Below, one piece after another: positions 1 through 64,000 of a stretch of 64,000 nt of DNA. The DNA is taken from the NCBI RefSeq assembly GCF_044704955.1, contig NC_091999.1, positions 57,040,001 through 57,104,000 of the forward strand, given 5' to 3'. The stretch comes from Pristiophorus japonicus (Eukaryota). The number at the start of each line of letters is the position of its first letter. Positions within the stretch are counted from its first letter, which is position 1. The notes under the pieces were generated by a model that saw only the letters and a program-made list of their open reading frames with translations, was not told the DNA's origin and searched no databases. The translations under genes were made by a program, and so were the position numbers.

Positions 1-960
1 ATGTAAAATTAAAATCTGACGTGCTAGTTGGAGAAAATGGATTTCTTACCCAATCATATTCTCTACATCCAAAGATGGAAAATATTTTTTGATGTGGTCT
101 TCCAGTGATGCCAAATGCTCTACCACAATAGGTGCAACCTTTTTAACACTGTGATTTGGTATCAAAGGGAACATTTCAAGATTTTGTTTCTGTTGCTCTC
201 TTTTTCTAGGTAGAAATGTTTTTTCTGAAAAGCTAATAGCTTGTCTGTAGAGGTGAGAATGTTTTCATTTCGCCCTTGCATACTGGTATTAACGCTGTTT
301 GGAAAATTAACTGTTGCTGCCAAATATGCCAACTTAGCACACCACATTTCACTCTTAAGGTATTTGCAAAATGTATCATTTCCTTCTTTTTCAAAAAATA
401 CTGACAATTATTCTTTAAGTTCAAATACACGACATAAGACTTTTCCCCTTGAAAGCCATCTTACCTCTGTATGCAAAAGTAAATATTCGTGCTCTGCATC
501 CATCACTTTGCAGAGCTGTTTAAACATGCAAGTTTTTAAAGGTCTTGATTTCATATAATTTATGATATTAACAACTTGATCAAACACAGATTTTAATTCT
601 AGCAGTAATGTCTTTGTAACAAGTGCTTCTCTATGCAAAAAGCATTGGGTGAATAATATATTTGAATTATGTTTTTTTGCAAGCGTAATGAATCCTTTGA
701 CAAATCCCACCATAGACTGAACACCGTCCATGCAGATTCCAACACATGAGTCCCATGAAATGTTCAAGTCTTCTAAATAAGAATTCACGGAATCAAATAT
801 GTCTTCACCTCTAGTATTTTCCGGGAGTTCTATTCAGCAGAGAAATCGGTTAAATATCTCGTTTTCATGAATGAAGCGAGCAAATGCTAACATTTATCAC
901 TAATGTCGGTGGACACCTCGAGTTGCACAGCAAAATTCGAGTTTGTAAGTTTCTTGGCTA
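1..960 (-). mobile_element. Degenerate hAT (Buster/Charlie; FAM200/ZBED8/SCAND3-like) DNA transposase fragment
   Basis: ORFs 408-788 and 162-407 are contiguous in one frame, separated by a stop. They carry hAT motifs: CVGICMDG, CFLHREAL (CxxH), LLLHTEVRWLSRGKVL, LAYLA. The upstream segment FAVQLEVSTDI matches the FALQLDESTD catalytic motif with the Asp lost. Cut by a CR1 fragment at ~960. Confidence 0.88.
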
Positions 961-1290
961 CATGTTCCCTATATCCCTTGCTTTTTTCCTCCTTCAAGTA
1001 TTTGTACAATTTCTTTTTGAAGGAAACGATTGAGTCTGTATCTACCACCCTATCAGGCAATACAATACAAATCCTAACCAGTGGTTGCATAGAAAACTTC
1101 GTCCAAATATCGCCTCTGGTTCTTTTGTTAATCACCATACATCTGAAACAGTTTATATTTATTTACTCTATCTAAATCGTTGATGATTTTAAACAGCTCT
1201 ATCAAATCTCTTCTTAGACTTCGCTCCTCCAAGGAGAACAATCCCATATTTTGCAGTCTCTAAACATTAACTGAAGTCCCTCATGCTTGG
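960..1290 (-). mobile_element. Old CR1 LINE 3' fragment
   Basis: Minus-strand translation LPDRVVDTDSIVSFKKKLYKYLKEEKSKGY resembles the CR1 ORF2 C-terminus. A paralogous stretch lies at ~20100-20430. Confidence 0.7.
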
Positions 1291-1456
1291 GTCTAATATT
1301 GGTTGGGAAATGTCGGAGTCCATTAAATAAGAAGCAGTAGCAGGACATTTGAAAAACAAAATTCGGTGAGGCAGAGTCAGCATGGATTTATGAAGGGGAA
1401 GTCGTGTTTGACAAATTTTCTGGCGTTCGTTGAGTATGTAGCGAACAGGGTGGATA

Positions 1457-4400
1457 GAAACATAGAAACATAGAAAACAGGTGCAGGAGTAGGCCATTCA
1501 GCCCTTCTAGCCTGCACCACCATTCAATGAGATCATGGCTGAACATGCAACTTCAGTACCCCATTCCTGCTTTCTCGCCATTCCCCTTGATCACCCTAAT
1601 AGGAAGGACTCCATCTAACTCCCTTTTGAATATATTTAGTGAATTGGCCTCAACAACTTTCTGTGGTAGAGAATTCCACAGGTTCACCAGTCTCTGGGTG
1701 AATACGTTTCTCCTCATCTCAGTTCTAAATGGCTTACCCCTTATTCTTAGACTGAGACCCCTGGTTCTGGACTTCTCCAACATTGGGAACATTCTTCCTG
1801 CATCTAATCTGTCGAAACCGGTCAGAATTTTAAACGTTTCTATGAAGTCCCCTCTCATTCTTGTGAATTCCAGTGAATACAAGCCCAGTTGATCCAGTCT
1901 TTCTTGGTAGATCAGTCCCACCATCCCTGGAATCAGTCTGGTGCACCTTCGCTGCACTCCCTCAATAGCAAGAATGTCCCTCAAGTTAGGAGACCAAAAC
2001 TGTACACAATACTTCAGGTGTGGCCTCACCAAGGCCCTGTACAACTGTAGCAACACCTCCCTGCCCCTGTACTCAAATCCCTTCGCTATGAAGGCCAACA
2101 TGCCATTTGCTTTTTAAACCGCCTGATGTACTGCATGCCAACCTTCAATGACTGATGTACCATGACACCCAGGTCTCGTTGCACCTCCCCTTTTCCTAAT
2201 CTGTCACCATTCAGATAATAGTCTGCCTCTCTGTTTTTACCACAAAAGTGGATAACCTCATATTTATCCACATTATACTTAATCTGCCATGCATTTGCCC
2301 ACTCAGCTAAAGTATCCAAATCGCTCTGCAGCCCCATAGCATCCTAATGGCAGCTCACACTGCCACCCAACTTAGTGTCATCCACAAATTTGGAGATACT
2401 ACATTTAATCCCCTAGTCTAAATCATTAATGTACAGTGTAGACAGCTGGGGCCCCAGCAGATAACCTTGCGGTACCCCACTAGTCACTGCCTGCCATTCA
2501 GAAAAGTACCCATTTACTCCTACTCTTTGCTTCCTGTCGGACAACCAGTTCTCAATCCACGTCAGCACACTACCCCCAATCCCATGTGCTTTTACTTTGC
2601 ACAATAATCTCTTGTGTCGGACCTTGTCAAAAGCCTTCTGAAAGTCCAAATATTCCACATCAACTGGTTCTCCCTTGTCCACTTTACTGGAAACATCCTC
2701 AAAAAATTCCATAAGATTTGTCAATCATGATTCCCCTTTCACAAATCCATGCTGACTTGGACCTATCATGTCACCTCTTTCCAAGTGCGCTGCTATGACA
2801 TCCTTAATAATTGATTCCATCATTTTACCCACTACTGAGGTCAGGCTGACCGGTCTATAATTCCCTGTTTTCTCTCTTCCTCCTTTTTTAAAAAGTGGGG
2901 TTACATTGTTTACCCTCCATTCGATAGGAACTGATCCAGAGTCAATGGAATGTTGGAAAATGATTGTCAATGCATCCGCTATTTCCAAGGCCACCTCCTT
3001 AAGTACTCTGGGATCGAGTCCATCAGGCCCTGGGGATTTATCGGGCTTCAATCCCATCAATTTCCCCAACATAATTTCCCAACTAATAAAGATTTCTCTC
3101 AGTTCCTCCTCCTTACTAGACCCTCTGACCGTTTTTATATCCGGAAAGTTGTTTGTGTCCTCCTTAGTGAATACCGAACCAAAGTACCTGTTAAATTAGT
3201 CTGCCATTTCTTTGATCCCGGTTATGACTTCCCCCGATTCCGACTGCAGAGGACCTACGTTTGTCTTTACTAACCTTTTTCTCTTTACATATCTATAGAA
3301 ACTTTTGCAATCTGCCTTAATGTTCCCTGCAAGCTTCTTCTCGTACTCCATTTGCCCTGCCCTAATCAAGTCCTTTCTCCTCCTCTGCTGAGTTCTAAAT
3401 TTCTCCTAGTCCACGGGTTCGCTGCTATTTCTGGCCAATTTGTATGCCACTTCCTTGGCTTTAATACTATCCGTGATTTCCCTTGATTGCCACGGTTGAG
3501 CCACCTTCCCTTTTTTATTTTTACGCCAGACAGGAATGTACAATTGTTGTAGTTCATCCATGCGGTCTCTAAATGTCTGCCATTGCCCATCCACAGTCAA
3601 CCCCTTAAGTATCATTCGGCAATCTATCCTAGCCAATTCACACCTCATCCCTTCAAAGTTACCCTACTTTAAGTGCTGGAGCATGGTCTCTGAATTAACT
3701 GTTTCATTCTCAATCCTAATGCAGAATTCCACCATATTATGGTCACTCTTCCCCAAGGGGCCTCGCACAATGAGATTGCTAATTAATCCTCTCTCATTAC
3801 ACAACACCCAGTCGAAGATAGCCTCCCCCCTATTTGGTTCCTCGACATATTCCTTCTGCACTCCAGGAAATCCTCCTCCACCGTATTGCTTCTAGTTTGG
3901 CTAGCCCAATCTATGTGCATATTAAAGGCACCCATTATAACTGCTGCACCTTTATTGCATGCACCCCTAATTTCCTGTTTGATGCCCTCCCCGACATCAC
4001 TACTACTGTTTGGAGGTCTGTACACAACTCCCACTAACGTTTTTTGCCCTTTGGTGTTCTGCAGCTCTACCCTTATAGATTCCACATCATCCAAGCTAAT
4101 GTCTTTCCGAACAATTGCATTAATCTCCTCTTTAACCAGCAATGCTACCCCACCTCCTTTTCCTTTTATTCTATCCTTCCTGAATGTTGAATACCCCTGG
4201 ATGTTGAGTTCCCAGCCCTGATCATCCTGGTGCCACGTCTCCGTAATCCCAATCGCACCATATTTGTTAACATCTTTTTGCGCAGTTACTTCATCCACCT
4301 TATTGCGGATACTCCTTGCATTAAGACACAAAGCCTTCAGGCTTGTTTTTTTAACACCCTTTGTCCTTTTAGAATTTTTCTGTACAGTAGCCCTTTTTGT

Positions 4401-6194
4401 TTTTTGCCTTGGGTTTCTCTGCCCTCCACTTTTCCTCATCTCCTTTCTGTCTTTTGCTTTTGCCTCCTTTTTGTTTCCCTCTGTCTCCCTGCATTGGTTC
4501 CCATCCCCATGCATTTTTAGTTTAACTCCTCCCCAACAGCACTAGCAAACACTCCCCCGAGGACATTGGTTCTGGTCCTGCCCACGTGCAGACCGTCTGG
4601 TTTGTCCTGGCCCCAACTTCCTCAGAACCGGTTCCAATGCCCCAGGAATTTGAATCCCTCCCTGCTGCACTCTGCTCAAGCCACGTATTCATCTGCGCTA
4701 TCCTGCGATTCCTACTCTGACTAGCACGTGGCATTGGTAGCATCCCGAGATTACTACTTTTGAGGTCCTACTTTTTAATTTAGCTCCTAGCTCATTAAAT
4801 TCGTTTCGTAGGACCTCATCCCTTTTTTTAACCAATGTCGTTGGTACCAATGTGCACCACGACAACTGGCTGTTCTCCCTCCCTTTTTAGAATGTCCTGC
4901 ACCCGCTCCAAGACATCTTTGACCCTTGCACCAGGTAGGCAACATAACATCCTGGAGTCTCGGTTGCGGCCGCAGCAACGCCTATCTATTCCCCTCACAA
5001 TTGAATCCGCTATCACTATCTCTCTCCCACTCTTTTTCGTGCTCTCCTGTGCAACAGAGCCAGCCACGGTGTCATGAACTTGGCTGCTGCTGCCCTCGCC
5101 TGATGAGTCATCCCCCCCAACAGCACCTAAAGCAGTATATCTGTTTTGCAGGGGGATGACCACAGGGGACCCCTGCACTACCTTCCTTGCACTACTCTTC
5201 CTGCTGGTCTTCCATTCCCTATCTGGCTGTGGAACCTTCTCCTGCGGTAAGACCAACTCGCAACACGTGCTACTCACGTCATTCTCAGCATCGCGGATGC
5301 TCCAGAGTTAATGCACACTCAGCTCCAATTCCGCAACGCGGTCCGTCAGGAGCTGGAGGCGGATACACTTCCCACACACATAGTCGTCAGGGACACCGGA
5401 AGTGTCCCTGAGTTCCCACATGATACAGCAGGAGCATTACACCCAAGCGAGTTCTCCTGCCATGAATTAACACTTAGATACACTTAAATTGGCAACAACA
5501 ATGTTAAAAGTTACTGACTGATAAAAAAAAAGAAAAAGCAAAGCTACTCACCAATCACCAGTCAATCACTTACCTCCTAGGCTGTGACGTCAACTTTATG
5601 TTCCTTTTTTTTCCTTCTCCCTGTAGCTGCACAAGTACGCCTGTATAGGCCTCTGCTGATCCCCGGACTCACGCCTCAGCGACCACGAACTCCCGCTACC
5701 TCTCGCGGCCTTTATAGGCCTCTGCTGATCCCCGGACTCAAGCCTCAGCGACCACGAACTCCCGCTGCATTTATAGGCCTGTGCTGATCCGCGGACTCGC
5801 GCTGCCTCTCGCGGCCTTTATAGGCCTCTGCTGATCCCCGGACTCCCGCTGACTCTCGCGGTCTTTATAGGCCTCTGCTGATCCCCAGACTCACGCCTCA
5901 GCGACCACGAACTCTCGCGGCGTTTATAGGCCTCTGCTGATCCCCGGACTCACGCCTCAGCGACCACGACCTCCCGCTGCCTCTCGCGGCCTTTCTAGGC
6001 CTCTGCTGATCCTCGGACTCACGCCTCAGCGACCACGAACTCCCGCTGCCTCTCGCGGCATTTTATAAGCCGCTGCTGATCCCAAGACTCACGCCTCAGC
6101 GACCACGAACTTCCGCTGCCTCTCGCGGCCTTTTATAGGCCTCTGCCGATCCCCGGACTCACGCCTCAGCGACCACGAACTCCCGCTGCCTCTC
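1457..6194 (-). mobile_element. Full-length CR1 LINE (5' UTR monomer array, esterase ORF1, APE-RT ORF2), inactivated by stops and frameshifts
   Basis: The tail reads ATAGAAACATAGAAAC on the + strand at ~1454. The ORF track gives RT pieces (1553-3072), endonuclease pieces (3406-4514, LCLNARSIRNK) and ORF1 (4828-5277, IVIADSIVRG...HIGTNDI). Flanked by GGATA at 1452-1456 and 6195-6199 (TSD). Confidence 0.93.
5638..6194 (-). repeat. ~69-bp tandem monomer array (about 8-9 copies, some shortened) forming the CR1 5' UTR
   Basis: Unit GGCCTTTATAGGCCTCTGCTGATCCCCGGACTCACGCCTCAGCGACCACGAACTCCCGCTGCCTCTCGC. Each unit has CCTATAAAGG on the element sense strand. A CRE TGACGTCA lies at 5585-5592. Confidence 0.9.
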
Positions 6195-8144
6195 GGATAA
6201 AGGGGAACCATTGGATAGGGTTCTTTGGACTTCCAGAAAGCATTTGACAAAGTGCCACATAAAAGGTTACTGCACATGATAAAAGATCACGGGGCTAGGG
6301 GTAATATATTACCATGGATAGAGGATTGGAACAAAGAACAGAGAGTCGGGACAAATGGTCCATTCTCTAGTTGGCAACCAGTAACTAGTGGCATGCCGCA
6401 GGGATCAGTGCTGCGACCTCAACTAATTACAATCTACATTTACTACTTGGAATAAGGGACTGAGTGTAACGTAGCCAAGCTTGCTGGCGATAAAAAGATG
6501 GAAGGAAAAGTAGTGTGTGAGGAGGATACAAGAAATCTGCAAAAAGACATAGACAGGCTAAGTAAGTGAGAAAACAATTGCCAGATGGAGTCTGATGTTG
6601 TAAAATGAGAGGTCATGCACTTTGGCCGAAAGAAAATAAACAACATTATTATTTAAATGGAGATAGATTGCAATGTGCCGCAGTACAGCGGGACCTGGGG
6701 TTACTTGTGCATGAAACACAAAAGGATAGTATGCAGGTATAGCAAGTGATCAGGAAGGCCAATGGAATTTTGGTCTTCATTGCAAAGGAGATGGAGTATA
6801 AAAGCAGGGAAGTCATGCTACACCTATATAAGGTATTGCTGAGGCCACATTTGGAATACTGCGTGCAGTTTTTGTTTCCGTATTTACAGAAGGATTTACT
6901 TGCTTTGCAGGCAGTTCAGAGAAGTTTCACTAGGTTGATTCTGGGGATGAGGGGTTTGACTTATGAGGAAAGGTTGAGTAGGTTGGGTCTCTACTCATTG
7001 GAATTCAGAAGAATGAGAGGTGATCTTATCGAAACGTATACGATTATGAAGGGGCTTGACAAAGTGGATGCAGAGAGGATGTTTCCACTGATGGGGCAGA
7101 CTAGAACTAGAGGGCACGATCTTAGAATGGGGGCACCCATTTAAAACAGATATGAGGAGAAATTTCTTCTCTCAGAGAGTTGTAAGTTTGTGGAATTCGC
7201 TGCCGCAGAGAGCTGTGGAAGTGGGATATTGAATAAATTTAAGACAGATTTGATCTTTTCTTAAACGATAAGGGGATAAGGGTTTATAGGGAGCGGACGG
7301 GGAAGTGGAGATCAGTCCATGGTCAGATCAGCCATGATTGTATTGAGTGGCGCAAAAGGCTCGAGGGGCTGTATGGCCGACTCCAGCTCCTTTTTATTAT
7401 GTTCTTATGTGCTTATCATTTACTAAATCTCCTCTCCTCTTAACCTTTTCTGGTCTAAGGACAACAGCTCCAGTTTCTCTAGTCTCTCCATATAATTTCA
7501 ATCCTCCATCCCTGATACATTTCCAGTAAATCTCTTCTAGATCCTCTCGGAATTCTTCACGTCCTACCAAAAGTATGGTGCCCAAATTTAGACACAATAC
7601 TCTAACTAGGGTTTCCAGTCATTCATCCCTGGTACCAATCTGGTAAATCTCCCCTCAACCTTCTCTGCTGTAAGGAGAACAACCCCAGCTTCTCCAAGTC
7701 TGGCCACGTAGTGAGAGCTTGCGTCCTACCATCCCGTGCACACAATGCAGCGAGCTCCAGGCTAGCGCTGGCCAGTCCTCAACAGCGAAATGACGGAGGA
7801 AAAAAGAGCAGCTGAAAGCCGACGATGTCTTGTAATTTTTAAAAAATTGTTAACTTATTTTTTTTATTTAAAAAAGGAAATATATCGTGACTGCCGCAGC
7901 CAGAACTTCGACCCAGTGACAGTTCCCCAGCCAACTACCTCTCCTGAAAGGTAAGCATTTTTTTTCTTGTCTGTTTTTTTCGGGTGGGGGCTTCAATATA
8001 TATATTTGCCATCGCTCTGTCTCTTATTTGTTAATACATATGAAAACCCGCTGAAGGAATTGTGTGCAGAAAATTCCAGCTGGGGAATCGTCATCGATGG
8101 AAGCAGAAACTCTGCAAAGGGAACAATAATAATCGTTTGGACTG

Positions 8145-8350
8145 AGGGAGGAAAGAGTGGAGGGTGGAGTGGAGCAAGGGAGGGATGAAGTGATGGAACG
8201 GTGGAGGGATGGGCGGAGGGAGGGAGGGATGGTTGCAGGAAGGGAGCGCTTGATAGAGGTAGGGATGGAGGTATGTACGGAGGTAAGAATGAAGGGAGGG
8301 AAGGAAGGAGAGACGGGTGGATGGCGAGAGGGATGATGGGGGAAGTGATG
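8145..8350 (+). repeat. Purine-rich (GGAN)n low-complexity tract
   Basis: GGAG/GGAT runs. Paralogous tract at ~21017-21320. Explains the Pro/Ser-rich spurious ORFs. Confidence 0.85.
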
Positions 8351-8709
8351 GAGTATCTCCCAATTTACCCCATCAAAACTCTTCATGATTTGGAACACCT
8401 CTATTAAGTGGCCCATAACGTGCTCGTCTCTAAGGAGAACAATCCTAGCTTCCAGTTGCTTTGATGGTGCAGCTCAAGTTCCGTGAGTCCTTCTACCTAA
8501 GGCACATCCAGATGTTCCTTGCGGAGTCGGTGTCACTTTTATATCGAACCAGTGGAAATCCCAGTGTGAGAATGACATCCCAGGCAAAATAAGAGAATTC
8601 GCCCCTGAAACTAAATAGATCGCTATAAGACTGGGCTCAGGCCCTGAACTTCAGACACGATGAGCTGAATATGAACATTTTAAAGTACACGCTGTTAGAT
8701 GTTCAAGGC

Positions 8710-9160
8710 TCGGCTCAGTGGGTTCACTCTGGCCTGCGAATCAGAAGGTCACAGATATTAATCCACACTCCAGAAACCTGAGCCAATAATCTATGCCGAC
8801 ACGCCCGGCGCCAGTACTGAGGGAGTGCTGCACTGTCAGAGATAACGTCTTTCGGGGCAGACAATAAGTTGAGGATTCAACTTTCTGCTCAGTTGGATTT
8901 AAAGGATTCATGGCACTATACTGAAGAGCACATGAGTTCTCCAGGGTTTCCAGTGCAAATATTTACACTTCAACCAACATCTGAAAAACAAATTATCTGA
9001 TCAATATTTCATGCTCTTTGTTGGAGCTTGCTGCACACACATTGGCTGCCGCGTTTCCTACATTACAACAGTGAGCACACTTCCAAAGTAATTCATTGGC
9101 TGTAAAACAATTTGGGACATCATGAGGTCAAGAAAGTCACTATATAAATGCAAGGTGTTT
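8710..9160 (+). mobile_element. tRNA-derived Deu-domain SINE (SacSINE1/AmnSINE-like)
   Basis: tRNA-like head GGCTCAGTGG...AGAAGGT, Deu core CAGTACTGAGGGAGTGCTGCACTGTC, and 3' end CTATATAAATGCAAG. Confidence 0.78.
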
Positions 9161-9984
9161 CTAAATGTCAACATTTGTAAATACAAGTTGCGATATGTGA
9201 AAAGCCCAGATATTAATGTGATTGTAGGACACTCCTCTGGTCACCCATTTTACTTGTTTATTTTCAATGGTTTAAATCTTCCACTAAATGGAGATCCAGT
9301 GGAATAGCAGCCTTTTCAGAGATGTTCCATTAATTTTGGCAGTAGAGCTGTCAGAACTGAATTATTCATTTTACTATATATTCCTTTGGTATGAATGACA
9401 TCTGTTCTAATTGAACAAAACTGAAGCAAACCTCACTGTTGGGAGAATTTTCTATTAATGTTGTACCAACTTTCAATATTTTTAAAATAAACACTTGTTG
9501 TGAGAGGAGACGCATCAATAAATAACTCTGTTGATCTGATTTTACAGCCATGAACATTTCATGGGACCCAGTGAGTCGGTTATGTAAATAAACACAGCAA
9601 TAGAAGTCCCAGATTAGAGTATTGAGTGACAGAAACAATTTAAATGTTTCCCCACCAACACAGCATAGAAATAAACAGAGAAATAAATGCAAATTTCTTA
9701 ACGGATTCCAGTAGAAATTTTTTGGGGGGGCATTTCTCTAAATTATAGGAGAATAAAGTAAAGATGATACCCATGGACAGAATGGGGAAAGATCCTATTC
9801 ACCGCCTACAGTAACATCACAAATGTGTAAGTGGAGATTCCCTGTATCCTCTCCCTCTCCTATTCCTACTTTTCCTATTGTCTCTCAAGAATGGATAATT
9901 GGCCATCTCCCACAACTAGATATTAAAATCTAACAAAAGTTTTCCTTGAACCCTAATGTTACGCCTCGAATCAACTTGATTGGA

Positions 9985-10335
9985 ATGCGTAGAGGGAGCT
10001 TTAACCAAGATGTGACCTGTGCATTAAACTACCTGGGATTATTTAAACTGTGCTCTTCCTGCCCCAGTGTTTGATGGGACAGTGTAGAGCTCGCTTTACT
10101 CTGGATCTGACTCGTGCTGCACCTGCCCTGGGAGTGTTTGATGGGACAGAGTCGCGGGAGCTTTACACTGTATGTAACCTGTACGGTACCTACCTTGTAA
10201 GTATTTAATGGGACTGTGTATAGAGTCCATTTTTCTGTATCTAACCCGTACTGTACCTGTCCTGGGAATGTTCGATGTGACAGTGTAGAGGTCGGTTTAC
10301 TCTGTATCTGGCACATGCTGTACCTGACCTGTGAG
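9985..10335 (+). repeat. 67-bp satellite (CTGTACCTGCCCTGGGAGTGTTTGATGGGACAGTGTAGAGGGAGCTTTACTCTGTATCTAACCCGTG)
   Basis: About 5 diverged tandem copies. The same unit occurs at ~22800-23020, ~38700-39120 and ~55680-57020. Confidence 0.85.
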
Positions 10336-11269
10336 TTACAGTGCTTAGTGCATTAATAACGATGACAGGGTCAAATTTAACAGAAGCAGAGACATTGTCT
10401 ATTTTACTAAAGTGAAATGATGGGTCTAGAGTAATATATACAGCGTCCGTGTCTAGTTTAATATTAACAGAGACGGGGACTTGTGTAATAGAATCAAAGG
10501 CATTGCCTATTCCAGTAATATATGAGACAGGGCCTAATACAATATTAATAGTTCTATTACTGTAATAACTGAGGTAGGGCCTAGTGCAGTAATTGCTGAT
10601 ACAGGGACATTGTTTTATTCATTCCTGTCATGCGGGGGTGAGAGTCATTCGGCCCATATAGAGCATGCCGCTCTCTGCAAGAGTATTTCAGCTGGTCCAC
10701 TCGACTGCCCTTTCACGTAGCCCTGTGATTGTTCTTTCTTCAGGAACATATCCAATTCCATGCCATGATTGAATCTGTCTCAGCAATCATTCAGACAGTG
10801 CAATCAAAGCCAACATTAATTGCCTATCCATAATAGGTCTTGAGAAGCAGGTTGTGAGCTGCCCCTTTGACCCGCTGTAGACCGTGTGGTGAAGGCACTC
10901 CCACAGTGTTAGAGAGCGGGTTGCACGAATTTGACCCAGCGATTATTAAGCAATGGTAATAAATTTCCAAGTCAAGATGGTGTGTGATTTGGAGGCGAAC
11001 TTGGAGGTGATTGTGATCCCAGGAGCCTGCGGCCTTTGTTCTTCTAGGTGAAAGAGGTCGTAGGTTTGGAAAGTGCTGTCGAAGATGTCTTGGCGAGTTG
11101 CTGCAATGCACCTTGTGGATAGTAATCACTGCAGACATGGTGCGCCGGTGGTGGAGCGAGTAAATTTTTAACGTTGTGGCAGGGGTAATATAAACTTGAA
11201 GAGGGTCTCGCATAGTAATACCTGAGACAGTCCCTGGTGTATAGAATTATAGAATTATGGCACAGAAGA

Positions 11270-12380
11270 GAGTCATTCGGCCCGTATAGAGCATGCCGCC
11301 CTCTGCAAGAGTATTTCAGCTAGTCCACTCCCCTGCCCTTTCCGGTAACCCTGTGATTGTTCTTCCTTCAGGAACTTATCCAATTCCATGCCATGATTGA
11401 ATCTGTCACCACCACTCTTTCAGGCAGTGCATTCCAGATCCTAATTTTTCCACATGTAAATTTAGGTTGTTCTGCAATTGTGATAAATCTGTATCCTGTT
11501 CTCGACCCTTCCGCCAATGGGAACGGTTTCTCTCCAGCTACTCTGTCTCGACCCCTTATGATTCAGAACACCTCTATTTTGTCTCATCTCAAAATTCTGT
11601 GCTCTAAGGAGAACAACCCCAGCTTCTCCAGTCTATCCACATAACTGCAGTACCTTATCCGTGGAACCACAAGTAAATATTTTCTGCACCCGCTCTAAGG
11701 CGTTCACATCCTTCCTAAAGTACGGTGCCCAGAATTGGACACAGTAATAGGTTGAGGTCGAAACCGTGTTTTACACAGGTTCATCATAAATTCTTTGCTT
11801 ATATATTCTATTCCTCTATTTATGAAGCCCAGGATCCCATATGTTTTTTAAAACACTTTCTCAACCTGCCCTGCCACCTTCAAAGATTTTTGCATATATA
11901 GCCCCAGGTCCCTACGTTCATCACAGCTTTTAGTATTGTACCCTTCAGTTAATGTTCCTCTCTTCGTTCTTCCTACCAAAATGTATAACTTCACACTTTT
12001 CTGCGTTTCATTTGCCACGTGTCCGTCTATTCCACCAGCATGTCGCTGTCCTCTTGAAGTCATCACTATCCTCCTCTCCTCACTGTTCACTAAACTTCCA
12101 AGCTTTGAATCGTTTGAAAATGTTGAACTTGTGCCCAGTACACCCGAATCCAGGTCATGAATATAAATCAAGAAAAGCAATGTTCCTAGAACCAGCCGCT
12201 GCGAAACACCACTGTATACCTCCCTCCAGTCCAAAAAAAACCCACAGCTCTCTGACTCCTGTCACTCAGCCAATTTCATATCCATGATGCCACTGTCCCT
12301 TATATTCTATGGGTTTCAACTTTGCTGGCAAGGATATTATCAAAGCACTTTATCAAATGCCTTTTGGAAGTCCATCACAT
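11270..12380 (-). mobile_element. Degenerate CR1 RT/3' fragments
   Basis: ORF 11848-12234 (VYSGVSQRLVLGTLLFLIYIHDLD...KSLKVAGQVEK). Paralog at ~24320-25180. Confidence 0.75.
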
Positions 12381-12865
12381 CAACCAAAAAAACTGAGTCT
12401 GAGTCTACTGCAGTAAAAACTGCGAAGGGGTCTGGCGTAATGAGAGAGACAATAAGTCCGATAGTTACAGATTTATTAACCTCATGCCAGGTACAGGTGA
12501 AGTTTCATGCTTACCATCACTTGCACCAATAATCATACACTTGACGTGTATATCAGCGGATTCTGTGTGATGGTGAGGTGATCACTGGACAATAAAGCGC
12601 TGAGACTGGTGGCTGGATGCTCATTATTCTCGGTGTGATTTAATCCACTTTCCCACTGAATACTGCGGACATACATGGTCAACTTGATAACAGAATGGTC
12701 AGTGTGACATCGCTTTCTAAAGAAGAGCAAGCAAGACAATGTGTTATCAATAAATGTTAAAGGTATTAAACGATCTGCAATTAGCTGTTAAATAAAATAA
12801 AATGCTGAAAAATAATGGTTGGAGCTAATAGTTTACCTTTGTGGAATGCACTTGCACACCTTATG

Positions 12866-13143
12866 NNNNNNNNNNNNNNNNNNNNNNNNNNNNNNNNNNN
12901 NNNNNNNNNNNNNNNNNNNNNNNNNNNNNNNNNNNNNNNNNNNNNNNNNNNNNNNNNNNNNNNNNNNNNNNNNNNNNNNNNNNNNNNNNNNNNNNNNNNN
13001 NNNNNNNNNNNNNNNNNNNNNNNNNNNNNNNNNNNNNNNNNNNNNNNNNNNNNNNNNNNNNNNNNNNNNNNNNNNNNNNNNNNNNNNNNNNNNNNNNNNN
13101 NNNNNNNNNNNNNNNNNNNNNNNNNNNNNNNNNNNNNNNNNNN
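12866..13143. other. Assembly gap (N run), probably a (CA)n tract
   Basis: Ns. The paralogous position in the second copy (~26150-26275) is a CA-rich microsatellite between the same flanks. Confidence 0.85.
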
Positions 13144-15052
13144 CACTGTGTGTGTGCTCTTTTCAGTTGTTCGTCTTAAGCAGATGATTTATATTCCGGT
13201 GGATGTTTGGACCCTGCGGCCGCACATCCGGCGGTACTCTGAGATCACGGTTCCAGGCTCGGTCTGACACAATCAATGGGTCACGTGAAAGCTCAATAGA
13301 AAATACTGCAGGAAAAACAATCCTTAACATTAAAGAACTGGGAGCAATTGGCACAGGACAACACAAGTGTGAATTAGTAATCTTTAACACACCGAGTGCC
13401 ACTAAGTAGTGCAAAGTGCAGTGAATTGCTCCCCTTCAGTCCTGTCCCTCAATCCGAGTCCATCTCTGGGAGATTGTTACAATGTTCACCCCATCCGCTC
13501 ACACAAATATTACAGACACAATACCAGATCAATTTGACATTGCCCACAACTCTTGTTACCTATTAGTGAAACGAAACCTATGTTCTAACCAAAAAAGTAT
13601 TGCATCCTCCCACCCACACACATAAATATCTTTATTTTTATTAATATCTATCCACCGTCTATATATCTTTGTCTATCTAACAGACGCATGGTCAAGTGCA
13701 CAAATAACGAAGACAGGGTCTGTTCTACAATAAATAGAGATACATTCCTTGGCGTGCGAGTTTATCCCAAAACTATCTGAGACCGGAGCGAAGTGAGACA
13801 CACTGAGCCTAGGCCGACACAAACAGACATTGTAACATTAGAAAACCATAAGCATATAAGAAATAGAAGCAGGAGTCGGCCATACGGCCCCTCGAGCCTG
13901 CTCCGCCATTCAATATGATCATGGCTGATCCGATCATGGATTCAGATCCAATTCCTTGTGTGCTCGCCGTAACCCATTAATCTCTTATCGCATAAAAACT
14001 GTCTATCTCTGTCTTAAAATTATTCAATTTCTCGGAATCCACAGCTCTCTGAGGCAATGAATTCCACAGATTTACAACCCTCTGAGAAAAGAAGTTCCTC
14101 CTCATCTCAGTGTTAACTGGTCGGCCCCTTATTCTAAGATTATGCCCCGAGCTCCAGTCTACCCTATCAGTGGAAAGATCCTCTCTGTCGCCACCTTTTC
14201 GATAAGATCACTACTCATTCTTCTGAATTCCAATGAGTAGATGCCGAACCTCCTCAACCATTCCTCGTCAGTTAAGCCCCTCATCTCCGCATTCAACCTA
14301 GTGAACATTCTCTGGACTGCCTACAAAGCAAGTATAATCTTTCGTAAATGTGGAAAACAAAGCTGTACGCATTTTTCCAGGTGTGGCCTCACCAATACTT
14401 TGTACAACTGTAGCAAGACCAACCTGCTGTTATACTCCATCCCCTTTGTAATAAAGGCCAAAATTCCATTTACCTTCCTGATCACTTCCTTTACCTGCAT
14501 ATTAACCTTTTGTGTTTCATGCACAAGTACCCCCAGGTCCCGCTGTACTGCAGCACTTGGCAATATTTCTTCATTTAATTAAAACGTTGCTCTTTGATTT
14601 GTAATGCCAAAGTGCATGATCTCACACTTTCTTACATTATACTCCATCTGTCAAAGTTTTTCCCACTCACATGGCCTGTCTATGTCCTTTTGCAGATATT
14701 TTGTGTCCTCCTTACATATTGCTTTTCCTCACATCTTTCTATCGTCAACGAGCTTCTCTGTGTTATACTCGGTCCCTTCATTCAATTCGTTAGTATAGAT
14801 TGTAAATAGCTGGGACCCCAGCACTGATCCCTGCGGCACGCCACCATTTACTGATTGCCAAACCGAGAATGAACAATTTAGCCCGAATCTCTGTTTTCTT
14901 TTAATTAGACAATCCTCTATCAATACTAATATATAAACCCAACCCCGTGAAGGTTTATCTTGTGAAGTAACCTTTTATGTGGCACCATGTCAAATGCCTT
15001 CTGGAAGTCGAAATACACCACATTCACTAGTTCCCCTTTATCCACCCTGTTC

Positions 15053-17803
15053 GTGCAAATAGATGTTAACAAATATGATGTGATTGGGATTACGGAGACG
15101 TGGCTCCAGGATGATCAGGGCTGGGAACTCAACATTCAGGGGTATTCAACATTCAGGAAGGATAGAATAAAAGGAAAAGGAGGTGGGGTAGCATTGCTGG
15201 TTAAAGAGGAGATTAATGCAATAGTTAGGAAAGACATTAGCTTGGATGATGTGGAATCTATATGGGTAGAGCTGCAGAACACCAAAGGGCAAAAAACGTT
15301 AGTAGGAGTTGTGTACAGACCTCCAAACAGTAATAGGGATGTTGGGGAGGGCATCAAACAGGAAATTAGGGGTGCATGCAATAAAGGTGTAGCAGTTATA
15401 ATGGGTGACTTTAATATGCACATAGATTGGGCTAGCCAAACTGGAAGCAATACGGTGGAGGAGGATTTCCTGGAGTGCATAAGGGATGGTTTTCTAGACC
15501 AATATGTTGAGGAACCAACTAGGGGGGAGGCCATCTTAGACTGGGTGTTGTGTAATGAGAGAGGATTAATTAGCAATCTCATTGTGCGAGGCCCCTTGGG
15601 GAAGAGTGACCATAATATGGTGGAATTCTGCATTAGGATGGAGAATGAAACAGTAAATTCAGAGACCATGGTCCAGAACTTAAAGAAGGGTAACTTTGAA
15701 GGTATGAGGCGAGAATTGGCTCGGATAGATTGGCGAATGATACTTAGGGGGTTGACTGTGGATGGGCAATGGCAGACATTTAGAGACCGCATGGATGAAG
15801 TACAACAATTGTACATTCCTGTCTGGCGTAAAAATAAAAAGGGGAAGGTGGCTCAACCGTGGCTATCTAGGGAAATCAGGGATAGTATTAAAGCCAAGGA
15901 AGTGGCATACAAATTGGCCAGAAATAGCAGCGAACCTGGGGACTGGGAGAAATTTAGAACTCAGCAGAGGAGGACAAAGGGTTTGATTAGGACAGGGAAA
16001 ATGGAGTACGAGAAGAAGCTTGCAGGGAACATTAAGGCGGATTGCAAAAGTTTCTATAGGTATGTAAAGAGAAAAAGGTTGGTGAAGACAAACGTAGGTC
16101 CCCTGCAGTCAGAATCAGGGGAAGTCATAACGGGGAACAAAGAAATGGCGGATCAATTGAACAAGTACTTTGGTTCGGTATTCACTAAGGAGGATACAAA
16201 CAACCTTCCGGATATAAAAGGGGTCAGAGGGTCTAGTAAGGAAGAGGAACTGAGGGAAATCTTTATTAGTCGGGAAATTGTGTTGGGGAAATTGATGGGA
16301 TTGAAGGCCGATAAATCCCCAGGGCCTGATGGCCTGCATCCTAGAGTACTTAAGGAGGTGGCCTTGGAAATAGCGGATGCATTGACAGTCATTTTCCAAC
16401 ATTCCATTGACTCTGGATCAGTTCCTATGGAGTGGAGGGTAGCCAATGTAACCCCACTTTTTAAAAAAGGAGGGAGAGAGAAAACAGGGAATTATAGACC
16501 GGTCAGCCTGACCTCAGTAGTGGGTAAAATGATGGAATCAATTATTAAGGATGTCATAGCAGTGCATCTGGAAAATGGTGACATGATAGGTCCAAGTCAG
16601 CATGGATTTGTGAAAGGGAAATCATGCTTGACAAATCTTCTGGAATTTTTTGAGGATGTTTCCAGTAAAGTGGACAAAGGAGAACCAGTTGATGTGGTAT
16701 ATTTGGACTTTCAGAAGGCTTTCGACAAGGTCCCACACAAGAGATTAATGTGCAAAGTTAAAGCACATGGGATTGGGGGTAGTGTGCTGACGTGGATTGA
16801 GAACTGGTTGTCAGACAGGAAGCAAAGAGTAGGAGTAAACGGGTACTTTTCAGAATGGCAGGCAGTGACTAGTGGAGTGCCGCAAGGTTCTGTGCTGGGG
16901 CCCCAGCTGTTTACATTGTACATTAATGATTTAGACGAGGGGATTAAATGCAGTATCTCCAAATTTGCGGATGATACTAAGTTGGGTGGCAGTGTGAGCT
17001 GCGAGGAGGATGCTATGAGGCTGCAGAGTGACTTGGATAGGTTAGGTGAGTGGGCAAATGCATGGCAGATGAAGTATAATGTGGATAAATGTGAGGTTAT
17101 CCACTTTGGTGGTAAAAACAGAGAGACAGACTATTATCTGAATGGTGACAGATTAGGAAAAGGGAAGGTGCAACGAGACCTGGGTGTCATGGTACATCAG
17201 TCATTGAAGGTTGGCATGCAGGTACAGCAGGCGGTTAAGAAAGCAAATGGCATGTTGGCCTTCATAGCGAGGGGATTTGAATACAGGGGCAGGGAGGTGT
17301 TGCTACAGTTGTACAGGGCCTTGGTGAGGCCACACCTGGAGTATTGTGTACAGTTTTGGTCTCCTAACTTGAGGAAGGACATTCTTGCTATTGAGGGAGT
17401 GCAGCGAAGGTTCACCAGACTGATTCCCGGGATGGCGGGACTGACCTATCAAGAAAGATTGGATCAATTGGGCTTGTATTCACTGGAGTTCAGAAGAATG
17501 AGAGGGGACCTCATAGAAACGTTTAAAATTCTGACGGGTTTAGACAGGTTAGATGCAGAAAGAATGTTCCCAATGTTGGGGAAGTCCAGAACCAGGGGTC
17601 ACAGTCTGAGGATAAGGGGTAAGCCATTTAGGACCGAGATGAGGAGAAACTTCTTCACCCAGAGAGTGGTGAACCTGTGGAATTCTCTACCACAGAAAGT
17701 AGTTGAGGCCAATTCACTAAATATATTCAAAAGGGAGTTAGATGAAGTCCTTACTACTCGGGGGATCAAGGGTTATGGCGAGAAAGCAGGAAGGGGGTAC
17801 TGA
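15053..17803 (+). CDS. CR1 ORF2 (APE endonuclease + reverse transcriptase), uninterrupted but missing its N-terminus
   Basis: 938-aa ORF with ITETWL, GVVYRPP, MGDFN, SDHN, YRPVSLTS, DFQKAFDKV, GVPQGSVLGP and FADD. The first 22 aa (14987-15052) come from the antisense strand of the host LINE. Confidence 0.9.
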   Translation: MQIDVNKYDVIGITETWLQDDQGWELNIQGYSTFRKDRIKGKGGGVALLVKEEINAIVRKDISLDDVESIWVELQNTKGQKTLVGVVYRPPNSNRDVGEGIKQEIRGACNKGVAVIMGDFNMHIDWASQTGSNTVEEDFLECIRDGFLDQYVEEPTRGEAILDWVLCNERGLISNLIVRGPLGKSDHNMVEFCIRMENETVNSETMVQNLKKGNFEGMRRELARIDWRMILRGLTVDGQWQTFRDRMDEVQQLYIPVWRKNKKGKVAQPWLSREIRDSIKAKEVAYKLARNSSEPGDWEKFRTQQRRTKGLIRTGKMEYEKKLAGNIKADCKSFYRYVKRKRLVKTNVGPLQSESGEVITGNKEMADQLNKYFGSVFTKEDTNNLPDIKGVRGSSKEEELREIFISREIVLGKLMGLKADKSPGPDGLHPRVLKEVALEIADALTVIFQHSIDSGSVPMEWRVANVTPLFKKGGREKTGNYRPVSLTSVVGKMMESIIKDVIAVHLENGDMIGPSQHGFVKGKSCLTNLLEFFEDVSSKVDKGEPVDVVYLDFQKAFDKVPHKRLMCKVKAHGIGGSVLTWIENWLSDRKQRVGVNGYFSEWQAVTSGVPQGSVLGPQLFTLYINDLDEGIKCSISKFADDTKLGGSVSCEEDAMRLQSDLDRLGEWANAWQMKYNVDKCEVIHFGGKNRETDYYLNGDRLGKGKVQRDLGVMVHQSLKVGMQVQQAVKKANGMLAFIARGFEYRGREVLLQLYRALVRPHLEYCVQFWSPNLRKDILAIEGVQRRFTRLIPGMAGLTYQERLDQLGLYSLEFRRMRGDLIETFKILTGLDRLDAERMFPMLGKSRTRGHSLRIRGKPFRTEMRRNFFTQRVVNLWNSLPQKVVEANSLNIFKRELDEVLTTRGIKGYGEKAGRGY

Positions 17804-17902
17804 AGTTTCATGTTCAGCCATGAACTCATTGAATGGCGGTGCAGGCTAGAAGGGCTGAATGGCCTGCTCCTGCACCTATTTTCTATGTTTCTATGTTTCT
17901 AT
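15053..17902 (+). mobile_element. Young 5'-truncated CR1 LINE
   Basis: Begins inside the endonuclease domain and ends in (TTTCTATG)n at 17880-17902. Same family as the copies at 1457-6194, 40814-42371 and 46306-50727. Confidence 0.95.
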
Positions 17903-18329
17903 CCTCAAAGATTTCCAGCAATTTTTGCAAACATGACTTCCTCTTCATAAATTTATGCTGACTCTGCCTGACCGAATTATGCTTTTCCAAATATCCTGCT
18001 AAAGCTTATTTAACAATTTCCCAAACACAGATTTTAGGCTACCTGGTCTATAGTTTCCTGCTTTCCGGCTTCCTCCTTTTTTAAATAGGCGCTTTACATT
18101 TGCAGTTTTCCAATCTGCTGGGACTTCTTTTGAAGTGCAATGATACACGACCTAGTGCAACATGAAGGGAGACTGGGTCTAGTGTAATATAAACAGAGGC
18201 AGGGCCCAGTGTAATACACACAGAGTCAGGGTCTAGTGTATTATAAAGACAAGGTCTAGTGTAATATAAACAGCTACTGTGCCCAGTGCAATATAAATAT
18301 AAAAATATAAGTACATAAAAAATAAGAAA

Positions 18330-19990
18330 TATCCTCTCTGGATTCACCTTGTTGAGCCCCCTCATTATCCTATGTTTCAGTAAAATCACTTCTCATTCTT
18401 CTGAACTCCAATGTGTACCGGCTCAACCTACTCAACCTATCTTCATAAGTCAGCCTCCTCATCTCCGGACTCATCCTAGTAAACCTTCTCTGGACAGCCT
18501 CCAATGTAATTATATCGTTCCTGAAATATGGAGACCAAAACCTTACGCAGTACTCTCGTACAATATCCTCTACAGTTCTGCCCACTCACTTAGCCTGTCT
18601 AAATCCCTTTGCAGATTTTTGTGTCGACGTCACAATTTGCTTTCTCACCCATCTTTGTATCATCAGCAAACTTGGCAACATTACACTCAGTGGCTTCATC
18701 CTAGTCATTACTACAGATTGTTAATAGTTGAGGACCAAGTACCGATCCCTGCGGCACCCCACTAGTCACTGTTTGCAAACCAGAAAATGACCCAAATATC
18801 CCGATTAACCGATCAGCTAGTTAGCCAATACGCTATCCATGCGAGTATATTAACCACAACTCCGTGAACTTTTATCTTGTGCAATAACCTTTTATATGGC
18901 ACCTTATCGAATGCATTCTGGAAATACAAATACACCACATCCACTGGTCCCCCCTTATCCACTCTGCTCGTTACATCTTCAAAGAACTCCAGCAAATTTT
19001 TCAAACATGATTTCCCTTTCATTAAACCATGCTGACTCTGCTTGATTGAATGATGCTTTTCCAAATGTCCCGCTACTGCTTCCTGAATGGACTCCAACTT
19101 TTTTCCCAATGGCTGACGTTCGTCTCATATAGTTTCTTGCTTTTTGTCTGCCTTCATTTTTAAATTGTGACGTTATATTTGCAATTTTCCAATCTGCTGG
19201 GCCCGCCCCAGAATCCAGGACATTTTGGTAGATTACAGCCAAAGCATCCACTATCTCTGCAGTCACTACTTTTAGGACCCGAAGATGTAATCCGTCAGCT
19301 CCAGGGGACTTGTCCGTCTTGAGTTCCATTATTTTACCAAGTACTACTTCATTAGTGATCATGATTGTAATAACTTCCTCCCTCCCTATAGCCATTGATG
19401 TTCCACTATTGGAATGTTTTTAATGTATTATACCGTGAAGACAAATACAACATATTTCTTCAACGACTTTGCCATTTCCTTGGTCTCCGTAATTAATTGC
19501 CCAGTCTCATTGTCTCGGTGACCAATATTTACTTTAGCCAAACTTTTCCTTTTTATGCACCTGTAGAAACTCTTACTATCTGTTTTTATATTTCGTGCTA
19601 GTTTACTTTCAGAATATATCTTCCCTCTCTTTATCATTTATTATTTCTTTGCTAGCTTTTAAAAGTTTCCCAATCCTCTGACCTCCCACTAGTCTTAAAT
19701 TTGATACCTTCCCTTATTTCCTTAGTTAGCCACGGATGGTTATCCCTATCTCATGCAGTGTTGCCTTCTCATTGGGATATATTTTTGTTTCGAGTTATGA
19801 AATATCTCCTTAAATATCTGACTCTGCTCATCATCTGTCCCATCCCTTTATCTATTTTCCCAGTCCACTTTGGCCAACTCTGCCCTCATAGTATCCTTCA
19901 TTTAAACTTAGGACGCTGGTTTGTGAACCAACTCTCACCCACCAGCTCCCCCCACCCCACCCTCCACTAATTGAATGTGAAATTCAACCA
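18330..19990 (-). mobile_element. Degenerate CR1 ORF2 fragments
   Basis: ORFs 18370-18585, 18813-19109, 18979-19395 and 19428-19637 are CR1 RT/linker pieces broken by frameshifts. Confidence 0.8.
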
Positions 19991-21689
19991 TGTTATGGTC
20001 ACTCATAGATTAGTACAGCACAGACGGTGGCCATTCAGCCGATATAGTCTGTGGCAGCTCTTTCAAAGAATAATCCAGTTAATGTCAATCCCAAGCTCCT
20101 TCCCTATATCACTGCATTTATTCTCCTTCAAATATTTACACAATTTCCTTTTGAAGGCTACTATTGAATCTGTATCTACCACTCTATCATGCAGTACATT
20201 CTAAATCCTAATTCATGGTTGGGTAGAGAATTTCGTCGACATATAACTTCTTGTTCCTTTGTCAATCGCCATCCCTCTGAAACAGTTTCTGTTTATATAC
20301 TCTGTCTAATCCATTGATGATTTCAAAACCGTCCATCAAATCTTCTCTTAGACTTTCATCCTCTAAATGGGGAATCCCATCTTCTCCTGTCTCACCACAT
20401 TAACTGAAGTCCCTCATCCCTGGTACCATTCTATTACATATGCCCTCAATCTTGCCCACTCCAAGGAGAGCAATCCCATCTTCTCCAGTCTCCACTTTAA
20501 CTGAAGTCCCTCATGCAGGTACCAATCTACTGAATCTCCCCTCACCCTTCTCTGCTGTATGGAGAACAGCCCCAGCTTCTCCAAGTCTGTCCGTGTAGCG
20601 AGAGCTTGCGAGCTACCATACCATACACACAATGGCAACAAGCTCCAGGCGGGCACTGACCCATCCTCAACAGCGAGAATGGGGAGGGAAAACGAGAAGT
20701 GAAATTCGACGATGACTTAAAACAATTTTTAAAGATGTTACCCATATTTTTTTTTATTTATATAAAGGAAAATTATCCCGACTGCCCCAACTCGAATTTC
20801 TACCTAGTGCCATTTCTCCAGCCAACTCCCTCTCTGGAAAGGTCACCATTTTATTTCTCATCAGTTAAATATATCGATTTGCTGTCGCTCTCTCTCTTAT
20901 TTATTAATATATATGAAAGCCCGGTGGAGGAATTGGGTGCAGAACATTCCAGCTCAGGAATCCTCATCGTTGGAAGCAGAAACACTGCAAAGGGAAAATA
21001 AGAATCGGCTGAGCTGAGGGAGGGATGGAGGTAGGGAGGAGTGGAGCATGGGCGGGGTGGTGTGATGGAGGGGTGGAGGGATGGTTGGACGGTGGGAGCG
21101 ATGGGTGCGGGGAGGGAGAGATTGATGTGTGGAACAATGGAGGTATGGAGGACTGGAAATGGAAGGAGGGTGGCAGGGATGGTGGGACGGATTGATGAAG
21201 GGAGGGAGGAAAGGAGAGATGGGTGGAGGGTGGGAGGGATGGAGGGAGAGAGGGATGATGGGTGGGAGGGAAGGAGAGACGGGTGGTGTGAGGGAAGGAT
21301 AGTGGGAGGGAGTGATGGAGTATCTCCCATTTTACCCGATTAAAACTCTTCACATTCTTGAGCACCTCGAATAAGAGGCCCATAACCTACGCGGCTCTAA
21401 GGAGAACAATCCTAGCTTTCAGCTGCTCTGATGTTGCAGCTCACACAGTGTAAAACTCAAGTTCCGTGAGTCCTTCTGCCTCGGGCACTTCCAGATGTTC
21501 CTTGTGGAATCGCTGGCACTTTTATATAGACCCAGTGGAAACCTCAGTGTGGAAATGACATCCCGGACAAGATAAGAGACCTCACGCATGATAATAAACT
21601 GATCGGAGTAATACTGTGCTCAGGCCCTGAACTTCAGGCAGGATGAACTGAATGGCAACATTTTAAAATACAAGCTGTGATATGTTCAA

Positions 21690-22130
21690 GCCTCGGCTCA
21701 GTGGGATCACTCTCGCCTCTGACTCAGAAGTTCACAGATACTAAACCCCACTCCAGAGACCTGAGGCCATAATATGTGCCGTATGACCGATGCCAGTACT
21801 GAGGGTGTGCTGCACGGTCAGAGCTGCCGGCTTTTGGGGCAAACATTAAGCTGATGCCCCATCTTCCCATTCAGGTGGATTTAAAGGATTCATTTCACTA
21901 TCTTAAACAGCTGAGGAGTTCTCCAGGGTTTCCACGGAAAACATTTGTCCCTCAAAGAACATCTGAAAAACAGATCATCTGATCATTATTCATTGCTGTG
22001 TATGGGATCTTGCTGTGCACAGAATGGTTGCCACATTTCCAACAATACAACACTTCCAAAGTAATTCATTGGCTGTAAAGCATTTGGGACATCATGAGGT
22101 CACGAAGGGCGCTATATAAATGCTAGCTTT
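21690..22130 (+). mobile_element. Deu-domain SINE (paralog of 8710-9160)
   Basis: GGCTCAGTGGGATCACTCTCGCCTCTGACTCAGAAG head, CAGTACTGAGGG core, GCGCTATATAAATGC end. Confidence 0.78.
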
Positions 22131-23739
22131 TCTAAATGTCAACATTCTTAAATAGAAGTTGCGATACGTGAAACGCTCAGATATTACTGATGGTCACCGG
22201 TTGAAATTGCTTAGTTTCAATGCGTTTAATCTTCCACAAAATGGAGATCCAGTGGAATAGCAGCGTGTTCAGAGATGTTCCACTGATTTCAGCAGCAGAA
22301 CTTTCAGAACTGAATTATTCATTTTAATATTTATTTCCTTTGATATAAATCACATCTGTTCTAATTAAACAAAACTGAAGCCAACGTCACTGTTTGACAT
22401 ATTGCTACTTCTGTGTACCCACAGTCAATATTCTTAAAATATGCCCTTGTTGTGAGTTGAGACTAATCAATAAGTGACTCTGTTGTCATGATTTTGCTGC
22501 CATGAAAAATTCATAGGAACCATTCAGGCCTTTATGTAAATAATCACAGAAATAGATGTCCCAGATTAGAGTATTGAGCGACAGAGACACAATAATGTTT
22601 CCCCACCAACACAGCATAGAAATAAAGATAGATAGAAATGCAAATCTCTCAACAGACTCGCAACAATTGTTTTTTGGTACATTTCACTAAATTTTATTAG
22701 AATAAAGGAAAGATGATATAATGGAAAGAATGGGGAAATACTCCTTCTCGTCAGCATGTACAGCAACATCACTAATGTGATACTGGAGGTTTATGCTTAA
22801 AGGTATACCTGCCCTGGGAGTGTGTAATGGGACATAGTACAGTGAGCGTTACTCTGTATCTAACACGTGCTATACCTGCCATGGGAGTATGTGTTGGGGC
22901 AGAATAGAGGGCACTTTACTCTGTACCTGACACATGCTGTCCCTGGCCTGGGAATGTTTGATGGTGCAGTGTAGAGGGCGCTTTATTATGTAGCTAACAC
23001 ATGCTGAACCTGGCCTGGAAGTTACAAAGTTTAGTGCAGTAATAACTGAGACAGGGTCCAGTGGAATATAAACAGAGATATGGTCTTGTTTAATAATGTA
23101 AAAGGATGGGGCTAGTGTAATACAATCCATGTCCTGGTCTAGTTTAATATAAACAGAGACAGGGTCTTGTGTAATAGGAACAAAGACATGATATATTCCA
23201 GTAATATCTGCTCCCGGGCCGAGTACAATATTAATAGTTCTAGTGCAGTAATAACTGAGATAGGGCCCCGTGCAGGATTACTGATACAGGGACATTTCTT
23301 TATTCGCTCCTTGCATATGGGTGTGGGTGTCGCTGACAAGGCAAACATTGATGGTCCATCCCGAATTGGCCGAGCTGCCACCTTGAACCGCTGCAGTCCA
23401 TGTGGTGATGGAACCCCCCACATTGTTCGGGAGGGGGTTCCACGAATTTGACCCAGCGACTATGAAGGAACGGTAATAATTTTCCAAGTCAGGTTGATGT
23501 GTGATTTGGAGGGATACATGGAGATGATGGTGTTCCCATGACCACGCTACCCTTGCCCTTCCAGGTGGAAGAGGTCGCAGGTCTGGAAAGGGTTGTCGAG
23601 GATGTCTTGGGGAGTTGCTGCAAAGCATCTTGGCGATTTTAATCATTGCAGGCATGCTGCACCGTTGGAGGAGGGAGGGAATATTTAACGTGATGGATAG
23701 GGTAAAATAAACTTGAGAATGGTCTACTGAGATGTAGTG

Positions 23740-25180
23740 GAGTATTTTTGTGTCCTCGTCACACATTGCTTTTTCTCCCATCTTTGTATCATCATAAAAC
23801 TTGGCTATGTTACTCTCGATCCCTTCTTCAAAGTTGGTAGATTGTATACAGATGGGTTCCCAGCACTGATCCCTGCAGCACCCCAATATTTACTGATTGC
23901 CAACCCTAGAATGAACCATTGATCCTGACTCTCTGTTTTCTGTCAGTTAGCTAATCCTCTATCCTTGCTATAATTTCAGCCCCAACCCCGTCAATGTTTA
24001 TCTTGTGCAGTAACCTTTTATGTGGCACCTTGTCAAATGCCTTCTAAAAGCCCAAACACATCACATCCACTGGTTCCTCTTTATCCACCCTGTGTGTTAC
24101 ATCCTCAAAGATTTCCAGAAAATGTGTCAAACATGACTTCCCCTTCATAAATCCATGCCAACTCTGCCTGACCGAATTTTTATTTTCCAAATATTCTGCC
24201 ACTGCTTCTTTAATAATGGATTCCAACATTTTCCCAAGCACAGCTGTTAGACTAACTGGTTTATAGTTTCCAGCTTTTAGCCTGTCAATAGGTGCATTAT
24301 ATTTGCAGTTTTCCAATCTGCTAATCACCGTAAATCTGTGCCCTTTGTTCTCGATCTTTCCACCAATGGGAACAGTTTCTCGATATCTACTCTGTCTCGT
24401 CCCATTATGTTCTGAACACCTCTATGAAATCTCATCTCAACCTTCCTGCTCCAAGGAGAACAATTCCATCTTCTCCAGACTATCCACTTAAACGAAGTAC
24501 CGTGTCACTGGAACCACAATTGTAAATATTTTCTGAATCCTCTCTAAGGCCTTATATCCTTCCTAAAGAATTGGACACAATACTCCAGGTGAGGCTTAAC
24601 CAGTGTTTTATAAACGTTCATCATAACTTCCTTTCTTTTGTACTTTATGTGTGTATTTTTGATGCCTAGGATCATGTAAGCTTTTTTGACCATTTTCTCA
24701 ACCGGCCCTGCCACCTTCAATGATTTGTGCACATATACCATCAGGTCACTGTGTTCATGCAACTCCTTTAGAATTGTACGCTTTGGTTTATTTTTCCTCT
24801 CCTCATTCGTCTTATAAAAGTGATTAATTGCATACTTTTCTCCGTTTCATTTGCCACGAGTGCACCCCTTTCATCAGCATGTCTATGTCCTCTTGAAGTC
24901 ATCACTATCCTCCTCACTGTTCACTGTATTTGCAAGTTTTGTATCATCTGCAAATTTCGAAATTTTACCCTGTACTCCTAAGTCTAAGTCATGAATATAA
25001 ATGAAGAAACGCAGTGTTCCTTGTACCAAACGCTGCAGAATATCACAGTATACCTTCCCCCAGTCCAGCAAAAAATAACTGGTAACCACTACTCTGTCAT
25101 ATATCATGCTGTCACTGTCCACTTTATTCTATGGGTTTAAATTTTTATGGCACTTTATCAAACAACTTTTAGAAGTCCAC
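23740..25180 (-). mobile_element. Degenerate CR1 RT fragments
   Basis: ORFs 24044-24328, 24544-24762 and 24883-25122 (ISKFADDTKL). Confidence 0.78.
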
Positions 25181-25315
25181 CACATAAACCGTATAAACTG
25201 AGACTGGGTCTAGTGCACTAAAACCTGCGACGGGGTCGGGATCTGGTGTAATGAGAGAAATAATGCCAGATAATTACGGATTTATTAACCTCCTGCCAGG
25301 TACAGGTGCACTAAT

Positions 25316-25826
25316 CATAGAAGTATAGAAACATAGAAAATATGTGTAAGAGCAGGCCATTCGGCCCTTCGAGCCTGCAGCACCATTCAATATGATCATG
25401 GCTGATCATATATCTTCAGTACTCCACTCCAGTCTTCTCTCCATACCCCCTGATCCCTTTAGCCGTAAGGGCCACATCTAACTCCCTTTTGAATATATCC
25501 AACTAACTGTACTCAAAAACTTTCTGTGGCAGAGAATTCCATCGGTTCACATTTCTCTGGGTGAAGAAGATTCTCCTCATCTCTGTCCTAAATGGCTTAC
25601 CCCTTATCCTTAGACTGTGACTCCTAGTTCTAGACTTCCCCAACATCGGGAACATTCTTCCTACTTCTAACCTGTCCAATCCCGTCAGAATTGTATATGA
25701 TTCTATGAGATCCCCTCTCATTCTTCTAAATTCCAGCGAATATAAGGCTAGTCAATCCAATCTTTTTTCATAGGTCAATCCTGCCATCCCGCGAATCAGT
25801 TTTGTGAACTTTGGCTGCGCTCCCTC
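25316..25826 (-). mobile_element. Short 5'-truncated CR1 (3' end)
   Basis: CATAGAAGTATAGAAACATAGAAAA tail. ORF 25503-25721 is the ORF2 C-terminus. Absent from the paralogous site at ~12535. Confidence 0.88.
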
Positions 25827-27419
25827 AAGGAGTACATCAGTGTTTTCTGGGTGATGATGAGGTGATTACAAGACGATAAAGCGCAGAGACTGGCGTCTGC
25901 ATGCTCATTATCCTAGGTGTGATTTAATCCCGTTTCACACTGAATACTGCTGACAGAAATGGTCACCTGGTAACAGAATGGTCAGATTGACATTATTTTC
26001 TAAACAAGATCAAGCAAGAGAATGGGTTATCAATACATTTTAAAGCTATTAACCGACCTGTGATTGCATTTTGAATAAAGTAAAATGCTGGAAAATATTG
26101 GCTGAAGCTAATCATTTATCTTTGTGGAATGCACTTGCACACATTATGAATGTCTGCAATTGTTTTGTACACACTCACATACATCACACACACACACGCA
26201 CACACACACACACACACACATTCATAAACACACAAACGTACATATACACAAACACACATACACATATACCAAACACTTTTTGTGTTCTCTTTTCAGTTGT
26301 TCATTTCACTAGGTGAGAATTTTTTTCCGGTGAATATTAGGACCCTGCGGCCGCCCATCCGGCGGTGCTCTGAGGTCACGGTTCCAGGCTCTGTCTGACA
26401 CACTCAGTGGGTCACGTCACAGCTAAATAGAAAATACTGGATGAAAAACAATCGTTAATGTTAAAGAACTTGGAGAAATGGACACAGGAAAACACATTGT
26501 GATTTAGTAACCTCCAACACACGGATGTTGCCAGTAGTTCAAAGTGCACACCTTCCGTCCTGTCCCTCAATTCCAGTCCATCTCTGGGAGATTGTTACAA
26601 GGTTCACCCCATCCTCGCAACGCAAATATTACCGTCATAATACCAGATCAATTAGAGATTGCACACACGTGTTGATAGCTGTTAACAAATCTAAACATAT
26701 ACTTCCAAACAAAAAAGTATTGCATCCTCACACCTACACATATACACATCTTTATTTATATTAATATCTATCGATCTCTCTTCATATCGTCTGCTTATGT
26801 AACAGACGCATGTGCAAGTGCAGTAATAACTGAGGCAGGTTCTATGGTATAAGAAATAGAGACAGGATCCAGCGCACTAATAGTTTAGACAAGATCCAAA
26901 GTAACATGAAGAGAGACAGGAATTTATTATAATATATTTCAGCCATGGTCTATGGCAGGAATAACTGAGACAGTGCCTAGTATAATATAAACAGAGCCAT
27001 GGTCCAGTGTAATATAAATAAGGAACGAGTCTAGTGTAATATACACTGAGATAGGGACGAGTGTAATATAAATAGAGACAGGGCCTAGTGTAACATAAAC
27101 AGAGACAGGGGCTTGTGTAATATAAACCATGACTGGGTCTAGTGTAATATAAACAGAGACTGGGTAGAGTGTAATATAAACAGAGACAGGTTCTGGTGCA
27201 ATATAAACAGGGGCAGGTTCTAATGTAATATAAATAGAGACAAGGTCTAGTATAATATAAATAGAGATAGGGACGTGTGTTAATTAAACAGAGACAGGGT
27301 CCAGTGTAATATAAACAGAGACTGGGTCTAGTGCAGTAATAACTGTGACAGGGTCCAGGGTATCGATAACCAAGAGAGGGACTGCTGGGAGGATGAGTAA
27401 ACTGACCACAACACGGAGT

Positions 27420-28381
27420 TAATGGGGCCATTCAAGTGGTTGGGTAAAAATACATTTTGGGTGCAATAGCAAATTGTGATGAAGACACTAAAAAAATCTG
27501 CAAGGTGATATAGACAGGCTAATTGAGTGGACAAAAATTTGGCAGATGGATTATAACGGTGAAAATCTCAGATTATCTACTTTGGCAGAAAAAAATGAGA
27601 AAGCAAATTATAATTTAAATGGAAATAAATTGCAAAGTGCTGCGGTACAGAGGGACCTGGGTGTACTTGTGCATGAAACGCAAAATATTACTATGCAGGT
27701 AAAGCAAGTAATCAGGAAGACAAATGGAATGTTGGCCTTTATTGCAAATGGAATTGAGTACAAAAGCAGAAACGTCCTGCTACAACTCGACAGGGTATTG
27801 GTGAGGCCACAGCTGGAGTACTGCGTAAAGTTTTGTTCTCCGAATGTAAGGAAGGTTATACATGCATTGGAGACTTTTCAGAGGAGGTTCATTAGGTTGA
27901 TTCCGGAGAAGAGCGGATTGATGTATGAAGAAAAGTTGAGTAGGTTGGGCCTATACATGTTGGAGTTCAGAAGAATGTGAGATGATCTTATCGAAACTTA
28001 TAACATAATGAAGGGGCTCGAGAAGGTTGATGCAGAGAGGACATTTCCACTCACAGGGGAAACTAAAATTAGGAGGCTTAATCTCAGAATAAGGTGCTGC
28101 CATTTAAAACTGAGATGAGGAGGAATTTCTTCTCTCAGAGACTTGTAAATCTGTGTAATTTTCTGCAACAGAGAGGTGTGAAGGCTGGGTCATTGAATGT
28201 ATGTGAGGCAGAGATGGACAGATTTTTGAGCAATAAGTGATTAAAGGGTTAGGAGGAGCGGGCAGGGCATTGGAGCTGTGTCCATGATCAGACCAGCCAT
28301 GAACTTATTAAATGGCAGAGCAGGCTTGAGGGGACAAATGGCCTACTCCTGCTCCTATTTCTTATATTCTTATGTTCTTGT
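27420..28381 (+). mobile_element. 5'-truncated older CR1
   Basis: ORF 27546-27980 (QRDLGVLVH...RPQLEYCVKF). TTCTTATG tail at ~28360-28381. Confidence 0.85.
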
Positions 28382-30044
28382 GTTCTAAAGTCTTAGCGTG
28401 ATATATAAAAAATGCCTTGACTAGTGCAATAATAACTGCGGCAGGAACAAGTGTTTTATAAACCGAGAGGGGCCTTAGTGTAATATGAACCGAGAGATGA
28501 TGTAGATATAGAATCGCAGAATGGAAGAATGATACAGCACACACCGTGCACATTCAGCTCTCTGGTGCCTATCCCTGACTGAGTTGAAACAGCTAACCAA
28601 TTGGTCCCACTACCCCTGCTATTTCCCAATAACCCTGCATTATTTCCAGTTCAACTATTTATCCAATTCACTTTTGAAATTTATTACCGAAAGCAGCAGC
28701 CTATCAGATAGAGTATTCTAGATCATAACAGCACATTGTGTATTTCTTTTTCCTCATTTCGCCTCGGGCTCTTTTGCCAATTCCTTAAATGTGTGTCATC
28801 TTGTTACAGACCCGTCAGCCACTGCAAAATTGTCTTCTTATTTCAAGTGTCAGAATCATTCACGGTCTTGAACATGTTTGTAAAAGCTCCTTTTAACCTT
28901 CTCCGCTCTAATGACAACAATCTCAATGCCCCGAGTGTCTTCACTGAATTGAAGTATTTTATCCAAGGTACTATTCTAGTAAATTCCCCAAGCACCCTTT
29001 CCAAGGCCGTTCAATCTTTCCTAAATGTGGCTCTCAGAATTAAACACAATACTCCAGCTGGACTATAACCAATATTTTACAGATGCTTAGCTGTATGTTC
29101 CTTGCATTTGCACCCTATATCTCTATTCATAAAAACGAACGATAGTGTATATCTTCTGCATTCCAGATCAGAACCACTTGCTACATTAAAACATCTCCAC
29201 ATCTCCCTTCTGTTTTTTTGTTGCAAATGATCTTAAATATGTATCCTCTGGTTACCGACACTCCTGTCAGTGTAAACACTGTCTCACTTTTAACCGTATC
29301 AAATCCCTTCATAAAGGGAAGGCTATAACAGGCAGAGGCATTATTTTCTAATTGCTGCCAGAGATTGATTGGTAGATTTTGGTTCGGTTAGGAGATTACG
29401 GGTGACGGAACCAAAGCTGGTCGATGGAGTTAAGATGTCGATCATCCGTCATCTAATTGAATAGAGGCATGGCATAGTTCAGTACTAATTGAGAAAGTGT
29501 ATCGTGTAATTTAAAGAGAAGAATGGTCTAATGCATTATTAACAGAGACAAAACCTACAGCAATATAAAGAGGAGACGTCGTTTCGTGTAGTATTAACTG
29601 TGACAGTGCCGAATGTCATATAACTAGAGAGATGGTATCGATTGTAATAACGGAGAGTACCCAGTGTAGTATAAACATAGACATTGCTTAGTGCATTATA
29701 ACTGAGGCAAGGTTTCATGTAATATGAGAGATACATACCAGAGGGCAGCAACAAATGAGATAGTATTTAATATAAGACTATATGAAAAGGGGCACAGCGC
29801 AGTGCTGTAATAACTGAGACAGGGCCTAATGTATTATGAAGAGAGACGTGTTCTCATGCAGTATAACAGAGAGAACATTGTGTAATATAAACAGAGACAT
29901 GGTTTAGTGCAGTAATAACTGAGGCATGGCCCAGTGTAATATGAACAGATGCAGGGCATAATGCAATATAACTAGACACCGGGTCAAGAGCAATAATAAA
30001 TGAGGCAGGGCACTGTGCAATATTAACATAAGCAGAGTCTAGTA

Positions 30045-30850
30045 CAGTACCAATAAAGGTCAACATACCATTTGTCTTCCTGATTATCTGCGGTAACTGC
30101 ATGCTAACCTTTTGTGTTTCATGCACAAGGACACCCAGGTCCCTCTGTATTGCAGCACTTTGCAATTTTTCTTCATTTATATTAGAATTTGCTTTGCTAT
30201 TTTTTCTGCCAAAATGGATAACATCACATTTGCCCACATTATATTCCATCTGCCAAATTTTGACCACTCACTTAGCCTGGCTATATCGCTTTGCAGATCT
30301 TTTGTATTCTCCTCATAGTTTGCTTTCCCATCCATCTTTCTATCATCAGCAAATTTGGCTATATTACACTCAGTCCCTTCATCCATGTCATTAATATAGA
30401 ATGTAAATAGTTGAGGCCACAGCACGATCCCTGCGGCACCACACAACACTATTTGCCAACCGGAAAATGACCCATTTAAGTCAGTTCTCTGTTTTCTGTT
30501 ATTTAACCAATACTCTATCTATGCTAATATATCACCCCCAAACCCTGTGAAATTTTATCATGTGCAGGAACCTTTTATGTAGCAGCTAATCGATTGCCTT
30601 CTGGAAATGCAAATACACTGCATTCACTTGTTCTACTTTATCCAGCCTGCTCGTTACAACCTTAAAGACATCCAACAAATTTGTCAAACATTATTTCCCT
30701 TTCATAAAACCATGTTGACTCTGCTTGATTGAATTATACTTTTCCAAATGCCCGTTCCTGCTTCCTTAATAATGGACTACAGCATTTTCCCAACGACAGA
30801 TGTTAGCCAAACTGGTCTATCGTTTACTGCTTTTGTCTACGTCCTTTTTT
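30045..30850 (-). mobile_element. CR1 RT fragment
   Basis: ORFs 29854-30267 and 30177-30449 (NIAKFADD). Confidence 0.8.
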
Positions 30851-32354
30851 AGATGGCGACAGGATCTAGCATGAAATAAACAGTGACAACTTCTAGTGTA
30901 ATATAAACAGAGACAGGCGTTGTGTAATATAAACATAGGCAGGGTCTAGTGTAAGATAAACAGGGAAATGGGCTCGTGTAATATATAGCAAAAGACAGGG
31001 TCTAGTGCAGTAATAACTAAGACAGGGCCCTACTTTATATAAACAGAAATACCGTTGAATGTAATGTAAAAAGAAACATGGTTTAGCAGAATGGTAACTT
31101 AGACAGGGCCTAGAGGCCTTTAAAAAGAGACAGGTTCTAATTTAACATAAACAGAGACAGATTTGAGTGTAATATAAAAAGGGACATGGTCTAGTGTACT
31201 GTAAACAGGGACAGGGCCTAATGTAACATAAACAGAGACAGGGTGTAATGTAATATAAGCAGAGGCAGCGTCTAGTGTAAAATAAACGGAGGCAGGTTCG
31301 AGTTTAATACAAACAGAGGCAGGGTCTAATGTGACATAAACCGAGAGAGGATCTAGTGTAATATAAACAGAGATATGTTCTCGTGTAATATAAATACGGA
31401 CAGTATCTAGTGCATTATAAACAGAGACGTGGTCTAGTGTAATATAAACAGAGACAGAAAGTCTAGTGTAATATAACCAGAAACAGGGTCGAGTGTATTA
31501 TAAACAGAGACATGGTCTAGTGTAATAAAAACTGAGACAGGGTCGAGTGTAATATATACAGAGACAGGTTGTAGTATAATGGAAACTGAGACAGCATCTC
31601 TTGTAATATAAACAGAGACGTGGTCTAGTGTAATATAAACAGAGACATGATATAGTGCAATATAAACAGTAACATGATCTAGCGTAGTATAAACAGAGAC
31701 AGGGTCTAGTGTAATATAAACAGAGGCAGGATGTAGAGTAATATAAACAGTGACATGGTCGAGCATAGTATAAACAGAGACAGGATCTAGTTTAATATAA
31801 ACGAGACAGGGTCTAGTGTAATATAAACAGAGACAGGATCTAGTGTAATTTAACAGAGATCGGTTCTAGTAGAATAGAAACAGAAAGATCTTGTGTAATT
31901 TTTAAAAAACGGGCCTAGTACAGTCAATACTAAGAGAGGGCCCAATGTAATATAAACAGAGACACTGTTGAATGTAATATAAAGAGAAACATTGTTTAGC
32001 AGAAAGGTAACTGCGTCCGTGCCTACAGCCCTGAAATCAGAGAAAGGTTCTGTGTAATGTAAACAGAGACTGGACTAGTGCAGTAATAACTGAGACAGGG
32101 TTTAATATAATAAAAAGAGAAACAGGCTCTGATCTAATATAAACAAAGACAGAGTCTAGTGCAGAAATAACTGTGACAGGGTCTAATATAATATCAACGG
32201 AGTCAGGGCCCTGTGCAGTAATAAATGAGACAGGTCTTAATAAAATCAAAACAAAGACAGTGCCTAGTACAATATAACCTGAGGCATGGTCTTGGGCAGT
32301 AATAGCTGTGTCCTCCGGATAATAGCCCTCCTGCAAGTGTAAACATTGTCATAG

Positions 32355-33755
32355 AATCGTAAGAACATAAGAACATAAGAAATAGGAGCAGGTGTAGGCT
32401 GACCTAATCATGGACAGAGCTGCACTTCCCTGCCCGCTCCCCATAACCGTTCATTCCCTTATCGCTCAAAAATCTGCTGATCTCCGCCTTAAATATAATC
32501 AATGATCCTGCCTCCACAGATCTCTGGGACAGCGAATTACACAGATTTGCAATCCTCTGAGAGAAGAAATTCCTCCTCATATCAGCTTTAAATCGGCAGT
32601 CCCTTATTCTAAAACTATGTCCCAAATTTTATTTTCCCCGATGAGTGCAAATATCCTCTCTGCATCCACCCTGTCGAGGCCCACATTACCTTATGCGTTT
32701 CGATAAGATCCCTTCCCATTGTACTTAAATCCAATGTGTATATGCCCAACCTACTCAACCTATCTTCATAAGTCATCCGCATCATATCCGGAATCAACTT
32801 AGTGAATCTTCTCTGAACAGCCTCCAATGCACGTATATCCTTCCTTCAATACAGGGACGAAAACTGTACGCTGTGCATCAGGTGTGGCCTCACCTATACC
32901 CTGTACAGTTGCAGCAGGCCTCCTTTGCTTACATACTTTATGCCCCTTGCAATAAAGGCCAGAATTCCATTTGCCTTCCTGATTACTTGCAGTACGTGCA
33001 TACTAACGTTTTGTGTTTCAAGCACAAGGACACACAGGTCTCTCTGTCCTGCAGCACTTAGCAATTTTTCTCCATTTAAATTAAAATTTGCTTTTCTAAT
33101 TTTTCCAGCAAAAGTGGATAACCTCACATTTTCCCACATTATATTCCATCTGCCAAACTTTTGCCCACTCACTTAGCCTGTATATATCCCTTTGCCGATA
33201 TTTTGTGTCCTCCTCACAATTTGTTTTCCCACCCATCTTTTTATCATCAGCAAACTTGGCTACATTACACTCTGTCCCTTCATCCAAGACATTAAAATAG
33301 ATTGTAAAATTTGAGGACACAGCACCGATCCCTGCGGCACCACACTAGTCACTGTTTCCCTACCGGAAAATGACCCATTTATCCCGACTCTCTGTTTTCT
33401 GTTAGTTATCCAAAGCTCTATCTATGCTAAGACTTTCGCCCCAACCCCTTGAACTTTTATCTTGTGCAGGAACCTTTTATGTGGCACCTAATCGATTGCT
33501 TTCTGGAAATCCAAATATAACACATCCACTGGTTCTCCCTTATCTACCCTAATCGTTACATCCTCAATGAACACAAGCAAATATGTCAAACATGAATTCC
33601 TTTTCATAAAACCATGCTGACTTTGCTTAATTGAATTATGCATTTCCAAATATCTCGCTACTGCTTCCTTAATAATGGAGTCCTGTATTTTCCCAACGAC
33701 AGATGTTAGGCTAACTTGCCTATAGTTTCCTGCTTTTTGCAGTCTCCTTTTTAAA
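32355..33755 (-). mobile_element. 5'-truncated older CR1
   Basis: (AAGAACAT)n tail at ~32361. ORFs 32404-33320 are ORF2 pieces. Confidence 0.85.
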
Positions 33756-34619
33756 ATCGCACAGGATCTCGTGTATTATAAACAGAGATAGGGTCTAGGG
33801 TAATTTAAACAGTGAAAATGTCTAGTGTAATATAAAAAGAAACAGGATCCAGTGCAATATAAATCGAGACAGGATCCAGTGCAATATAAACACAGACAGG
33901 ATCTGGTGTAAAATAAACAGAGACAGGGTCTCGTGTAATATATAAAGAGACATGGTCCAGTCTAATATAACAGATACAGGGTCTAGTATAATGTAAACAG
34001 AGACAGGCTCTACTGTAATATATAAAGAGACATGGACTAGGGTAATATAAACAGAGACAGGGCCTGGTGTAAAAGAAACAGAGGTAGGGTCTCATGCAAT
34101 GTATACAGAGGCATGGTATATAAACAGAGTTAGGCTCTGGTATATTATATACACAGACAGGATCCAGTGTAGCATGAGCAGAGACAGGGTCTAGTGTAAA
34201 GTAAACAGAGACAGGGTCGAGGGTAATGTAGACAGACACAGGGTCTAATGAAATATAAACAGAGATAGGGTCTCGTGTAATATAAACAGAGACATGATCT
34301 GGTGTAATATAAACAGAGACGGGGTCTAATTATAATATAAACAGAGGCAGGGTCTGGTGTAATATAAACAGAGACAGGGTCTGGTGTAATATAAACAGAG
34401 ACAGGGTCTAGTGTCATTATTACAGCGAGAGCATCTAGCGTAATATAAACAGAGACAGGGTTTGGTGTAATATAAACAGAGACAGGGTCTGGTGCAATAT
34501 AAACAGAGACAGGGTCTAGTGTAACATAAACAGCGAGAGGGTCTAGCGTAATATAAACAGAGACAGGGCCTAGTGTAATATAAAGAGCGACAGGGTCCAG
34601 TGTAATATAAACAGAGACA

Positions 34620-36820
34620 TGGTGTAGTGGAGTAAAAACTGAGAAACAATCTGCCGTGATTTCATAGTGTCACAGACAATTATAGCTTAAAGGAAGCTAT
34701 TCGGTCCATCGTGCCTCTGCTGACCCTGAGTGAAAACCAATTCTGCACTTCTCGGCTCCTGATCTTATGCCAATGCTATAAAATCTAGGACCTCTGCTTA
34801 GTGGGAGCCGATATAATATATCATAGAATCTTAGAAATTGACAGCATGGAAGGAGGCCATTTCAGCTCATTATATAGCGCCAGCCAACCAAGAGCTATCC
34901 TGCCGTGTTCAGTAGCCTGTAGGTTACGACACGTTAACTGAACATTCAAGAATCTTTTATATATGGTGAGATTTCCTGCCTCTACCAATATTTCATATAG
35001 TGCGTTTCAGACTCCACCACCCTCTCGGTGAAGACATGTCCCCTCATATCTCCTCTACATTAGAAAACTAGTTATCATGTTGAAGACATCTATTAGGTCG
35101 CTAGTTAAACTTCTCTGTTACAAGGAGAACAGTTCTAACTTTTGAACTCTCTAATTGAAGTCCCTCATCGCTGGTAACAACCGGTTAAACCTCTTCAGTA
35201 CCCTTTTTAGTGTCTGTACATCGTTATGGAAATGTGGTGCTCAAAACTGTCCATAATATTCCATCTGAGGTCTAAGGCCTAATATAAGCAGAGATAAGTT
35301 GCAATGAATTAATAACTGAGACAGCGTCTAGAGTGATTTAAATAGAGACTGGGCCTAGTGCAAGATATAGAGAGACAGGCTCTAGTGTAACATAAAAAGA
35401 GACAGGTTCTAGTGTGAAATAAATAGATATATGGGCGAGTGTAACATAACCAACGAAAGGGTCTAGTGTAATATAAACAGAGACAGGGTCGTGTAATATA
35501 AACTGAGACAGGTTCTAGGGTAATATAAACTGAGACAGGGTCTAGTGTAATATAAACAGAGACAGGGTCTGGTGTAATATAAACAGTGACAGGGTCTGGT
35601 GCAATATAAACAGAGACAGGGTCTAGTGTAACATAAACAGCGAGAGGGTCTAGCGTAATATAAAGAGAGACAGGGTCTAGCGTAATATAAACAGAGACAG
35701 GGTCTAGTATAATATAAACAGAGACATGGTGTAGTTGAGTAAAAGCTGAGAAACAATCTGCTTTGATTTTATAGTGTCACAGACAATTACAGCTTAAAGG
35801 AAGCTATTCGGTCCATCGTGCCTCTGCTGACCCTGAGTGAAAACCAATTCTGCTTTTCTCCGCTCCTGATCTTATGCCAATGCTTTTAAATCTAGGACCT
35901 CTGCTTAGTGGGAGCCGATATAATATATCATAGAATCTTAGAAATTGACAGCGTGGAAGGAGGCCATTTCAGCTCATTGTATAGTGCCAGTCGACCAAGA
36001 GCTATCTTGCCAAATCCCACTTTCCAGCTCGTGTTCAGTAGCCTGCAGGTTACGACACATTAACTGAACATTCAAGAATCTTTTATATATGGTGAGAATT
36101 CCTGCCTCTACCAATATTTCATATCGTGCTTTTCACCACCCTCTCGGTGAAGACATGCCCCATCATATTGCCTCTACATTAGAAAACTAGTTATCATGTT
36201 GAAGACATCTATTAGGTCGCTAGATAAACTTCTCTTTTACAGGAGAACAGCTCTAACTTTTGAACTCTCTAATTGAAGTCCCTCATCGCTGGTAACAACC
36301 AGTTAAACCTCTTCAGTACCCTTTTTAATGTCTGTACATCGTTATGGAAATGTGGTGCACAAAATTGCCCATAATATTCCATCTGAGATGTAAGGCCTAA
36401 TATAAGCATAGATAAGTTGCAATGAATTATAACTGAGCCAGCGTCTAGAGTGATTTAAATAGAGACTGGGCCGAGTGCAAGATAAACAGAGACATGGCCT
36501 TGTCTAACATAAAAAGAAACAGGTTCTAGTGTAATATAAAGAGATATATGGGCGAGTGTAACTTAACCAGCGAAAGGGTCTAGTGTAATATAAACAGAGA
36601 CAGGGTCGTGTAATATAAACTGAGACAGGTTCTAGGGTAATATAAACAGAGACAGGGTCTAGTGTAATATAAACAGAGACAGGGTCTGGTGAAATATAAA
36701 CAGAGACAGGGTCTAGTGTAACATAAACAGCGAGAGGTTCTAGCGTAATATAAACAGAGACAGGGTCTAGTGTAATATAAACAGAGACATGGTGTAGTGG
36801 AGTAGAAACTGAGACAGAGT
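34620..36820 (+). repeat. Tandem duplication of a ~1.1-kb unit (unique/LINE remnant plus 27-bp satellite)
   Basis: CTGAGAAACAATCTGC...GTCACAGACAATTA...GGAAGCTATTCGGTCCATCGTGCC appears at ~34640 and ~35746 with near-identical downstream sequence. Confidence 0.9.
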
Positions 36821-37394
36821 CTCGTGAAATATTAACGGAGAAAGGGTCTCGTGTAATATAAACAGAAACAGGGCCTGGTGTACTATAAACAGAGACAATA
36901 TCTAGTGTAATATAAAGAGAGATGGGGTCCAAGTTAATATAAACAGAGACAGGGTCTCGAGTAATGTAAACAGGGATAGGATCTAGTGTAATCTCAGCAG
37001 GGACAGGATCTAGTGCAGTAATACATATTAAATCTCTGGCTTGTGGTTAATGTACGTCCTACCAGTGGAAAAGATTTCTAACTATTTACTCGATTAAAGC
37101 TCCTCATAATTTTGATCACCCCTATTAAATCACCCTAAACATTCTCGGATCTAAGGAGCACCGTCCCAGTTTCCTGCTGCTCGACTGATGCACCTCACGG
37201 ACATCCAGATGCGAAGTCGCTAAGATTTGATATGGAAATCACATTTTACAAGTGCCGGAATATCATCCCAGGCAAGATAAGAGCATTATCCCCGGGAAAT
37301 AAACCGACTGTGCAGGACTAGTCTCAGGCACTGAACTTTGGACACTCGGAACTAAATTACAACATCTAACAAATAAAGCTGTGGTGTGCTAAAG

Positions 37395-37845
37395 CCCCGC
37401 TACAATGGGATTACAGTAGCCTCTGAGTGAGAAGGCTGTGGGTTCAAACCCCTCTCCAAAGACTGAGCACATAATCTCGGTTGACACTCCTGGTACCAGT
37501 ACCGGGGTGGCGGGGTGGGGGAGGGGGTATACTCTCGGTAGTGCAGTCTTTCGGATGAGACGTTACATCTGCTGACTCTTCCCTCACAGTTGGATGTAAG
37601 AGATTGAATGGTACGATTTTAAATAACAGTGGAGTTCAACCCGATGTCCATTACACATATTTATCCATTAACCAGCATCACTAAAATATAGATTCTGTGG
37701 TTATTATCACATTACGTTTGTGGGAGCTTCCTGTGCGCAATTTACCTCCACGTTTCCTACATTACAAAAGTGACTACACTTCAAATGTACTTCATTGTAA
37801 AGTGCTTTTGGACAGTCCGAGGACATGAAAGTCGTGAAAGTTATT
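37395..37845 (+). mobile_element. Deu-domain SINE (third paralogous copy)
   Basis: CTCTGAGTGAGAAGGCTGTGGGTTCAAACCC head, GTCTTTCGGATGAGACGTTA core, CATTACAAAAGTGACTACACTTC. Confidence 0.75.
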
Positions 37846-40394
37846 TCTAAATGTCAACATTTAAATACACTTTGCAATGGGTTACTCCTCTGGTTGCAGT
37901 TTTTACTTGTTTAGTTTACATGGCTGGAATCTTATGCTAAATGGACATCCAGTGAATTACTGATCTGTTCAGAGAAGTTCCACTGACTTTGGGAGCAGAA
38001 TATTCAGAATTGAATTTTTAATTTTAATATTTTCTCTTTGATATAAATCACATCTCTTCTAATTGAACAAACCAAAAACCGATGTCACTGCTGGAGATAT
38101 TTCCATTTCTTCATACCAACTGTCAATATTCATAAAATAAACCCGTGCTGTGTGTTAAACTAATCAGTTAATGACTTTGTGGATCTGGTCTTGCTGCCAT
38201 GAACACGTCATGGAAACCAGTGAGGTGTTTATGTAAATAAACACATAAATAGAAGTCCCAGATTAGAATAGTGAATGATAGAAACACAATAAATGTTTCC
38301 TCATCAATACAGAATAGAAATAAACAGAGAGAGAAATGCTAATGTCTCAACGGATTCCAGCAACAATTGATGTTTCGGAGATTTCTTTCAGTTATTGGTG
38401 AACAAATTAACGATGATATCCACGGTCAGAATGGGGAAAGATTCTAGTCACCGTATATAGTGACAGCTCAAATGCATTAGTGGCAATTCCCTGTTTCCCC
38501 TCCCTCTCTGCTTCTCTCTGCTATCCCCACCTTCTGCCTTGCCTCTAAAGAATGCGTCATTATCTTTACCTCACAATACGAAGTCAATGTCTATCACAAA
38601 TGTTCCCTAAGGTCTATTTCCAGGCCTCAAACCAAATTGGTGGGTGTGCGGAGAGGCAGCATTATAATAAAATATATTGTGTGAACTCAATGATTTGGGG
38701 GTGTTTGATGGGACTCTGTAGCGAGACCTTTACTCTGCATCTAACCATTGATGTACCTGCCCTGGGTGTGTTTGATCAGATGGGGTAGAGGGAGCTTTAC
38801 TCTGTAGCTAACTTGTGCTGTACCATCCCTGGGAGTGCTTGATGGGACAATGTGGAGGGAGCTTTACTCTGCATAGACCAGTGCTGTACCTGCCCTGGGA
38901 GAGTTTGATGGGTCGGTGCAGAACAACCTTTACTCTCTATCTAAACCGTGCTGTACGTGTACTGGGAGTGTCTGATGGGACGATGTAGAGGGAGCTTTAC
39001 TGTTTCTCGACTCATGCTGTAACTGCGCTGGGAGTGTTTGCTGGGACAACATCGAGGGAGCTTTACTCTGCATAGACCCGCGCTGTACGTGCCCTGGGAA
39101 TGTTTGATGGCACAGTGTGACATCACTATCCCAGAAAAATGTTATTATCAGTGCACCTTCCTGAAACTTGCATTTCGTTTTTGCCTGTTTGACATGTTCA
39201 CGTCAGCAACACGTAAACAAAGGGTGACATCATTGTTCACAACAATGCAGCGTCATCAACGTGAATTGGTCGCCATAGCTACATCAGTGCGACCTATGAC
39301 CCTCAGCCACTCGGATTGTTCAATTTGAACTATGTAGACACATCTATACCCCAAGCTGCAGTGTCGTAATAACCGAGACAGGTCCAATTGTAACATAGAC
39401 AGAGAGAGCATATAGTGTAATATATACAGTGGCAGGGTCTAGTGTAAAATAAGCAGACACAGCGTCTAGTGTAATATGAACAGAGGCAGCGTCTAGTGTA
39501 ATATAAACAGATACAGGGTCTCGTGAAATATGAAAAGAGACAGGGTCTTGTGTAATATAAACAGATACAGGGTCCAGTGTAACATGAATAATACAGAGTC
39601 TAGTTTAACATAAACAGAGGCAGTGTCGAGTTTATTAAAAAAAATACAGGTTCTAGTATAATATAAACTGAGACAGGGTCTAGTGAATAAAAATAGAGAC
39701 AGGGGCTAGTGTAATATAAACAGAGACAGGGTCTAGTATAATATAAACAGAGGCAGGGCCTATCTATTATAAAGAGACAGGGGCGAGAATAATATAAACT
39801 GTGTCAGGGTTCAACATAACATAATAAAGGATATCTTGCTGTAATAATAACTAATACATGATCTATTGTATTATAAACGTTGACATTTTCTATTGCAATG
39901 TAAACTGAGACAGAGTCCAGTGTAATATAAACAGCACAAGGACTAGTGAAATATTGACAGAAATAGGGTGTATGGTAATATAAACAGAGGCAGCGTCTAG
40001 TTCAGTAGTAACTGTGACAGAATCTAATGTATTATAACGGACGGTCAGGTACTGTGATAACTGATACAGAGCCTTGCATAATATGAACAGGGACAGGATC
40101 TAGTGCAGTGTAACTGAGACAGGATCTACAGTAATAAAATAGATCCCGAGACTAGTGCAGTAATAACTGAGACAGGGCCTTGTGCAATCTGAATAGAGAG
40201 ATGGTCCACAGCAGTTATAATTAAACAGAGTCTAGGGTAATTTAACCACGCAGAATGTCTAGAATAATTTGATAGCAACATTCCAACCTTGCAAATCTTC
40301 ATGTCTTTCTGACTGTCTATCCGTCTGTCTATCTGTCGTTTGGTCGGTCGGACTGTCCGTCTGTCCATCCGTCATTCGATTCGTACTTCTATCC

Positions 40395-42505
40395 ATCTAT
40401 CTGTACTTCTATCTAATATTGCACTAGACCCTGTTCCTGTTTATATTACATTATAACCAGTCACTGTTTATATTACACAAGATCCTGTCTCTGTTTATAT
40501 TACACTAGACCCTGTCCCTGTTTATATTACCCTAGACCCTGTCCCTGTTTATATTACCCTAGACTCTGTCCCTGATTATATTACGCTACACCCTGTCTCT
40601 GCTTATATTACACTAGACGCTGCCTCTGTTAATATTGTACTAAACCCTGCCCCAGTTTATATTACACTAGACCCTGTCTCTCTTTTCAATTACACTAGAT
40701 ACTGTATCTGTTTATAATTATCTAGACACGATCCCTGTTTATATTACACTAGACCATGTCTCTATTTAAATTACAGTAGAATTTGTCCCTCTGTATATTA
40801 TACTAGACCCTGTATAGAAACATAGAAACATAGAAAATAGGTGCAGGAGAAGGCCATTCGGCCCTTCTAGCCTGCAACGCCATTCAATGAGTTCATGGCT
40901 GAACATGCAACTTCAGTACCCCATTCCTGCTTTCTCACCATACCCCTTGATTCCCCTAGTAGTAAGGACTTCATCTCACTCCTTTTTGAATATATTTAGT
41001 GAATTGGCCTCAACAACTTTCTCTGGTAGAAAATTCCACAGGTTCACCACTCTCTGGGTGAAGAAATTCCTCCTCATCTCGGTCCTAAATGGCTTCCCCC
41101 TTATCCTTAGACTGTGTCCCCTGGTTCTGGACTTCCCCAACATTGGGAACATTCTTCCTGCATCTAACCTGTCTAACCCCGTCAGAATTTTAAACGTTTC
41201 TTTGAGGTCCCCTCTCATTCTTCTGAACTCCAGTGAATACAAGGCCAGTTGATCCAATCTTTCTTGATAGGTCAGTCCCGCCATCCCGGGAATCAGTCTG
41301 GTGAACCTTCGCTGCACTCCCTCAATAGTAAGAATGTCCTTCCTCAGGTTAGGAGACCAAAACTGTACACAATACTCCAGGTGTGGCCTCACCAAGGCCC
41401 TGTACAATTGTAGCAACACGTCCCTGCTCTTGTACTCAAATCCCCTCGCTATGAAGGCCAACATGCCATTTGCTTTCTTAACCGCCTGCTGTACCTGCAT
41501 GCCAACCTTCAATGACTGATGTACCATGACACCCAGGTCTCTTTGCACCTCCCCTTTTCCTAATCTGTCACCATTCATATAATAGTCTGTCTCTCTGTTT
41601 TTACCACCAAAGTGGATAACCTCACATTTATCCACATTATTCTTCATCTGCCATGCATGTGCCCACTCACCTAACCTATCCAAGTCGCTCTGCAGCCTCA
41701 TAGAATCCTCCGTGCAGCTCACACTGCCACCCAACTTAGTGTCATCCGCAAATTTGGATTTACTACATTTAATCCCATCGTCTAAATCATTAATGTACAG
41801 TGTAAACAGCTGGGGCCCCAGCACAGAACCTTGCGGTACCCCACTAGTCACTGCCTGCCATTCTGAAAGGTCCCCATTTACTCCTACTCTTTGCTTCCTG
41901 TCTGACAACCAGTTCTCAATCCATGTCAGCACACTACCCCCAATCCCATGTGCTTTAACTTTGCACATTAATCTCTTGTGTGGGACCTTGTCGAAAGCCT
42001 TCTGTAAGTCCAAATATACCACATCAACTGGTTCTCCCTTGTCCACTCTACTGGAAACATCCTCAAAAAATTCCAGAAGATTTGTCAAGCATGATTTCCC
42101 TTTCGCAACTCCATGCTGACTTGGACCTATCATATTACCTCTTTCCAAATGCACTGCTATGACATCCTTAATAATCGATTCCATCATTTTACCCACTACC
42201 GATGTCAGGCTGACCGGTCTGTAATTCCCTGTTTTCTCTCTCCCTCCTTTTTTAAAAAGTGGGGTTACATTGGCTACCCTCCACTCCATAGGAACTGATC
42301 CAGATTCAATGGAATGTTGGAAAATGACTGTCAATGCATCCACTATTTCCAAGGCGACGTCCTTAAGTACTGACCCTGTCTCTTTTTACATTAAACTGAA
42401 TGCTGTCTCTGTTTTTTTACACTCGGCCCAGTCTCTGTTTATATTACGCCAGGCACTGTCTCTGTTTATATTATCCTCGACACTGTCTCTCTTTTTATTA
42501 CACAG
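40395..42505 (-). repeat. 27-bp minisatellite in inverted orientation, split by a CR1 insertion
   Basis: TATTACACTAGACCCTGTCTCTGTTTA units (reverse complement of the upstream arrays) at 40395-40813 and 42372-42505. Confidence 0.88.
40814..42371 (-). mobile_element. Young 5'-truncated CR1 (RT domain)
   Basis: 458-aa RT ORF at 40976-42352. Tail ATAGAAACATAGAAAC at 40814. GACCCTGT flanks at 40806-40813 and 42372-42379 (possible TSD). Confidence 0.93.
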
Positions 42506-43354
42506 ATCATCTTTCATTTTCAAATATATATCATTTCCCGATTTGAAAGTTATAATTGAATCTGCTGCCATCACCCTTTAAGACAATACATTCCAGGTTA
42601 TTACAACTCGCTGCATAAAAAATCTCCTTATCTCCCATCTTTTATTTATTTTATCAATCATCTTAATCTTTGTCCTCTGGTTAGTCCTGCCGATGGAAAC
42701 CCTACCTTCCTATCAACACTATGAAACCCCTTCACAATTTTGAAAACCTCTGTTAATTCCGCCCTAAGCATTCCCTGCTATAATAAGAATAATCCCATCC
42801 TCTCTCGTGTCTACATAATTGAACTCCCTCATGCCTTGCAGCAATCTCCTCTGCATCCTCGGCAACAGCCCGACAATCTTCCTAAAGTGTGCATTGAAAT
42901 AATGCTATCTTTCTTTGCCCTTCAGATTATTTCGAAGGGTACATGCTCCTTTCAAATTTGACTAACTGAGAAGTAATCTGAGCATTAATTATATTGTTAA
43001 AATGCTATTACTTGTGTTGACAATGCAGACGGTGACTGAAATGCTCAGCAACATCCGTCTCCACATGACTCATCTTTCAATATGATCACTGACGCCACCT
43101 GCTGATAAAGGATATCAGCTGTAGGCCCCAGAGCTTAATTTAAACATGATTCACAATTCCAACCACTATAACGTACTTGAACGTTTACGCAGAGGATTTG
43201 TTTTTAGAGCGAACCACAAGAGGTGCAGATGATCAAAAAGTATCAAGGGCGGAATTTGCAAAATGATTTTGCAAATTCACCTTCAGTTCATAATACAGAG
43301 CCGTCAGATTAGATAAACTTCCATAATGAATAAAAACCTGACAGGAAAAATGGT

Positions 43355-44140
43355 GCAAATGTGGCTAACAAAGGAAATTAAAGATAGTATTCAATTAATT
43401 GAACTTGCGTAGAATGTTGACAAAACCAGTAGTAATCCCGAAAATTGGGAAGATATTAGAATTCTGCAAAAGATGCACATGCAACTGATAATATGGGAGA
43501 AAATATAAAATTAAATAAGCTATCAAAAACCTAAAAACAGACTGTTTGTACTTCTACACGTGTATAGAAAGATGACTTAAATTAGTGTACTTTACAAAAC
43601 AAAGTTAGGTAGGACAGTAAACAGTGAGGAGCAAGTAAGGAGGCCGCAAAGGCATATTGACAAGGTAGGTGAGTGGGCAAGGACATGACAGATTGAATAT
43701 AATGTGGAGAAGTGTGAAGTTACGCATTTTGATAGGACAAATAGAAACGCAGAATATTTTTTGGATGCTGTGAAAGTGGGTAATGTTGCTACTCAGAAAG
43801 ACCTGGATGGGCTTGTACACGAATCACAGAAAGCTAACATAGAGACAAAGTGACCAATTAGGAAAGCAAATGGTAAGCAACATTTTATTGCAAAAGGATT
43901 GGAGTATTAGAGCAAAGAAGCCTTTATGCACTTCAATAGGGCGCTGCTGAGACTACACCTGGTGTATTGTGTGCAGTTTATTTCTCCTAAACTAAGGAAG
44001 GATATACTTGCCTTAGAGGGAGTGCATCAAAGGTGCATCAGCCTGATTCCTGGGATGGCGGAGCAGGGGTCGGGGGGGTGGGGCGGCGGCTGTCCTATGA
44101 GGAGAGATTGTGTATCTAAGGACCATATTTTCTAGAAAAT
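43355..44140 (+). mobile_element. Degenerate CR1 fragments
   Basis: ORF 43926-44135 (LHLVYCVQFISPKLRKDILALEGVHQR) and upstream RT-like remnants. Confidence 0.7.
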
Positions 44141-44745
44141 CAGAACATAAGAACATAAGAATTGGGAGCAGGAGTAGGCCATACGGTTCCTCGAGCATGT
44201 CCCATCATTCAACGGGATCATAGCTGAACTTCTACCTCAACTGCACTTCCGTGCACTATCCACATATCTAAATGGAAACATATGCAGGGCTTCGGAGAAA
44301 GGGCGTGGGTTTGGCACAATTGTACAAAGTACTTCAAATGTGGTATCACCAAGTTTAGCATAACTTTTGCACTTTTCAATTCTATCCCTCTAGAAATAAA
44401 CCCGCGTGCATGTTTCCTTCTTTTTATGGTATTATTAATTGTGTTGCTACTTTTAATGATGTGTGTATTTGCACTCTCAGAGACTTTGGTTCCTCCATCT
44501 CACTAGGATTCTTATTTTATAAGTGATAAGTGACCTTATTTTTCTTACCAAAACATAATACCTCATAATTATCTGTGTTGAAATTAATTAGTCAATTCAT
44601 GCATTCTTGCAATTCGTAGCAGTGTTCCACAGTATTTAAACCCCGACCCGCCCCCCACTCGTGCATTTGAAAATTTAGAAATTGTGTTTTCGACTCCAAA
44701 ATCTAAATCATTAATATAAAATGTGAACAGTCGTAGACCCAGCAC

Positions 44746-44998
44746 NNNNNNNNNNNNNNNNNNNNNNNNNNNNNNNNNNNNNNNNNNNNNNNNNNNNNNN
44801 NNNNNNNNNNNNNNNNNNNNNNNNNNNNNNNNNNNNNNNNNNNNNNNNNNNNNNNNNNNNNNNNNNNNNNNNNNNNNNNNNNNNNNNNNNNNNNNNNNNN
44901 NNNNNNNNNNNNNNNNNNNNNNNNNNNNNNNNNNNNNNNNNNNNNNNNNNNNNNNNNNNNNNNNNNNNNNNNNNNNNNNNNNNNNNNNNNNNNNNNNN
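44746..44998. other. Assembly gap (N run)
   Basis: Ns. Confidence 0.99.
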
Positions 44999-46407
44999 CG
45001 GTACTGATACTCCAGCTGACTGCCACTACTGACATTGTATCTGAGACATTGGATATATTTCCTTTCCTGGGATATGGGAACAGTTACACACATTTACATG
45101 TCGAAAAAAATTAAACTTAACTCCAGTACTGTTACTGGGCAGATGTGTATAAAAATGTGTATTTTGATAATGTAAAGGTTTTAAAGTTGGCTTCCAGGTA
45201 TGCGGTCAGTAGTGAGAAAACAGACCTTTGATGGACTGCACAGAACCCCACATGCTTCATGTAAATGACACTGGTGTTCGATGCTCGCTGACGGCAGTCG
45301 GTTGGGTTACTGCCAAAAGTTGTGTGATTCAGATTAGCGTGAACAAGAATGGGAGAAAGATCGTATTTAACTGTTTGAACATTAAATTATTCAGTAGCAC
45401 TTTTAAAACAAGAAACATTTTACATGGTATAACATCTCGAGAATGATTGTCCGTAAATTTCATGCTCACCATTTTATAAAATAGGATTGGAAAATAATGA
45501 ATTGATCCACACGGTATCGACTGTAAACTATTTCCAAATAAAGACCATTCTAGACATCCAGTCCCGTTAATCAGTACAGCATGAAGTACTGGAGTGAGGT
45601 TTAATGGCCCCACCCTACACTGCAGAGAGATGAGTGAGATTCGCAAAGTAACTAAAACAGATTTAATTGCTTTGAATATTCTCACAGAGAAGTGCCAGCT
45701 GCACTTCTTTAATATTCTCACAGAATTCTGCGCCTGGTCTAAACTAATGTCTCCATTATTCCTCATTAGTAGCCGCGCAGTGTGCGGTGTAATTTGAGCT
45801 GATTTGGATCCCTGAATAACCCCTCTCATAGCCCGGCTACCATTGGGTTGTGAAATGCCCAGATTGTGATCTGTTTCTGCTGGAGATGAAGCATTTGTTC
45901 CTGTGATATTCTGTAACATACCGCTATGTCCTGATACACCGTGTTCCTGTTACCCGTGTCTGTTACACATTCGGTCGCTGTTAAAGTTAGCTGCAAGGGT
46001 TTGGATGTCGAGGTTTGCTGATCACATTATCGGTTCTGATTCACAAGTTTCTCTCATAAAACACTGGTCAGAAGCGGGCACACCTTTCTTATGTGTCTCC
46101 TTCAACATCTGTGCTTAGTGATCAGGCAAGCGGATTCATTTTACAGCTAATTTTATAAAGGACTGTCTGGGGTTCGCAGACTAATGGGCAGTTAGTGAAA
46201 TGCAATGAGAATAAATTGTATAATGTGAGAAGTATGATCTCATCTCCAGACCAAAAGTGTGTAGCTTTAGCCAAGTGCACCGTAAATAGAATCACATTAC
46301 ATAGAAACATAGACACATAGAAACATAGAAAATAGGTGCAGGAGTAGGCCATTCGGCCCTTCTAGCCTGCACCGCCATTCAATGAGTTCATGGCTGAACA
46401 TTCAACT

Positions 46408-49312
46408 TCAGTACCCCATTCCTGCTTTCTCGCCATACCCCTTGATCCCCCTAGTAGTAAGGACCTCATCTATCTCCTTTTTGAATATATTTAGGGAATT
46501 GGCCTCAACAACTTTCTATGGTAGAGAATTCCACAGGTTCACCACTCTCTGGGTGAAGAAGTTCCTCCGCATCTCGGTCCTAAATGGCTTACCCCTTATC
46601 CTTAGACTGTGACCTCTGGTTATGGACTTCCCCAACATTGGGAACATTCTTCCTGCATCTAACCTGTCTAACCCCGTCAGAATTTTAAATGTTTGTATGA
46701 GGTCCCCTCTCATTCTTCTGAACTCCAGTGAATACAAGCCCAGTTGATCCAGTCTTTCTTGATAGGTCAGTCCCGCCATCCTGGGAATCAGTCTGGTGAA
46801 CCGTCGCTGCACTCCCTCAATAGCAAGAATGTCCTTTCTCAGGTTAGGAGACCAAAACTGTACACAATACTCCAGGTGTGGCCTCACCAATGCCCTGTAC
46901 AACTGTAGCAACACATCCCTGCCCCTGTACTCAAATCCCCTTGCTATGAAGGCCAACATGCCATTTGCTTTCTTAACCGCCTGCTGCACCTGCATGCCAA
47001 CCTTCAATGACTGATGTACCATGACACCCAGGTCTTTTTGCACCTCCCCTTTTCCTAATCTGTCACCATTCAGATAATAGTCTGTCTCTCTGTTTTTACC
47101 ACCAAAGTGGATAACCTCACATTTATCCACATTATACTTCATGTGCCATGCATTTGCCCACTCACCTAACATATCCAAGTCGCTCTCCAGCCTCACAGCA
47201 TCCTCCTCGCAGCTCACACTGCCACCCAACTCAGTGTCATCCGCAAATTTGGAGATACTACATTTAATCCCCTCATCTAAATCATTAATGTACAGTGTAA
47301 ACAGCTGGGGCCCCAGCACAGAACCTTGCGTTACCCCACTAGTCACTGCCTGCCATTCTGAAAAGTACCCATTTACTCCGACTCTTTGTTTCCTGTCTGA
47401 CAACCAGTTCTCAATCCATGTCAGTACACTACCCCCAATCCCATGTGCTCTAACTTTGCGCATCAATCTCTTGTGTGGGACCTTGTCGAACGCCTTCTGA
47501 AAGTCCAAATATACCACATCAACTGGTTCTCCCTTATCCACTCTACTGGAAACATCCTCAAAAAATTCCAGAAGATTTGTCAAGCATGATTTCCCTTTCA
47601 CAAATCCATGCTGACTTGGACCTATCATGTCACCTCTTTCCAAATGCACTGCTGTGACATCCTTAATAATTGATTCCATCATTTTACCCACTACCGATGT
47701 CAGACTGACCGGTCTATAATTCCTTTTTTCTCTCTCCTTCCTTTTTTAAAAAGTGGGGTTACATTGGCTACCCTCCACTCCATAGGAACTGATCCAGAGT
47801 CAATGGAATGTTAGAAAATGACTGTCAACGCATCCACTATTTCCAAGGCCACCTCCTTAAGTACTCTGGGATGCAGTCCATCAGGCCCTGGGGATTTATC
47901 GGCCTTCCATCCCATCAATTTCCCCAACACAATTTCCCGGCTAATAAGGATTTCCCCCAGATCCTCCTCCTTACTAGACTCCCCGACCCCTTTTTTAACC
48001 GGAAGGTTGTTCGTGTCCTCCTTCGTGAATACCGAACCAAAGTACTTGTTCAATTGGTCCGCCATTTCTTTGTTCCCCGTTATGACTTCCCCTGATTCTG
48101 ACTGTAGGGGACCTACGTTTGTCTTTATGAACCTTTTTCTCTTTACATATCTATAGAATCTTTTGCAATCCGTCGTAATGTTCCCTGCAAGCTTCTTCTC
48201 ATACTCCATTTTCCCTGCCCTAATCAAACCCTTTGTCCTCCTCTGCTGAGTTCTAAATTTCTCCCAGTCCCCAGATTCGCTGCTATTATTGGCCAATTTG
48301 TATGCCACTTCCTTGGCTTTAATACTATCCCTGATTTCCCTTGATAGCCACGGTTGAGCCACCTTCCCTTTTTTATTTTTATGCCAGACATGAATGTACA
48401 ATTGTTGTAGTTCATCCATGCGGTCTCTAAATGTCTGCCATTGCCCATCCACAGTCAACCCCTTAAGTATCATTCGCCAATCCATCCCAGCCAATTCACG
48501 CCTCATAACTTCAAAGTTAGCCTTCTTTAAGTTCTGGACCATGGTCTCTGAATTAACTGTTTTATTCTCAATACCAATGCAGAATTCCACCATATTATGG
48601 TCACTCTTCCCCAAGGGGCCTCGCACAACGAGATTGCTAATTAACCCTCTCTCATTACATAACACCCAGTCTAATATGGCCTCCCCCCTAATTGGTTCCT
48701 CGACATATTGGTCTAAAAAACCATCCCTTATGCACTCCAGAAAATCCTTCTCCACCGTATTGCTTCCAGTTTGGTTAGCCCAATCTATGTGCATATTAAA
48801 GTCACCCATTATAACTGCTGCACCTTTATTGCACGCACCCCTAATTTCATGTTTGATGCCTCCCCAACATCACTACTACTGTTTGGAGGTCTGTACACAA
48901 CTCCCACTAACGTTTTTTGCCCTTTAGTGTTCTGCAGCTCTACCCATATAGATTCCACATCATCCAAGCTAATGTCCTTCCTACCTATTGCCTTAATCTC
49001 CTCCTTAACCAGCAATGCTACCCCACCTCCTTTTTCTTTTATTCTATCCTTCCTGAATGTTGAATACCCCTGGATGTTGAGTTCCCAGCCCTGATCATCC
49101 TGGAGCCACGTCTCCGTAATCCCAATCACATCATATTTTTTAACATCTATTTGCACAGTTAATTCATCCACCTTATTGCGGATACTCCTTGCATTAAGAC
49201 ACAAAGCCTTTAGGCTTGTTTTTTTAACACCCTCTGTCCTTTTAGAATTTTGCTGTACAATGGCCCTTTTTGTTCTTTGCCTTGGGTTTCTCTGCCCTCC
49301 ACTTTTCCTCAT
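46408..49312 (-). pseudogene. CR1 ORF2 (APE-RT) with premature stops and frameshifts
   Basis: Split into ORFs 48809-49312, 47811-48809 and 46516-47691. In-frame stops at 47811 and 46516. Confidence 0.9.
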
Positions 49313-49389
49313 CTCCTTTCTGTCATATGTTTTTGCCTCCTTTTTGTTTCCCTCTATTTCCCTGCATTGGTTCCCATCCCCCTGCCATA

Positions 49390-50337
49390 TTAGTTGAACT
49401 CCTCCCCAACAGCACTAGCAAACACTCCCCCGAGGACATTGGTTCCGGTCCTGCCCAGGTGCAGACCGTCCGGTTTGTACTGGTCCCACCTCCCCCAGAA
49501 CCGGTTCCAATGCCCCAGGAATTTGAATCCCTCCCTGCTGCACCATTGCTCAAGCCACGTATTCATCTGAGCTCTCCTGCGATTCCTACTCTGACTAGCA
49601 CGTGGCACTGGTAGCAATCCCGAGATTACTACTTTTGAGGTCCTACTTTTTAATTTAGCTCCTAGCTTCTTAAGTTCATTTCGTAGGAACTCATCCCTTT
49701 TTTTACCTATGTCTTTGGTACCAACGTGCACCACGACAACTGGCTGTTCTCCCTCCCTTTTTAGAATGTCCTGCACCCGCTCCGAGACATCCTTGACCCT
49801 TTCACCAGGGAGGCAACATACCATCCTGGAGTCTCGGTTGCGACCGCAGAAACGCCTATCTATTCCCCTTACAATTGAATCCCCTATCACTATCGCTCGC
49901 CCACTCTTTTTCCTGCCCTCCTGTGCAACAGAGCCAGCCACGGTGCCATGAACTTGGCTGCTGCTGCCCGCTCCTGATGAGTCATCCCCCTCAACAGCAC
50001 TCAAAGCAGTGTATCTGTTTTGCAGTGGGATGACCACAGGGGACCCCTGCACTACCTTCCTTGCACTACTCTTCCTGCTGGTCTTCCATTCCCTCGCTGG
50101 CTGTGGACCCTTCTCCTGCGGTAAGACCAACTCGCTACACGTGATACTCACGTCGTTCTCAGCATCGTGGATGCTCCAGAGTGAATCCACCTTCAGCTCC
50201 AACTCCGCAACGCGGACCGTCAGTAGCCGGAGGTGGACACACTTTCCGCACATGTAGTCGTCAGGGACACTGGTTTTGTCCCCGTGTTCCCACATGGTAC
50301 AGGAGGAGCATATCACGTGACCGAGCTGTCCTGCCAT
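49390..50337 (-). CDS. CR1 ORF1p: N-terminal Cys zinc-finger/coiled coil plus SGNH/GDSL-type esterase domain
   Basis: 315-aa ORF with CSSC...CGKC, heptad LRLLTVRVAELELKVDSL, GDSIVRG, HVGTKDI and DGLHL. Confidence 0.88.
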   Translation of the reverse strand: MAGQLGHVICSSCTMWEHGDKTSVPDDYMCGKCVHLRLLTVRVAELELKVDSLWSIHDAENDVSITCSELVLPQEKGPQPAREWKTSRKSSARKVVQGSPVVIPLQNRYTALSAVEGDDSSGAGSSSQVHGTVAGSVAQEGRKKSGRAIVIGDSIVRGIDRRFCGRNRDSRMVCCLPGERVKDVSERVQDILKREGEQPVVVVHVGTKDIGKKRDEFLRNELKKLGAKLKSRTSKVVISGLLPVPRASQSRNRRRAQMNTWLEQWCSREGFKFLGHWNRFWGRWDQYKPDGLHLGRTGTNVLGGVFASAVGEEFN

Positions 50338-50517
50338 GACTCAACCCTTAGATACACTTAAATTGCCGACAACAATGTTAAAAGTTACTGACTAAAAAGA
50401 AAAAGAAAAACTACTCACCAATCAGCAGCCAATCACTTCCCACGTTGGCTGTGACGTCACCTATTGATTTCTTTCTACTTCTTTTTTGACTTCTCTCAGC
50501 TGGAGCTGCACAAGTAC

Positions 50518-50697
50518 GCCTCTCTCGACTCCCGCCTCTCTCGACGCTCCCCGGACTGCTGAGCCTTTTATAGGCCGCTGCCTCTCTCGACTCCCGCGTC
50601 TCTCGACGCTCCCCGGACTGCTGAGCCTTTTATAGGCCGCTGCCTCTCTCGACTCCCGCGTCTCCCGACGCTCCCCGGACTGCTGAGCCTTTTATAC
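50518..50697 (-). repeat. ~62-bp tandem monomer array (3 copies) in the CR1 5' UTR
   Basis: Unit GCCTCTCTCGACTCCCGCGTCTCTCGACGCTCCCCGGACTGCTGAGCCTTTTATAGGCCGCT. CRE TGACGTCA at 50452-50459. Confidence 0.9.
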
Positions 50698-50904
50698 CCA
50701 TCTTTTATACCCATCTCCCGCACTCGGTTACATAGAGTGATAACAATTCAGATTATAGGGGATACTTTATTGGTACAGATGCATGGATATATAGCAGGAT
50801 ATGGAGAAACACAAACTGGCCGTGTCTTTAGAACCTGATAATGTATTTCAATCTCAGAGATTCACGACCCTGTGAAGCAGTGAGGAAATAAATTGATTTT
50901 ATTT

Positions 50905-51030
50905 ACAGTCCAGATGTGAGTCCATTCTGTTGGTGATGTGGAAGGAGTGACGTGGACCCAGAATCCGCCTCTATCAGGGAATCAACGGGCGGCGCCTGTA
51001 ACCTCGCCCCCACCTCCCGGGTATTTAACT
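50905..51030 (+). promoter_or_regulatory. VH promoter: E-box, CRE/TCR-decamer-like elements, TATA-like box, no octamer
   Basis: CAGATG 50911-50916, GGTGATGTGG ~50932-50941, AGTGACGTGG 50946-50955, TATTTAA 51022-51028 (about 95 bp before the ATG). No ATGCAAAT/ATTTGCAT seen, consistent with known elasmobranch VH promoters. Confidence 0.65.
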
Positions 51031-51120
51031 GCCGGTCACTGGGACCGCAATACAACAGTCTGGGAGTGCGTTTGCCCAGTGAGTTCTTGCCGAAATCATT
51101 CACCACACATTGCCAGGAGG

Positions 51121-51166
51121 ATGAGGTCGGCTATTTCTCTCAGTCTGTTGCTGGCTTTCTTTTCCC
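51121..51166 (+). CDS. IGHV: IgM VH leader exon
   Basis: ATG...MRSAISLSLLLAFFS, then a phase-1 donor C|GTGAGT. Typical shark IgM VH signal peptide. The 125-bp intron ends TTTCTACAG at 51291. Confidence 0.95.
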
Positions 51167-51291
51167 GTGAGTAGTTTTTATTGTCCAAGTCTTTCATTGT
51201 TCCTGTCTCAGTGTTAGTCTCTCTGGAATGTTACAGAATTAGGAATCGTTTCACCAGGATTGATCCTCGGGGTTTCTGATTATTTCTACAG

Positions 51292-51596
51292 GTGTCCAGT
51301 CGGATATGGTGTTGACTCAGCCCGAGGCAGAGACCAGGATTCCCGGGGGCTCCCTGAGACTGACCTGTCAAACCAGCGGCTTAGATCTTGGTGGCAGCTA
51401 CATGTACTGGGTCCGCCACGTTCCCGGACAGGGGCTGGAGTGGCTGATTAGATATTACAGTTCATCGGACAAGCATTACACCCCGGGGACTGAGGGCCGA
51501 TTTACTGTGTCCAAAGATACTTCAAGCAACATCTTCGCGTTGGACATGAAGAAACTGCGGAGCGAAGACACCGCCATCTATTACTGTGCAAGGCAC
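51292..51596 (+). CDS. IGHV: Unrearranged IgM VH segment (end of leader + V domain)
   Basis: (R)[101 protein letters not shown]. Canonical Cys, Trp and YYC, no stops. Confidence 0.97.
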
Positions 51597-51635
51597 CACA
51601 GCGAGAGGAACCAGGGCTGGACCCGTACAAGAACA
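51597..51635 (+). promoter_or_regulatory. V recombination signal sequence, 23-bp spacer
   Basis: Heptamer CACAGCG (51597-51603), 23-nt spacer, nonamer ACAAGAACA (51627-51635). Confidence 0.93.
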
Positions 51636-52040
51636 GATCGAGGGGGAATTCAATAACGTCCATCATAACCTGACGGTCAGTAATTGTGTCAAATGCAATG
51701 ATAACGGCATTGTTCAAAACCAGACCACAAACCGCTTCTTACAAAACTAAGACACTGATAATTCAATGGTGAAAATATAACACTGTAACCAATGTACTGA
51801 GGGAGGTTTCGGTTGTGCTCCTGCTTAATGTTAACAGTGTCAACAATTGCCCAGCTGGACATGATGCTCGATTCACTGTGCCTGATACCTGCAGGGAGCT
51901 GGTGAGAACTGTGTTCTCCTTCTATTTGTTCTACAAACTGTTGGCTAAATTCTAAACTTGATAAGAAGCGAATTTGTATTTGAAGTGCATGTGTATTTCG
52001 AATGAATGTTGAGAATCAGTACTGAGCAGAGACTGAATGC

Positions 52041-52068
52041 AATATTTGTACGGGTTCCTATCACTGTG
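52041..52068 (-). promoter_or_regulatory. Recombination signal sequence, 12-bp spacer (D1-type 5' RSS)
   Basis: Nonamer AATATTTGT (52041-52049), 12-nt spacer ACGGGTTCCTAT, heptamer CACTGTG (52062-52068). Confidence 0.88.
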
Positions 52069-52133
52069 GGACCACGGGAATAAGGACGCCATGGGCTACT
52101 GGGGACCAGGGACCATGGTGACGGTGATTGCAG
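52069..52133 (+). CDS. IGHJ: Joined D(D)-JH segment
   Basis: G-GAC CAC GGG AAT AAG GAC GCC ATG GGC TAC TGG GGA CCA GGG ACC ATG GTG ACG GTG ATT GCA G|GTAAG = DHGNKDAMGYWGPGTMVTVIA. WGxG motif, phase-1 donor, and 31 nt between the heptamer and the Trp codon. Confidence 0.88.
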
Positions 52134-55100
52134 GTAAGGAACATTCCTACATTCTGCAACTGTTGTATTTGTGCCTTTATTTTACATTTCTCTTTATTTT
52201 AATAATTATTTCGTTCACTGAAACTTGGGTTCGGTGGGTTCTCTATTGAGATTTTTCAATGTTTTATGTAATTCTGCTACAAAGTGATTATAGAATTCAA
52301 CTGTTTCTCCACATAAGTTGTTGTTGAAGTGATTTGGTGTTTATCTGCTAACGAGTTTCTGTGCTTGAGTTACGTTAAATCCTTTAAAGTTGTTACACTG
52401 TTTGACACTTCTGCAATGTTTAATCTCGGTGACCTATGATTGCTGCAATTTTTCTGATCGAATACAAACATTGTGTTTAAATATTTTTGAAAGAACATTT
52501 TAAACACATAACATAAATCTTAGCGCTCAATATATATTCTTAAGGAATTTAAAGATTTTAGTGAAAATTACATTTGTCATCTACTGACCGAATGTTCCCG
52601 AATGCACAGATTCAATACGTGAAGTGTTGCTGTAATTAAGGACTGAAAAATTAACACATTTCCAGATGGACCTGATTTAAATTAATATTACTAACATTAT
52701 AATGATGTAGTAATATCACCCGTTATTATTAAAATATGCTATAATATTAACATTAATGTATTTTACATGATCCATCAAATCACAATTCTGCTGTCATTAT
52801 TTTATATTTCAGTTGAAGTCAATCATAAGTTATTTTAGTTTTAGGCGGCTTCGGTGATTCTGTAAAGAGACTTTTTGCAATGATACATTTAATTCTGCTG
52901 AAATGGTTTAGAGAATGAAGGATCTGTTCATGAAAGGTTCTGTCCGCCCCTCAGTGATGTGATTTAGTATTGATCTGCTGAGGAGAGTTTGTGCCGGTGT
53001 TATTCAGAATACCAAAAATTTGTGAAACTATTTCGCGTTTCTACAATGTTTAATATCGGTGACAGCGGGCAGCAGCAGGTTCCTGATCGAATACAAACAA
53101 GATATGTGTTTGAAACTGTTTGAAAGCAGATTGTAGGCAGAGAACAGGAAGGTTTTAGGAATCAGAAATCATTGAAATATATTTTAACATAACAATTATT
53201 GGTGATAATTATATATTCATCTATAAATTTATGTTTACGATGCTGATATTTACTGAGTGAAACGTAACTGTAATTACCAGCTATATAATTAGCAATTATT
53301 CAGGTTGTAGCTGAAATAAATTACGATTAACAAACCGATTATAATATTATAATGCGATAATATCTTCCAATGTTATTAAAATATGTTATAATATCAATAT
53401 AATTTTCTTAATATTATTTGCCTTCCAAAATCCTGCTGTACACTGGGCTCCATTAAGAGGAGCAGAAACTTTTAGAGGCTGGATACAATTATTAATTATG
53501 CCTGCAATTAGTTCACTGACAACATATTGATTCCACCGTGTGTTCAGTTTGAGTCGGGAGTTCAGTTACTTTTTACCTCCTGTTTACAGAGATGATTGGC
53601 AGTGTCTTTAATTATAACTCAAAGCCGTGTTGTAAATTGCATTTTGTCAATTTAACATGAAATTCTTACTGTGCAACCGAAATTTGTTATTGAATCACTA
53701 TTGTGTTTTGTTTGATACCGATAGAATTATCACTAAACTAATCTTAAACAGTTTGCAAGATCAGCGGCTGTGAGTCAGGCGTCACCGGCAGTCAAATAAT
53801 TATTCATGTGATTATATTCAAATTCAAGACTGCATAGGCTGGAGATAGGCAAATAATCCATTGAAATTCAAGCAGATTAATTTACTTAAAAAATGTTCAT
53901 CTTGTTTAGAATTTAACACAACTTCCTTTCTCCCAAAGCGGTGCTATATAAGGGATAGAACGGTAGACATAGCACAGGTCATATCTGAGAATTATGTTAA
54001 TTATTATTAATATTAAATTGATGAACAAAGTCTCTCCTCCATTTTCTCATTCAGGTTCAGTGTGGCAGATGGCCTGAATGATTTGTTATCCTACAGTTTT
54101 ACACTAACCATTCTGGAAATTAGTTTCAAGAAATAGCAGAATGTATTTAATAATTAATTTGGGGGCATTGTGTGAATAATGGGAGTGAACTGTAAATGAT
54201 TGTCTGTGTTATTAAATAGCAGAAGTTCTGCTACTGACTGCAAACTGGTTTTAATTAAGAAAACCATTTTTGGGAAGTTAAGATTGTGGAGAATATTTCA
54301 GCTCGAGAGTCCAGTTTAGTAAACAAGTGGTTTACAGCACATCGGACTTGTGACCCGGGCCGGACAGTGAACTATTTAAAATAGTCCACTCCTCAATCCA
54401 TCATGTGCAATGTACTCTGAAAATAGACGCAGTTTTTGTTATGTCAGAATATGTAGAATTTAAAAATGTATCGGTAGAGAACGGGACAGAAGTAGAACTG
54501 CGTAATTAGCGTCAATTAGTCAAATGTGATTTGAGTTAAGTAAAAATAATTTATTTTTCTGATTGTATTTATGTATTAATATGCTGCTTAATATTTTACT
54601 GTTGATGAATTGTTATGGTAAGTTGAGTAAACCTTAATATATCACAAGTTGCCAGGCAGAAAAGGTTTTTAAATTATTATTCATTAATTGTATCAGTAAG
54701 ACTGAAATTCAAGCACATTAAGTTAATTTCAAAAGTTCCAGGTACGTGTGCTTCTGAGGAGGAAGTGCCAGACAGGTACTCAGAGTATTTCCAATAATCA
54801 GCTAACACGAACACAAACTTAAAATGTAATATTCGTTCTAATTCATTAAACATAAATGATCTCTTGCAATTGCATTGCATACTGGTCAACATTACAGTTA
54901 TTACACTAACACAAGGGTTGGAGAGAATGTTTAATTAATTCCTAAATTAATTTAGAAGATAATGCATGTATAACTCGGCTGTGCTGAGTTCGATAAGCTA
55001 TCGCTTAATATTTTAGTTGATTTTGCCTCGATGATTTTACAGGTTATATTTACTATTGCAAATATGTCAAATCAGTGGGTGATCAGGTTTCAATGTATAT

Positions 55101-55679
55101 GTCTCCTGGATTGTGACATTCTTACGCTGTTAGCTAGTCCCGTTTAACGCGCAGCACTTTCCGTGGAATGAGAATTATTTCCAGATACTTATTTTCAGGG
55201 AAATTAATTTTTACACGGTTTACAAGATAGTCGACCGAGAGGGAGGAATGGCTGGATGTTGAATAGTTTCTCAAATAAAGATCAGTTTAATTTCAAAAAA
55301 TCTGCAGAGTTGAGGTGGTTGGTAATTGACAAGAAATAAATTAGAAATCAAACAGCTTCATTGAAATTAACAGATAGAACTGGTCTCTCTCACTGGAGCA
55401 CCGTTGTTGCACCGTTTGTGTCAGTTCTGTTCCTGTGCGACTGCTCACTGTGTGAGAATCATCAGTCCTCCTGACGGGTTGCAAAACTTCTGGATTGTGA
55501 TCGTGTATTGCGGGGGGTGTCATTTAACTCAGTTATTTAAAAAACTGGTATATGTGAGAAACGTAAAAGATTGACTTTAAGGTTGAGGAGTCGCCGCTGA
55601 AATGAGATCAGTAACCCAGCTTTTGACAGTCAGAAGGAGCAGTTCCGAAACACCAAGGGGGGACAGTAGAAGAAGCTTT

Positions 55680-57020
55680 AATCAGTTTCTAACCCGGTTG
55701 TAACTACCCTGGAAGTGTTTGATGGGACAGTGCAGAAGGAGCTTTACTCTGTATCTAGCCCATGCTGTACGTGCCCTGGGAGTGTTTGATGGGACAGTGT
55801 AGAGAGAATGTTACTCTGTGCTGACCCATGCTGTACCTGTTCTGGGCGTGTTTGATGGGACAATGTAGAGGGAGCTCAACTCTGTATCTTGACCGATGCT
55901 GTATCTGCCCTGTGTGGATTGATGGCACAGTGCAGAAATAATTTTACTCGGAATCTAAACCTTGCTATATTTGACCCGTCTTACAGGGTAGTGCAGTTTA
56001 ATATGCATTCATCCTTTGCTTTACATGACCTTACAGCGCCAGACAGACCAGTGAAGAGGGAGATTTACTCTATCGAATCTGTCCTGTATCTGATTCGAGT
56101 GATTTTCGAAAACAAATTGAAGAAACCTCAATCTGCATCTAACTAATACGATATTGAATTAGTTATTGTTATACAGTTGAGCATCAGCTAATTATTGCAT
56201 GAGATTGGTCTGATCCTAAGCTTACTTTCAGAACAAACAGTTTCAGGAAAGCAGTGCCTCGTCTGATCAGATGGATGCTCCAATTTATTTTGGCAATTTT
56301 GTACCTGCACTGGGACTGTTTGATGGGACACTGTAGAGGGAGATTAAGTCTCTATCTACCCATGCTGTACCTGCCCTGGGAATGTTTAATGGGACATTCT
56401 AGAGGGAGCTTTACACTGTACCTGTATTGGGAGTGTTTGATGGGACATTGTAGAGGAAGCTTTATTTTTTATCCAAGCCGTACTGGACCTGTCCTGAATG
56501 TGTTTAATTGGCAGTGTGGAGGAAAATCTACTGTTTATCTAACTCGTGCCGTAACTACACTGGGAGTGTTTGATATGACAGTGATGAAGGAGCTTTACTC
56601 TGCAACTAACCCATACTTTACCTTATCTGGCATTGCTTGATGGGACATTGCAGAGATAGCTTTAATCAACATTTAACCTTTTATTTAGAAGGACGTGGAG
56701 CTTAATTGGGTCCTTCAATATAGATTGATCTTCTATTTAATCAGAGCTATAGGTGAGCTGGTGTGCTTTAAAGGGGAAGTGTATGGGAAGCTTTTCTTTG
56801 TACGTGTGATAATTGTGCTGAGTATAATCGGTCAATTTGATAATGCATTTTATGGGGAGACATTTCGTAGCACATCTCTGCAGTACTTGAGCTGGGAATG
56901 TTTGACGGGATAGTACAGATAACATATTACTCTGTGTGTAACCCTTGCTATACCTGGCCTGACCCACACGACAGCATAGCGGGAGCTTTGCTCTTGTATC
57001 GTGCTGTATCTGACCTGAGA
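55680..57020 (+). repeat. 67-bp satellite arrays in the J-Cmu1 intron
   Basis: Repeated CCTGGGAGTGTTTGATGGGACA...GAGCTTTACTCTG units. Confidence 0.82.
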
Positions 57021-57759
57021 GTGCTTGGTCAGGCAATGTTCAAGGCACCGTTATCTGCCACTAACAGATAGCAGATAAACTACTCGTGCCAGATATAAAC
57101 AATAAATCGTCCGATTGCCCAGATTAAACAACGCACATTCATTGATGTTTATATTCTTTCTGAAAAAATGCCAAATTTTTAATGAGTTATTCATGTTTGA
57201 ACATTCTGAGCATCAGATTTCTATTGAACACGATTGGCCTGATCCTCAGCTCACTTTCAGAACAAACCGTTTCAGGAAGTGAATAACGCTCCAGAAAGCA
57301 GCGGCTGTTCTGATCTGTTGGGAGGCTGTAAGTTATTTTCACAATTTAAATGGAGGATATCGAGAATCCCGCTTCAAATAACAGTCATGAGGACCTCGTG
57401 TTTAGAAACATTATGTTGTTCAATTCATCTTGAGCAGGTTAAAGGTAGGGACAAACTATGAGAGATGCAGCTATTGGCCTGGGTCACAACACAAGGTGCA
57501 CAGTCACTGAGCTGCAATTCTGTGAAACATTTAAAGAGATAGAGTCAACCTGCAATAAGTCATCATTCGCAATGAACTTTAAGCCTTTATAACAGCATGC
57601 GATTGACTAATATGCGTCAGATTTATAAGATCCCTTTATTTTAAATATCCTCTTTCATTATAACGAACAGTAAAAATAGATCTGGTAGAGGTGTCCAAAA
57701 TATGAAGCGTTTCCTTCCATTAAATCTAGAAGCACTATTCACACTGATTCGTGTAGAAT

Positions 57760-58680
57760 GATAGCATCTCACAGCACTGAAAAGGCCATTCAAGCATCGT
57801 GCCTGTGCCGGCTCTGAAAGAGCTGTCCAATTTAATCCAACTCCCCTGGGTTTTCCTTGTAAACGTGCACATGTGTCCTCCTGACATACAGGAGGATCTG
57901 CTTGGAGCATTCCTGAAATTACCAACCCTCTGTGTGAAACAATTGCCCCAATTTTCCCTTTTGATCTTTTGCCAATTATTTTAAATCTGTGACCTTTGGT
58001 TACCCACCTACTTTCCAGCGGAAGCAGTTTCTCCCTACTTGCTCTATCAAAAACTATCATAATGTTCAATATCTCTCTTACGTTTCTTCTTAACCTCTGT
58101 TCTAAGGAGAACATCCCTGCTTTTCCAATCTCTCCACATAACTGAAGTCCGCATCCCTGGCATAATCCTGGTAAAAGCCTCCCCTCTACACTCCCCAAGG
58201 GCTTGACATCCTTCCTACATTGTTGTTCCAGAATTGTGCACAATACTCCAGCTGAGGCCTAACACGTGATCTGTATGTTTAGCATAACCGCCTTGTTTTT
58301 GTAGTCAATTCCCCATTTAGAAAGTCAAGTATCCCATAATGTTTCATAACTGTCTTACCAGTTTGCCCTGCCCCGTTCAAAGATTTGTAAATATGTACAT
58401 CTACGACTCTCTGTTCGTGCATCCCCTCAAAACAATACTATTTAGATTACACTGCCTCTCCATCTTCCACCCAATGTGCATCGCTTCTCAATGATTCGCA
58501 TTAAATTGCAATTGCCATGTCCCGGCCCATTTCACTGGTCCATCTGTCTCCTCATGGAGTCTGCTGCTTTCATGCTCACTATAGGCTACGTTGCCAGGTT
58601 TTGCCTCATCTTCGAACTTCGAAATTGTATTCCCGATAACCAAGTCCAGGTCGTTGTTATATAACAAGAACAGCAATGGG
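57760..58680 (-). mobile_element. Degenerate CR1 3' portion
   Basis: ORFs 57641-58243 and 58488-58796 (NDLDLVIGNTISKFEDE) resemble CR1 ORF2. Confidence 0.72.
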
Positions 58681-59434
58681 AACTGAAATGGGCCATTTAA
58701 GGAGAAACTTCCAATTAACCGGATTTTGGAATGGTATTTTATTCGGATTATTAATTGAATGGGATGGAGGAGGAAACTCAAGAGGCATGCATTCAATAGG
58801 ATGGGATAGAGCCCAGATCACATTGCACTGAGTGACATCGCTCTTCCTCAAATGCTGAGGAAATAAGGGAGAAATTCGACTCAATCGCGATTCATCTCCA
58901 GCTTGAATCTTAGAAACTAGACTATGGAAATGCTATCTGTTGAATTATGTGGTAGGCAAATTTAGAGGGTTTTTTGCTAACGTCCGAAGCAGGAATTCCG
59001 CTGTTACTTTGAAGTGCAGTCACAATTGTTTTGTTGGGATACACTGCAGGCAATGTGCACAGAGCGAACTTCCCCAAACTGCAATTAAATAAAGGACCAG
59101 AAATGGTGCTGATTGAGAAATAAATGCAGGCCGAAATAGCAGGAACATGCCTCTGTTCTTCTATTGTATGAACCAATGAAGGATTCTTTATTGGCGAGTT
59201 GTGTAAAGGTTCTTGTTGTGTAATGTGATAGAGCTCGGGGATAGAAAGGTGTGTTCCTGACCAGGGCATCGACAGGTGCTTATAAAGGAACTGACAGAAG
59301 CTCAAATGCCCGTGTAGTCTTTGATGGGAAAATGGTGGAATTAGTTTATTCTGCAGTCAAATTTCGAGTTGTTTCTTTCTTTTATAAGCATGGATTACAG
59401 TGTCTAACTTGTTCAATGGGCCATTCTTTCTCAG

Positions 59435-59734
59435 TAACACCGTTTCCCCCCAATCTCTACGCCCTGCTCTCCTCCTGTGAACAACCCAGCACCGATGGCT
59501 CCATCACATACGGCTGTTTGGCGATGGACTACTCCCCCGATATCACCAGCCTTTCCTGGAAGAAAGATAAAGATCCTATCACCACTGCATTGAAGACCTA
59601 CCCGTCAGTGTTCAACAAGAAAGGAATCTACACCCAGAGCAGCCAGTTAACCATCACCAAGTCAGATGTGGGGAGCAGCACAATCTTCTGTGAGGTTCGA
59701 CGTGGTGTGTCGGTCTGGGCCATCACAATGCCAG
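59435..59734 (+). CDS. IGHM: IgM heavy chain Cmu1 exon
   Basis: Acceptor TTTCTCAG, then (V)[99 protein letters not shown], donor G|GTTAGT. Closely resembles shark Cmu1. Confidence 0.96.
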
Positions 59735-59811
59735 GTTAGTGATGTGGGTTACAGGGCAAACAATGATAAGATGACAAATTATGCTCAACTTGTATAGCAA
59801 TTTGGTAAGAC

Positions 59812-60258
59812 AACACCTAGAGTACTGTGTACAGTTCTGCTCTCCCTATCATACTTAGAATACTGTGTACAGTTCTCGTCTCCAAATCACACTTAGAGTA
59901 TTGTGTACAGTTATGATTTCCACATAATACTTAGAATACTGAGCACAGTTCTAGTTTCCTTATCACATTTAGAATATTGGTCACAATTCTGGTTTCCATC
60001 TCATACTTAGATTAGTGTCTAAAGTTCTGGTCTCCATATCATACTAAGAATATTATGCACAGTTCCGGTCTCCATATCACAGTTAGAATATTCTTTAAAG
60101 TTCTGGTTTCGATCTCATACTTAGAATACGGCATAAAGTTGTGGTCTCCATATCATGCTTAGAATACTGTGCATGGTTCTGGACCTCATATCGCACTTAG
60201 AATATTATGCACAGTTCTGGTCTGCATATTACACTGAGAATACAGTGCACAGTTCTGC
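59812..60258 (+). repeat. 38-bp minisatellite (about 12 copies) derived from CR1 ORF2
   Basis: Unit approx. CATACTTAGAATACTGTGTACAGTTCTGGTCTCCATAT, matching the HLEYCVQFWSP coding segment. Confidence 0.85.
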
Positions 60259-60380
60259 TCTCTGTAAATGCCTGGTTAGTGTTAGTCTGATAGCAAAGAA
60301 CCTGTTAAAATATAAGGACACTTTGCATTTCTTAATCATTTATTTTACAAGCAATGTCAGTAATATGTTTTTTTTTGAAG

Positions 60381-60698
60381 ATCCTGAACCGGACATCGGT
60401 CCTCCAACTGTTGTCCTCACGCTGAGTTCCACTGAACAAATCACCACCAGCAGATATGCAAGCGCCGTGTGTTCAATCATCGATTTCCGGCCAAAGTCAC
60501 TGACCGTGAATTGGCTGAAGAGTGGACAACTCCTGGATTCGGGTTTCGTCACCTCTCCCGTCTTTGAGGTGAACGGGAACTTCTCGACGGCCAGTCGGCT
60601 GACAGTCCCCGCCGAGGAATGGTTCACCGGCTCGGTCTACACCTGCCAAGTCACTCATGAAGGGGTCACGCAAAGCCGTAACTTCAGCAGATCTCAGG
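60381..60698 (+). CDS. IGHM: IgM heavy chain Cmu2 exon
   Basis: Acceptor TTTTTTGAAG, then (D)[105 protein letters not shown], donor G|GTAAGA. Confidence 0.96.
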
Positions 60699-60829
60699 GT
60701 AAGAGGCACAATCCCGGGAGGTTCCAGACCATTCTGAGCGCTGACCTAGTCAGGTGTTTCATTGGAATTAGTAAAAAGCAGAGGACTGTTCCAAATTTCC
60801 AATCATGCAGTCTGTGTATTCTTGCGATA

Positions 60830-61275
60830 CAAACTTGCCTTTATACAGCGCCTTCAGCGACCACAGACTGAACCAAAGCGCTTGCCAGCCAATGAATTAA
60901 GTTGTGAAATGTTCTCATAGTTGTAATGTACAAAGTTCGGCAGTCATTTAGTGCACAGCAAGCTCCCAAAAACAACAGTGTGATAATGACCATTTTTTTT
61001 TGTTGAGTGATATTTCTTGAGGGATAAATATTCCCAGGCTACCAGGGAGAACTCCTCTGCTTTTCATTGAAATAATGCCAAGGTATCTTTTACCTCCACC
61101 TGAGAGGCCAGATGGATCCACGGTTTAACACCTGATCCAACTGACGGCACCTCCGACATTGCGCCATGCTCCCAGTACTGCACTGGGAGACTCAGCTTAC
61201 ATTTTGTGATCAAGTATCTGGAGTGTGAATTCAATCCACTATCTTCTGGTTCAGGATTCCTCATTGCTCAGCTTT
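60830..61275 (-). mobile_element. Deu-domain SINE in the Cmu2-Cmu3 intron
   Basis: Reverse complement of the SINE at 8710-9160 (CTCCCAGTACTGCACTGG, ACGGCACCTCCGACA, TTTATACAGCGCCTT). Confidence 0.72.
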
Positions 61276-61459
61276 ATTAACCTCGCCAAAGAAGTTTTCC
61301 CCTTGCTCTGATGTCAGGCAGTGAGTGAAGTGTCCTTAGTCACAGGTTTATCCTGAGTTGGCTGATCATATACGGAGTGGCAGTAGGAGTCTGGAACCCT
61401 TTCCTGCCAACTGTCCAGGAACCCTGCTAGAATGAGCATCTACCCTATTCAGAGCACTG

Positions 61460-61945
61460 AGCCCAGTTCTGCGCTCCGCACCTCAGGAAGGATATACGTG
61501 GATGCGCTAAACTGCACGTTTACCCGAATTAAACCGGGCCTATAATGTAAAATGATCTGGAGACGAGTATAGAACGTTAAGAGATGATCCAATTGAGGTG
61601 TTTAAGTTTATCAATGGAATTGATCGAGTAGATATAGAAACATTTATTTAGTTTGATGGGAGAGTCCAGAACAAGTAGCAGAACCTTAACATTAGAGTTA
61701 GGCCTTGCAGAGGTAATGTCACAAAGAATTTCCTCACAGGAAGAATAGTGCAAGTCGGGATTTCCCTCCCCAAAAGCTGCTGATGCTTGCTTTCAATTGA
61801 AAAGTTGAAAATTGAGATTGATAGATTTTTGTCAGGCAAGGTTATCAAGGCGGGAAGATGGTGTTGAGTGTTGATCAGCCATGATCTAACTGGTTGGCGG
61901 GATAGGATGGATAGGCTGAATGGCCACCTACTGTTCCTATGTTGC
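61460..61945 (+). mobile_element. Degenerate CR1 3' fragment
   Basis: GATCAGCCATGATCT...GGCTGAATGGCCACCTACTGTTCCTATG 3' UTR signature. Confidence 0.65.
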
Positions 61946-62649
61946 TATTAATGCCCTGAGGTCATATTTCACTCTGACTTTCTCTCACCAGACATGATAA
62001 ATATTCAGTACTTACAGAAATTAAAAAAACTACTTCACACCATTACAAATGATGCCCCACCATAAAGATTCCTTGGAACTCCATTCTCCCGACCTTGCAC
62101 TTCTCCTCAGACGGGGGCTGTGACTGGTTACTGCACATTTTCACCGCAACAAAAAACGCAGCAAGATACCAGAAACTTAACATTGTTTCCTGTTGTCCCA
62201 TAAATCTTGAAATTAATTTGACACTGGTTTTGAACCAGTATAATGCTGGTGTCGACCTCTTGAACCTCGGGCTATTCGGGCTTCAGCTATTATAACCAGC
62301 AGAGATGAATTTGGGTGCAAGTATCTATAGACGGGTGTAAAGGAGCAAGGGATTTCAGGAAGAGCGCTATTCAATGCCTAACATAATTGCGCCCTAAAGA
62401 ATTCCCATTTTACTCCGGGTATTTGCTTCACAGCCCGTTACAGGTGTCTCTGGCTGCAAATACACAGGAAATGTTACAGTTCTCCTGGAATCGTTGCCAA
62501 TTAATTGTCCTTCCAATAACGGTGTTAAAGCAACAGCGGGAGGTTGATACCTCAAATGTGATATATTCCCCTTGAAAGAGTTAAGGCTAAATATTGGTGT
62601 CCTGATTCTGAAGCTGCAGCTTTTCCTGACTTTCATTCCTGTTTCGCAG

Positions 62650-62958
62650 TGGATGTCCCATGCAGTGATTCAAAAATCACTCTTCGCCCACCGTCACTGG
62701 AACAGGTCTTACTGGAGGCGACGGTGACCTTAACCTGCGTCGTGTCTGACGCTCCTTATGGGCTCACCGTGTCCTGGACCCGAGAAAAGGAGGCTTTGAA
62801 ATCAGAGATTGCCGTCCAACCGGGAGAGGATCCCAACAGCGTGATCAGCAACTTAAACATCTCGACACAAGACTGGCTGAGTGGGGATAAGTTCTACTGC
62901 GTTGTGAGCCATCAGGATATGCCGACTCCGATCAGAGATTCCATCCACAAGGAAAAGG
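62650..62958 (+). CDS. IGHM: IgM heavy chain Cmu3 exon
   Basis: Acceptor GTTTCGCAG, then (V)[102 protein letters not shown], donor G|GTGAGC. Confidence 0.96.
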
Positions 62959-63871
62959 GTGAGCGGGGCGATTGTTGCAATAAGTGAGATACTGTGACTA
63001 AGGCATGTGCAAGAGCCAATCATTATATAAAATGTTTAATGGGCTACTTTGATCATTCAGTTTGGTAATTCCACGAACTCTGCACTCTGTGACCTGACAT
63101 TATGTATTTTAGGGGAAAGTGGATAAGTCCATGAGTGAGAAAGGAATAGAAGGGTATGTTATTAGGATTAAATTAAGTGAGCTAGGAGGTGGCTTGTGTG
63201 GAACATACACACCGGCATAGACCAGTTGGCCAAATCTCCTCATTCTGTGCAGTAAATTCTATGTAATTTTCCAGACCAATCCTTCAAGATTTCAGAGAGA
63301 AAGATTGTGTTCCCTCTGCTGCGGGATGAAAAACCAGAAAGGCCCCAGAGGGGAAAAGGAAAAGCGTTAAAATTCAACGCAGTGTCCATTTCTCTCACAT
63401 CTAACCACCTGAAATTGGCTAAATTTAAATAAGGAAGGCGAGTTGTGGGCGGTGGTCTCACAGGCCACCCGGGAGAACGGGAGGATTGGAAGCCGAGTGA
63501 GGAGGTCTCGGATCGCGGGTGGTGGGTTAGGCAGGGACCCTGGATCCAGGGGTAGGTGTAAGGGCAATTACCACCTGGGTGCAGCAGTCCCCGCCTCGCT
63601 GTAACTGCAGGGATTTACACAGTGTGTCAATCTGGACCAGCGACTGTTAAACACCAAATGGTGGTTAAAATTGAAGATTCCATTCTCATTTAAATATTTT
63701 ACTCAACTATAATATTACAACCGGGAGTGGGCGCGTTGAGGTCGGGATATCGATTTTTACCAATTTAGCCACCTCCACGACCACAATCCGCCCGCTCCGT
63801 TAGGTTAAAGTTCACCCCCATTGTCTCTGGAACTGTCCAGTTCATTGACCTTTATTCTAACTGTTCTACAG

Positions 63872-64000
63872 CAAAAGATCGGCGGGAACCGGCCGTGTCT
63901 GTCCTCCTGCCCTCGGTAGAAGAAGTCTCCGCTCCGAGGTTGGTCAGCCTCACCTGCTTAGTGAGAGGTTTCTCCCCCCGAGAGATCTTTGTCAAATGGA
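63872..64000 (+). CDS. IGHM: IgM heavy chain Cmu4 exon (partial, runs off the window)
   Basis: Acceptor TGTTCTACAG, then (A)[42 protein letters not shown]. Not listed in the ORF track. Confidence 0.94.

What the first reader, a model, noticed from the sequence alone, without database searches (positions are those of the whole stretch)
51292..52133. IgM cluster with a free V and a pre-joined D(D)J: a heavy chain that would recombine in one step
Seen: V ends in a 23-RSS. After 405 bp there is one 12-RSS followed directly by 65 nt that run in frame into WGPGTMVTV and a splice donor. I see no separate D segments and no 22/23-RSS before J. The 31 nt before the J Trp codon are longer than a usual JH 5' part. 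Established: shark IgM clusters are V(23)-(12)D1-D2-(23)J with a few hundred bp between segments, and RAG-made germline-joined clusters exist (fully joined VDJ such as nurse shark IgM1gj, and VD-J forms). Inference: D1(-D2)-J were joined, keeping the D1 5' RSS at its normal position. This leaves a 12/23-compatible V-to-DJ step with a single junction and a mostly germline-fixed CDR3 (CAR..DHGNKDAMGYW). A flush join is out of frame by one base, so trimming or N addition is still needed. All visible exons are intact, so this may be a functional semi-invariant, innate-like or early-life antibody gene. Best candidate for a new system in this window.
Basis: partly seen in the sequence, partly recalled or inferred. 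Interest (0 to 1): 0.9.

Follow-up and report, generated by a model that had tools for sequence, protein, structure and literature searches.

The report
Shark IgM cluster, pre-joined DJ
A complete shark-type IgM heavy-chain gene cluster has its D and J pieces already fused in the animal's DNA while V is still separate, so one cut-and-paste step would finish the gene; this is a modest extension of the known germline joining of shark antibody genes, not a new system.

Summary
The V exon (51292-51596) ends in a 23-RSS. 405 bp later comes one 12-RSS (52041-52068), the only perfect-heptamer RSS in the 64 kb. It is followed by 65 coding nt that run in frame into WGPGTMVTVIA and a splice donor. Open Cmu1-3 exons and the start of Cmu4 lie downstream, and no free D is present.

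Independent short-read contigs from the sequenced animal span the RSS/DJ/donor stretch at the same depth as the flanks. The layout is therefore in essentially all of its cells. It is neither a lymphocyte rearrangement nor an assembly collapse.

A paralogous J contig matches only from 52086 on. Before that it has its own heptamer plus TT, so 52069-52085 (17 nt) are extra, D-derived sequence, and the 12-RSS here is not that J's own.

The best reading is a germline, RAG-type D(-D)-to-J coding join that keeps D's 5' 12-RSS. The reviews I read list VD-J/VDD-J, VD-DJ and VDJ as germline forms, and V-DDJ only as a somatic intermediate. I rate this a new variant of a known kind.

The scan has already noted the same layout at two other places in this genome. 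Expression was not seen. The D source was not aligned, because paralog DNA was out of reach.

The parts
51022..51028 (+). TATA-like TATTTAA about 95 nt upstream of the ATG. No ATGCAAAT octamer (at most 1 mismatch) lies within 600 nt upstream.
   Evidence: Paralog contig depth rises from about 50884, so the conserved cluster promoter region starts there.
51121..51166 (+). Leader exon (MRSAISLSLLLAFFS + 1 nt) with a GT donor at 51167
   Evidence: The 51166->51292 GT..AG splice is seen in an RNA-like contig of run X6.
51292..51596 (+). VH exon, open, with Cys/Trp/YYCAR landmarks; ends ...TGT GCA AGG CAC
   Evidence: Pfam V-set E 7.8e-16. 59-71% identity to shark IgM VH (Chiloscyllium, Heterodontus HV01, Scyliorhinus).
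51597..51635 (+). V 23-RSS: CACAGCG, 23-nt spacer, ACAAGAACA
   Evidence: The same CACAGCG heptamer is seen in paralog contigs (loose end at 51597).
51636..52040 (+). 405-nt V-to-DJ spacer with no D and no further RSS. It would be excised together with both RSSs as a 472-bp signal-joint circle (51597-52068).
   Evidence: Paralog contigs cover it at 3-6 times single-copy depth, so the spacer is shared with other clusters.
52041..52068 (+). 12-RSS in 5'-of-coding orientation: AATATTTGT, spacer ACGGGTTCCTAT, CACTGTG. Inferred to be the 5' RSS of the D.
   Evidence: unique in the window. Its spacer is unlike that in front of a paralogous J (CACAACGTGTCT).
52069..52085 (+). 17 nt GGACCACGGGAATAAGG with no counterpart in the paralogous J. 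Inferred D-derived, possibly with N/P nucleotides.
   Evidence: the paralog contig matches only from 52086 and reads ...CACTGTG TT just before. Open in the J frame; the +0 frame has a TAA.
52086..52133 (+). J-derived part (ACGCCATGGGCTAC TGG GGA CCA GGG ACC ATG GTG ACG GTG ATT GCA G) followed by a GTAAGG donor
59435..59734 (+). Cmu1 exon, phase 1, open
   Evidence: Pfam C1-set. An RNA-like paralog contig splices J to a near-identical exon start.
60381..60698 (+). Cmu2 exon, open
   Evidence: C1-set E 2.5e-17
62650..62958 (+). Cmu3 exon, open
   Evidence: C1-set. The best solved-structure matches are IgM mu chains, E about 1e-30.
63872..64000 (+). Start of Cmu4 exon ([14 protein letters not shown]...[10 protein letters not shown]), which runs off the window end

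Best explanation
This is an IgM heavy-chain minicluster of a shark (L-V, DJ, Cmu1-4). In it, the D segment, or D1 plus a remnant of D2, was joined to J by an RSS-directed (RAG-type) coding join in the germline of an ancestor.

That join deleted D's 3' RSS, the short D-J interval and J's own RSS. It kept D's 5' 12-RSS. What is left is V(23-RSS) - 405 nt - (12-RSS)DJ.

In a developing B cell a single 12/23 deletion (a 472-bp circle) would finish the V region. Diversity would arise at one junction only, and most of CDR3 (..HGNKDAMGYW) is fixed in the genome. A flush join is out of frame. A join through the 3-nt CAC homology (51594-96 with 52073-75) is in frame and gives CARHGNKDAMGYW.

Shown here: the anatomy, that the layout is in all cells of the animal, and that the extra 17 nt are not part of a paralogous J. 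Inferred: RAG as the agent, D as the source of the 17 nt, and any use of the gene.
For: - Exact RSS geometry, and the 12-RSS is unique in the window.
- All visible exons are open and in phase. The C exons are mu-like.
- Contigs built from the animal's own short reads span 51934-52222 with 0-1 differences. Their depth is 36 (X1) and 51 (X3), equal to the neighbouring single-copy contigs at 34-40 and 45-59.
- A paralogous contig matches only from 52086 onward. Just before that it reads AGTATTTGA-CACAACGTGTCT-CACTGTG-TT. So a normal J of this family starts 2 nt before 52086, and its RSS spacer and flank are unlike those here.
- Earlier notes on the same genome describe many V23-12D22-12J clusters 920-939 nt long, against 842 nt here. 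The 78-97 nt missing is about what a D-to-J coding join removes: a 38-nt 22-RSS, a short gap and a 28-nt 12-RSS (notes unverified).
- RAG-made germline joins are established in sharks (PMC2193156). V-DDJ occurs as a somatic intermediate in nurse shark (PMC2435157).
Against: - The D of an unjoined paralog could not be fetched, so the 17 nt are not aligned to any D, and N/P nucleotides cannot be assigned.
- Only one paralogous J contig was shown, and only 30 letters of its flank.
- All DNA runs that hold the stretch come from one sample, probably the assembled animal. Its tissue is unknown and no second individual was tested.
- No transcript from this cluster was seen in the two small RNA-like runs.
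- No octamer lies upstream.
- The end of Cmu4 and the TM exons lie outside the window.
Confidence: 0.72

Rival explanations
1. A cluster that simply lacks a free D. The 12-RSS would be J's own (the 12-RSS that many J segments of this genome carry, possibly from an older D2-J join), and the free D was lost by an ordinary deletion. The long 5' part would then be an old D2 remnant or native J sequence.
For: Earlier notes say that J segments with a 12-RSS are common in this genome. The nonamers are alike: AATATTTGT here and AGTATTTGA in the paralog.
Against: The paralog J starts 2 nt before 52086 and lacks the 17 nt. Its RSS spacer and 226-nt upstream flank do not match this locus at 85% identity. 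The 405-nt V-to-RSS distance equals the V-to-D distance implied by the one-D clusters. A deletion ending exactly at RSS borders would be a coincidence.
Confidence: 0.15
2. Artefact: a somatic D-J rearrangement from lymphocytes in the sequenced tissue, or a collapsed or chimeric assembly.
For: All runs that hold the stretch come from one sample of unknown tissue. The same DNA runs also hold low-depth V(D)J-joined contigs.
Against: The junction-spanning contigs are error-free and at the same depth as the flanking single-copy contigs in two data sets. A polyclonal somatic join would be a tiny fraction of reads. The same layout is noted at two other loci.
Confidence: 0.03
3. It is a real germline DJ join but a silent relic, like the partially joined horned-shark heavy-chain clusters whose expression was not detected.
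For: No contig from the RNA-like runs X5/X6 carries 52069-52084 or a V at least 99% like this one. There is no octamer. [quoted passage not shown]
Against: All exons, splice sites and both RSSs are intact. The D part is open in the J frame. The RNA-like runs are small (137-165 million letters) and of unknown tissue and age.
Confidence: 0.45

Closest known systems
Partially germline-joined IgM clusters of horned shark and little skate (VDD-J / VD-J, VD1-D2J) and fully joined VDJ clusters (Kokubu et al. 1988, as summarised in PMC2193153, PMC5192425, PMC4279169)
   Same: The same minicluster type. The join lies exactly at RSS borders, the remaining RSSs are intact, the layout is inherited, and it is ascribed to RAG activity in germ cells.
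   Different: In every listed form V has been joined to D. Here V is free and the join is on the D-J side only, leaving a 23/12 pair rather than a 22/12 or 12/23 pair further downstream.
V-DDJ and V-D-DJ somatic intermediates in nurse shark lymphocytes and thymocytes (PMC2435157)
   Same: An identical product: V with a 23-RSS, then a 12-RSS in front of fused D(D)J. This shows that RAG readily makes this form.
   Different: Those forms are somatic and found in a minority of cells. Here the form is at single-copy depth in the animal's DNA.
Nurse shark IgM1gj and germline-joined light chains (PMC2193156, PMC4279169)
   Same: Germline-fixed CDR3 sequence. These are the precedent for early-life use of pre-joined genes.
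   Different: They are fully joined and need no RAG. This cluster still needs one RAG step and keeps one diversifying junction. No expression data exist for it.
Mammalian pro-B DJH intermediate and one-step V-J light-chain loci (own knowledge)
   Same: A 5' 12-RSS on a DJ unit that then receives a V with a 23-RSS. It is a single-junction assembly, as in light chains.
   Different: The mammalian DJ is made anew in each cell. Here it is inherited.
Other clusters of the same genome noted by this scan: V-DJ (s1-877530, s1-878440), one-D V23-12D22-12J (s1-877846, s1-876492, s1-877203) and VD-DJ (s1-874769 and others)
   Same: The same gene family and the same kind of RSS-bordered germline change. 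Two loci share this exact layout.
   Different: Whether they share this junction (one old join, then duplication) or arose separately was not testable here.

Membership tests
Cartilaginous-fish IgM heavy-chain minicluster | Leader plus V exon encoding a VH-type V-set domain with conserved Cys, Trp and YYCAR | tested here: met
   59-71% identity to shark IgM VH.
Cartilaginous-fish IgM heavy-chain minicluster | V followed by a 23-spacer RSS | tested here: met
   CACAGCG-23-ACAAGAACA at 51597-51635
Cartilaginous-fish IgM heavy-chain minicluster | Two free D segments (12-D1-22, 12-D2-12) and a J with a 23-RSS | tested here: not met
   There is no free D, and the only RSS before J is a 12-RSS. This is the departure under study.
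Cartilaginous-fish IgM heavy-chain minicluster | J with a WGxG motif and a donor in phase with four mu-type C exons a few kb downstream | tested here: met
   WGPG plus a GTAAGG donor. Cmu1-3 are open and phase 1, and Cmu4 starts at 63872. The exons are mu-like by PDB sequence search. The end of Cmu4 and the TM exons lie outside the window.
Germline-joined (RAG-rearranged in germ cells) shark Ig gene | The join lies exactly where two RSSs would have been, and the outer RSSs are left intact | tested here: met
   A perfect heptamer abuts the coding DNA at 52068/52069, and no RSS remnant lies inside 52069-52133.
Germline-joined (RAG-rearranged in germ cells) shark Ig gene | Unjoined paralogs exist whose segments account for the joined sequence | tested here: inconclusive
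   The J part is accounted for by one paralog contig from 52086 on.
Germline-joined (RAG-rearranged in germ cells) shark Ig gene | Present in non-lymphoid or germ-cell DNA and in unrelated animals | tested here: inconclusive
   At single-copy depth in two data sets of one sample. The tissue is unknown and no second animal holds the words.
Germline-joined (RAG-rearranged in germ cells) shark Ig gene | Expressed, for example early in ontogeny | tested here: inconclusive
   No contig with 52069-52084 in the RNA-like runs X5/X6. These runs are small and of unknown tissue and age.

The most novel reading that the evidence does not exclude
V-DJ clusters (this one and the two others noted in this genome) are a maintained, expressed subclass of IgM genes. 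One RAG step, biased by the CAC/CAC microhomology, would yield a near-canonical CDR3 (CARHGNKDAMGYW). That would give the shark a semi-invariant, innate-like heavy chain, perhaps in early life, that sits between fully joined IgM1gj-type genes and fully split clusters.
Probability: 0.15. Interest if true: 0.6.

Novelty: new variant of a known kind. Interest (0 to 1): 0.35.

Why it matters
Sharks are the only vertebrates in which RAG has repeatedly rearranged antibody genes in the germline. The catalogue in the reviews I read (VD-J/VDD-J, VD-DJ, VDJ) always has V already joined. A V-free, DJ-joined cluster fills the missing class. It shows that germline joining can start at the J side, as somatic joining can. 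It also gives a natural heavy-chain locus that assembles in one step, like a light chain.

If it is expressed, it would be a heavy chain with one junction and a mostly inherited CDR3, which is relevant to how restricted early-life repertoires are encoded. If it is silent, it is one more by-product of germline RAG activity. Either way it is an extension of a known process, not a new principle.

Tried and rejected
- **Free D between V and DJ:** a relaxed RSS scan (heptamer at least 5/7 starting CAC, nonamer at least 5/9, spacers 11-13 and 22-24) found none. The only other hit (51833-51839, 5/7 heptamer, 13-nt spacer) has no partner RSS.
- **Second cluster in the window for comparison:** none. 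There is one J motif and one V-end motif.
- **Paralog DNA:** The VH protein search returned only other species at no more than 71% identity. The search of earlier findings by sequence was blank.
- **Sequencing runs:** only one sample holds the stretch.
- **Expression:** X5/X6 behave like RNA, but none of their contigs carries the D part.
- **Literature:** no paper in the library lists a germline V-DJ or V-DDJ shark IgM cluster. Kokubu 1988 is not held.
- **D core shared with a paralog:** a rearranged paralog transcript (GACTGCGGGAGT against GACCACGGGAAT here) matches 9 of 12 by hand count. This is only suggestive and was not used.
- **Somatic or assembly artefact:** rejected on depth parity.
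- **Octamer promoter motif:** not found within 600 nt upstream.

Full report
**Observation.**
- The leader exon (51121-51166) splices to a VH exon (51292-51596) that ends ...TAT TAC TGT GCA AGG CAC on a codon boundary.
- The V exon is followed by CACAGCG, a 23-nt spacer and ACAAGAACA (51597-51635).
- After 405 nt comes AATATTTGT, a 12-nt spacer and a perfect CACTGTG (52041-52068).
- The heptamer directly abuts 65 coding nt (52069-52133). Read from 52070, these give DHGNKDAMGYWGPGTMVTVIA and end at a GTAAGG donor.
- The donor is in phase with Cmu1 (59435-59734). Cmu2 (60381-60698), Cmu3 (62650-62958) and the start of Cmu4 (63872 to the window end) follow. All are open, with phase-1 borders.

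Domain and similarity searches agree with an IgM cluster.
- Pfam calls V-set for the V exon and C1-set for the three C exons.
- The best solved-structure matches of Cmu3 are IgM mu chains.
- The V exon is 59-71% identical to shark IgM VH regions.
- Exons were searched one by one by reference.

**Is it more than chance?** The window holds one J-like motif and one V-end motif, against 0.05 and 0.01 expected. Across all 64 kb and both strands, the 12-RSS at 52041-52068 is the only perfect heptamer with a 12- or 23-spaced nonamer of at least 6/9. A relaxed scan finds no D and no further RSS pair between V and DJ.

**Is it real DNA of the animal?** Four runs of one sample hold the stretch.
- Contigs built from those reads span 51934-52222 (X1, 0 differences, depth 36) and 51934-52211 (X3, 1 difference, depth 51).
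- The neighbouring single-copy contigs of the J-C intron have depths of 34-40 and 45-59.
- The RSS-DJ-donor stretch is therefore present at full single-copy depth.
- This excludes a polyclonal lymphocyte rearrangement and argues against assembly collapse.
- It is not independent of the assembled animal. The tissue is unknown and no second individual was informative.

**Is the long 5' part native J or a join?** The same lay-out shows a paralogous contig that matches this locus only from 52086 onward.
- Immediately before that it reads AGTATTTGA-CACAACGTGTCT-CACTGTG-TT.
- So a J of this family begins 2 nt before 52086, behind its own heptamer. A nonamer-like block sits at 12-nt spacing. A 23-spaced nonamer would lie outside the 30 letters shown.
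- That contig's spacer and its 226-nt upstream flank are unlike this locus.
- Hence 52069-52085 (GGACCACGGGAATAAGG, 17 nt) are extra, and the 12-RSS here is not that J's RSS.

Earlier notes of this scan add context, but I did not verify them.
- Many clusters of this genome are V23-12D22-12J, 920-939 nt from the start of V to the end of J, against 842 nt here.
- The missing 78-97 nt are about what a D-to-J coding join deletes: a 38-nt 22-RSS, a short gap and a 28-nt 12-RSS.
- The implied V-to-D distance of about 400 nt equals the 405 nt here.

One D-to-J join is therefore enough.

**Mechanism.** Shown: two intact RSSs that obey the 12/23 rule in deletional orientation, open exons, and a D part that is open in the J frame although the +0 frame has a TAA.

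Inferred: RAG in a germ-line cell of an ancestor made a D-J coding joint. Germline RAG joining is the accepted origin of joined shark Ig genes (PMC2193156, PMC2193153), and V-DDJ and V-D-DJ forms are made somatically in nurse shark (PMC2435157).

In a B-cell precursor, one V-to-DJ deletion would complete the gene by excising 51597-52068 as a 472-bp circle. A flush join is +1 out of frame. My own reading of the sequence is that the last V codon CAC (51594-96) and the CAC codon at 52073-75 offer a 3-nt homology. A join through it is in frame and gives CARHGNKDAMGYW. That is a testable prediction for N-poor repertoires.

**Use of the gene.** Runs X5 and X6 behave like RNA. They show the leader-V splice, V(D)J joints and J spliced to a Cmu1-like exon. 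Their contigs come from paralogs (about 90% identity in V), and none carries 52069-52084. These runs are small, so this is only a weak negative. No octamer lies within 600 nt upstream, though a TATTTAA sits at 51022. Joined and partially joined horned-shark H-chain genes were reported as not detectably expressed, whereas nurse-shark joined genes are expressed in pups (PMC2193156). Function is open.

**Comparison with what is known.** Three texts list the germline forms as VD-J/VDD-J, VD-DJ (VD1-D2J) and VDJ (PMC5192425, PMC4279169, PMC2193153). None lists a free V with joined D(D)J, and full-text searches found no such report. The library lacks many subscription papers, including Kokubu 1988. 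The form is the expected product of a known process, so I rate it a new variant of a known kind with modest interest.

The scan has found the same layout before on other DNA of this genome: s1-877530 and s1-878440, both followed up with the same verdict. I did not test those loci.

**Limits.**
- N runs (12866-13143, 44746-44998) were left untouched.

Noticed in passing
window 14987-17803 (+), 46516-50337 (-), 40976-42352 (-), 1553-5277 (-): Several copies of one LINE family. One copy has an intact 938-aa endonuclease/reverse-transcriptase ORF. The copy just upstream of the IgM cluster has an RVT_1 ORF and an ORF1 with a GDSL-esterase domain (CR1-like make-up).
   Followed up: partly
window 26963-27362, 30858-32208, 33761-34646, 35314-35735, 36431-37015, 39371-40001, 40416-40813: Long arrays of a 27-nt (54/81-nt) tandem repeat (AACAGAGACAGGGTCTAGTGTAATATA) are scattered over 14 kb upstream of the cluster. 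A 67-nt repeat occurs at 10066, 22804, 38696 and 55660, and a 38-nt array in the Cmu1-Cmu2 intron at 59818-60262.
   Followed up: no
window 51592-52109 (paralog contigs laid): The DNA runs of the sequenced sample hold low-depth contigs (5.6-8.9 against about 36 for single copy) in which a divergent V is joined through 26-37 letters to J. Several other contigs leave V at 51592 into AGACATTCGCTGGTACTC... These are either germline VD/VDJ-joined paralogs or lymphocyte rearrangements in the sampled tissue. The low depth is unexplained.
   Followed up: no
By distance from Cmu4 (starting at 63872) it could be the TM2 of this IgM cluster. A like note exists for an IgM cluster elsewhere (s1-876644), so it may be a family-wide feature or a misread splice site. 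It lies outside my window and was not checked.
   Followed up: no
window 50884-51120: Paralog contig depth jumps at about 50884, marking the start of the conserved cluster promoter region. No ATGCAAAT octamer (at most 1 mismatch) lies within 600 nt of the ATG; only a TATTTAA at 51022.
   Followed up: partly
   Followed up: no
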